From: Takakia lepidozioides
Taxonomy: Eukaryota > Plantae > Bryophyta
Reading direction: 5' to 3'
Assembly (NCBI GenBank): GCA_030704615.1
Contig: CM060734.1
Span: 60,016,001 to 60,080,000, forward strand
Length of the DNA stretch: 64,000 bases
The stretch's first letter is position 1; each line of letters starts with the position of its first letter. Made by a program: the position numbers and the translations under genes. This document shows positions 1-64,000 of this stretch, in pieces. The notes under the pieces were generated by a model that was not told the DNA's origin, ran no database searches, and saw nothing but the letters and a program-made list of their open reading frames with translations.

Positions 1-152
1 GTCTGTTCAATTTTAAGGAACAGAAGCTTCCCTACCAGAAGATTCGTCACTGGTGCTTCTGTGCAAAGGCAGCCAGTAGACACCGGAAAGTGTAGAACTA
101 TCACCAGATAGAGTGGATTGTGGCTGTTCTTAAATGCTCATTCAAATTTTAG

Positions 153-3100
153 GTGGAGATTGAGAATCTGCGAAAGCTAGTGGAGAAGATGCAAGAGGAC
201 ACTGAAGAGCTGGAGAGGGAGAGAGGCACGTCACAAATGGAAGGCGTGCGAGAGAGACTGTTAATAATGGAGAGAGTAGAGAGTCTCTCACAGCTCTATC
301 TGGGAGGATTGGAAGAGGTTCGAACAGATGTTTTCAATGTGAAGTTTAGTTGTCGTGACCGAGTGGATGAACTGGAGAGCCAATGGAGTGAGTTCAAGCG
401 CCACCAAAAGAACTCGTCAGAGGAGGGGTCTTCCCTTGTACCACGGCAGGTTAGTTGACACCACGCTGTTCCGTACCAAAGTCCAGGCAAGCAAAGTGTC
501 AAATCAAATGGCCCACGAAAACAGGATATGCACTTTGAAATGTGGAACATACTGAACAATGGGGTTTAAGATTCCGGCCATCAATGTGATGTGCTGTTGG
601 CTTTGCCATTTCATGGTGTCTGCAGGATGGGCATCAGCGCAAGGTAATCCCTGGAGTGGCAAACATACGCTTGAATGAAAATAGATCAACATCCCAGGGA
701 TCCCTACCATATGCCTGCCTCATAGTGCAACCTGCAAATGCTCCTGACAAAGGCAGAGAACTAGCCCATTTACACCTTTCTCTTGGAGACTGCAACTGTT
801 TTGGGCCCTTCACATTTCAGTCTTAAGACTGTTTAGTTGTGCTCTCCACGGTGGTATTGTCCAAGGGCCACAGCTGCCTTTACATTGCACCACAAACATG
901 AGCCCAATTAGCTACTTCAGTTCATGTTGTGACCAGGTTGAGTTTATCCACCCGTACTATTGTTTCTAAGTAAAAAGCGATTACATGCAATTAAGAATGC
1001 TTCTCTGGTGCAACCATGTTGGCAGCTACTGCTTGATGAGCTGGAGCATGTTCGTAATGAGATGGCAGAGATGGTGGAGACTGAGCGCAGCCTCCTTCGT
1101 GAGACACTTGAGAGGGAGACTGGATCTATCCGGCGCCAAGTTATGGATGTGTGTGCCAATAATAAGAGTGAGATGATGAGCATGCTGAAAGTGGAGGTGC
1201 AGAAGCGCTTGCAGACTGCAAGAGAAAAAGTCTTGTTAATGACAGATGCACTTAAGCGGGACATGGACGGGTTGAAGGCTGAGCTAGGGCAGGCACGGGT
1301 ATCAGCCCTTTCACCATACCCTGATTCAATTATCCTTTCACCCAGCTATAATGGGGTCACTAGGTCAAATGATCACCTTTTTGGGGTTTTTTGGGCTAGA
1401 TTGGTCGTCTAACACCTTGGGAACGTCAAGGCTACTGAGTCTCTGGGTGAAAATGGCCCACAAATGTGACTCTGGTACAAAAACCAATGTGGTAGAAAGT
1501 GCCTGTGAACTAAGGGCCTGGTATCAAAATGTATTCTTGTCTCTTCTCACAGTGCTCTGGACAGATTTGAATTAGAGCCCACGGCATGTTAACTACCTTG
1601 CTGCAACTAGCCTACCGTGTTTTTGAGAATTCTTGCAGCAACTGCAAGGAGGGTTGCCTAGATCTTTTCTCAATCTCCCCTCACCATGGTGAGAGTGGGA
1701 CCCGTGAGACTTTCATTGAGCATGAGACAGAATGTCATCAACACTAGCTTCAAAGAGATTGCCAAGCACACATGTTGGTGGTTCACAGGAAGGGGCAGAA
1801 GATTTCTCACGAGCTGTAACGATGGTAGAGAGAGAGAAAGATGTTGCTTCAGCGGCCGCCGCTGAAGCCACCATATCAGCTGCCAAAGCCGGCGATATCC
1901 TCACTGAAATGCTGGGATCTTTCAGCACTGAAATGGCAAACACACGGCGCAAGAGTTTGCAGCTCCAGGTGGGTGTCAGAAATTGCCAATCATCAACAAA
2001 TATTGTGGTGTATTAGTGGACATCAAGGCACATATTAAGGCTCACTTTGCATTGCAACTATGAAGCTTATCTGCAAGATGATCAAATGCCCAGAAGCTGA
2101 AGTTCTGTTGTGCAATACTCCTTGGTGATGGTATTCCAAAGAGAAAATTGGGCATCCCACTCTGCATCTTCTTAGTCATGCTCATAACCTGTGTTTCAAT
2201 TCTGGGTACAGGAGAATCTAGCAATTGAAAGGGACCTGGCAGCAACAGCAGCTTCCGAAGCCAGGAGGGTGAGCCAGGAGTTGGCTATGGAGAGGGACTT
2301 TGCTCTTAAGACTGTTGCAGAAGCTCGGCAGAAGAATGAGGAGCTTCAAGATTATTTAGAGAGAGAGAGCTCGAAGATCATGAATGCAGTAGCTGTTGTC
2401 CACAATGAGAGAGACACAGCATCACAAGCTGCATCTGAGGCTGCCTCATCAGCCCTTAAGGCTGGGGAAGTGCTGGCTGAAGTCCTAGGTTCCTTCAACT
2501 CAGAGATGGAAAAAGCACGTAGATTGAGCATGCAGCTGCAGGTATGTATCCTTTTTGGTCATTTGTATCGTGGATTGGGGAATATCGTAGTAGATGAGAC
2601 ATTGGTCGTGACGATAATCAACTAAGTAGGTTAAATACTGCCCTTGCACCATGCTTGCTTGTTTGAGGCCGATGGAGACCAGAAGTGAACCAAGTTACCT
2701 GGTCCTTGGGGACTGATATGTTGTTGCCAACATTGCAGGAGGGTCTGGAGAGGGAGAGAGAGGGGCTTGAGCTGGAGAGAGAAGTCGCTATACAGCACAG
2801 CCAGGAAGCCCAGGACCGCTTCAGTGAGGAACTTGAGCTTGCCATTGCTGGTTGGAAACGGGCAATGAATGCTGAAGTTGCCAAAGCCAAAGAAGTTACG
2901 GAGGGGCTTGAGGAAGAAAAGAGGCGGGCCTCTTTCACACTGGAGCAGGCATCCCTTGTGTCTAATCAGATGACAACGAGTCATCGAGCACAGAGTGAAC
3001 TGGAATGTTACATCTCCAAGGTCCAGAAGCACCTGGCCTCTATTTCTCTGAGTTTTGAAAATTGTGGTTCCAGCATTTAGTTACCATTTCTTGTCAGATA

Positions 3101-6100
3101 CACAAATAGGATATAGCTTGAAGGTAAGAAGGCTCTGCATTGCACTTGTGACAATCTGATTGTAATTCAGAAGTGTTTTACGGATGGGAAGCTTCGTACA
3201 GAGTGCCCAGAAGTACCTATGTTTTGCTCAAGAGACCTGGTTTCTTTATGGAATTTGAATGCAGACAGAGGATGCCCTCAGCTCTCTCTCCCAAAGCGTA
3301 AAACAGCTGCAGGAGTCACGCGACCATTATCATGAAGAGAAGAAACGGCGTGTGGTGGTCAAGCAGCAAGAGACTGAAAAAAGAGATAGAGACTGGAAAT
3401 CTGAGATGAACCAGCTCAACCAGGTCAGCTTTATTTTCACAAGTTGGCGGAGCCATTTAATGAAGTAGCCTACTGTTCTCAGTCGGTCTCTTGTATTCTT
3501 GTGCTCAATGTACGAATGTCGTGTGGTCGTGGTCTATGTGTTTGACCAGCGACCTGTCAAAATCTACGACGTCCTAAGGATTCTACTGTATCCCAGGAAT
3601 TGTGCTTACAAAGTCTGCTTTGTTAACTGAATAAGAAACCCATGCGATCCGTGACTTAAACACTGAAGGTCTTTGCAACTCCAACAATCATATTCAATGA
3701 AGTAACACAAGACCCTTCTGTTATCTTTGCTTCTTTAGGTGGTGCGCATGCTGGAGAAGAGGATAAATGATTCAGCAACTGAGCAGTCAGAGGTGGGAAA
3801 GAAAATCAAGAAACTTGAAGGCATGCAGATTGACATAGTCCACTCTTTTGAGGAAGTGCGCACCAGTACTGGGGACCTTGAAAAGACAGCTGCCATTTGG
3901 CTTCCCAAATATGAAGCAGCGGCACGTATTGTGAATGAACTTTCTTCCAAAGTGGAGCGAATGGATGAGAAGTTCCAGGGCATTTGTTGTGATGAAGGCC
4001 TCATGCAACAAATTGCAAGGGTAGCAGAGTCCAAAGTACAGGGGCTAAAAGACATGGTGTCCAGCTCAAGCTTGGAGGACATTGGCTCCGAGCTCAAGGA
4101 CCTTTTCGAGCGGGTAGAGAGTGGGAACCATTCCCACTGCCAGGTGTGGCTCCTTAAGATAAACTGCTTAATATGGTCTAATGGACAGCTTCCCTAATTG
4201 TTGTGTTTGCAAGACGCCCACCCTCGAAAGGGAAAGGCCCTTATTTATTTCAGCCGACTGGCCAACGTCAGCTCTCTCTCTAAACCCTAAACTTGGGCTA
4301 GGTTGGTCCTTGTGCTTAAACTTATAGCCTGCAAAAACAATCAATTTCATATGCCACGCTGACAACAATACTCCTTTCCTGGGCAATAATTGCTTATGCC
4401 AAATCTAGGGCTTCATGTGTAGTTTTAGGGGTGCATCCCAGGATGGACGAGTCCTTTAAAACTACCTGCTCCAGCTTAGGCTTGGATTATGTGGCTAATG
4501 GCTCCATCTCGAGACTTGATAACAGAGGTACTCTAAAGGTTTCAATGTACAATAATGCTCCAAATACTTCTCACATCAAATCAATTTCAAAGAAGTCCGT
4601 CCGTTGACTGGCTGGAGAGCGGTCTTAGACATTGGTGATTCAATGAGGCACTCTAAGAAGACAGCCAAGGGTGGGGACTTTAACTTGAAAGTTTCCAACC
4701 GGTTTGATACCAAGCAGCCAGACAGGCTAGCTGGCCCTGTGTGTGCTGAGTCTGAGCGTCGTGTGACTGAAGGATATGGTACTCTAAATGGTTTGCCAAT
4801 CCTCGAAGTTTACACAAGACGATGAAAATCTACACACGGGGTAATTGAGCCCCTTCTGTAGATCAGTTGGGTCGTCCAGGAGCAATCATAGGCTACGCTG
4901 TGGATTATATCATAGTGGACAAGAATTTGTTTTCCCAGTGTGCCAATGTATTGATTGACAGAGCTGATTTTGGTACCTCTGACCACTTTCTGGTTTGGAC
5001 TGAGATCAAATGGTGTTTCCCCAACACCAAGAGATCTGTGAAACGTTCAATTCAGAGGTGGCGCATAGAAAAATTCCAAACTGAAGAGGTCAAGGCTGAG
5101 TATGTCCAGGCCTTGCAAAAGGCTCTCCCTCACTTTGTCCATTCACTCCAACATCTTCAGTCTTGCTCTGGTGATGCAAGAAATGAAATCGAAAGAGCGG
5201 TAGATTCTTGGAAGAGTTTCGTCTCCTCTGTGGCTGACAACGTTTTCTGAAGAATGGAAGGACACAGTAGAAAAAACTGTTTCTATGATTCAACTGGAGT
5301 ATATTTCAATAGGCTACAACGCTCCCATTAGTTCTTCTGAGATTGTGGAAGCAATTGACCATTTAAACAGATATACAGCGGGTGGCCCTGATGGCATAGT
5401 CAATGAGCTTATCAAGCATGGTGGCGACCCCATGATAGAGGCCCTTGTTTTTCTCTTTAATCTTATCTGGAGGACCGAAATGATCGAAAGGTGAAAGAGA
5501 AGAGCCGGGGAACGATGGAGGCATCACGCTTCTCAATGCAGTTGGCAAGATATTTTGCGGAGTCAGAAGTACTGTCTCGAGGTTGATCTGGAGTCTAGTG
5601 GTTGTTTCCATGAAGGCCAAGCTGGCTTGCGGAGAAACAGGGGCGGCGTGGATCATATCTTCACGCTAAGCCAGATTATCCAGAGAAGGAAAAAAGAAGG
5701 AAACCCACTTTGGTCTTTTCCTTGGATGTCAAAAAGTCGTAGTACAGTGTGGAGAGATGGTCTATGGCTCTGACTCCGGTCATCGGGGATCAAGGGAAAG
5801 ATGTGGAGAGTGGTCCATAACTTGTATGCTCACAACAACGCTGCTGGATAAATCTGACTTAGAGGCTATAGTGTCCAAAGCCATGTCTGTTGCCAGGAAA
5901 TTGTCTGATGCAAATGAAGTTAGGCAGAAAACTACCCTGAACTTGTTTCCAGTCTGTGACATGTGTGAGGCCATCATGGATGACCCCAAGGGTCTACCTA
6001 CTCTCAGCACTAGACTGAAATTTAAACTCAGGGCGGGAAGTCTACCTTTGAACAGCAAACAAATGCAGAGAGGAAAGGGGGATTGCAAATGCCCGCCCGT

Positions 6101-9100
6101 TGTGTGGGCAACCTGAAGACAATATCCACTTTCTGATTCATTGTCCTGGGTACTCTCACTAGAGAGAAACCCTCTTCAAATCCATCCTGTACCATTGTTT
6201 ACCAGTTTTGAAAACTCAAGGCTGAGGCAAAAGCCCAGGCCCTTTTGAGGTCTAGTTATTGGGCAAATCACACACAGCAGATTGATGTTTGTGTGAAGGG
6301 ATTTCTAGAGGATATCTGGAGGTACTTTCTGTCCCTCTGTGTTCCGCTCAAACTGGGCGCGGGGTCAATGGCCACAAGGCTACAGCAAACAATGTCTTAT
6401 GAGTACATTCTCTCTCTCTCTCTAGACATCCTCCAGACATCCTTTGTGCCATCTCTTCTATGTATGAGATTGTCACTGGCATGGTCAACGTCGCTGGTGA
6501 ATTCTCAGCCGAGGTCCACAGCAACATTGGAGTCAAACAGGGCTGCCCCCTTTCACCTACCCTGTTCGGGATCTACATTGACGCCTTGGAGAATTACATA
6601 TCAAAAAACCATGGGGTTGGGGTTGTTGGAGTGTCAAGGTTATAGCCCTTGCACGGCACTTTGAGAACAGAACGGGACGGGTAGCTCAGTGGTAGAGCAC
6701 CCCACCGGAATGGGGGAGGTCCTAGGTTCAATCCCTAGCCCGATCACACGCCAGTGGTTTTCCAACAAGGTTGGGGCGGTGGTCAGAATGGGTGGGCATT
6801 AGCTATAAGGGCTATGCCTTGAGGGGGAGTGTTGGAGTGTCAAGGTTATAGCCCTTGCACGGCACTTTGAGAACAGAACGGGACGGGTAGCTCAGTGGTA
6901 GAGCACCCCACCGGAATGGGGGAGGTCCTAGGTTCAATCCCTAGCCCGACCACACGCCAGTGGTTTTCCAACAGGGGTACCATTGGATGGGGGACCAACA
7001 CAATCAGATCTCCTCTACGCTGATGATGTTGCCTTTTGGCACAATCCCCGGTCTTCCTGCAACGCCATCTCAAAATTTTGGAACAGTTCTGCAAAGACTT
7101 GGGATGCAAGTCAATCTTAGCAAGACCAAGATCATGGTCTTCAATGGCAAGGCTGATCGTAGATTCATCTTCAACCAGCAGGAAATTGAGATTGTGAAAT
7201 CATACCGATACCTGGGTCTGGTTATCCACTCCCCCAAGTTTTACTTTGCAGCCACTGCCTTGGACAGATTGACTAAAGGTAAGGCGGCCTCCGTCCGCCT
7301 TCAGGCCAAATGCAAGCAAATACATCTGCGTCATCCCCCAACCAAAAGGTGGCTGTTTGACACTGTCGTCAGCCCTGCTACCATCTATGGTTGTGAGTTC
7401 TGGGCACCTGGTGTCCCTGTCTCCTGGTGGGAAAAGAATTTGGAACCATTACAGTCATCTTTTCTCCAAGCAATGCTTGGCGCCAGGAGCACAACTCCAT
7501 CTCAGATCCTAGGTGCAGAGTTCGCATGTGTACCATTGCAATCCGAGGCCCTCTTCCGGCTTACAATCTTTCTCCATAGATTACAGGCCCTTCCACCCAA
7601 GGGGCTCGTGGCAAGGGCCCTCACAACATCTATGAGGCTCAAAGCTGCAGGTTTCAGGAACTCCTGGTATGCTCGAGTGGACAGTTTATTTCAACGTAAC
7701 GGACTTTCTACTGCTTTCCTATTACCAGTGAATCCAGATGAGGTGGACATCACATCCAGACATGACCGCAACAGACTCATTAGTAGAGAGCTGATGGAAT
7801 TACATGTCAAGAGAACTTGAAAGCTACCCAATCTCACAACAAAGCTCCACTTCTATCGAGAGACATTCTTGGTGCTCCGTGATGATAGAATCTTGAGACC
7901 AAATTACCTTTCAGCATCCTTATCTCCTTCCCTCCTGAGGGCATTGGGGCGGTTCAGGGTGGGTTCCCACAACCTACGGATAGAGACTGGCAGATGGGAA
8001 AACCTGCAACGGAGGACCGCCTATGTCCAGCTTGCATAGGGCGCAGCAAGGAAATTGAAACTGAAGAACACTTCTTCTTCTACTGCCCTCTATACTACGA
8101 GATCCATGGGAGATTCCACTGTTTATTCAGTGGAACCCAAACTCTCACTGATGTCTTTCACTATGAGGATCAAAAATGCTTGGCAGCCTACCTGCACGAG
8201 GCCTTCACCCTTAGACAATCGCTAGAACATTAATTGTGGTTTCTGGATTTGTTCCTCTCTCATGTTCTTCCATTTTGTCCCATAAGCTCTATGAGCTTTC
8301 CGCGGACGTTATAAAGCACCATTTCATTTCTAATACTTTTGAAAGCAGCACATATATCTGTTTCTTAAATTTGTCTTAGGAGAAATTTGATAGTCTATTC
8401 TGGATTATCCTTTCTTATGCCAAAGTGGAATTAGGGTTTTGTGCCTTCCACTATCTGCTACTACTACATACATGGTCTGCGAAGACAGAAAGGTTCCATG
8501 CAGGTTCCTAATGCACCAACATGACATTTGATGGCGAACTGATCTCTGATATCTTGTGCTAGGCCCGCTAGCGGCAGCATACTGGAGTATATGTGTAGAC
8601 CTTCTACACGATCCGGTCAATGTACATTGCTCTTCTGGCTGGTCTACTGTAGCCGATGCCTTGAGTCAGAATTAGGAAACCCGAAAATGAGAACAAAGTT
8701 AGTACCAACCACTTGTCGAGTCAATGGCATTCCTTACTTCCAGCCACTTGACTCTAAGAATAGTGGTGATGTTCTCTGAGCTGCTAATATGCACGATATG
8801 AACAAAGGAAGTATGACAGAAACAGTACTTACGTCACAATCTTCTTACCAAGAGAGGGCCTCTGGAATTTCTTCTTGGCTTTATCATTCTGTGGTACCAG
8901 TAGCATTGGGCTTTGCTGAAGATATCGTAGCCCCTTTCTACTCAAACGCTTCAGGTGGTGGTGGCAAAGTGATGTACTCCTATAACTCCCTTGCATGGTT
9001 GTACCCAAATGGGGTTTAGAATCTGAGATTGGACATTATACTCACTGATTCATTTTGGAAAGCTATAGCACGCAACAGGGCCTGCCATCCACCTCGCACA

Positions 9101-12100
9101 TCCTCATTAACCCACATCACATGCTTGTGGTCTTTTTGGGACACGTGCAGGTGAGGGCCTCTCTTCTTCTATGATTTTTGGGTTTGTGTCTGAAATCACA
9201 GAGCTGGATATGGAGTTGTCTTGCAGATATGAGAAGGTTGCTTACTTGCAGCGAGCAACTAATGTTATGGTGCCACTACCTATAACAGGACTTCAGGAAA
9301 GAATATCAGCCGGTTTCCCTCACCTATACTTTGAGATTTTCCAATCTGCTAGGTAGTGCATTGTCACAATATACCACTATGAGGTATGTTATCTTATCAT
9401 GAGCTCATTTCCAGAACCTAAGTTCCAAGTTCTGAGCTCTTTGATCAAGTTTCCTGCAAACCATATGCGTGGTAAGTTTGCAATGACTTGATAGAGTTGT
9501 TGTTGGAAAACAAAATGCAATACAATGATGCTTGACATTGCCGCTATTTGCATTACAGAGCTATCTCCTCTTCTCTGCTCATGGAGCAGAGAGGAAAGGG
9601 GGATTGCAAATGCCCATTGTGTGGGCAAAAACTGGGCGTGGGGTCAATGGCCGCAAGTCTACAGCAAACAACGTCTTATCAGTACACTCTATCACGGAGC
9701 AGTACAATAGTTCCTGAAAAAATGATTAACCATTCTGCCTACCTCCGTGGCAAATCTAAGATGGGAGGGGAGCCTGTGTTTGATCATACACAAGTATACC
9801 ACCACCCTCCCCGATCACCTCTTTGGATATAGAGTTAATGTTGAGTTCGGATCAAGAGGAAATGTGATGGTGCCTTCTTTGAAGGCTGTATTGTCTATAA
9901 ATTTTTGGTCTAGTCTGGAATAGACGGATCCTTTCTTGTCAAGACAAGACAAGCCCCTGACTCTCTACGGCAAACAAAAGTCTTATGAGTACATTCTTTG
10001 CAAGACACAAGGTCACAAGGCTACAGCAAACAACGTCCCATGAGTACATTCTCTTTGCAAGACAGATAGGAGAGGGCGCAATTCCTAATTTTTTCCGATT
10101 CATCCGTAGCTACAGGTATTACTACCAGATCAGTGGGGCTAGCTTCCACCTCATCCAAGGATACACCCTACTGACTGAAGGCCTTGTATCCTGGGGTTCC
10201 ATTGGTACACATGCTTCCCGGTCTCCAGGCCCCCAAGCTTCCTGAGGTGTCCACCTACCTGCTTTCACTGCAAGGCATCTGTAACCTGGTTGCAGTACTG
10301 GACTTGATCCTGATTCTTGTTTTGCCTTGCCAAGCTTGTGATCAAGGTTTGGTTTCATGACAATTCTAGGGTCTCTTCCAGAAGAGGCGGAGAGCTTTCT
10401 GACAGCACATTAGCATCTGTTTGAAACAGGAATGTAGGCTCTTTGTTGCATATGTGCTAAAAGTGTGCAACATTTCATTGTGCCAGGCGATTTCAGTGTT
10501 AGAGAATCGAGTGAATGTGCTGGAGAGTTCAGTAGGGCACACAGATGGGCAGGGGCTGTCATTGAAACTTGAGTACGTCGAGAAGCGTGCTGGGGACGCT
10601 ACTGCTGATGGCAATGTACAGTCCATGGGTAGTTTGTGCCAAAGTGTTGAAGCTTTGCAGAGGTACTTCATCCTCTCCCCTATGTTTGCCACCTCTCTTC
10701 TGTCCATCCCTCCCCATATGTGTGGATGGATGTGACTGTGTCTCTCTCTCCCTCTCCCTTTGTGATGTTGCTGGTTAGATGAATAAACATGCCAGAGACT
10801 TTATGTGTGTTGTTGTTGCAGGAGAATGGAGATTATGGCAGCAGAGTGTAATGATGTGCTGGTGAAAGGTTCGGATTCAGTTTTGGATTCAAGACTGGTT
10901 GGTCTGGAAAGCCGTATTGAGCATGTGGCATCTGCAACATTCACAAATTTACGGTATTTGATTTGATTCCTCATGAGGTGTTGACTCTAGGTATCTCAAG
11001 GGTACAAAGTCACATTTCAAGTCGGGCATCTTGTAAGAGTGAAGAAATTGAATATTTCTTACTTAGGTTTCCAAATGAGACCATAAAACGAGATAATTTA
11101 CAAAGCATAACAAGGATCAGGGGGTTAAGTCCTTGGACCATGCTTCGTATTAACATGCACAAAAGGGGAAGTAACCAAGTTCTTGTACATGACCACTTTC
11201 CTACTGCTGCCCTGAGAAGAGCTTTATACATCAAAATTGAATTCCTTAGAGTCTCTGCACCAGATGTTAGCCTACAAATGGCATCCCATGTGTTTCTTTG
11301 GCAAACAGCTCTGAGCTACGTACTGAAGGGTGGAATGGCTAAGTACCTTCTAAATACAGCCTTATTCATGACTTTCAGTTAGTAAGAATTCTCAGTTGGA
11401 CAGGCCTCTTCAAGAGGCACTTGTGTCTGGTGGCAGTTCTGTCAAGGACGTACTGGTTGTTGGTAGAATTCAGTGGTGATCTTATGCTAATGTGAGTGAG
11501 TGGTTGTATGGAAAATGTGACAATTCCTGTAGGTGCAAAGAAGCTAACCCACCTTGCCTTCATTCATTGAAAGACTGATCTGTTGTTCCTTCACAGTCTA
11601 TTGGACAGCAAAGTTGAGCACGTGACAGTGGGCGTGCAATCTGCTCTTGACGGAGCGGCTATGGCTGAGAGCAAATGTGGGGCTCTAGGGGCTGAGCTTG
11701 TGAAGGTGTTTCGAATGCTGACCTCCTGTAGGCAATCAAGCCCACTACGTCGGGACAACAATCAGCATTCCCCTCCTAGGAACTGTTGTCGGCGTGGGCG
11801 AAGCCATTCCCCCCCAACAAGGACCTCTGGCCATCACCTGGATTCTGGTAGCCAGTCACCTCCTTCTAGGACCGGTGGGCGCTTAAATTCCTCCCCATTG
11901 AGGACCAACGGGCACATCCAATCACCTGTCATGCGGTCAGGACCAGGACAAGTTTCCCCCAACCGAATGGCCCGGACTTGCTGCAAGAGAGGGGTAAGAG
12001 GCAGGGGCTGTGAGGCTGAGTTTGCGAAAGGAACTCAGTCATCTGAGATGCGCAAGGTTACCACACGGCAAGAGAGAGACAGGACGGAGGGAGGGTACTC

Positions 12101-12428
12101 AGGTCCATCAGAAGAAGGAGGAAGCCCCATAAAAGAGAGGTGGAGTTATCTTCGGAACTCCCCCCGTGAGACTGAAAAAGAAAGATTTGTGAGGGAGTGT
12201 AAACTGCATGGTCAGGTCCTAAGTGTGCTTGATGAGCGAAAGCAAGGGGGCGAATCTGGCCTAGATGGGCGCCTCACTATTGAAAAACGGCAAGAGGGTT
12301 CTGCCAAAAACTGTCAAAGAACAAACATCCGCTTGGAGGCTGGACGTATACATGTAAATGTGAGTCATCGTTCGGCTGTTGTGAATCAGTCTGAAAAGAG
12401 AGGGGACTTGATTGCAGTTCAGTCATAG
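153..12428 (+). CDS. Large coiled-coil protein of unknown function; at least 10 exons, 5' end probably outside the window
   Basis: Phase-consistent AG/GT exons read by eye: 153-449, 1026-1298, 1789-1968, 2212-2541, 2739-3020, 3265-3423, 3739-4143, 10487-10662, 10822-10953, 11597-12428 (3066 nt, TAG at 12426-12428). E/L/A/K-rich heptad-like sequence and an SP/R-rich C-terminal tail. Intron 4144-10486 is filled with retroelements. Confidence 0.8.
4560..6422 (+). mobile_element. Degenerate non-LTR retrotransposon, LINE family 1 (RTEX-like), internally deleted
   Basis: Frameshifted APE endonuclease motifs (GGDFN, VDYIIVD, TSDHFLV), RT motifs (GGPDGIVNELIK, QAGLRRNR..DHIFTL), C-terminal FKLRAGSL..CxxC-like segment, and 3' tail GGCGCGGGGTCAATGGCCACAAGGCTACAGCAAACAA..GAGTACATT(CT)n. 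Confidence 0.8.
6624..6973 (+). mobile_element. TRIM (miniature LTR retrotransposon) with a tRNA-like sequence in its LTRs, copy 1 (PBS deleted)
   Basis: LTRs 6624-6767 and 6830-6973 (144 bp, TGTTGG...CCAACA, one mismatch seen); PPT GAGGGGGAG abuts the 3' LTR; 5-bp TSD GGGGT (6619-6623 and 6974-6978). The paralogous LINE near 56830-56850 shows the empty site. Confidence 0.95.
6675..6746 (+). ncRNA. tRNA-like cloverleaf with Pol III A and B boxes inside the TRIM 5' LTR (also 6881-6952 and 18879-18950)
   Basis: GGACGGG-TA-GCTC AGTGGTA GAGC-A-CCCCA CCGGAAT GGGGG-AGGTC-CTAGG TTCAATC CCTAG-CCCGAYC-A, 72 nt. D and T stems are perfect; acceptor and anticodon stems are mismatched. A box TAGCTCAGTGG, B box GGTTCAATCC. 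Confidence 0.85.
9590..10064 (+). mobile_element. Three very short LINE family 1 3'-end insertions
   Basis: Tail motif CTACRGCAAACAA..TGAGTACATTCT (or close variant) at about 9631-9690, 9964-9997 and 10008-10051. The last is flanked by a 13-bp TSD TCTTTGCAAGACA (9995-10007 and 10052-10064). Confidence 0.8.
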
Positions 12429-13420
12429 AATTCTTGGATAAGCGGATTTAAGAGAAGTGGAAATACAAGATGGCCCATGTACTGTGCAGAGAAGTAAAGT
12501 ATTTCCTGCAACTCGTCACCTACATGCGCAGCCTAAGGATGCAATCTGGCTTTCAAGGAGGTACGGGTTCTATCTCAACTCAGCTCATCTAGTCATTTTC
12601 AGTTGAGTCTGACTAGCTGTTGGAGAGGCAGACATTTGGAATACCAAATTTGCCGGGAGAGCAAATGGAGATTTCCCAGCATAGTCAGACCCACTGATTC
12701 TCCTGAGTGAGAAAGTGACCTGTTGGCAGGCTAGCTATGCATAATCAACCTCTGGTGTAAGAAAACATGGAAGAGAGAGCGGCGGGAGGCTGGGAGGGGT
12801 TTAAGAAGGGTTTGCGAGAACATTGCACTGAAACAATGGTCTATGTGCAGCTAAAGTCGTTTCTGTACTAGCAGCAGTGAAGACCTCCACTTTCTCCAGG
12901 GATTCCCACATCTTTGTCTTCCTCTTGAAGGTAACTTGCTTTTGCCCATGTTGTAACTCTTATTCTCAGTGCTTCTTAGGTGTATTACATAGTGTTATCA
13001 TTAGTCAAAAGCCAGATAATACTCGGTATGGTCATCTTAAGCCAGTTGTTATAATGGTGGCAGTGAAGATACACTAAAGATAGCCTACGAAGTCCTAATT
13101 CAGACTATTAAACTCTCACATGTTAAGAATGGAAATTCATGATTGTCTATGCTCAGTTACCATCAAGAATAGACATCCATGTGCACCAAGACCTCTTTAT
13201 AGAAATGTTGAGAGCTGTCCATACTTACTCTTAATTTTTCTCTGTGTCTGCAGGAATACAACGGCCAGATTAGCACCTTGTGTGACTGCTTCTGAGGGTA
13301 GCACTTTACCTTCTGACCTAAACCATTGATTTCAAATAGGTGATGGATACTGTAAGTAATATTTGGACTTGTCGAATTGGTGCTTGGGTAATGCAAAGCA
13401 GGAGCTCTATGTAGCTGAAA

Positions 13421-13884
13421 GCTGTACCCACTCTCGGCACTAGACTGAAATTTAGACTCAGGGCAGGAAGCCTACCTTTGAACAGCAAACAGAAGCAGAG
13501 AGGAAAGGGAGAGTGCAATTGCCCGTTGTGTGGGCAACCTGAAGACAATATTCATTTTCTGATTCACTGTCCGGGGTTCACTCACCAAAGAGATGCTCTC
13601 CTCAAATCTATCAAGGGAATTGTGCCTGTACCTTTGTTTACCAGCTTTGAAAGTCTCGAGGCTGAGCCAAAAGCCCTTCTGAGGCCTAGTTTTTGGCAAA
13701 TCACACACAGCAGATGATGCTTGGATTTCTAGAGGATATCTGGAAAACCCAGATGTATCAAGGTAAGTCTTACTACCAATGTCAGCCCCTGACAGAGGTA
13801 GGTTCTGTCCCTTTATGTTCCGCTCAAACTGGGCGCGGGGTCAATGGCCACAAGGCTACGGCAAACAACGTCTTATGAGTACAT
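13421..13884 (+). mobile_element. 5'-truncated LINE family 1 copy with TSD
   Basis: Encodes CNCPLCGQPEDNIHFLIHCP and ends in the family 1 tail. 15-bp TSD TCTATGTAGCTGAAA at 13406-13420 and 13885-13899. Confidence 0.92.
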
Positions 13885-13984
13885 TCTATGTAGCTGAAAA
13901 GCTTGGTACTGCACAAATAGGGCTTGTTCTACATGTATTAACTTTGCTTACTTGTGTGAGTTGCTTGCCAATTGATAACGACTA

Positions 13985-14340
13985 AGGTCCAGTGCCACGA
14001 GGCATGGCATCTTAGACCATGACATGACAGTGGTGGGGTAGTGATCAGCCAGAAACACGATGCAGGATGGCTTAGTGGCGGGTAGTGATCAGCCTACCAC
14101 AACCACGGGAGAGCAGCACTTAGCCACTGAGTAGCATACGTGCTACCACTACCACAAAGAGTAGTAGTAGTGAGTAGTGGCCATAAGGAAGCATAGGCTT
14201 TACTAGGCAATGTAGTGGTCGTGGGTTGTGAACCACTATACCACACGACCATGATCCACTTACCACGAGGCACTTTTTTGGTAACCTTTTATGTTGCGCA
14301 GGCAGCTAAGCAACGGTCATTAACGACCTTAGACTGTAAA
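13985..14340. repeat. Short interspersed element related to the sequence at 63790-64000
   Basis: Shared block ...GTTGCGYAGGCAGYTARGCAA(A)CGGTCATTAACGACC..RGRCTGT, plus many ACCAC/GTGGT motifs in both places. Left boundary is approximate. Confidence 0.6.
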
Positions 14341-14687
14341 CGGCTCTTTGAGCATCAGTATAAAAGGACTGCATGCAACTTAGAAGGCATCGATGATGTA
14401 CTTGTGCTATGGTTGTGAGACTTGTTTGAAGGACTCATTCCCAAGTAAAGCTATGGCTTCCACCACTCCTGTGTAGAGAGAATGTGAGGGAGAGTTGTTT
14501 GCTGTTTTTTTGTATGCAAGGACAAGACTTAGTCGCAGCTACCGCAGCCTCTTATGCGGTTGGGCAGAAATTTGCCCAATAATGTTTTTTTTTCTTTGAA
14601 CGGTTGGGCAATATCACATTAATATATCTTATTTGGGCAATCCAGTTGTGAAGTTTATAATAATTTAGACAGGTCATGAGCCAAATA

Positions 14688-15092
14688 TGTTGTGCCTTAC
14701 GGCGTAACCAGGGGTTTTAAGTTTTTTCCCCGCAATAAACTTAATAAAATTAATTCAGGGTCCCGTCCAGTGTTTTTTTTTTCAAATTTTGAAAAGAACA
14801 GGACTGGCTACTGAGTTTTGCAGGAAATAGCCATATTTTCTGCTCATCCACTGAAATTTGGACAGAATCATCCTCCTCTGTACTTTCATCCATGCATATC
14901 AACCATATTAGGCAAATTCATCCAAGATTTATATTTCTTTTTGAGAATTTTGGCGATTTCATCCATGAGAAAACAGGGAATTTACGACAAAATATTCGAT
15001 TTTGATTTTTTAGGTCGAAAAAGTGCGAAATTTCGCCAGAAATAAAAACACTGGTCCCGTCCCATGATTCAACTTTAAGAAATAAATAAAAA
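14688..15092 (+). mobile_element. L1 3' UTR/poly(A) fragment, split by the hAT MITE
   Basis: GTGCCTTACGGCGTAA..GGGTTTTAA..TTTTCCCC..AATAAAATT matches the 3' end of the L1 at about 18200-18275; an A-rich tail follows the MITE. Confidence 0.6.
14768..15053. mobile_element. hAT-superfamily MITE (286 bp)
   Basis: 10-bp TIRs CAGTGTTTTT / AAAAACACTG; perfect 8-bp TSD GTCCCGTC (14760-14767 and 15054-15061). Confidence 0.9.
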
Positions 15093-15149
15093 CAAATGGG
15101 TTAATTGGGCAAAGAGTCAATGAGTAATGAATTCGCAAAATAAGCTGAG

Positions 15150-18100
15150 ATGGCCAACTTCATCTTTCAGCAGCAAGAAATGCCCCCGGATATGATGCAG
15201 GGGGTAATAATTTTGCTATACAAGAAGGGAGACCGCACTAACATAGCCAACTACCAACCCATCACATTGCTTAACGTAGCCTACAAAATCATAGCCAAAG
15301 CCTTGGCAAGGAGGCTTCAGCCACTTCTTCCAATCATTATAAGACCAGGGCAAACAGGCTTTATCAAAAGGAAGATACATACTAGATAACCTCCTACTGG
15401 CCCAAGAGATACCCCACTATGCCGCCAGAACTAACCAAGCGATATCACTTTTATTACTGGACTTTGAGAAAGCATTTGACAGGGTTGAATGGTCTTTCCT
15501 TATGGGGGCACTCCGGAAAATAGGTCTACCTGAAAGCTTCTGCCAATGGGTCAAAATCATGATATCTGGATCCTCCAGTAGGGTGCTCCTCAATGGCCAT
15601 CTTTCAAAACCATTTTCTCTTCTCAGATCGGTTCACCAAGGTTGTCCATTGTCCCCTTTCCTGTTCTTTGTGGCAGTAGACTGCCTGGGTCATATGCTAC
15701 AAGCTAATCAGGATATTACAGGGCTGAAGACAATAAACCACATTACCCGGCAGCCAACGCAGGTTAGGGAATCAATGTTCGTTGATGACACTTTCCTGGC
15801 ACTCCAATCCAACCCAGCGAACCTCGACGGTGCTGTCCACACCTTGGAAACTTTTTGTCAGACATCAGGGTTCAAAGTCAATTGGGGCAAGATTTGCGCT
15901 GTGTTGGTAGGGGACACATCCAAGTCACTAATCGGAACCCAGCCAAGGTGGGGAACTGACAAGGGCTTAAGATGGTTGCAGCCGGGTCAGACGACAACCC
16001 TGCTAGGGTATACGTTTGGTATCAATCTCACAGACCAGCAACGCTTTGAACCCAAACCTCAAATCCAAGTTATCCCACTGGGGATCATACCACCTCTCTA
16101 TCACTGGCAGGGCAATAGTAACAAACCAGATCCTATCAGCTGGGCTATGGTTCTTCTCGGCCTTGTGGAGACCTGCCTCGTCATATATCAAAGAGGCTAC
16201 CACACTCTTGAGAAACTTCATATGGGGGGCAAACAACCATACTGAAAAGAAACGACCGCAAGTATCTTGGAAGCAAATTTGCATGCCAAAGAAAAAGGGG
16301 GGTTGGGAAACCTGGATAAACAGATTACAGCCCTTTTAGCAAAATGGATCCCTAGATTCTTGGGGCCGGAGGGAGGATGGTGGAAGTTCCTCGTGGCAGA
16401 TCATATCGCAGAAGCCACCCCCGTGAAGGGAGCAAGATGGAAACCATCATTTCGTTGGATTGTCAATGGCTTTAAGCACAAACACATGGGATCCCCCTTG
16501 TGGAACTCTATCTGGCAAGCCTGGACACGTCTGAGACCATTCTTAGCAAAAAAAGAGCCAACCACCTATGATGAAACTCTTAGACAATCCCTCTTCCTGA
16601 ACAGCAATGTCACCTCGTCAACCCAGAAACAACAAGCAAAGAAATGGTCAGCCTGGGACTTTGGAGGCATCTCAAAAGTTGCAGATATCTGGAAACAAAG
16701 AGGCTTCCTGTCCAAACAAGATGTCTCAAACATAGTGGGCAAAGTAAGATCTAACCATGGATTCGATGCCATCCTTCAGGCCATTCCTCCTACATGGATA
16801 GATATACTGGAACAGGGACCTTCGCAACCAAACGCCAACTACTGGACTCTGGTGATATTATCCAGCAAACTTACTATCATCTTTGTGGTTACCTCCACTG
16901 GGCAGGCCATGGAAGGTTACTCTTTTCATATAGACACTGTCACAATGACCTTATCAATTCAAGATACCTCTATTGCAACCTTCCCCCACAGAGCCCATAC
17001 TCCTGTCTCTATCTGCTGCTGGTCATCACCAGCAAAAGAGATTAACCCTCTGCCACCCCTTAACCAGCCGCTGTAATGCTTGGCTTTCCACCCAGCGCTT
17101 TGTTTGGATACTCGGGAGACCTCTTCAAGAGTTGGACCTGGACCCCAAAGAATGGTCTTGGGAAATAGCCAGAGCGCCAGAACCCTTCTTTTCCTACACC
17201 ACCAAAAAAGGATACCAAGCACTCTCCCTGTCAGACCCACTAAATGACAAATGGAATGGAAAATGGAGACACCTAAACTTTGACAGGGAGAGCTGGGACA
17301 CTATATGGAGAATCATTTGGAAGAAAAGCAGGCCTGCTAAGCTATCGGCATTCTTGTGCTAATAGGGTTTTGAAGGCGGGAGAATGGCTGGGATTCGATG
17401 ATGCCCTCCACTGCAAATGTTGCTCGTTAGCAATACTGGAATCGCAGGAGCATTGTCTCTTGCATTGCGGGGCACCAGCGGTCATCTGGCCACACATTAA
17501 ATCCTTCTATCGTTCCTGGGATGCCCAGCCATTAGGGTCAATTTCCCTCCTGCTGAACTACGACTTAACTACCAAACAAAAAGCTAACGACTGCCCAGTT
17601 CTTGATACCCTCAGGACAGCCACTCTTTGGCACATTTGGAGAGCTCGTGTAAAAGAACCCTCAATGGAACGACATGCTCCATTTCTACTCTCCTCGCTGC
17701 CATTTACTATGATCTGCTGATAGAAGCAAGAAAAGCATGGATCAAGCTCTGTGCAGATTCTAAAAAAAACCCACGAAATGCAGGTAATTTGCACCACACC
17801 TTCGCAGCTACCTGGGCACATCAAGGAATCATCTGCACCAGCTCCGCATCAGATCGCTGCGATTGGAACAAGCAACCTCCGGCTGGTGCGATCTCAATTC
17901 ACCCGTCCACAGCGTCGCCAGACTATGACAGGGACGTAAACTGGAAACATGTTAAGGATGGAAACATGTTAAGGACGCCGCCGGGCCATCCAGGCTCCAC
18001 TTTCATTGATGATTGAGCATACTGAGAAAGCACTAGAGTCGATAACACATAAATCGTATAGTGCAGGAGCCCTAAGATCAAGGCTACAGCTAGCCATATA

Positions 18101-18318
18101 TTGTCTTTATGAGAAATCTTTGCTCGGTTTACACTGAGCAGCTAGATTTGCTATTACTCCGCAGGGAGTTGGTAGGTTCTTAATATCACTAACATCGGTG
18201 TGTGTGCCTCATGGCGTAATGGAGGGTTTTAATTTTTTCCCCTCTAATAACTCTAATAAAATTTCAACCCAGGGCGCTGAACCCTGTTTCTGTGAAAAAA
18301 ATAAAAATAAAATAAAAA
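15150..18318 (+). mobile_element. 5'-truncated L1-clade LINE (frameshifted ORF2)
   Basis: RT motifs NYQPITLLNVAYKI, LLDFEKAFDRVEW, HQGCPLSPFLF and MFVDDT; downstream EKGGLG and CxxC..ESQEHCLLHC zinc finger; A-rich tail at 18295-18318. Confidence 0.9.
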
Positions 18319-18826
18319 ATTATCAAACCTACCAACTAGTCTTAAATAATTTATCTGATTTGAAATAAATTAGGCAACACTGACCCAACTATTCTGAGGT
18401 GATAACGGCACCGTTACATTGTTTGACATAAGGCGCTACGTGGATCAAGCTATCAATCAAGCTAACAACATCCATCCACTTGTTTGCTTGGTTGCTTGGT
18501 GTAGATTGAAAGGCAAACAAGTTACTTTGAGATAGAGGAGAACTAAGTAGAGCAGCTTTGCTAAGAGGGTAGAGAACATTGCAAGGCTGCCAGCAGAGCC
18601 ACAGAGACCACAGTGTATACATGGAAGTTTGATGGCAATGATTTTTATTTTTATTTTTATTAGGAAGAGGGGGATTGTAGCCCTGTAAATTTATTAAAGG
18701 ATAAGGAAAAATAACCTTATAGGAAGCCATAAGGCAGATTGCTGAGGTACCACCAAGCCTAAAAGTCCAGATGATCGAGAAAGAAGAGAACAAAGCTAAG
18801 CTGAGGAGCCATCAAGATCGCTTCCT

Positions 18827-19086
18827 TGTTGGAGGTGTCAAGGCTATAGCCCTTGCACGGCACTCTGAGAACAGAAAGGGACGGGTAGCTCAGTGGTAGA
18901 GCACCCCATCGGAATGGGAGAGGTCCTAGGTTCAATCCCTAGCCCGACCACACGCCAGTGGTTTTCCAACATGGTATCAGAGCCAAGGTTGGGGCGGTGG
19001 TCAGAATGGGTAGGCATCAGCTATAAGGGCTATGCCTTGAGGGGGAGTGTTGGAGGTGTCAAGGCTATAGCCCTTGCACGGCAACA
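18827..19086 (+). mobile_element. TRIM with tRNA-like LTR, copy 2 (PBS intact, 3' LTR internally deleted)
   Basis: 5' LTR 18827-18971; PBS TGGTATCAGAGCC at 18972-18984 (complementary to the initiator tRNA-Met 3' end); PPT before 19048; 39-bp 3' LTR 19048-19086 keeps TG..CAACA ends; 5-bp TSD TTCCT (18822-18826 and 19087-19091). Confidence 0.95.
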
Positions 19087-19761
19087 TTCCTAACTAAGTT
19101 AAGCTTATTGGGAACCGAGTAAGGAGAAAGAGATAGAATTGTGCGCTTCCAACCATCTGAAAGGAGGGTCACCTTGTCAAGAAACAGATCATAAGAACAG
19201 CCTATGAACTCCCTCTTTTTCTCTTGGGAGCATCAAAAGAGAGTTGGAAAAGCTTGCAAGGGGTTTTGATACGAGGTTTGTAGAACCTTATCTAAGCACA
19301 TGAAGCTCACATGAATCAAGATAATTTCAAAACATATTTAATCATAATTTTCAAGATTTGGGCATTTTTTGATGAAAATTTATAAAATTTCAGCATTTGT
19401 TTTCAATAATTTTGCATGATTGGACTATTGATATTAAGTTCTGAATTTTATGTTTTTTTTGGGAAAATGCTTAAAATAATTCTAGCGACGACCTAAGGTC
19501 GGAAGCTAGTTTAGCGTAGAGCAGGAATAGGGTGCCATAGTGCCACATCATCGTCGCCACGTCATCGTAGCCAGGTCATCGTCGTCGTCAATTTCTTTGG
19601 AATCTGCCCAGACGGCCCGCGCGAAATAGGCCAATAGAAATCGTCGCGCCAACTTTTTCGGAACTGCCGCAATGCCCGGATCTTGATTTCCTGAACTGCA
19701 GGAGCTCTGCCGCCATCGTTCATCTTGCAAGCTGCAAACTCTCAACGAATTGAGGAAATCC

Positions 19762-21881
19762 ATGCTGAGGTAGATTGTAGCCCTGCGTTGTCTTTTACAT
19801 TCCAGTCGTCTCTCACCGTCACCCATTCCTGCATTTTCCCAACGGACCCATATCCCAGAATGTTTTGCAACGGCGGCGAAGGACGAGGGTTCATCTGCAG
19901 GAGCTTCCTCCTGGATGCAGAGGCTGAAGAGTGTGTTCAAGAGCAAGACACCTTCATCAAATTCTTCCCAATTGGATACTTTTAAAGAAAAGTCTGTGTC
20001 TCAGCATGACCTTACAATGGAAAGTGAGTGCCATTCTACTGTGTCGCTAGGTGCTCTGCTACAGATTCAACAATCTAATATCATAAAAGGCCCTCACTTG
20101 CACAATGTGACTGCTGGGAGTTGATCAGTATGAACCGTTGGATCACTTTGTTTATTTATTGCAAAGGACACTTCACGAATTTCTTAGCTGAATGAAATGA
20201 TGGTGCAGACAAGTCTGCTACTGGTACCAATTTGGCTTATAGGAGACAATGGCGGATATGCTTCTTCCAACAACATGCGACTGCAGGAAGGAACCCAGTA
20301 GGTGTAAATTGGAGACTGAAGAGACAATACCCTAAAGCCTAGACTGGGCCTGCATTATGATGATTCGCAATATATGACACCAGTATAACAGAGGGGGGGA
20401 TGTGGAAATTGGCTGATGGTTTCCGCCGGGAATATAAGTCTTTTGTGGGAAGAGTAACAGTGATCAAACAAGCAAGAAATTTTATGTCTTCTTTCAATGA
20501 GTGCTTGAAGACCCCAGATTGAGAGCCCAATCCTGTAGTTTGCAGCCACGGTGGTCAGAGGTTGGAAATTAGCCCAATAACCGGTTTAGTATAAGTATGT
20601 ACTCGATTTGTGAATTTGTCTTTGAAATCTGGCTCTGCCTCTCAACAGATTTTCTTTGTGTTGTACAGATTTTGCAGATGAGTTGAAGAAGGCACGCCAG
20701 TTTGGAAGTCTAACGACATTTGGACGCGGCCTGCCCAGAGGGGGTGAAGTATCAGCTGTAAAATCCCTTGAGAGACAGGAGGGGATTCTTCGATCCCTAG
20801 CCCGACATGACCCTCTGGTATGCTTTTTCATTACATCTGAATTTGGTTGCTACAGGAAAGTCTGTTTCAATGTTTAATGAGAGCACCAACCTTCAGAAGT
20901 GGTAAACAGTTAAAGAGGGCTGCATACTGGACGGCCAGGCTTGCAGGTGAGCACACGATGTCTTCAGAAAGTAAGCAAGGGGCATGGGGCTAGGCATGGT
21001 GTGGGTCCAGCGAGTTGGAGAGCTGCACAAGGCTGAGGTGGCAACGGAGTGGGGGTGCACTGTGCGTGGTGTTGATGCCGTACTGGCAAAGTACGAGTAG
21101 GCAAAAGAGACAAACAGGCGTGTGATGAAGCTTAAAGAGGAAGGCAAGTCGCTTCCCAAGTCTCTTGACGAGGTTAGTCTCCCGTGTTTGCTGCCTAAGA
21201 GCTCTTGTATGTTTTTGTTATGCTCTGGCAGCTACATTCTCTTCTCAAAATCTCTCCTCCCGCTGTCTCACCAATGGCTTTCCACTGTTTGCATGTTTCC
21301 TACCATCTTTTAATACCTTGAATGATGAAATATATTTGTCCCTATACCTTGAATATAAGGTGGCCATAGCTGGGAGATGAAGGGTCTGGCCTGAGGTTGA
21401 CACCATGGATTTGTTGGTTGGTGAAGGTGGAAGAGTTGATGGGGGGTCGCTGGAATGCGGCAGCATCTGTGAATCTTGCAAAAAGTGGACAACTGAGTCG
21501 AAATGCTGCTTGTCTATGCGGCTCTGGAAAGAATTACAAGAGGTGGGTTCTCGCTCTTTTCACAGCTCCTCTCATCTCCCTGCCCCATTCCAATGGGAGT
21601 GTCGTAAGGCGGAGAGAAGCAATGTTTCTCGCTGCTTTATCTCACACTCATACTTAAATAGATGGATTTTGTGGCTAGATGAGTCAAATTTCAAACTTAA
21701 AGCAAAGCAAGTAGTACTATCAAACATCATGTAGCCTGGCAATAAGCTGGCCGTGAGGCATCTGTGGCTTGAACACTATCTTACAAGCAAAGTATGCTCC
21801 AAATGTATTGCCTATCCTTTACTAGACCATGACTGGTAAAAATCTGGGGAGTTCTGTTGCAGGTGTTGTGGGAAGTCATAA
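19762..21881 (+). pseudogene. Complete intron-containing SEC-C motif gene (At3g04950-like), pseudogenised
   Basis: ATG 19762 with a transit-peptide-like N-terminus; exons about 19762-20023, 20669-20817, 20947-21172, ~21395-21542 and 21863-21881 give WMQRLKSVF, FADELKKARQ, KLKEEGKSLPKS and NLAKSGQLSRNAACLCGSGKNYKRCCGKS*. Premature TAGs at 19771-19773 and 21098-21100. Family assignment is from memory of the motifs. Confidence 0.8.
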
Positions 21882-22059
21882 GCTTGGACTTGAAACAGGG
21901 AAGTCATGCTGCACAAGCACGCACTTATGAAGAGTTTGTGCTCTGTTGTGAGGTCAGGTGGCCTCCTGCCGTTTTATCGTTTTGGTCACCTACTTTCACT
22001 CCAAAGGGACTTTGACAGATGCAACTGGGTCTTTACATCTTTACATCAGCACTTCCTCT

Positions 22060-25000
22060 GAGCAAATGATGTGCAAAGGGGTGAAGCCCAACCGCATAAC
22101 GTTTGTTTGCATTGGCAATGTGTGTGCAAGCCTGGCAGCCCTGGAAAGGTGCAAAGAGGTCCATGGTGACATCGTCAAATCTGGAATTGTACCCGATGTC
22201 ATTCTGAACAGGGCTGGACATGTATGTCAAATGTGAGTGCATCGAGGATGGAAAGGGAGTGTTCGACAGTATGGCTGAATGAGATGTGGTGTCGTGGAGT
22301 GCGACGATTGTAGGATATGTACAACAAGTATGCGAGATGGAGGCTTTGGAGACCTATGAGCAATTGATGTGCGAAGGGGTGAAGCCCAACCGCAACACAT
22401 TTGTTTATGTTTGCAATGCGTTCGGGACCAAAATTGGCGGATCTACCTTTGACCATAAGGGCCATCCCCACACACGGGCTTCAATATGCCAACCTTGCAA
22501 GCCTAGGAGCTCTAGAAAAGGGGAAAGAGGTCCATGGTGACATCGTCAGCTGGATTTGTACCAGATGTCATCCTGAACACTGCCCTGGTGGACATGTTGC
22601 CAAATGTGGGTGCATGAAGGATGCGAAGGGATTTTTCAAATGGCTGAACAAGATGTGGTGTCGTGGAACGCGATGCTTTCAGGGTATGCACAACAGGGGC
22701 ATGGGATGGAGGCTTTGGAGACCTATGAGCAAATAATGGGGGAAGGGGTGAAGCCCGACCACATCACGTTTGTGTGCGTTTGCAATGCGTGTGCAAGCCT
22801 GGCAGCCCTGGAAAAGGGCAAAAAGCGGTCAATGGTTGCATCGCCAAAGCTGGAACTATACCAGGTGTGATCCTGAACACTGCCCTGGTGGACATGTATG
22901 CCAAATGTGGGAGCATTGAGGATGCAGAGGGAGTGTTCAACAATATGGCTGAACGAGATTTATTGTTGTGGAACGTGATGCTTGCAGGATATGCACAGCA
23001 GGGCATGGGATGGAGGACTTGGAGATATGCACAGCAAGGGCAGGATGGAGGCTTTGGAGACCTAGGAGCAAATGTTGTGCGAAGGGGCGAAGCCCAACCA
23101 CATCACATTTGTTTGTGTTTGCAATGCTTGTGCAAGCCTGGGAGCTCTGGAAAAGGGGAAAGAGGTCCGTGTTGACATCGCCAAAGCTGGAATTGTACCT
23201 GATGTCATTCTGAACACTGCCCTGGTGGACATGTATGCCAAATGTGGGTGCATTAAGGATACGAAGGGAGTTAATTTCAACACCATGGCTGAACGAGATG
23301 TGGTGTCGTGGAACGCGATGCTTGCAGGGGTATGCACAGCAGGGGCATGGGATGGAGACTTTGGAGACCTATGAGAAAATGATGGGGGAAGGGGTGAAGC
23401 CACATCACGTTTGTGTGCGTTTGCAGTTCATGTGCAAGCCTGGCAGCCCTGGAAAAGGGCAAAGAGGTACATGGTTGCATCGCCAAAGCTGGAATTGTAC
23501 CAGATGTGATTATGAACAATACCCTTGTAGACATGTATGCCAAATGTGGGTGCATTAAAGATGCGGATGAAGTGTTCAACAGTATGGTTGAACGAGATTT
23601 GGTGTCATGGAATGCCATGCTTGTAGGATATGCACAGCAGGGGCGCGGGATGGAGGCCTTGGAGACCTATGAGCAAATGATGGGTAAGGGGTGAAGTGCG
23701 ACCACATCACGTTTGTGAGCGTTTGCAATGCTTGTGCAAGCCTGGCAGCCCTGGAAAAGGGCAAAGGGTGCATGGTGACATCATCAAAGTTGGAATTGTA
23801 TCAAGGTTGCAATGTGTGTGCAAACCTGGGAGCCCTGGAAAATGGGAAAGAGGTCCGTGGTGACATCGTCAATGCTGGAATTGCACCAGATTCATCTTGA
23901 ACACTGCCCTGATGGACATATGCCAAATGTGGGTGGATCGAGGATGCGAAGGGAGTTTTCAACATTGTGGTTGAAAGAAATGTGGTGTCGTGGAACGCTA
24001 TGCTTGCAGGGTATGCACAGCAGGGGCACGGGATGGAGGCTTTGGAGACCTATGAACAAATGATGGGGGAAGTGGTGAAGCCCTCATGGAGTGCAATGAT
24101 TGCAGGATATTAAAGTGGAGAACAACCTTCTTGACGCCAAATGTGGGAGCGGAAAAGTTGCACGTCAGGTTTTCGACAAAATGCCTGAACGAGATGTGGT
24201 CTCATAGAATGCCATGATTACAGGATATGCTGAGCATGGCTATGTTGAAGAGGCTTTCAAGATACAAGTAAATGGAACTGGACGCGATGACACCGAACAG
24301 GGTCACGTTCGTTTCTGTTGTCAATGCATGTGTCAGTCTAGGGGCCCTGGAAAAGGGCACGCGGGTCCATGCTGATATTAACAAAGCTGGGGTTGTGTCA
24401 TATATTAACTTGGACAATGTCCTTGTTAACATGTATGCCAAATGTGGGAGTGTTCACGATGCACGTCAAGTGCTTGAAAATATGGTTCAGCAAGCATGGA
24501 ATGCCATAATTGCAGGATATGCTCAGCATGGGTGTAGTACAGAGGCCTTCCAACTATTTGAACAGATGCAGCAGGAAGGCTTGAAGCCAGATGGTATCAC
24601 CTTCGTTTCTCTTCTCTCTGCTTGTAGGCATGTAGGCCTGGTGGATGAAGGCCACCACTTGTTTGGTTCCATGAGTAGAGATCATGGCCTCACTCCTACA
24701 GTGGAGCATTTTTGCTGCATTGTGGACCTTCTTGGCCGTGTAGGCCGATGAGATGAGGCAGAAGAGTTCATCAACAAAATGCCAATTGAACCAGATGCTC
24801 TGGTTTGGGGGACCTTGTTTGCTGCTGCCAAAATTCATGGGGATGTGGAGGTAGCAGAACATGCAGCAAAATCTCTTCTCAAGTGCGATCCCAACCACCA
24901 TGCAGCTTATGTGCTGCTATCCAACATCTACGCCGCATCTGGCATGTGACAATATGACACAACATGATGTGGTTTCATGGAGGACCATGATTGCAGCATA

Positions 25001-25818
25001 TGCTCCGCATGAGTATGGCAAGGAGGCTGTCGAAATATATGAAAAAATGCAAAATAAAGGGTCTAACGCCCAACACAAACAGTATCACCTTTATATGTGT
25101 TCTCTCTGCCTGCAGCCACACTGATCTATTGAATGAAGGAAGATGCTACTTCGATTCCCTGAGTGAAGATCATGGTCAATCTGACAGTAACACACTTTGG
25201 CTGCATGGTGGACCTACTTGGACGTGCGGGACAATTGGATGAGGCAGTTGACCTAATTAATAAAATGCCAATCAATCCAAATGTTGTGGTGTGGAAGGCC
25301 TTGCTTGGTGCCTGCAGAATCCATGGCAATGTGGAGATGGCTGAATGTGTGGCAACATCTATTCCCAAGTGGGATGAACATGATGCCGACTTATGTGGTG
25401 CTATATCAAACATCCATGCTGCAGCTGACAGGTGGGATGATACTGCAAAGGTGAGAAGAATGATGAAGGTGAGAGGGGTTAGAAAAGAGCCAGCTGACAA
25501 GTTGCATCCCAGAATTAAGGAATTCCATGCTGAGCTGAGAAGATTGTCTGGGCAAATGAAGGAGGCGGGGTATGTGCCTGACACACGCTTTTTATTGCAT
25601 GATGTGGAGGAATTTTCTCTTAGCCACCACAGTGAGAAGCTGGCCATTGGTTTTGGGCTGATCACCACGACTCATCAAGAATCTTCGAGTGTGTGTAGAC
25701 TGCCACACCTCCACCAAATTCATCTCAAAGATTGTTGGCCGAGCAATTGTTGTATGGGACACTAACTACTTTCCACCACTTTGAAGATGGGATTTGTTCT
25801 TGTGGTGATTACTGGTGA
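22060..25818 (+). pseudogene. PLS-class PPR-E-DYW pseudogene mosaic
   Basis: About 7 tandem ~300-nt P-L-S triplets (LVDMYAKCG..RDVVSWNAML.GYAQQG..ITFVCVCNACASL) at 22060-24080, then two separate L2-S2-E segments and [20 protein letters not shown] (TGA 25816-25818). Many frameshifts and stops. Confidence 0.92.
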
Positions 25819-26143
25819 AATGATGTTTTCTTGGAAAGATGCTAGTGTCTTGTTTCATTCATACAGTGAATGTAAGGGTATTTGGGTATGTTGATATTGA
25901 TTGATGTGGCTTGTGAAAATTGAACATTGAAATGCAGATCCGCCATTTTCTTCCAGGGAAAAACAAAACATGGGATCTCTGCATGTAACACAGTGGGGAT
26001 GACCCACCCCTTTTTTTGTGAAAAATTGAACGTAGTTCTCAGAATTCGTCGCTAGTAGTGCGGAGCAACGCGAAGCCCTAGTTCTAGCGATGACCGAAGG
26101 TCGGGAGCTAGTTTAGCGTAGAGCAGGAATAGGATGCCATAGT

Positions 26144-26255
26144 GCCACGTCATCGTCGCCACGTCATCGTCGCCACGTCATCGTCGCCACGTCATCGTCA
26201 CCATGTCATCGTAGACACGTCATCGTAGCCAGGTCATCGTAGGCACGTCATCGTC
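26144..26255 (+). repeat. 14-bp tandem repeat GCCACGTCATCGTM x8 (x3 in element A at 19542-19583)
   Basis: Units counted directly; copy number differs between the two element heads. Confidence 0.95.
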
Positions 26256-26853
26256 GTCGTCAATTTCTTTGGAATCTGCCCGGACGGCCCGCGCGAAAAA
26301 ACCCAAAGCGCCAAGTTGTTTTGGAATTGCCCGGACTGCCCGGTTCTTGAAGTTCTTGAACCGCAGGAGCCGCCATCGTGCACCTTGCAAGCTCTCAACA
26401 GTCTCGCTGCTCAATGCAAACCGTGGCCTTTCCCTCATTCGATCAGCTTCGATTTTCGCGCAAAGGCTCCGCAGATCACATCATTTTGCTTGCTTAGGCT
26501 TGTGAACGTGTTTTGGTCGTGACAGCCACATCATCAATCATGATGGTAAGGTTGTTTGCTTTTGGGCCCTTTTCCAAGCATTGAATAGAAAGTTTGGGGT
26601 AAGGAATCAACAAGAAGTGATACAAAGTATGCTGATCAGCATAACAATGTTTTTCTGATGGAGTGAGATGTTTCTTAAACTCAACAATGGTTGTCACAGA
26701 CACATTCAAGGATAAAAAACTAACTGAGCATCCAGACGGGGAACTTTGAAGGCAGTGGAGATTACTGAAAGTACCAGAAGGAGAAAGAGGCTTAAATGGA
26801 TACTGTCTTCCTTCAAAATATGACTTGCTAAAGAGTGTGTTTTGAATTGGCAG

Positions 26854-28058
26854 TACGGGTGAGAGATCATGTCACCTCCCGTCTGATAGGGCACAATCAG
26901 GAGGTGTGTGGCCTCAAGTGGTCACCGTCAGGCCAACAGCTAGCAAGTGGAGGCAATGACAACTTTCTCCACATTTGGGATGCAGCTGTCACATCATCAT
27001 CACCTGAGTCAGCAGTCTATCTACACAGGCTGGACGACCACCAAGCAGCTGTGAAAGCACTTGCCTGGTGCCCCTTCCAGGCCAACTTACTCGCGTCTGG
27101 AGGGGGTACTGCTGATCGCTGTATGGAACACGCAGACAGGTGCCTGTATCAACAGTGTCGACACTCATTCCCAGGTTGATGGTTTGCCGATGAGATCGAT
27201 ACTTCCTTGAAGAATAGTAAAATCTAGCTTACATTGTACGATGTGATATTATTAATTCCACTGTCCCATTTCTCGTGTAATGAGAAAGTTGTAGTGCACC
27301 GTATGTAGTTTCTTATGACTGAAAATGAGATGTTTGAAAAACTGTATTATATATGTTCCTCTAAATTCAGTTGGTGATATCTGAACTTTTCAGAACTGCA
27401 TGGGCAAGTTAGGATGGCATATGTGAAGATGTTCTGCATCACACAAGGTTTCACTATTATTGATCTAGGTCTGGTGGTCAAACATTGGGTTGTGCACTCA
27501 GGTGTGTGCTCTGCAATGGAACCGGCATCGAAAGGAGATACTGAGCAGCCATGGGTTCAGCCAGAATCAACTGTGCTTGCGGAAGTATCCATCTATGGCC
27601 AAAATTGCTGAACTCACTGGTCACACTGCCCATGTTCTCCATCTTGTCCAGGTTTTAAGACTTCTTTCTGTTGACATTCTAGTGTTTCCAAAGATGACAA
27701 TTTGCAGAATTTCATTTCATATTACACTTACGTTTGTACTACTCTAGGGTTCAGAGGAGCCGTGTTGCAGCTCTGGCTCGAAAATGCACATGTGGATCCA
27801 TAATGCCACTGACGGTCCAACATCGTCATTGCCATCGCCATCGTTTGTTGAAATTGAGTGAATTACTTTTATGTTTGTGACTTTCTCATGATTTTAGTGC
27901 TGTAATTTGTGTAGAGCCCTGATGGAACAATGGTAGTCTCCGCTGCTGCGGATGAGACACTTCGCTTTTGGAAGGTATTTGGGATGGCACAACCTGTCAA
28001 GAAGGTCTCCATAGGAGGAACTGGTGATCTGTCATTGCGAAGTATTAACATAAGATAG
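26854..28058 (+). pseudogene. CDC20: 3' fragment (three exons) of the APC/C activator CDC20
   Basis: Exons 26854-27174, 27502-27651 and 27915-28058: [56 protein letters not shown] and a C-terminal IR tail. Frameshifting deletion near 27121; no N-terminal exons seen. Confidence 0.92.
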
Positions 28059-28989
28059 GAGCGCCAGCTGTGGACTACAAAAATCAGAGCTCCAACATAG
28101 CAGGAAGCAAAACATTGATGCCTTGGGACAGGGGGTCACCACCTCAACAGAATGCTGGTTTTAAAAGCATAATGAAATTCATGATCCATGTCCAGTTTCT
28201 GCTGTAAATGGTGGGTTGGTTGACAAACTTCAATGTTTGGCATCACTGAGGCAGAAAACATTTCATGAGGTGAGGACTGACACTTTCCACTTTTGTCTAT
28301 TGGGGGGCTAATAGGACATAGGTGGCCTGTCCCACCCAGGATGCTCATATCTAAGGGCATGCTGTGGACCAAATTAAGTGTGCACATCAATTATTACAAG
28401 CTAACACTTCAGTTTTGCAACATGGTTGTCGAAGGACTTGCATGTTAAATGTAAGTTGAAAGACCTGCAGACCCAGATGTCTCTCACAGTGACTGCTTGT
28501 GAAAAGCAAGAGCCTGCTCTCTTGTGGGTGCAAGCTCAATTTATGATGTGGTGGATTGCTTGTGCAGTGGGGCGTGCACATTGATCATAGACTTCTTGCA
28601 GCGGCCATATGGGACAAACATGACCTGCCTACAATGGGTATTACAAGAATTGCATACTCTTGTTTATTCCAAGATCATTCCCACTCAATGCATGCATCTG
28701 CTGGCCATGGGTTCTCCCACCCACTGGACGATTACATTATCTTATTCCTACATTGGAAGTTTGATGAGACACTCAAAACAGCATCCTCCCATGGCTCAGC
28801 AGTCATGCCCTGCCTTTCTTTGGAAGATGATTTTCTGCAATTGTCTTGCATATCCTTTTGTGGAGGGTAGGCCTACAAATCACCATCAGGGACTGAGAGG
28901 GGCCATAAGCGCCGAATGTATCTACCATTTTGAAGACTCATGAGAGCAAGAAAGTTTTCAATCCTGTGTATAAAGCCTCTCAGTACATT

Positions 28990-31980
28990 TGGTCTCAAAG
29001 ATTGTTGGCCGAGCAATTGTTGTATGGGACACTAACCGCTTTCACCACTTTGAAGATGGGGTTTGTTCTTGTAGGGATTACTGGTGAAACATTGTCTTGT
29101 TTGTTGGAATGGTGCGGATGCCTTGCTTCATTCTTTGATCTGTGTAGCTACTCAATTCATCCACCATTTCCTGAGAATAATGGCCATGATGTACTGTTGA
29201 GGGGCGCATTTCTGTACCATAGATCCAGATGAAACAGTAGCGGGGTCTACAGGTAGTTAGTGAAGGGGGGATTTTGACTGTCTCTGGTGATAGTGGAAGG
29301 AAATTAGAGTGCTGTCATATTTCTGGTGTGGGTGGTGGATCTTCTCCAGAGCTTGAAGATGAAAGTGAATATGATTTGCAATGACCTTGATTAGAGGGGC
29401 AAAGGGAGTATTTGACAATGTGACTGAACGAAATGTGGTGTCGTGGGTATTTGATGATCGCAGGATATGCCCAGCATGGTTGTCATAGGGAGGTCCTGCA
29501 ACTATTTGAAGGAATGTAAAAGAACGGCTTGAAGCCGGACAGTATCACCTTTATATGTGTTCTCTCTGCATGCAGCCACACTGGCCTACTGAATGAAGGA
29601 AGACACTACTTCGATTCCCTGAGTCAAGATCATGGTGTTACTCCAACAGTAAAGCACTTTGGCTGCATGGTGGACCTTCTTGGACGTGCAGGACAACTGC
29701 ATGAGGCAGTGGACCTGATTAATAAAATGCCAATCAATCCAGATGTTGTGGTGTGGAAGGCCTTGCTTGGTGCCTGCAGAATCCATGGCAATGTGGAGAT
29801 GGCTGAACGTGCGGCAACATCTATCCTCAAGTGGGATGAACAAGATGCTGCAACTTATGTGTTGCTATCAGACATCCATGCTGCAGCTGGCAGGTGGGAC
29901 GATGCCACATCAGTTTGGAAAATGATGAAGGCCAGAGGTGTGCAGAAGGAGCCAGGTCGCAGCTACATTGAGGTCAACAACAAAGTGCATACATTCATTG
30001 TGGATGACAAAATGCATCCACAGATTGAGGAAATCCATGCTGCGCTGAGCAGATTGTCTGGGCAGATGAAGGAGGCTGGGTATGTGCCTGATGTGTTTGA
30101 GAATACGGCTGAATAAAATGTGTTTAGGGGGTAATGCCTACCAGGATTTTCCTCGGAGTAAGGGAAATGACAGAGCTCACATGCTCTTGTAGTGTCTGCA
30201 CGCAGATCAAGCAATGAGCAACAAACAGCTCTGGCTAGAGTTTTTCTCAGATGCTTCACAGTGGTGGTTTCATAATGTAAGTTTTTTCATCTTGTACAGC
30301 TTTGGTGTGGTGCTCCTGGAGATTCTCACAGGAAAGCGGCCCTCAGATGATTTCTTTAAGGATGCGAGCCACACTATGATCCAATGGGTAAGGAGTGCTC
30401 ATATTGGCTTGTCTTTTACAGCTGCTCAGATGAGTGGACAGTTTATCACAATATTAGTAGCTTGTGCATTATCGGACATGTTTTCCACACATTTGAAGCC
30501 ACACCTAATTGCCAACTTCCAAACACATGGTGCTTGGATTTTCCGTTCTCGATGCATGAGCCAGCCTAGCAGACCTGGAAAAGGGCAAAAAGATCCATGC
30601 TGATATTATCAAAGCCAGAATTGAGCCAAATATCGTCCTGGAAGCCCTTGCCAACATTATGCCAAATTTGGGAACATGGAGATGTGCATCTAGTGTTTGA
30701 CAATATGGCTCGACAAAATGTGGTCTCATGGAGTGCGATGATCGGAGGATATGCTCAGCTTGGATGTGGTAAAAAGGCTTTGGAGATCTATGAGCAAAAC
30801 AGAAAGGGGTTATGCCCAACCAGGTAACGGTTGTGTGTGTTCTCAATGCATGTGCCAGCCTGGTGGCTGAACGAGATGTGCTCTCCTGGAGTGCAATGAT
30901 TTCAGGATATGCCCAGCATGGAGTTGGTAGGGAGGCTTTGGAGACATATGAGCAAAAAGGAGTTTTCTCTTTGCCACCAAAGTGAGAAGCTGGCCAATGG
31001 TTTTGGGCTGATCAGCACGACCCCTAGGATGCCTCTCCGTCTTATCAAGAATCTTCGAGTGTGTGGTGACTGCCACACCTCCACCAAATTCATCTCAAAG
31101 ATTGTTGGCCAAGCAATTTTTGTATGGGATGCTAACCACTTCCACCACTTTGAAGATGGGATTTGTTCTGGAGTGCGATGATTGCAGGATATGCTCAGCA
31201 TGGGTTTGGTAAGGAAGAGAGGTGTAGGAAAGGAGCCAGGGCACAGCTGTATTGAGGTGGACAACCGGGTGCATACCTTTGTTGCAGAAGACAAACTGCA
31301 TCCACAAATGGGGGAAATCCATGCTGAGCTGAAGAGAGTCTCTGAGCAGATGGAGAAAACCGGGTACATGCCGGACCAGACACTCGTTTTGTATTGCACG
31401 ATGTGGAAGAGCAGCAAAAGGAATTTTCTCTCTGCCACCTCAGTGAGAAGCTGGCCATTGCTTTTTGGATGATAAGCACACCCTCTGGGACGCCTATCGG
31501 CATCATCAAGAACCTTTGGATGTGTGGTGACTGCATGTACAGGGCCAGGATCAAATCAGGCTCAGCGTGTGCCATGAACGAACTAAGCGACGGAGAGGCC
31601 CAACAGTATTTGCAGCTTAGATCGACGGACAATCTTGGCTTCAACAAACTTGAATGACAACTTCCCCTTCAGAAATTTGCGAGCTTGATCCGCTTATCCT
31701 ATGCTTATCCTATGCTTATCCTTTGACAAAATGACTCAACAAGATGTGGTGGCATAGAACACCATGATGGCAGGATATTCTCAACATGGTAGTGGCAAGG
31801 AGGCTCTTCAGATCTATGAGCAAATAATGGGGGAAAGGGTGATGCCAGACAAGGTCACGTTCAATTGTGTTCTCAATCTGTGTGCAAGCCTGGGGTGCCC
31901 AGGAGACAGGTAAAGATGTCCATGCTGCAACCAGATGTTGGGGTGTGGAGGGCCATGCTTAGTGCCTGCAGAGTTCATGG
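28990..31980 (+). pseudogene. Scrambled PPR, E and DYW fragments
   Basis: DYW end 28993-29087; L2-S2-E1-E2-PG box 29400-30095 (KEPGRSYIEVNNKVHTF); DYW core 30960-31168 ([15 protein letters not shown]); second PG box/DYW start 31210-31535; further PPR pieces to 31980. Domain order is permuted. Confidence 0.9.
30300..30387 (+). pseudogene. Isolated receptor-like kinase exon (subdomain IX-X)
   Basis: SFGVVLLEILTGKRP..TMIQW with intact AG and GT flanks; no adjoining kinase exons seen. Confidence 0.8.
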
Positions 31981-32552
31981 CTATGTATCAACGCGTGTGA
32001 TGGGCACTTTTGGGTACGTTAAATGCTACTTACATAATCTGATTGCCAGCGTATAGTCTGATGCATTGGCAACTCTCAAGGTTAGTGGTTGCATTCTCAT
32101 AGTAGATGGTAATTGTATAGAGCCACAGTGCAGCCACCAGTGGAGAGGTTACTCTAGCTGGGCTGTAACAAACCCTGACCTACTTAGGTGATCAAGCACA
32201 GGCTTGTGATATGGTAATGAGCAACTAACAACTGATTCTCTCCATGTGCAACTCCAAAAGTATTATTGCAACACTGCTCTAACAGGCTGTTTTGTAATTT
32301 AGATTAGAACAAGCAGCAAACTGCAAAAGGCTGTGGCAATGCCTACAAACATATCCGAAATATACAAAAATGATAAGCACACATAACTTTCTGCGGTTCT
32401 CAGATTTCTTCCATTGTAAGCCTAATCTCTTTGTATGGTGGTATGGGAAAGGTAACCTGAATTTTGTGAAAAGATTTACCCGCTGGGTCAGGGTATTATT
32501 ATTATTATTGACTTTATTGAGATTTGAAAAAGCTTCTCATTTAACAATAATA

Positions 32553-33103
32553 GGGTCATGAATGCTCGCACATGTGGCTGAAGCGGGGCCGTGTGTGGCA
32601 GAGGGGGTGGGGGGGGGGGAGGGTGGGAGCGCCCCTACCGGTCTGCTGGCCCCACAAAACACATGAGCTAAGGGGGTAACACATGAGCTAAGGGGGTGGG
32701 GGAGGGTGGGAGCGCCCCTACCCGGGCCCCGCCAAGTTGGTCTGCTGGCCCCACAAAACACATGAGCTAGTGTGCTGGGGTCCACAATATGCACATAAAG
32801 CATTAATTATTGCAAGGGCTTGTAGAATGTGGTGGGTAGTCTGATGATGGTTAAGAAGCATTGGATGTTAGACTTGAGTTGTGGTGATCAAATCTCATTG
32901 TGTTGTACTGTATCAGTAATGTGTGTTATTAAATATATATTTTGTCGAAGGGTCCAAGCCGGTCTGCTGGAGGGGGTCTCCCGTCGTCTGCTGGAGAGGT
33001 GCCAGTCCGCTCGTCGGTTTGGCAAGACCCCATGAATGGGCGGTGGGCTTATGAGCTCACCCCAAGGGTCGTACTAACGGGCTCGCCCGTGCATTCATGA
33101 CCC
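32553..33103. mobile_element. Non-autonomous TIR element (PIF/Harbinger-like GGG termini)
   Basis: TIR GGGTCATGAATGC(T/A)CG, 15/16 match; GC-rich internal duplications at 32605-32770. TSD is not clean. Confidence 0.65.
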
Positions 33104-33175
33104 AATGAGAGGCTTTGAAAAATTGTTGGGGTGCCACTGGCAACTTGATATTTTCAAAACAATAACTATTACCAA

Positions 33176-33398
33176 GAGTGAGTAGCATAGTTGGTTGCTG
33201 CACTGATGCACCCAGATGATTCTGGGATCAAATCGTGCTACTTGAGTGGTGTGGTATGCTCTTCTCCCACTACCCTTGGGCAGTGTCCCATCAAAAAGCC
33301 TTCATGGCGAGGTTTGAGGTTATTTTCTCCTCACTATCAAGGGGCGTGATTTGTGAGCTGTCGCACGTAGGTGTTTCCCTTAAAATAAAATTTAAAAA
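33176..33398 (+). mobile_element. tRNA-type SINE copy 1
   Basis: A-box-like TAGCATAGTTGG, B-box-like GGATCAAATCG, body shared with copies 2 and 3, A-rich tail. Confidence 0.7.
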
Positions 33399-33692
33399 AT
33401 AACTATTTTGTCATAAAAGTCACATTGAACACATCATTGGGTGTACCTATGGTAGCAAATATGTCGTATAGTTCAAACAAAGCCTCCATGGAAGAATAAT
33501 TTTATCTGCATCAAACAATGAAAGGCGGAGACGTGTGTATGTAATACCATGCAGATGACCCCGCCTTTGTGAAAATTGAACGTAGTTCTCAGAATTCGTC
33601 GCTAGTAGTGCGGAGCAACGCGAAGCCCTAGTTATTTTCTGCCCAACCGTATAAGAGGCTACAGTATATATAGGAATATAGCACCAACAGTC

Positions 33693-33907
33693 AGAAGCTC
33701 AGTTTGTAAAGTGCACTGAGTGCCATCCGGATGACCCTGGGGTCAAATCCTGCTACTTGACAGGTGTGGTACGCTCTGTTCCCCCTTCCCTGCGCAGTGT
33801 CTCATCAGAAAGCCTTACGGCGAGGTTACTGAGAGGTTATTTTCTCCTCTCTCTATCAATGGGCCTGATTTCTGAGCTGTCGCTCCCAGGTGTTTCCCTT
33901 TAAAAAT
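33693..33907 (+). mobile_element. tRNA-type SINE copy 2
   Basis: AAGCTCAGTTTG..GGGTCAAATCC, body ..GAGCTGTCGCTCCCAGGTGTTTCC, A tail; lies in TA-rich flanks. Confidence 0.75.
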
Positions 33908-34076
33908 TAATATATATATATAGCGTCGTCTAAGCTCCTGCCACTACTGTATAGCGAAATGACAGAATATGAAGCTGGAAGACCGTTTGTGGATGAAGTC
34001 TGTTGATTTTTTGAACTCCGCTGTTTGCTCTGCATTGCCCTGTGGAAGTTCGTAGAGCTGGCTGCCCCGCGGGGGG

Positions 34077-36673
34077 ATGGGTTCGGATGCCAAGGTGAGA
34101 TTTCAACTCATTCTGATAGCGCTCATTGCAATGACCTTAAGCGGACTCGGATGCCAATGCTCATGGTATGGAGGTTTCTATGAGGTGTTCCTAACCTTTT
34201 TGTTCACTAATTTGTGCGCCAGGACAATCAAGCAGCCGAGGGTGAGATCAAAGGGGAGAAGCGATGGTCGTTGACCGACTTTGACATTGGAAAGCCTCTC
34301 GGCAGGGGCAAGTTCGGGAATGTCTACCTTGCCCGTGCGAAACAGGTGAGTGCTCTGGGTCTGTCTCCTCTGTCAGAACAAGCTCCACCTATCTAGTTTA
34401 GCTGAAATGTTTCCTCTCGTCTGTTCGCTCCGTGCTTTTCCTTCCTGGTTATTTAGTAACACACAATAGCAAGTAATATACTGATTGTCAACGGATATCC
34501 AAACCCGGCTACAGTGCAAACCCTAGCTCTGCAAAAGTCCACGAAAAGGTTGGCCAATCTGTTATTCTGAATTCACACCTCTGTATAGGGCTTGTGCATT
34601 TACAGATGATCGATACTGTTTTAAAGTACATGAGACCGTCTCTCAGGGAGCCTATAAACAACTATTGCTTGTCCTCTGATGAAGTGGTCATAAACCTCAG
34701 CATTAATTTGTTGTGGTATGTTGTTTTGAATCACAGTTTCCTGCTGGTTTTTGCAATCGGTATGCCCTGGTATGGTTGAAAATTAACTCGATTATGTGCG
34801 ATTGCAGAGCAAGTATGTCGTCGCTTTGAAGGTTTTATTCAAGAACCAGCTTCAGCAATCCCAAGTTGAGCATCAACTGCGTCGTGAGATTGAGATCCAA
34901 TCCCACCTTTGCCATCCTAACATTCTTCGCCTGTGCGGGCACTTCTATGATCAGCTCAGAACTGGAATGCACACTGTGCTGTGAATTCCATGTTCCATGC
35001 CATGAATACCGGTTTCTTCACTACCAACCTGCGACATGATGAAAAATGTCAGGAAGAGGTCAAAAAGTACATTCAAGAAAGAGAAATGTCTCTAGCGTGA
35101 TGGTTATATCTTCCTAGTTTCCGTGTGTGGTAGGAAGCACATGATGAGATCTTTGGATTCCCCTTCCAACAATTCACTGTGCGGAAAAGTCCTATATCTG
35201 ATGCTTCTTTCAATGGGATCTGGCGAATGCTTGCATGAGCTACATCGTGGGCAGCATTTTTAACAGTCTTATTCACTGTTTCAGTCAAGAGTTTATCTGA
35301 TGCTTGAGTATGCCGCGAAAGGTGAGCTCTACAAGGAGCTCCAAAGGTGCAAGGTCTTCAGTGAAAAGAGAGCAGCCACGGTATGATTATGTCCATCCTC
35401 CCGTTTCAATCTGTTTGGACCAAATGAAACTGGTGAGTCCCTCTGCTAAAGACCCTAGATCGCTTTTTTTTATGAGCCTGACGTTTCCAAACCCTATTGC
35501 TGTTGTGTAAACTTGATAAAATTCACTCCCAGGTGGGAATCTATGAATTTTACTTCTGTAGGAAAGCGGCTGGTCTCTTTTGAGATCAACCCTATGGCAG
35601 AACACCCAATATGGGAAGGAAAAAGGTATTAGGCTGCCGATCTAAATGCCATGTCTTATTGTGCAGTATATTGCCTCCCTTGCCCGCGCTCTGATGTATT
35701 GCCATGAGAAGCATGTCATTCACCGTGACATCAAGCCCGAGAATCTACTGATAGGACTGAAGGTAATCAGATCTCTCATTTTCCGTGTCTTCCGAGTACG
35801 CTTATCTATGTCCAATTTCAGTTCTACTCTAATGGCCACAGTGCTGTCGTTCTAATATAGATTCTGTTGGGCGAGCAGGGTGAGCTGAAAATAGCCGACT
35901 TTGGGTGGTCCGTGCATACTTGCAACAGACGCAGGACTCTCTGTGGAACATTGGATTATCTCCCTCCAGAGATGGGTATGCACCTCACCCTTGTTTTAAG
36001 TTTCTGATCTTCAACGTCATGTCCTTATCAGACTGCTAACTTCTCTGTTCTGTGCTGCAAGAGGGTAAGGAACATGATGCCGGCGTCGACGTGTGGAGCT
36101 TGGGCAATCTTTGCTTTGAATTCTTGTATGGCACCCCACCTTTTGAAGCGAAGAAGCATTCTGACACTTACAAGCGGTAACTAGCTCCCGTTCTGTCCCT
36201 AGTTTAATCCTTCCAACTTATGAAACACACTATGATGACATATCAGTACTCGTCAGTTGAAGCTCTTAAGTGAATTCGATACTTGATGGTGCCTTAGTTC
36301 AACTTCCGTCAAGCAGAGCCTGTTGATCTAACTTGCTTCCTTATGCAGTATTGATCGTGTTGATCTGAGATTCCCATCAAAGCCTGTGATTTCTTCATCA
36401 GCCCGAGATCTTATCACTCAGGTAATTTGCTGCCCCAAAATTCTTTCACTCGTCTGTGGGCTCTGCGCGCACTTGATTTTGCTCTTGCAGTATCACGTTC
36501 GCAAGCGATTTCAGCAATATCAGTGAGTCTAATGGAGTGACATGAAATTGATTCGATGTGTGCAGCTCTTGGTGAAAGACTCTACTCAACGATTGCCTCT
36601 CCATAAAGTGCTTACACATCCATGGATTGTAAGTAATGCTGACCCCAGTGGCGTATACAGTGGCCACAATTGA
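34077..36673 (+). CDS. AUR: Aurora kinase, 9 exons, with splice-site lesions (possible young pseudogene)
   Basis: Exons 34077-34094, 34223-34345, 34808-34954, 35285-35380, 35667-35762, 35879-35975, ~36062-36176, 36349-36421 and 36566-36673. Motifs [33 protein letters not shown] and [16 protein letters not shown]. The donor after exon 3 reads CT. Confidence 0.85.
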
Positions 36674-36949
36674 CAGAGTAGGTTATGACATCAGTGACTG
36701 CGGGAGGAGCCTGTCTTATGCTGAGAATACTGTTCAGGGTTGAGACAAATCCCATAAGATAGTTTTTCCACTCACCATAACCTGGAGGATTTTCTGATGT
36801 GGTCTAAGGCATAGCCAATGTCTGCCTCATCGCCCCTGGGCAGCGGAACCATTAGTGTTAAAGGGCCAACTTACTCCAGTCGATATATTAAAGATTGGAT
36901 TACTGCCAGAGAGGTCCACAGGTGCGCAATCGTTTTACAGAGTTTCCAT

Positions 36950-38450
36950 GTGAGACAAGCAAAGAGTACTATACAGCCATGCTCAGGGATTTGGATGGCA
37001 AAATGAAGCACAACTGGTATCATAGTCTTAGACCCTGACCATTGCAGGCTATCAGCATCAATGCACAACAATAGTAGACAACCCAACAATTCAGGCATTT
37101 CAAATGCAGGGGGCCCGGTGCTATAGTTTGAAAGAGAGGGTGAATTTTCTTTTATGAAGGTGCAGGCAGGCGTAGCAAAGGCCCAGAGAAACTCCTCGCA
37201 GGCCAAAGTCGTAAGGGTCTGGACCCATCAAGTTCGACTGCAACGAACTGTTAAGAGCAAAAAGCAACATAAAACCAGAGATGCCGCAGAGAAATAGAAA
37301 TGAAAGGTGATCTCGTGTTGCCTTCACCTTCTCAAACAACAACCTTATAGCGTGTCCCTCCGACGTCGACCCAGCCACTGCCTTCCATTCAAGCTTCAAG
37401 ACCCCCCGTGAGCACTTCTGGCAACCAGGCAACCTCTTTCTCGTGCGGCGTGGTAGTTAACCACTCCCCTAGCAGAAACAAAAGCTGTGATGCCTGGAGA
37501 TGAAGAACCTAAAGCAGGTCCACAGTGATGGCACAAAAATAAGGCCTCTTTGGTAAGACTTCCCCAAAGGTATCGAAGGAAAGAGGAGTTGCCACAGCAG
37601 CCAGACAATCAACGAAACAGCTGCGTGCCAGAGCGCATCGCAACCACCGTCTTCCCTCTACCCCCCATCCCCATGTCGCCGCCATACTTGGCCATGTCAA
37701 ATGCAACCAGATATCGACCTCTATGCATCTGCCTCGGTCGTTCACTGCATGGAATGCTGCACCTTCTCTCCCATGGCCATCCTCTTTCACTATCTCCCTC
37801 ATAGCCCCTGCCCCCTGCAATTGTCCCATTGGCACATAGATGAAGTCTTGAAAACCTGTTGCGTTTCGGCAATGCAGACCAGCTTGGGTTTGTGAGATAA
37901 AAAGAGATTGGCCTTGTCGATGTTGAGCAATCACTCAATCTTACTATGTTGCTTTCATTTTTCTTCCAGATTCTAGGACAACGGGATAGAAGCCAGATAT
38001 TTCTGAAGTTCAGCAATTTCCAGAGCGAATCCTTTGTATCCTCTTGGAATCGGATGTTGCCACTAAAGTCATGATAAACGGAAACTCAAGCAAACAGCAG
38101 TTGTTGACAAAGGTGATCAATGCAATGCATAAAAGTAGCTTGGAAGAATGGCATGCCCTCTCATGCAGGTGCCCTTGCATGCTGCAGGAGTCTCCTACAA
38201 CCTTAGCCTATTGCATCAAAATCTATCACTCCTGCTATGAGTAGTAACTCACATGGTGTAGATACTAGATACAACAACCAAACACTGTTCTCACTGTTTC
38301 TTCCCAGGCGAGGTCCCCCTTTCTGCTGTCTTGCCAATCGCAGGCCTAAATGGGTGTGAGTGGCAAAGTTATCAGGACCTCCTCTATGAATGGGCAGGCA
38401 GATGGGAGTCTGGTTCTCTATAACAAGTCTGTAAGATCCCACCAGGTACC
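36950..38450 (-). mobile_element. Highly degenerate L1-like ORF2 relic
   Basis: Only weak, frameshifted similarity to the L1 endonuclease/linker region; boundaries approximate. Confidence 0.3.
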
Positions 38451-39333
38451 AATCTTTTGTGGCAGGATCACATGAGCTTGCCGCTTCATTCCTTGCCATG
38501 GCTCTCAAATGCTGTGCTCTTACAGAAAATCTTCAAAATGTTCTGTAATCTCCAACTGTGAAGCGTCATACCATGCGTACAAATGTCCTCATATCAGGAA
38601 AGACGTCCGTGGAACGGTGGAGCACTGAATAGAAGGGATGCATTCTTTGTCTCTCCGCACCCAAGCAGTGAAGCAAAGGACCGACAGACATGGATTGAGT
38701 GAGTGCAAGGTCTCATCAGCCTGGCTTTGTTGAGATGTCATCATTATATCTACATGGGGCACAGAGGGCACATGCAACAAAGCAGAACAACAAGAAACTA
38801 GCAAATGGAAGGAAATGAAATGAAAGTCCTCACAGGTTGAACTTTACATGAGTGCTGAAGCTGATCGACTGACAGGACTGGACCTTATACAATGGCCAGC
38901 GTTGATAAGCGTCATTGGTCAGAGCAGAAACCCACTCAAGGAAAACTTGTTCTTCTTCTGGAATTTCTTCAGTGGACAACTTAGACCAACCCCCTTAGAT
39001 CACCTTTGCAGTCCCGAATCAACCTTGCATTGACGCAATGTTGAATCGAGCAGAAATGGGAAACACAAAATGCGGAGAATTGTTCTTTGACAAGGGCAAT
39101 TCAACATTGCTTCAACGCAAGGTTGTTTTCATTTACAGTGGAAATGGAAAACAGTACTGGTCACCTTCCTTCACTCTTTTTTTGGACCCCCTTACACAAG
39201 GGTTATTTCGTTTCAACTCAACACACTGTTTATCGCTTTCACATACACAACGTGAAGAGACTACCACAGGTGCACGAACAACTGAAAATCTTATCTGAGA
39301 GCTATTGTAACAAAGAGCATGGGGTAAATGCAG

Positions 39334-40312
39334 GAATACTTGCGGCCAAAAGCGAACGGAAAGCAGTTACTGCTGGTCTCTCGTCTCTGTGTACTAATAA
39401 CCGGACTTGCCATGGGTGCATTCTCTTGTTTCCTATTTAAGGTCAGCCTCTGTAATTTCCCAACCCTTTTGAAAGATTTCGTGAACAGGCACCAAGCAGA
39501 TAGCAAAGTCATGTTGTACTGTCTGAGAACTAAAACTTTGAAGTAGGCCTTACTTACATGTGAATTTGCTACCCAAGTCTCATCCTCATTCTAGAAAACT
39601 GGTTCTATGGCCAGTTGTAACCCACCAATCAAGTTGGATGCTTTGGTAACACCTAAGTGAGCCAAGAAGCAATTAACAAACATCTTGGGTACAGGTTTAG
39701 TGTTCATGCAATCTTTTGTCTGCAGGTCAACATCAGCATAAACTTCTTGTTGCTTGTGATTGGGCTGCTAGTATCATCAGCGCTTCCTCCTCTCACTTTT
39801 ATGCTAATGTGGCCAGCAGTGCCCGTAGGCGCTGCCATAGCCAGTGCACTGGGTGGCCAAATCTCTTCCATCATAGCCTGGCTGGTACATGCAAAGGTAA
39901 TTCTTTGCTCAATAAAGCTTTCATCTCACCATGTTTTAGCAACATAGATTTAAAAATGTGATGTTTGGGGAAAGAGAGTGGAAAGAGGCTGATTCTTCCA
40001 ATTGAAAGAAATTGAAAGAATAGCCGACCAGTTGCCTGGTCTTCTATAGCATTGTGTGATGAGCCTAGTTGGGAACAGCAGAAAAGGAGAGGAGGTGAAG
40101 ATGAGGAAGGGGCCAGAGCCACATGTGGTTAGTTTTGCTGGATAAAACTCGTTCCGGCCACATCTCCTTCAGAAAGTCTTTTGTTTCCTCCAGACCTTTT
40201 ATTCATGTGTTCTTGGGTGAGTACAGGCTCACTGTGAACGATACCCTCCAGAGGCTGGGCCCCACCATGGACGGCAAAATTTTGTCGATAACAGTGTCAG
40301 CTGTCATCTGTG
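39334..40312 (+). pseudogene. DUR3-like urea/sodium:solute symporter exons (middle fragment)
   Basis: Exons 39334-39441 (YLRPKANGKQLLLVSR) and 39726-39896 (GLLVSSALPPLTFMLMW..IIAWL), plus a degraded piece at ~40227-40312. No upstream exons seen. Confidence 0.7.
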
Positions 40313-40436
40313 AATGTAAATGAGTTTGTTTCCAGGTTTCATACACCAGTGTCAATACATGTCATCTAGAGCTTCATTACCAGATGTCTGTGCATGTCTT
40401 CTGATTTATTTTCTGCAAATTTAGTTCTCTCTTTAA

Positions 40437-41255
40437 CCTTAAGTTCCCAAGCGACCTGAATCGAGTCACTCTGAATTTGCAGTTCCACCTAATTTTTGCA
40501 GATCTAATTCGATGGGCCCCACTCCTGAAGCTTTAATGACAAGGGATCTGTCTCGGGTATGATGCGAAAATAAACAAAAGCTACGACCTACAAAAAATAT
40601 CTTAGATCACTCATTTACGTTTTGGGCCTGAAAATGGCTTGTTGACCGCTGACGTGGCAGGTAAACAAGCCCAAAACAGATTGCACTCCAAAGGCCATTT
40701 TTGGCAGAAAATTAGCAATTTTGGAAAAAGCACTTCACCTTGTGGTATGTGAGCATTACATACACACATCCACCATTGGCTTTTAAAACTTTTGTAGAAA
40801 AAAAAGTACTTCATTTGGAGGCACATTTTCTCTTGTCAATTTTGAGATTTCAACCCCCATGTAATTGCATGCATAGCAAGCATAGGTGAAAAATCAGTTG
40901 GACCTGCAATTTAGTGGGGTCATAGCCACTCCACTATTGATTTGGAAATGGTGGGTCTTGGGGCAAGCAAAATTGGATAAAGCTAGGTTTTGATTTGGTC
41001 AAACCAATTTCTTTCTCACTTTTTCTTTGGGACCTGATATTTGAGGTCCGGGCAAACGCTATAATCTCACAATTTCCAGGGTGGACTTGGCTCCTTTTTT
41101 TGTATGTCATGCATAAATGAGCTGGGCCCATTGCTATAAGGCTGGAATCTCTCCATGATTTTTGGATGATTTTTGGTAGGTTTCTAGGGGCAATTTACTG
41201 CAGTTGGGTACCCAAAATTGTTCAAAAGTCCAAAAAGGGCTCGGGAAATTAAGGG
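40437..41255. mobile_element. piggyBac-like non-autonomous element
   Basis: TTAA on both sides (40433-40436, 41256-41259); TIR CC-TTAAGTTCCCAAGC versus reverse complement CCCTTAATTTCCCGAGC; AT-rich non-coding interior. Confidence 0.55.
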
Positions 41256-42129
41256 TTAAGCCCTTCTTACCCCCCATCATCCAAGGGATGAACCTTATAC
41301 TTATGTGCATATCTACGAGATCCATGTCCTCTCAATAATACAGGCAAATTGACTGTTGCATTCGGGCGATTATAACAAACTAATATGCCACAATTTGTAA
41401 ATATATTCAAAAATTGCATGTAAAAAATGTTTTTGACCACAAAATTGAAGTATCGAATTGAATCTTTCTAGACAATGGCCCTCCATAATCTGATTATATG
41501 GCACCTAAACTACTGCCTCCCCAAAAAATCAGTCCAAAATTCCAAAAATTCAGATAGGATGCTTTGTATGTGAAATCTGGGGGGTAAATTATCTTGTTTT
41601 GGCTTCTTTCCCAAGTACACCCATCAAGTTACATTTGTTTTCCAATTCCTCTAGGTATTTTCTTTTAATTAATTGATTCATGTTTGCTGTTTTTTTGTTT
41701 TGGGGGGCCTGCTTTTGCAAAGCCCACTATTTACTAATTTAGTAAATAATACCCCCTGTTCTAAAATTTAAAAATAAAAAATAGTAGGTAGTAAGAGGGG
41801 GGCCTCCCTTATATACCCTCTTAGGGCGGTGGGACCCTTCTAGAAGCCCCCACCCATTAAGGCCCTGGACACATGTCAACCCTACAAGACTCCCTATTCT
41901 AAATTTGGCCAAGTCCTCCCTTCTTTTTTTTTGGACCCCTCATCTCATTCCTTAATACACGTGGCCTTCCCACATAAGAAACACTAGCGGAGACTAGATG
42001 CAAAAGAGAGAGAAGGATTGGAGTATGGAAACTTACCTCTCTTGATAGTAGGTTTTACCCAACCCTCTGGTGGGGCGCTGAATGGGCAGTGAGGCACGAG
42101 TGGCACCTTGGGAAGGGACAAGATTCTGC

Positions 42130-44630
42130 CCCAATCTGCTTCTAGCAGAGAGATGGTTAATGGTGTTGTTTCAAAGCCCTTCCGTCTTTTCGCCCGGTTA
42201 GATAGGGATGTCCGCTTTCCCCATTCCTCTTCCTCATTGCAGCTGATGGACTTGGTTGCAATCCCACCTCGACATCATTGGTCTCTGGGTCCTAGTATCA
42301 TCCTTCTTCCTCCTATAGTATCTTGAGACCTCCATGTATGCAGGACAAAGTTTGGCTATAGTTCTTCTGAAAATGTTTCCAGAATGCTTAGTGCCTTATC
42401 TACCTTTTGTCATGCCTCTGGTCTGAAAGTCAATTGGGGCAAAACGGTGGGCTTGCTGTCCAGACTTAAAGAGAACTCGGCTTCTTCCCATCGTCTTCCA
42501 TGGGGCCGTGAAGTCAATCTCTCTTGGCTGCCAGACTGGAGCTCTCATACCTTGCTAGGGCATCAAATTGGCCACGACCTCAGTGACCTTCAAATATGTG
42601 AATCTGTTTTAGCATCCATCAAAAAGAATCTCGCTTACTGGAATTCAATTCTCTTATCCATTACGGGGAAAGCTCTTGTGGCCAACCAAGTCATTCTTGC
42701 TTCCTCTTGGTTTGCTTCCTCAGTCTGGTCTCCAGGGGCAGATGTAATTGAGAAAATCAAGAGGCTTGTGCCGAATTTCATTTGGGGGGCTTCTCAATCT
42801 GACCCAACCGTCGAGCTCTTGTCAGTTGGGATCAGATCACACAAAACAAGAAAAACGGAGGCCTTGGAAGTCCTGCTGGTTCCAGATACTCAAATCTGCG
42901 CTTTCCTTGCAAAATGGGTTCCTAGAATTTTTTCAAACTTGTCTGCACCGTGGAGCATTCTGGTTAAGTAGCCGTCACCTCTTACATACCATCCCTTCTT
43001 CCTCTTCTCTCTGGCCTGCTTCACTGAGGTGGACAGTGCAGGGGGGGAACACCAACAAGGTTTCTCAAGTTGGCTCTGTTGCTTGGAGATCCATATGGAC
43101 AGCTTGGGTAAGAATCCGCCCCTTCCTTGTTCAAACCACCCCTTCCATCCCAGAAGAAGCTTTGAGACAGCCATTCTTCGGCAATTTCAATAGAGATTCT
43201 TCAGATCTGGTTATTTGCTCCTCTAGATGGGCTCACTGGGAGGCGGCCAACATCTCCCATTTTTCCCATATCTGGGACAATGGTTCACTATTAACCTGTG
43301 CTGAAGCTACAGCTGCTCTCTCCTCCAGAAGGGCTGCTGGCCGGGGCTGGGAGTTTGTTACTCGTGACATCCCTGACAATTGGATTTCCCTTTGTTCGTT
43401 TCACCTAACCAAAGAAGTTTGCCTGCTTGGTTGGGGGCTGACTTACCTGCTGGAAAATCGGCGTTCTTTGCAATGTTTAGAACAGGCTCTTCCCTCTCTG
43501 GTTGGAAGATCTGGACAGGTCTTGGCCTCGGGCTCTTTGTTCTCCCCTGAATTTGCAGATATGGAGGCGGATCAGCTTTTTGCTATCCGGATAATTTGTT
43601 GGGCAACTGGAAACATCAACCCTCTTTGAAGAACGGCCTTCATGTAAACCCATTCCTCTGCTGGTTCCTCTCGACCCCAATCTCTCTCCTCCAGTTTGAT
43701 CCAGGTGAATGGATGTGGATGGACTTGAAGCATAGCCATTTCTTTTCATATGATTCGGTTAAGATGGGGTCTTCTTTGATCAAACCCGCCTGTTGCTTCA
43801 ACTCCAAGTGGTCTGCTTAATGGTCACACATCACGGACTGCCCCTCTTCTTGATCTATGATTTGGAAGGATGTTTGGAGGAAAGACAGAGCGGCAAGTCA
43901 AAAACCACTTCAATGACCCTGATGTTTTCTGCACAACTTGTCAGCTCCAGATTCCGATTCCTGAGTCTATCGAACATTGTTTAACTGACTGTCCTCTGGC
44001 TTTCAGGGTTTGGCCTTGTGTGATTTACTTTTATGGTCCTTGGAAGTCTTTGTCTGCTCCAGCCAGATCCACTCTTTTGTTAAACTTTGTAAATGGTCAT
44101 CTCTGATCGGACTGCCCGGTGGGCAACCCTCAGAGCTCACACTTTGTGGAACATCTGGAAAGCAAGATGCATACTTGTTTTTGATGCAAGACCGATTAGT
44201 CTCGTACCCAGTTTTCTTATGAGCCTCTGAAGAGAAAACGTGGTTCTTTAGTTCCCCTCTGCTCTGTTTATTCGTGTCAGGGTCTCGTACCTGGCAGTCC
44301 TTTGTGTCTCTCAAGAGGAATAGTGATAGTTTTTAGAATTGCCTCCTGCTGGTTCCCCTCTGATCTGTTTTGTTACTGCCTTCGTACCCCTGGTTCATCC
44401 TTTTCACTCACTCGCAATTCCCACAGCGCTCTGCTGCCCACCTTCAGCAGTTTGCTACTCAGCCCCCAATTCTTTAGCACTTCGGTTTCCAAGCTTTGCC
44501 TTCCTGGGTCAGCCTCTCTATGGCATCCTTCTTTAGAGGTTATATTTTCCTCTTTGTTCTCCTCCTGTACTCCTTTTTCCTTATTAATAAAATTTTGCAG
44601 GCCTTTGTCCCCTGTTGAAAGAGAGAGAGA
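42130..44630 (+). mobile_element. Degenerate 5'-truncated L1-clade LINE
   Basis: FCHASGLKVNWGKT, LSITGKALVANQV, FLAKWVPR and CTTC..ESIEHCLTDCP; collinear with the L1 at 15150-18318; AATAAA near 44586. Confidence 0.82.
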
Positions 44631-45166
44631 GATGACTCCGGGCCGGCGTAACTAAGACCCACTTGGCCTTGCGGCTGCTGGCGCTTTTCAGGGGTGGGCC
44701 CTATTCCCATGTTCAAATAATACTACTACTAATAATAATAATGAAGTGAAGTTACCGTGAGATATGAAATATTACCAGATGCAGACAAAGACAAGACAAA
44801 GTTGCTTTAACGTCCAGTGACTGCTGCTCAACACACAGGCCATCGAGGGCCCAATGGACGGTCTGAAGGCACATGTTGCACAGGCGAGGGGTAACCGGCA
44901 TTTAGGTTGCTAAGGAGATTCGGATCTTCACAGCTTCTTGGCACAGATCTGAGAGAGGGAGAGGAGGGGGCAGGGGGAGGACGGGATTGATCGAGGGAGG
45001 GAGGGAGGGAGGGAGGGAGGGACGAGAGAGGGGATGTGATAGAGAGGGCCAATGGATCTTCTTTGATGTGGGTATCGGTTGGGGGAGGGTTTTGTGGGGA
45101 GTTGTAGTGGTGGTGGCACTTGGTGGAGTAACAAGGGTTGGCGCAAGCGGTTGGGAATCGGCGGGA

Positions 45167-45997
45167 ATGGCTTCTTCGTTGCTAGAGGCTGGATGGCTGT
45201 GGTTGACCAACAATTTCAGTGATTTTCAGCTAGCGGCGCTGGGAAGCTTCTTCATTCACGAAGGTGTGTTTTTCCTGTCAGGTCTGCCATTTCTTTTGAT
45301 GGAGAGTTGGGGGCTGCAAAAGTACAAGATTCAAGGCAAGGTGAATACGCCAGCGGCACAGCAAAAGTGTGTCTTGAAGCTACTGCTGTACCATACCTGT
45401 GTCAATCTGCCCCTCATTACCTTGTCTTACCCGGTCTTCAAGTACATGGGCTTCACCAGCAAATTGCCCCTCCCATCCTGGAAGGTAGTGTGTTTTCAGA
45501 TCCTGTCATACTTCATCATGGAGGACTTCATCTTCTACTGGGGCCATCGCATCTTGCACACCAAGTGGCTCTATAAGCATGTCCACAGTGTACACCACGA
45601 GTATGCCACACCATTTGGGTTAACCTCAGAATATGCTCATCCATTGGAGATTCTGTTTCTTGGTTTCGCCACCATTTTTGGGCCTGCCATCACTGGTCCT
45701 CACCTACTCACACTCTGGATATGGATGAGCCTGCGGGTGCTGGAGACTGTGGAGGCTCACTGTGGCTACGACTTTCCTTGGAGCCTTTCCAGAGTTTTTG
45801 CTTTCTATGGGGGAGCCGAATTCCATGATTATCACCATCGGTTGCTCTACACCAAGTCAGGGAACTACTCATCTACTTTCACCTACATGGACTGGATCTT
45901 TGGTACAGACAAGGGGTACAGGAAGCTGAAGGCTTTGAGGAACAACCCAGATGAAAAGGCAAGCAATTTGGAGGCAAGTAAGGTGGAGGCAAGTTGA
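45167..45997 (+). CDS. SMO2: Sterol 4-alpha-methyl oxidase (SMO2/ERG25 family), intronless, 276 aa
   Basis: Open frame with the three His boxes HRILH, HSVHH and HDYHH, plus EYATPFGLTSEYAHP and C-terminal YMDWIFGTDKGY. The true start is probably ATG 45167 (MASSLLEAGW). Confidence 0.95.
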   Translation: MASSLLEAGWLWLTNNFSDFQLAALGSFFIHEGVFFLSGLPFLLMESWGLQKYKIQGKVNTPAAQQKCVLKLLLYHTCVNLPLITLSYPVFKYMGFTSKLPLPSWKVVCFQILSYFIMEDFIFYWGHRILHTKWLYKHVHSVHHEYATPFGLTSEYAHPLEILFLGFATIFGPAITGPHLLTLWIWMSLRVLETVEAHCGYDFPWSLSRVFAFYGGAEFHDYHHRLLYTKSGNYSSTFTYMDWIFGTDKGYRKLKALRNNPDEKASNLEASKVEAS

Positions 45998-46199
45998 AGT
46001 CCATCAGAGAAGGTGCACTACTATAAATTACCGTGTTTTTTTCTCGACAAGCAGTGAAGGGTCTGAATCCATATAAGAATTAAGAAAATCTCGATCCGTG
46101 TTTTCTCATTACATGAGCAGTGTTGTACTCTTGCATGTTTTCACCTGAGCATAAACTGTGATCACGCCTGGTGAGCCCTTCACCAAGGTAGTTTCTGTT

Positions 46200-46690
46200 C
46201 CCTATGTTTCCGGGACGCAAGGTCTATGGCCAACAGGCTACGGCAAACAAAGTCTTATGAGTACATTCTCTCATTTTTCTCTCCTCTTCTTTTTTGGTTT
46301 TCACTAGGAAAGGGGGATCAAACTTAATAATACACCAAATTGGAACACAACCTTGGACAACAGAATTGGCCTCTTTATTATGAGGATGTCTCTTATCTGC
46401 TTACTCTGCCATCATTCATGGTCAACGGACCTTCAGTCTCTCTCTCGTTCTCTCTATCTAGAGCCCATACCCTACCAGCTCTTATGTTTGCAGATGACTT
46501 TGCAGGCATAGGAGAGACTGCATCCAATCTTCAGGAGTTGATTGATTGCGCAAAGAGATACTTTGACCTTTGGGGCTAGGGGCTAACGTCAGTAAATGCG
46601 CTGTAGTGGCATTCAATGACTGTGGGGAGGGAGGAGACGGTCTCATGGATCTTGGTGTTTGCGATGATAGCTTTTCCATCGCGTTCACAG
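46200..46690 (+). mobile_element. LINE family 1 fragments (tail 46200-46272; RT piece 46470-46690)
   Basis: Family 1 tail motif; LMFADDFAG..LQELID RT motif. Confidence 0.7.
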
Positions 46691-47329
46691 GTAGCTAATA
46701 CAAAACCCTACGCGGACCCCATGCTGGCAGCTGTGGAGCCTGGTGGTAGTGACAGTGGTAACTACCAGCTATGGTTTACAGCTCCAGTAGCCAATCCGGT
46801 GGTAACGTAAACATCAGAAAAGGACCAGATAAGTTGGTGGTAACAAGTATACCCTCCCCACCCTTCTTAGGCAGAATTTCTTAGAGTCCATACTGGGAAT
46901 TAGACAGCTGTGCTGCAGTCCATCAATAGCACTTCCCGCTCTCTCCTTCAGCTGAAGTCCTCCTCTGTCAGTCACAGGACAAAGTCTATTTTACCAAAGC
47001 TGTGTGACTATTTGGATGGAGACCTTCAATGCACTGTTGATGCAGGGGTTTGTTGCAAGATGTAGAGATGAACATGCACACTAAGCAGCAGTAATCCAGT
47101 CGTACTCTAAGGTCAAGTTTGTCTTTGGATGGAACACTATGTGACTGCTTGGGTTGAAAGTGATTAGCATGCATTTTAAATCCAAACTGTACGTGCAAAT
47201 AGAACATTTGTATGAATGCTCACATGGAAAAGAGTTGGCTGATCATGTTTTGAAGCAGTCTGCAATGTATCAAGGAATCGCATTTCCATTGCATCTTTTG
47301 TACAATCTCCCAATGCTTGGGTTACTCTT

Positions 47330-47845
47330 ATCCAATGCCTAATGCGCCACCTCTCCCCTGTCCTCCCTCTCAGGCCTCAAAACAGTAAGGCCAATCGTCC
47401 AGTTTGTTGCCAAAAGCCCATGAAATATATCCCTGGCCAGTTGTCTCACAGCCAACAAACCTACAGCATCCATGTAATGGCAGAGCATCACACTTCAGAG
47501 TATAATCTGTTGGTGAGACGCATTTTGCTGTAAACTAGACTTTAGGTTATCATTGAACAAGGCTCGTTCATGTGGTACATCTGTATCTTCGGGCTTCTGG
47601 GGACATCATGCAATTCACTCTCTTCCTTTTGGCCTTCAGACCATTCATTTGCTACAGGCCTTATTGTACAGGGGCATACCTCTGAAAAAATACCGTCTGG
47701 AAGAGTAAGGAGAGGCCAAACAACCACCACTTAGTCCGATGGACACCACAGAAGTAATGAGTAAAAAATGCAGGAGAGTGGAGGGCTCCTCCTTGTAGTC
47801 CACAACCTTCACATCATCCAGTACCTCTGTGTCCTGGAACCTGGA
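47330..47845 (-). pseudogene. DUR3-like C-terminal exon fragment(s), opposite strand to the 39.3 kb exons
   Basis: VVVWPLLTLPDGIFSE resembles the DUR3 C-terminal WPLLSLPA.VFS segment; frameshifted. Confidence 0.5.
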
Positions 47846-47884
47846 AAAGTGGGAGTTCTTTAGTTGGCACATAAATGCCTTCAA

Positions 47885-48335
47885 AATTCAAGAAAAAAAT
47901 CCCCTGCATCAACATGAAAACCCTGGCAGATGGAAAGTAGGTACATGCCCACATTATCCAAAGTGGATTCTAGCCAAACACCTTCATCGGCAACACCCTT
48001 GTCAACATGTATGCCAAGTGTCGGAGCATGGTGGATGCCCAACAAGTGTTTGAGGAGATGCCTGACCGAGATACAGTCACTTGGACAATGCTGATAGCAG
48101 GATGTGTGAAACATGGACATCCCGAAGAGGCCTTAAAAATCTATGAGCAAATGCAATGGGAATGGGTGACCCCGTACAGGGTCACATTCATTTGTGCTCT
48201 CAATGCATGTGCCAGTGTACAAGCCCTGGAAAGAGGCAAGCAGGTCCATGCAGACAATATGAGAGTTGCATATATTAATTTAGAAAATACCCTTGTGGAC
48301 ACATGCAAAATGTGGGAGCATCATAAAGGATGCTA
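47885..48335 (+). pseudogene. PLS PPR fragment
   Basis: NTLVNMYAKCRSMVDAQQVFEEMPDRDTVTWTMLIAG..VTFICALNACAS; frameshifted and truncated. Confidence 0.85.
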
Positions 48336-48499
48336 GTCTGGAGTCTAACCCTCAAGCTCTGGCGGCCATGTCAGGGTTCTAACTGCTGGGCAGCTCTTAC
48401 ACGACAGATTGATGCTTGTAAGAAGGGCTTTCTAGAGGAAATCTGGAAAGCCTAAATGAATTGCTCTATCAAAGTTAAGTCCCACTACTGGAATGTGAA

Positions 48500-48662
48500 A
48501 GGGGTAGTATTTGATCTCCACAGTTTGAGTGGGCCCCTATCAGCAGTTCTGTACATGGGCTTACTCAGTGGTGATGGCTCTTGCCATCATGTTTGCAACC
48601 GGCACTATAGGGTTTCTGACATCCTTCTACTTTGTCTACTATCTCTTCTCCTCCGTGAAGAG
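48500..48662 (+). pseudogene. TM9SF/EMP70 (transmembrane-nine) C-terminal fragment
   Basis: VFDLHSLSGPLSAVLYMG/YSVVMALAIMFATGTIGFLTSFYFVYYLFSSVK with a frameshift. Confidence 0.8.
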
Positions 48663-49312
48663 ACTAGTTGTCAGCAGGTGGGGTTTTTTGGTGGACTTAC
48701 AAAGAGATACAAAATTTACAAATAGATACAAAGAGATACAATATTTACACCAAAATTTGAGATATTACATACTATTCATCCTTGCTGTGATGATCAGACT
48801 GGAGTACTGTACGCACATAGGGAAAATAAACTTTGTTACAAAATCCCTCATAGCCAATTTAGGCAGCTTGCCAAGTTCACTTCCATCCTCCCAACTGAAT
48901 CTCAGGAAAAAATTTGTTGTGTCTTCTTTGCTTCATTAATAGTACAGCTTCAAGCACCCGCAATGTGAACCTGCAATTATCAACATGGGCTTGTGTCAGC
49001 ATGCATCTCTATACTTTGTACGAGTGCTTGCTCATCACAGATTTCATCAAGTGGTCAGGAAATACCTCACTCACGCCAGTAGCGCATCGCACCCTTGAGG
49101 CCGAAATTGTGCGCCCATATGTCTCTCGCGGTCTTGGCCGACTGCCGCACTTTGGCATCGTATTCCATGAAGGCCATATAAGAAACAGACAGGAGACATC
49201 CTCCCAAGCAGAATCTCGTAAACCAGTTGACTGGGGAAGTTGAGGGAAAGTTGAGGGAGGCGTCCTAACTGCACTCCTCACCTGACCTGTCTGATTCCAA
49301 TCCCAATCAAGG

Positions 49313-49535
49313 TGTGGACTCTGCGCCTGTCGCACACTCAGATCTCCCACAGCTTGTGTCTGGACTCTACGCCTGTCGCACACTCAGACCTCCGCAGCTT
49401 GTGTCTGTACTCTGCGCCTGTCGTACACTCACTCAGATCTCCCGCACCTTGTCTGGACTCCGCACCTGTCTCACACTGGCATCTCCCGGACCTTGTGTCT
49501 GGACTCCGCGCCTGTCTCACACTGATCTCACCCGC
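49313..49535. repeat. Minisatellite, about 45 bp x5
   Basis: Unit approximately TGTGTCTGGACTCTGCGCCTGTCGCACACTCAGATCTCCCGCAGCT, read directly. Confidence 0.9.
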
Positions 49536-49641
49536 CACTAGCCTCGTGCTCTGCTTCCACTCGGAGACTTTAGCGCCACAAATTATTACCCGCTCCCCTT
49601 TTTTTATCTCTCCCCTTCTAATCCAGGCCTCCCCAATTGTC

Positions 49642-49823
49642 TTTTTTTTTTTTTTTTAAATTAAAAATTCAAAAAGGAAACACCTGGGAGCGACAGCTCA
49701 CAAATCACTTGATAGAGAGAGGAGAAAATAAACCTCGCCGTAAGGCTTTCTGATGCGACACTGCGCAGGGAAGGGGGAGAAGAGCGTACCACACCTGTCA
49801 AGTAGCAGGATTTTATCCCAAGG
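49642..49823 (-). mobile_element. tRNA-type SINE copy 3 (5'-truncated)
   Basis: Reverse complement matches the SINE body at 33735-33900; the poly(T) at 49642-49657 is its tail. Confidence 0.8.
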
Positions 49824-50347
49824 ATTCGGAAATGGGGAGTCGGTAGTAATCTGGACACACAAGCCGAGAGTCAGTTAAACAGTAAAATGTGAGATGAAGA
49901 GCGACAGAAAGGAATGAGGCTGACCTGTGTGCGTTGAAAGAAGAAATGAGACTGGTAAAGCGGTAACTAGACTGGTAAGCCTGGTTTGCATATGAGCAAA
50001 TATACGTATTTATGACATGCTGAAAGAGTTTAGAACATGCCATCATCTCAATAGCATGAAGAGTTAGAGGTCACTTGAAGGCTTTTCTGTAATTGCAGCA
50101 AGGCTGGTGCTACTTACGAGGCATGCCTCGTGTTTCCTTCAATGCCATCAAAAGGACTTTCCTTACTGCATTGGCAAGAATCACATTAGGATTGGAAGTT
50201 GTCATCAGACACGCAGATGAGAATGGGCTTTAATGCAGCAGCCTGAACTAGACATGGACAGTTTTGGATTAGAGTGAACTTTTGGTGCCTGCACAACATT
50301 GACCACTGATCGATGTGGGAGATCTTGCTTTTCTGCTTGTCTGACAG

Positions 50348-53300
50348 AGTGCAACCCATGAGAAAGCTGTGCAAAAAACCTTCATTCTGAGCCCAATCAA
50401 GGGCAACGTTGACTGGAGTCTGGCAGCTAGGGCTGCTCCTTATTATGTGACGGTGAGTTTAGTTGGAGTTGCAATCTGTGTATTTCTCAAGGCTACCACA
50501 AGCATTCAGTTTCCCTCTCCTTCCTCACTTTTACTTTGTAGTTTCCAGTTATTCATTTATATGCACATCCACTGTGTCTGGATTTGGCAGGTTTTGAAGT
50601 CAAGCATTGACAGAGTGGTCTAGTTCTTCTCAAGCAGAGAAGCCGTCAGTCGAACTGTTGCCCTGGAAACAGCAGCCGCCCTGCAGGTAGGTTTCTTTAT
50701 GTTTGCTGATGTAATGGAAAACCATGGAATTATGGAACAGTGGTTTGCAACACTAGCAGCTTTTTGTTTCTGCTGGTAAAGCTATTGCATTTGCTCTCCT
50801 GCAACTTCTTGCTGTGCCTGAGCCACGGCTTCGAAAATTGTGTGCAGAAACATTTCTAATTCTAGGTTATATTGCCCTCTTATCGTAACTACTGATCTTG
50901 TGAGTTGGAAATCGTATGTAGATGTTGTTGGATGAAGTGTCACAGAATGCACAGCAGCAACTGAATGAAGCTTTGAAGAACAAGCCAAGGTATTATTCTA
51001 GGCCAAATTCAACATAGGAATGTGAAAAAATGTTATTCATTTTCCCAAAAAATTTGAAAAAAAAGTTGGAATACTGTCAATGTGCTACAGAAGGCACCCC
51101 AAACTAGACTTACTGGTGGTGAGATTTCATGAATGTAGAAGGATAGAGCCTATACTGAATTTATTTATTTTGCCAAGAGCTCTTACTTCACTGCCCTCCA
51201 ATTTGTTTCCTTGAACATCATGACGTGCAGCCTTTGAAGAAATGCAAATGTCAATTACTGTAATACGAACTGCATTCATATGGAGCCTCCGCGCAGACTG
51301 CGTGAAGCCTTCAACTGCCAGCAGAATGCACCCATGCTTGGGACTCTCTCTCTGTACCCTATCTGTACTCTCTCTCTCTCTCCTGGTATGCTCGTGTGGA
51401 TACCTTTTTTGAAGGCCATGGACTCTCTATTGCTTCCCTATTGCCAGTGAATCCAGAAGGGGAGGACATCACATCCAAGCATGACCGCAACAGACTCATT
51501 AGGAGAGAGCTTATGGAGCTATATGTCAGGAGATTTTGGAAGTTACCCAACCTCACGACAAGGCTCCATTTCTATAGAGAAACATTCTTAGTTCTCCGAG
51601 ATGATAGAATCTTGCGGCCCAATTACCTTTCGGCAGCTTTATCTCCTTCTCTCCTGAGGGCTTTGGGGCGGTTCAGGGTGGGCTCCCACAACCTACGGAT
51701 AGAGCGGATGGGAAAACCTGCAGCGGGAGGACCGCCTATGTCCAGCTTGCACAGGAAGCAACTGAAGAACCCTGCTTCTTCTATTGCCCTCTATACTATG
51801 AGATCCGCGGGAGATTCCATTGTTTATTCCGTGGAACCCAATCTCTCACTGAAGTCTTTCACTATGAAGATCAGAAATGCTTGGCAGCCTACCTGCACGA
51901 GGCATTCACCCTTAGACAATCACTCGAACAATAGTTCTGATCTCTATCTCTGGTTTCCTGTTTTCTCTTTCATGTTTTTCTTTCCACTTTGTCCCATAAG
52001 CTCTTTGAGCTTTCCGCGGACATTATAAAGCACCATTTCATTTCATTTCATTTCTGTACCATAGTAGCAAATGAGATGGTGAGAGACCAATGATAGAACC
52101 AAAGACTCGAACAAGAATCCGATATAAGGGAGCACCACACATGGTTAAAGAATGGCTACTCAGTGCACTCGGATACAGTCACTACTAGCAAAGTGTTGTG
52201 CCAACAGTTGGTCTTAGTCCTTCGTATTGGCATGAACTGATTGGAGTTACCTGATTTGACATTGATAAGCACAGTAATTCATGCGATGCTCTGATTCTGA
52301 CTCATACCTCCTGAGCTTGAAGAATTGACAGATCTGGAATGGAAACCAGGGTTGATCTGTGTAGGGCTAAAGCATGATTTGATTTTCACATGATACAGGT
52401 GCTTTGCATGTTGTTGCTAGTGCTAAGTAACATTTATCTACCTGTGATGGAAAGACGACAGAAACTCAGTAAGTTTGTACCCCTCTGAAGGGAACTGATA
52501 GAGTCGACGGTGACTCCTATTCAAGATTGTTTAGTTGTCCTATTCCCTGCGTATCTGCAATTCAAGGCTTTAGTCTTCTGTCTTTGTCTGTTGTCCGTTG
52601 TTTGATGTTGACACCTGGCTCTCTATTGATCTTCTGTTTCATCTTTAATATAGCATTCATTCTTGCCTTGGGTGGTCTGTCTTGTTCCCAATTGGTTATG
52701 TTTCTAATGTAAGCCTGGAGTTCTCTGCTTTCTCATACAGCTATATATTTGTCTACATCTGATGGAGTGATTTGGCAGGTTTTCACTTGACCTGGACATT
52801 GCTGCACCCAAAATTACCATTCCCACATAGTTCTATCCGGATGGCAAGCATCAGTGCAAACTCCTGCTTGACTTGGGTTATTTCAACCTGCAAACAGAAC
52901 AGGTAGGAATTCCCCGTCTGTCTCATATTGCTCCAGTTTCCCTCCATTCTCGGCATTTAGTGACGTTTGGTTGGTGTATGAGTAAAGTCCTGCTTGACTT
53001 CAACCTCCAAAGAGAATGGGTGGGAATTGCTGTTATAACTTATGTTGCTACTTCTCCATCCATTGTCCAATCGAGCAATCTTGTGGTCAGTAGTAAACAG
53101 TTTGTGCAATTCATTTGGCCTCTGTTTAGGTTGTCAAATTCTCATGCAGATGTGGGAGGGAAGGGTGGTAATGTCATGCATATGATATGTTTCTTGGATG
53201 GTGAAGGGGGAAGGTACATCACCACAGGAGATGGAGGTGTACATGCGCTTCCGTGTTTGGTTGAGTGATGTTTCAGCATTTCTTGTTGATGGAGATTTTG

Positions 53301-53710
53301 ACTGGAATAAGCAGTACATTGTGGACGAGTCAAATCAAAAGCTTCGACCTGAACACGAAGAAGTCAAAATCCAAAGGGAAAAGGATGTGGCTCAAAGTGA
53401 CAAGTTTGGGGGAAGTGGTGAAGAGATTGAAGGTAGTGGCAAAGAATGCAAACAGAAGGGTGAAACAATCAACAAGGATGGCAGGAAAGCTGAGGATGAG
53501 ACAAATGAAGCTGAAGTAGATATTGAGAAGAGTTGAGTGAATGGTGAAGAGGAGGAGAAGAGTGCAGAAAGAGCTGACAAGAAATGGAGAGGGGAAGGTG
53601 ATACTGTCTACAACAAGTGTGAAAACGGCACAGAGGATACAAGTTCTCGGGATGGTTTCTGCTTTTGGCCAGTGCTTGAAAAGACTGGGGTGGTGGTTTC
53701 ATTTCAACAG
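50348..53710 (+). pseudogene. VPS13: VPS13 internal exons with premature stops
   Basis: Exons ~50348-50452, 50591-50686 (SIDRVV*FF..VALETAAALQ), 52779-52902 (FSLDLDIAAPKITIPT*F..LLLDLG) and ~53190-53710 (LSDVSAFLVDGDFDW..FWPVLEKTGV). Stops at 50621, 52828 and 53534. Confidence 0.8.
51381..52054 (+). mobile_element. 5'-truncated LINE family 2 copy in a VPS13 intron
   Basis: RFRVGSHNLRIE, 3' hairpin and (CATTT)4 tail; begins directly after a (CT)n tract. Confidence 0.9.
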
Positions 53711-53819
53711 GTAACATTTGATTGTGAAACCATTTTGTTCTCCTTTCAACCTCATTCTCGTTTTTCTCACTATCTTGTGTTTTGTAGCAGTTTTTTGGTC
53801 TGCTCAGTTTTTTCTGGCT

Positions 53820-55620
53820 CTGGTTTTGTTTCCTCTTTCATGTTTTTTTTCCATTTTGTCCCATAAGCTCTTTGAGCTTTCCGTGGACGTTAAAGTATTC
53901 CATTTCATTTCATGTAGTTTGACTGTCTCATACACCTCCTGTGGATTGAATAAAGTTGAAGAGATTGGTCAGGAGATCGCAGATGCAGATAAGTTTCTCT
54001 GAGATCAGAAATGCTTGGCAGCCTACCTGCACGAGGCATTCACCCAAACAATAGTTCTTATCTCTGACTCCGGTTTCCTGTTTTCTCTCATGTTTTTCTT
54101 TCCATTTTGTCCCATAAGCTCTATGAGCTTTCCGCGGACGTTATAAAGCACTATTTCATTTCATTTCATTTCTGTTTTTTCCCCTTTCCTTTTTCCCACG
54201 AGCTTTGAGCTTCTTGTGGACAGTATGAAGTCTCTTTCGTCCCATTCCTCTGTGGAGGCCTTCAGCTTTGAAGATCTGTAGTGTCTTGCGGCCTATCTGC
54301 TTGGGGCCTTTGGTCTTAGGGCATCAGTGATGTATCCAGAAATGCTCATTTCTTTGTTCCACCGCGTCCCATGGGCCCTCTGTGGATGTTATTAAGGTAA
54401 TTGAAGGCGATGAATATTTCTTCTTTCACTGTTCTCTCTGTGGACACTATAAAGCACCATTTCATTTCATTTCTCTACTATGAGATCTGTATGATTCTTG
54501 TCTTTTCCGATACACCCAATCTCTCACAGACGTCTTCCGGATCGTAAATGCTCGGTGGCATATCTGCATGAGTCATTGACTCTTAGACGATCCCTTTAAT
54601 GAGAAAAATCCCATGTCATTTCATTTCATTTCTTCTATTATGAGACTGAGGACGATACTATTACCCATTCCAGGACAGCCAATCCCTTTATGAGGTCTTC
54701 CATTACGAATCTCAGAATTGCATCTACATGAGGCTTTCCATCTTAGAGAATCTCTTGGTGAATAGTGGTTTCTGGGCTGCTTGTTGAGGGTCCCACTTTC
54801 GCACTTGTATCCTGCTTTATTTTGTCCCATCAGCTCTTTGAGCCTTCCCTGGACGGCATAAAATCTCTTTGAGCTTTCTGAGGACGTCATGAAGCACCAT
54901 TTCATTTCATTTCCTTAGATTATATCTGACTTTTATATACATAATAATCATTTCAGCTTTCAGGCTAAATGCAAACTAATACATGTGGGCCACGCCCCTC
55001 ACCAAGAAGTTACAGTCGTCACCCCTGCTGCCACTTATGGCTGTGATTTCTGGTCACCTGTAACCTTGTAAGAACAAATGTAAGCCGGAAGATGGCCTCG
55101 GTTAGAAGCGGAATGCATCGAAATTCCACACATAGAATTTGTGATGGTGTTGTACAAGCACTCCTTCGAGGAAGGAGGATTGCAGCAGTTCCAAATTTCT
55201 TTCCCCACAGGAAACTGGGACACCAGGACATGGAACCAGCCAACCTTAAAGCTGCAGTTAAACTGGGAGACGTGTATTCTTGGTCATCCGTGAAGATAGA
55301 ATCTTGCAGGCCAATTACCTGTCTGCAGCTCTATCTCCCTCCCTTTTAGGGCAGTGGGGAGGTTCAGGATGGGCTCCCACAGTCTGGATAGAATGTCCCC
55401 ATAAGACTTTGTTTGCATTAGCCTTGTGGCCATGTGGATAGAGACCGGTAGATGAGACAACTTGCAACGTGAGGACACAATTCTTCTTTCACTGCCCTTT
55501 TTACTATATCTGTGGGGGATCGAATTGCCTATTCCTTCATACCCAATCTCTTATGGAGGTCCTCCATTAGGAGGATCAGAAATGCTTGGCAGCTTATCTG
55601 CATGAGGCATTAACTCTCAT
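53820..55620 (+). repeat. Cluster of stacked LINE family 2 3' ends
   Basis: Tail or 3'-end pieces end near 53911, 54172, 54240, 54473, 54632 and 54912; further pieces at 55270-55620 and an inverted piece at about 55040-55250. Confidence 0.75.
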
Positions 55621-55699
55621 TAACGCCTGCGCACCAGCGCCGCTTCCACCATGCACTCGTCCAAACGTCAAAGGACGGTCAACGAGGAGGGGGGCTCGT

Positions 55700-58093
55700 C
55701 CTCACCCTCCCCTAACCCAACTCCTAGATATCCATTCCTCTCCACATTCCAAAAACCTAGCTCTCAAGCACTATAAGTCTCTCATTAGATCCACAAAGAG
55801 AGCCTACACTCTCAAGCTGCAATCTACTTTCCTTGCAAAATTTCAGATTTTCCCATCATTCTTTTTGGTCCCTCCTTAAACGTCACAGAGGCCCACCTGC
55901 GATCACTGACATCCACGTCTGGCATGAGTATGCCAAGTCATTGTATCATTCCCCAAGCCAAACTCCCTCTCCTATAACCTCTTAAGCCACTACACTTCTC
56001 TCTCTCGATCAATCACTCGGACAATAGTTCTTATCTCTATCTCTGGTTTCCTGTTTTCTCTTTCATGTTTTTCTTTCCATTTTGTCCCATAAGCTCTATG
56101 AGCTTTCCGCGGACGTTTTAAAGCACCATTTCATTTCATTTCATTTCTCTTTACTACAGCCAACATTAGCAAGGCAATCAAGAAGCTGCAAATGGCAAGG
56201 CATTGGATATTTCAGGGCTACAGGGTGAATTCATCAAGCATGGGGCACCCACTTTGGCCCCGTTTATAGCCCACCTCTTCAATGAGGCAGTGCAACATGG
56301 CTTTCCAACAGAGTGGACAAAGAGCATCATCCACCCCCTCTTCAAGAGCGGTGACAGGCTCGCACCGGCCAACTATCGCACAATTATGGTGTCATCGTTA
56401 GTGGCTAAGCTGTTTGGGGCAGTAGTGGCCATGGAGTTGGATGATTGGGCCGAATCCTCTCACATAAGTGCTAAGGACAATTGGTTGCAACAGATCCACT
56501 CTTGACCACAATTTCACTCTCCAGGTTATAGTGGAACGTGCTAGCTTTGACAAAAAAACTGGTCTATGTCTGCTTCGTGGACTTCCACAAGGCTTTTGAT
56601 TCGGTTCCTCGCGACCTTCTCTTCCGACGGCTCCATAGGGTGGGAGTCCCTCAGGACATTCTCTGTGCCATTTCCTCCATGTATGAGATCGCCACTGGCA
56701 TGGTCAATGTCGCAGGGGAATTCTCAGCTGAGGTCCATAGCAACATTGGGGTCAAACAGGGCTGCCCTTCTCACCTACCCTGTTCGGAATCTACATTGAC
56801 GCCTTGGAAGTTTACATCTTCAAAACCATGGAGTTGGTGTGCCATTGGATGGAGGACCAACACAATCAAATCTCCTCTACGCGGATGATGTTGCCCTTTT
56901 GGCACAATCTCCTGTCTTCCTGCAACGCCATCTCCACATCCTGGAACAGTTCTCCAAAGACTATGGGCTGCAAGTCAACCTTAGCAAAACCAAGATCATG
57001 GTTTTCAATGGGCAGGCCGACCGCAGATTCTTCCACAACAAAGATAGTCAAATCGTCCCGGTATCTGGGTCTGGTTATCCACTCCCCCAAATTCCAGTTT
57101 GCAGCAACTGCCCTGGACAGATTGACAAAAGGCAGGGCAGCCTCCATCTGCCTTCAGGCCAAATGCAAACAGATACACCTGCACTATCCACCGACCAAGA
57201 AGTGGCTGTTTGACAGCGTTGTCACCCGACTTTTGGTTGTGAATTCTGGGCACCTGCAGTCCCAGTTCCTGGTGGGAAAAGAATATGGAACCATTGCAGT
57301 TATCTTTCCTCCAAGCAATGCCAGAGGCACAACTCCATCTCACATACTGAGTGCAGAATTCGCATGCGTGCCACTGCAAACTGAGGCCCTTTTCCAGCTT
57401 ACAATTTTCATGCATAGGTTACAAGCCCTTCCCCCCAAGGGGCTTGTGGCGAAGAGCCCTCGCAACATCTATTAGGCTCAAAAATGCAGGTTTCAAACAA
57501 TCCTGGTATGCTCATGTGGATACCTTTTTTGAACGCCATGGACTCTCTATTGCTTCACTATTGCCAGTGAATCCAGAAGGGGTGGACATCACATCCAAGC
57601 ATGACCGCAACACACTCATTAGAAGGGAGCTTATGGAACTACATGTCCAGAGAACTTGGAAGCTACCCATCCTCACGACAAAGCTCCATTTCTATTGAGA
57701 AACATTCTTGGTTCTCCGATATGATAGAATCTTGCGGCCCAATTACCTTTCGGCCTCTTTATCTCCTCTCTTGAGGGGTTCAGGGTGGGCAGATGGGAAA
57801 ACCTGCAGCGGAAGGACCGCCTATGTCCAGCTTGCACAGGGCAGGAAATTGAAACTGAAGAACACTTCTTCTATCGCCCTCTATACTATGAGATCCGTGG
57901 GAGATTCCACTGTCTATTTCATGGAACCCAATCTCTCACTGAAGTCTTTCACTATGAAGATCAGAAATGCTTGGCAGCTTACCTGCACGAGGCACTCACC
58001 CTTAGACAATCACTCGAACATTAGTTCTTATCTCTGGCTCTCGTTTCCTGTTTCCAATCTCATGTTTTCTTTCCATTTTGTCCCATAAGCTCT
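55700..58093 (+). mobile_element. Longest LINE family 2 (RTEX-like) copy, with a same-family tail inserted at ~56008-56146
   Basis: ANYRTIMV, CFVDFHKAFDSVPR, GVKQGCP, LLYADDVAL and RLCPAC; frameshifted; tail cut within the hairpin. Confidence 0.9.
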
Positions 58094-59129
58094 AGGGTAG
58101 AAGCACTCTTCATGGCGCAGGAAAATGGGTAAATGTAAGAACTTTTTGTGCTTTTAACCTATGAGATCATGTAATACGTTAACAGAAAGCTCTTAAGATA
58201 ACACAACTTTTCTTAGTTGAAAGTTAAACGAGATTCTGACTTTATCTGCTATTAAAAGTGGGTAGAAGTAGAGGATGTCAATGTCAGCCTATGGCGCACC
58301 TTGTTCCTACCATGACTAATTCATATCTCATTAATATCTTTTCTGCCAAACTCGCAGTACTCTGCTGGCAAACTGCAAGCTGGTCCTACCTCCAGTAGCA
58401 ATTCAACAATCAGTTTCTGCTCAGAAAAAATTGAAATCCTTTGCCTCCACCAGCAGCAGGACCTATTAATGTGCACTCATTTATTGAGTGAGAGAATGAC
58501 CCTCAACACACCTTAGAAGGAAGGTTGCTTTTGTCAGACTTGGCAAACCTGAACATTCTCCAGATGAAATTCTTAAGAGCTACTGCAGCTACGACGTCTA
58601 TTGTATGTTATATGCACCTACAATACCAAATGGAGCCCTATCTATATTAACAACTTTCTCTTTAGGACTATACCAAATATGCTGACATAATTCCAAAGCT
58701 TTTGCCTAACAATAAACGTCTATCAAGAAATTTTCGTCAGGAGATTTCACAATAAATGATCAACCTATTTCGAATTCCACGCCGACTTTCCACATAGAGA
58801 TTGTCACAAAAAGATGTGTCAGGGTTAACTGAGGCCTTGCAAAGAGAGAGTTCAGGAAGATCCATAGCTCTGGACAATTGCTCCACTGTGACCACAAGCA
58901 CCAAACAACCAATGCCTTCCTCCACTCTGGCAATAAACTTCACTAAAAATAATTGGACTGAAATAATTACTTTGACATCATATCACATTTTGGTCCATAC
59001 TTTTAATTCAAAATCTCTACAGTGGCGTGATATCGTCAGCTTATGCTGCAAAGATTTGAAGTCAAATTCAATAAAAACTTAGAACCGAAGGAATGAGATG
59101 CCAAAAGAGAAGGAATGAACTCAAATAGG

Positions 59130-59570
59130 TGAAGAACTTTCATTTTGAGAGCTGTGCGTACTTTCTTAACTAAAAACACACTAAGAAAGTACGCACAGTA
59201 CGTACAAGGCTTCTTAAGAGGAACCGAAAATTCTTAAGCCTTAAGAGCCATGGGAATTTTCGGTTCCTCTTAAGAACTTTCATTTTAAGCTGTGTTTAAG
59301 TTGTCAACAAGGCGATACACGGAGCCCCCGCCATTGTTTTATTGATATGAAGTGTAACATGTGCCCAACTGGGAGCTAAAAACTTTCATGTTCCCATTAA
59401 GTCTCATGGGAACAACCCATGATATAAGGTTAAGGTCACTTTGGCCAACTTGATGCGTAGTCCCCGGAAGTGTAAGATGTGCCCAACTGGGAACTAAAAA
59501 AATTCATGTTCCTATTAAGTCATGGGAACAACCCATGATCAAGTTGGCAAAAGTGACCTTAACCTTAAAT
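59130..59570. repeat. Complex of perfect hairpins with direct and inverted repeats
   Basis: 17-bp arms 59152-59168 / 59182-59198; ~23-bp arms 59211-59233 / 59253-59276; ~70-bp direct repeat 59353-59423 / 59470-59539; ~28-bp inverted repeat 59427-59454 / 59538-59566. Confidence 0.9.
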
Positions 59571-61369
59571 AATATCCTAATTCTTATTTGGCAAAAATCC
59601 ATTTAGAGAATTCCTGGGTGTTGTCACGCTGGAGAAGCAAAGCGATCACGTTTGTTATGATCGCCCTCCTACTTCCTCTTCAATCCTCCTTGCACACCGT
59701 CCGAGAGAATCTGACAGGAATGTCTAGACATCTATTTCGAAGCTGGGATAATCTGCGATAGACCTCATTCCCCTTTACCCTCGTTCTCTCGCCCCAGATG
59801 TAATCCTGAGACCAATCTGTGTGCAGGGCATTGCTCTGTTGATCAGCTCATAAGTCTCATGTGTTGACAGAGGAGCTACGGATAAGCTATCTACAGTCAA
59901 TCATGGTCTTCGTCGCCAAAAGTCTTGTAACAAAGAGAAAGCATATATGCGGTGATTCCCGCCGATTCTGTCTATCACTCTTTAGGTATCTAATTGCTCA
60001 AGCCATGAATGCACGTAAGGTCATCAATGAGGCCTTCGTTACCATGGATAAGAGGAACCGAAAATTCCCGTGGCTCTCTGCTGCCAGAAGATTTTTCACT
60101 GGGAGAGACCAACGTGACCAGGTGACCTGCGTTGCAATCTGGCGCTATCGAAGAAAATTTCGCCGCTTTGCCAGGATGAGAATTCCCGGCGGTATTTCCT
60201 TAGTGAGTCCAGACTTCAGTGTCCTTATTTCTCTCTCTGCAAACTCGATGAGCTCATGACCTATCGTCCATCTGTTTCTGCCTATGTGGAAACCATCTCA
60301 ACTCTGAAAACATGAGAGCAGATCCGTGTGACCAGCGGTGTTGCTACTTGCGGTTAAAACAATGAGCGTTCTCAACCTCTACTTTGAGCTCCTCAGTGCA
60401 CTCTATAATCTGCACATGAGATGGCAATCAATTAATGCTCAAGACATGTGCATTCATAGGGAGAGGGACATTTTATGGGAGATGTCCAGAAAAAAAAACC
60501 TGGCATCCGGTGTGAGCTTCCAAATGACGGCGTACGACCATTGCAAAGACTGCATCAGAGCTAGCACACACTGCTCCAAATGCGCGTCCCCTGCATCCGT
60601 GATCTCTACCGAACTGCCAGACCTTTCCCCCATTGAGGGCCGGGAGATTGTCTGCTTGCCTCCGTCGACACCTCGATGAAGAAAGGGCATACTTCAATTA
60701 AACACTTAAATCCGGGCCTCGCCTCTCTTTGCCGAAAGCTCCTCAACACTCAAAAGACGTTGTTTGCCGTAGCCTTGACGCAAAATCCGAAAGAGAGAGA
60801 ACAGACGGGGAGAATGACAGATGAAATCGAGGAACTTCGCGACTCTACAGAATCTGGACAGACACAATAACTTCGCTCTCATGCTGGCCTCTTTATCTGC
60901 GAGCATTAATTAGGTCTGATCTGCAACTCAGCTGCCCTCGAATGAAAAGGGAGTCCACTGCTCAATGTCGCAATGGCTCCACACTCTTCAGTGAAGAAGG
61001 TCCCAGACAGAGCGAAAGGGAAGACAAACATTTCAAGCGCGTGATGCGAAGTCTTCGGTGGAATGGAGCCGCATTACCACGGTCGGCGGATGTGCCCTCG
61101 CCGGGATTCTTTTCCATCACGTGACCAATACGCATGCGAGCTACACGAGAAGATGGAACACCTGGAAGTGTCGTCCTCGTAGGGCACGGTAGTCTTGTTC
61201 ACATTGGGTGCTCCACGTTGAGTTTGCCCTTTCAACTCCATGTCCACCATACGTTGCATTTCCAGCCTCTTGTGAATCGCGTCTCCCACGGAAACCAGGT
61301 CTTGTCGAACTGCGCATTGCAAAACAAGCACGCAAAAAAAACGGTTAGGAGACAGGCCCAGCAAATATC

Positions 61370-63776
61370 ACATCAGATATGACATCGTCGAAAATTGTAG
61401 CAACAGAAATTCGAGAGGTCTTACCGGACCCGCCCCATTCGGACGGGGATCGACAAACGTTTGATGGAGGTAGAGATCGATATAATGGGTGCAAAAGTAT
61501 CCACATTCCCAATCCGAAGGCTGTTGGGGGCACAGGAGGCCGTGACCACCGGGCTTTGGATGTTGTCCAGGTCCATTCAGACGATGGAGGAAACATGCCG
61601 CATAGCACGACCCACAATTTACCAACATGACGGTGTGGGCGTTGATCCTTATATGAGCTCCGGTCCGAGTTCAAGTGCAGGAACCTATGAGCCTCCATAA
61701 TAATCACACTCCAGTGGAAACTACAGAACAACCCGCAATATGTGAGCCCGATAAAAAAAAAAAAAAATCTCATGTATGTTGAGACGTACACATGGTAAAT
61801 GAAAGTGACTAGGAATGAATATGCAAGGCTGGAAACAACAAATGGAGGTAAAAAAAAAATTTACCCATAAAATACGGGTACAATAAGAGCGTGGATACCA
61901 GAAACTGTCATCTCCCGAAAACGAGACTCATTCCACGTTTTAATGGATTGAGGTGTGCAACCATGCTTCGCACAATGCTCTCGAAGTGAATTCCAAGTAT
62001 ACGAATGCAAAGCTAAATATTTACACGTAACATGTTGGGGAAGAGATAGGCCATTGCATGTAATCCAAAAATCTATCATCCCATCACTATTCCAACCCTT
62101 GGGATTTTGAAGATTATCCATGTCTTCGAGGCGCAAGGGCACCTGCTTGGCTGGCACTTTTGTGAAGAACCACGCATCCGTGTTGCGGTTTCCGCCTTGT
62201 CCATGTCGCCTCCTGATAAACAAATCACTCGAACTGCGTGAATGTTAAATGTTTTGGAGCAGTCACGCATTGAATTGACTGATATGGAAAAGAAAAAACA
62301 TACTATCGGACCTTTTTTAATTCAGACCCTGATATGGTATGTAAAGGTTTGCATTTCAATACCCTGAAGTGGCTGGTATTAAGAAAAAAAACACTGACAT
62401 CCGAGATGTACACGAATTAAAAAAAAAATGGGAACCAGGACACGGTAAGTTGTTGGCGTCCTATGCGGCGTTGTAAATGGATATACCCCCCCCCCCAAAA
62501 AAAAGAGGGTTTGATTGCGTTGTCGAGCTCACAGTACGTCATCCATGGCGGACATACAACATGGACAAGAGGATTAGTTTGCAAGGTGAATGGTTGTCGT
62601 CACGACAATTGTTGGCACATCACAAATTGCACTGTCGGGTCACAAGTGAACAACTACCTGCTACATGGTGGTTCCGGTTCTTGCCCTTGACTCTTCTCAA
62701 TGTGGATGCTTTGCGCATCCTCCAATGCCAATTGAGAGCCTTCTTCGGGCAATGAAAGATTCAGGAAGGGTAACGGTGCCGGCCCAAGATGTGGAAGGCT
62801 TCCGTCCCCGTCAAATCGCTTCTTGGCCAACCTGTTGGATGGTTGCTTCAAAACCTGCGCGAGCACTTCTTCTCGCACCACATGCGCATGTGCAGTAGAA
62901 TCTGCAGTGGGGGAGTGGAGTTGTTTAAGTACAATGGCTGGAGAGGGGTTCGAATTGTGGCGAGTCGGACGTCGCTGCTTTTCAACCACCGTCGTCACGT
63001 ACTGTGCGTCACGAAAAGCATGTGGTTGTTCTTCTTCTGCAGCAGGTGGATCGGCCTGGACAGTGCGATCCTCTCGCTGCCCCATATCGTCGAGCCCATC
63101 CACATATGCAGGTTGTACAGCGCTAAATGACAGATGGTCCCCTTCGCACACATTATTCCACAATGCCCGCAGGCTGTTCCGAGCAAGAATTGTGGATTCG
63201 CGTATGGAAGCATTCATGAACGTGTAATATTGATCACCTGCACGGCCGTAGTGCAACGTTGAGAATGACGAACATAAATCGCATGAAGAGCAAAGGATGG
63301 TGCCCAAGAAAAAGGAAACGGAGGAAAGAATAAGGTGGACGGAGCGTACCAGGCATCCAACCGATCCATAAATCCTCCCGCTGCTTGAGGCATTTACGAA
63401 ATTGATCCAGGGCCGCTTCTCTGGCATCACGGTTTGTTGTGGTCCCACACCACAGCGTATGAAAATGTTCGGGAAACGCAATTGCCATGTCCCCAACTGT
63501 TCTTATTCTTATGGGAGAAACATTCGCGTGTATTTTCTCCGATGCATACTTGCGTTGGGCCGGACTGTTTCTTGTGAGAACATTGACGATTTCGTCCAGC
63601 TCAGACTTGGCATGAATGGGGTCTGGCATATTGCCAAACACAAAAGACCCCAAACTGAGCAGCGTGGTAGCACATGCTCGGACAACTCTACGTCCATATA
63701 CAGATCCGGATAGTATTTTAAGCATGTTTGTCATCGGGTTATGAAAAATGGTGGAAACAGGCAAGTTCATGTCCAA
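61370..63776 (-). CDS. Spliced Ulp1/C48 SUMO-protease-like gene, probably transposon-borne; one apparent frameshift
   Basis: LQNPKGWNSDGMIDFW..LIVPVFYG (62223-61864), then HWSVII..FLHLNS..VPQQPSDWECGYF (61725-61370). Frame change at the G5 run near 61526-61530. Upstream exons at 63776-62530 are of unknown function. Confidence 0.7.
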
Positions 63777-64000
63777 CGGGACAAGGGTACATTACCATGA
63801 GAGCAGTAAGGGGTAGTGTAGTAACCGTGAGCCGTGAACCACAATATCACACAGTCACGATAGCATCGGCTTTAACCATTAGAGGGAGTAGTGGACCGTT
63901 TACCACTATGGCTCACGACCACTACAACGAGCCACTTTTTAGCAAACCTTTTAGGTTGCGTAGGCAGTTAGGCAAACGGTCATTAACGACCGGAGGCTGT

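Follow-up and report, generated by a model that had tools for sequence, protein, structure and literature searches.

The origin of the thousands of PPR editing-factor genes in seed-free plants is an open question. A 2026 survey credits PPR expansion in these plants to retroposition, and in the same survey Takakia has 2,016 PPRs, mostly dispersed duplicates with limited retroposition features (PMC13386178). The stretch of Takakia lepidozioides DNA analysed here (64,000 nucleotides of contig CM060734.1, hereafter the window, in whose coordinates all positions are given) contains two adjoining repeat units filled with pieces of PPR-DYW and other host genes. It therefore raises the question of what kind of element gathered and multiplied this sequence. 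We propose, with a probability of roughly 0.8, that both units belong to a non-autonomous HLE2 (Helitron2/Helentron) family present in many copies, whose mobilisation in trans and route of gene capture we infer.

Terminal structure and joints of the two units

In a self-comparison of the window the head and the tail each occur twice and no more, in the order head-tail-head-tail. The units and their terminal features are the following.

19481-26082, + strand: unit 1, non-autonomous HLE2-type element of 6.6 kb, beginning TCTAG and ending CTAGT
19482-19509, + strand: 5' hairpin of unit 1, with the 10-bp subterminal inverted repeat (19482-19491) as its left arm; folding z -2.70
19542-19584, + strand: 14-mer tandem array of unit 1, 3.1 copies
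19585-19735, + strand: rest of the shared head in unit 1, 84-87% to unit 2
25980-26082, + strand: tail of unit 1, with 3' inverted repeat (26046-26055), GCGNAGC motifs (26060-26066, 26070-26076) and terminal CTAGT
26083-33632, + strand: unit 2, non-autonomous HLE2-type element of 7.55 kb, seamlessly joined to unit 1
26084-26111, + strand: 5' hairpin of unit 2, carrying the subterminal repeat with a 9/10 match; folding z -2.05
26144-26256, + strand: 14-mer tandem array of unit 2, 8.1 copies
33536-33632, + strand: tail of unit 2, with 3' inverted repeat (33596-33605), twin motifs (33610-33616, 33620-33626) and terminal CTAGT
19473-19480 joined to 33633-33638: rebuilt empty site, a perfect 14-bp AT palindrome formed by the two flanks

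The shared head measures about 255 bp (19481 to ~19735 in unit 1, 26083 to ~26400 in unit 2), with 93% identity over the first 61 nt and 84-87% in the parts behind the array. The preliminary description of this DNA had reported such a head, with a 5' hairpin and a 14-mer array of variable length, and this is what we find: in both units the hairpin folds better than shuffled sequences, and the array differs between them (3.1 versus 8.1 copies). The near-identical tail that it had also reported is likewise present, since the tails are identical over 61 nt (26022-26082 and 33572-33632) and about 86% similar over some 100 nt. The inverted copy of the head motif in the tail is well founded. It consists of the 10-mer CTAGCGACGA at 19482, with reverse copies at 26046-26055 and 33596-33605 and a 9/10 match at 26084, and in each unit thus occupies nt 2-11 and the stretch 37-27 nt from the 3' end; at one mismatch or fewer it has five matches against 0.75 expected, a number reached by none of 100 shuffles. 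The GC hairpin that had been placed before the terminal CTAG is not borne out by folding, the tails scoring about +1.1 (z) against shuffles, and what stands there instead is a pair of 7-nt GCGNAGC mini-hairpin motifs, which as a pair occurs only in the two tails across the window. GNA mini-hairpins are unusually stable, a kind of stability that the folding tool used does not score. The exact head and tail patterns had no match in JGI metagenomes.

When each unit is read as TCTAG...CTAGT, the middle joint (26082/26083) is seamless and both outer joints fall between T and T; all three joints (left flank/unit 1, unit 1/unit 2 and unit 2/right flank) are T|T. The head-to-tail arrangement and the T|T junctions of the preliminary description are thereby confirmed, and its extent of 19481-33631 needs a change of one base, both units being found there and the right end being best placed at 33632. 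Its statement that target-site duplications (TSDs) are lacking holds in part: none longer than 3 bp exists at this one locus, but another cut would give a 3-bp ATT repeat, so that a single locus leaves their absence unproven. The same ambiguity over T's has been described for HINEs. The AT palindrome at the rebuilt empty site may reflect either chance or a target preference. In a second sample, one contig (X5 record 10) spans a tail-head joint that is spaced identically and differs at six positions, which indicates that such joints recur.

Host gene pieces inside the units

All cargo pieces of both units lie on the + strand and run from head to tail. In unit 1 they are:

19742-19769, + strand: weak trace (28 nt) of a PPR E+ motif immediately after the head (E 0.003 in the window)
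19858-21543, + strand: disrupted copy of a plant SEC-C-motif gene that retains an intron, with two exons matching P0241
22057-25818, + strand: decayed PLS-PPR array with two E regions, E+ and DYW; triplet period 302 nt
25819-25979, + strand: non-coding flank that follows the DYW stop; abundant in DNA runs, rare in RNA runs

In unit 2 they are:

26515-28300, + strand: 5'-truncated CDC20/Fizzy piece with its 3' flank; three GT-AG introns, 8-bp deletion at 27123
28980-29133, + strand: DYW end with 3' flank, 85% to 25723-25860
29390-30113, + strand: truncated piece of PPR, E, E+ and the start of DYW; longest clean frame 195 aa
30295-30390, + strand: short exon piece resembling a receptor kinase, as judged by eye; its 32 aa give no Pfam match
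30542-31534, + strand: patchwork of PPR, DYW, PPR, E+ and DYW; of its four joints, two show microhomology (7 bp and 5 bp)
31722-31994, + strand: further PPR/E piece

Homology searches with spliced models were made one exon at a time. The SEC-C exons (20981-21172 and 21427-21543; 75-81% to P0241) enclose a GT-AG intron (21173-21426), and a stop replaces a Trp; the parts of 19858-21543 upstream of these exons presumably belong to the same gene. The CDC20 piece is the 3' half of the gene, with introns at 26546-26853, 27175-27501 and 27652-27914 for which two presumed RNA runs supply confirmation in the form of spliced contigs. These contigs differ from the copy in unit 2 by about 1% and keep the 8 bp that it has lost, which implies that the transcripts stem from the parent gene or from another copy.

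PPR-like sequence makes up 5.8 of the 14.2 kb inside the units, versus 0.4 of the 49.8 kb outside them. The 3.8-kb PLS-PPR/E/E+/DYW stretch of unit 1 (DYW stop at 25816-25818) changes frame at least 17 times and is interrupted by about 10 stops, and the first DYW of the patchwork in unit 2 is without its first zinc-binding His and its last residues. Neither unit contains an intact DYW or an open frame leading from a PLS array through E and E+ to DYW. A homolog search with the cleanest PPR piece gave a best match of 62% identity and none from the same organism. The interiors had been described as different mosaics of intron-containing host gene pieces, and both halves of that statement require qualification: the pieces and their order do differ, but a related E/DYW module is common to both interiors (92% over 212 nt; 85% over the DYW end and 3' flank), and introns are present in the CDC20 and SEC-C pieces but absent from the PPR pieces. 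Mosaics of intron-containing host fragments, mostly non-functional, are also carried by gene-capturing maize Helitrons (HLE1).

One lone, decayed PPR piece lies outside any head or tail (47887-48306), beside a short membrane-protein-like exon (48529-48660); PPR fragments thus also occur without these ends.

Copy number, boundary and transcripts

Contigs of four public sequencing runs, two presumed RNA runs among them, were placed on 25500-28300. Summed contig depth is not copy number, and overlapping contigs inflate it; with this proviso, the deepest DNA run gives about 3.3 × 10^5 for the head, about 2.5 × 10^5 for the tail core and 4 × 10^5 for the coding part of DYW. The corresponding figure is 385-700 in the CDC20 cargo, and a contig of unique flank has about 50. 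Head and tail are thus roughly 600-800 times as deep as the CDC20 cargo, and this rough contrast points to a head-tail family of the order of 10^3 copies. Heads and tails are about equal in depth and, to judge by this similarity, may be paired genome-wide. The CDC20 piece is young and present in roughly 5-14 copies by depth. The 5' boundary of the element is fixed by fifty contigs that share a start at 26082 (TT-CTAG) but are preceded by AT-rich flanks unrelated to one another (agreement 0.39).

The flank behind the DYW stop is abundant in DNA (depth 1.4 × 10^5 at 25821 and 7.9 × 10^4 at 25894) and almost missing from the RNA runs, in which DYW transcripts diverge from the window at the stop and run into varied tails. 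It follows that one DYW-plus-flank module was amplified as DNA, and that expressed DYW genes are mostly without that flank. The link from flank to tail is thinner (depth 4.9 × 10^3, 17 contigs at 25958), so that only part of the DYW-flank modules is seen to adjoin the tail. The PPR cargo consists of amplified pseudogene modules, not shown editors, and DNA transposons have multiplied editing-gene sequence here. The earlier suggestion that this family copies and rearranges PLS-DYW sequence is accordingly supported at the DNA level; its further suggestion of a contribution to the expansion of working editing factors is not, every PPR/DYW piece being broken and the amplified 3' flank scarce in the RNA runs.

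Between head 2 and the CDC20 piece (26346-26533), contigs occur in a presumed RNA run at a depth of 80-160.

Probable assignment to HLE2 and the explanations weighed against it

The assignment to the non-autonomous Helitron2/Helentron type with captured host genes, which the preliminary description had made, is supported by the terminal structure, the T|T ends, the high copy number with its sharp 5' boundary and the multi-copy, intron-containing cargo. The terminal anatomy of HLE2 as defined in three studies (PMC11417382, PMC4067079, PMC5148889) is matched by the units; the stem-loop that HLE2 has behind its right repeat is weak here by folding, its position being taken by the twin GCGNAGC motifs. 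Helentron in the narrow sense denotes elements with an AP endonuclease fused to RepHel; Pfam scans of open stretches of the window, 85 of them lying within the units and 109 elsewhere, found no RepHel or other transposase.

Three other explanations were considered. It is very improbable that short head-only and tail-only repeats came independently to surround an old, PPR-rich duplicated region whose interior never moved as one piece, or that this interior moved within a cut-and-paste element that made a 3-bp ATT duplication. The possible ATT repeat agrees with this explanation, as does an empty site known only as a reconstruction from the flanks; against it stand the succession of head, interior and tail, repeated in both units with joints exact to the base, an interior CDC20 piece that is cut short, exists in several copies and differs from its transcript by about 1%, and other contigs in which the DYW flank runs into the tail. 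The unit ends, moreover, are not the terminal inverted repeats of a cut-and-paste element. Derivation from canonical Helitrons (HLE1) appears very improbable, even though the units start with TC and show the 3' CTRR signature (TCTAG at the start; CTAG, then T, at the end) and even though their multi-gene cargo is co-oriented and heavy gene capture is typical of plant HLE1. The base before TC is T, not the A of an A|T insertion, both here and in 50 other contigs; the units have no palindrome of 16-20 nt at about 11 nt from the 3' end, while the asymmetric inverted repeat and 5' hairpin, which HLE1 is without, are both found in the units. We give the least weight to non-autonomous elements of Replitron type, for which CTAG would be a short direct terminal repeat. 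Replitrons, which have a Y1 HUH transposase (Rep without helicase), are common in mosses and mostly without TSDs (PMC10288648), and CTAG does stand at both ends of the units. As a 4-bp palindrome it is however a weak direct repeat and the sole direct terminal one; Replitrons are 2-4 kb long, their descriptions mention neither asymmetric inverted repeats nor T|T targets, and the remaining features of the units all agree with HLE2.

Proposed mode of movement and capture

Under the HLE2 assignment, we propose that a RepHel transposase made elsewhere in the genome would bind the 5' hairpin and the inverted subterminal repeat, peel off one strand from head to tail and insert this strand into AT-rich DNA between two T's, leaving no duplication. 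Another, dissimilar member of the family would then have inserted exactly at the end of unit 1, an event that can be proposed because unit 1 ends in T, another T follows and the enzyme would bind the ends. The preliminary description had named tandem arrays as a rolling-circle hallmark; for this pair, a simple concatemer from a single circle can be dismissed, the interiors and the array lengths differing between the units.

Cargo may have been acquired at the DNA level between conserved ends, by read-through that starts at the head of one copy, crosses host DNA and stops at the tail of another; alternatively, gaps may have been filled from other loci. Simple growth by bypass of the 3' end was rejected: the youngest cargo adjoins the head and there are no inner tails, so that read-through or gap filling fits better than stepwise bypass. 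It can be hypothesised that acquisition took place at different times, PPR-DYW having been captured long ago and later amplified as the backbone of the family, and CDC20 recently. Microhomology deletions or template switches could have cut tandem PPR-DYW copies into the present patchwork, and the net effect would be a mass production of PPR-DYW pseudogene sequence. A retrocopy origin of the whole cargo was rejected, as the CDC20 and SEC-C pieces keep their introns; the intronless PPR part may have had its first origin in retroposition.

Relation to known elements and to PPR expansion

The closest parallels in terminal design are DINE-1 of Drosophila and the HINEs of mites, which share with the units subterminal inverted repeats near the 5' end and tens of bases from the 3' end, another short inverted repeat nested at the 5' copy, tandem repeats in the centre, and a T-rich target with TT on each side and, as far as the one locus studied here shows, no clear TSD (PMC4067079). 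They differ in that their repeat is 12-15 bp (10 bp here), whereas the 3' structure of the units is the pair of 7-nt mini-hairpin motifs before CTAGT, and the units reach 6-8 kb with several host genes; gene capture by Helentrons is known but was rarely found in that survey (PMC4067079). FoHeli1 and FoHeli2 of Fusarium oxysporum likewise have a 5' hairpin with a 3-nt (GAA-type) loop, a hairpin arm that recurs inverted (30-50 nt before their 3' end), a TC(A/T)AG-like start and self-insertion near their own ends; unlike the units, they encode RepHel and end in ATTTT, and no multi-gene host cargo has been described in them (PMC5148889). HelenSM92 of Sphagnum magellanicum, compared here by its description, is a moss HLE2 with short terminal inverted repeats and a TT insertion site, but is autonomous and has one captured GIY-YIG domain (PMC11417382). 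In their interiors, mosaics of several mostly non-functional, intron-containing host fragments, the units resemble maize Helitrons (HLE1) and Pack-MULEs (PMC5861414), of which the former differ by an A|T target with a 3' palindrome and the latter by long TIRs with a TSD.

The view that this variant may be undescribed is consequently to be narrowed: HLE2 in moss is already published (PMC11417382), and it is the heavy cargo that is reported as rare for this type (PMC4067079). HLE2 ends are missed by standard Helitron finders (PMC11417382). Our literature search, of incomplete coverage, returned no paper on PPR-DYW capture by Helitron-like elements or on Takakia Helitrons, and no report of heavy HLE2 gene capture or of a link to the 2,016 PPR genes of Takakia.

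These units indicate that gene capture by HLE2 can be as heavy as that by canonical plant Helitrons, and a family on the scale of a thousand copies with PPR-DYW modules offers a direct, countable alternative to retroposition. PPR counts in the Takakia genome may be inflated by pseudogenes borne on transposons. A bolder conjecture, which we regard as unlikely, is that HLE2 moved whole PLS-E-DYW genes so often that a real share of the working, dispersed editing-factor genes of Takakia descend from rolling-circle copies, in-register joints making new PPR arrays. If true, PPR genes would have expanded by way of DNA copies in a genome whose retroposition signals have been reported as weak.

Other features of the window

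A 31-bp stretch of the right flank (33636-33666) matches 14540-14570 on the - strand at 90% and is probably the end of another small repeat; the site at 14540-14570 was rejected as an empty-site paralog, its upstream bases being different. A SINE-like repeat of about 235 bp, with an A/B-box-like head and an AT-rich tail, has copies at 33171-33406 (in unit 2), 33683-33921 (just beyond its tail) and 49649-49823 (- strand), which are 78-86% alike and have no Rfam match. To the left of unit 1, a very small TRIM-like LTR element occurs at 18826-19083 and 6623-6976, whose LTR contains a tRNA-Pro(CGG)-like cloverleaf (ARAGORN and Rfam matches) and is followed by a primer site of Met-tRNA type and then a polypurine tract. 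An Aurora-kinase-like gene with introns, showing a few odd residues in one exon, lies to the right of unit 2 (34190-36700). Further to the right, among LINE fragments, an intronless open frame for sterol 4-alpha-methyl oxidase (SMO2; 44987-45997) looks like an intact retrocopy, its closest relatives being from Sphagnum (86%) and a liverwort (80%).
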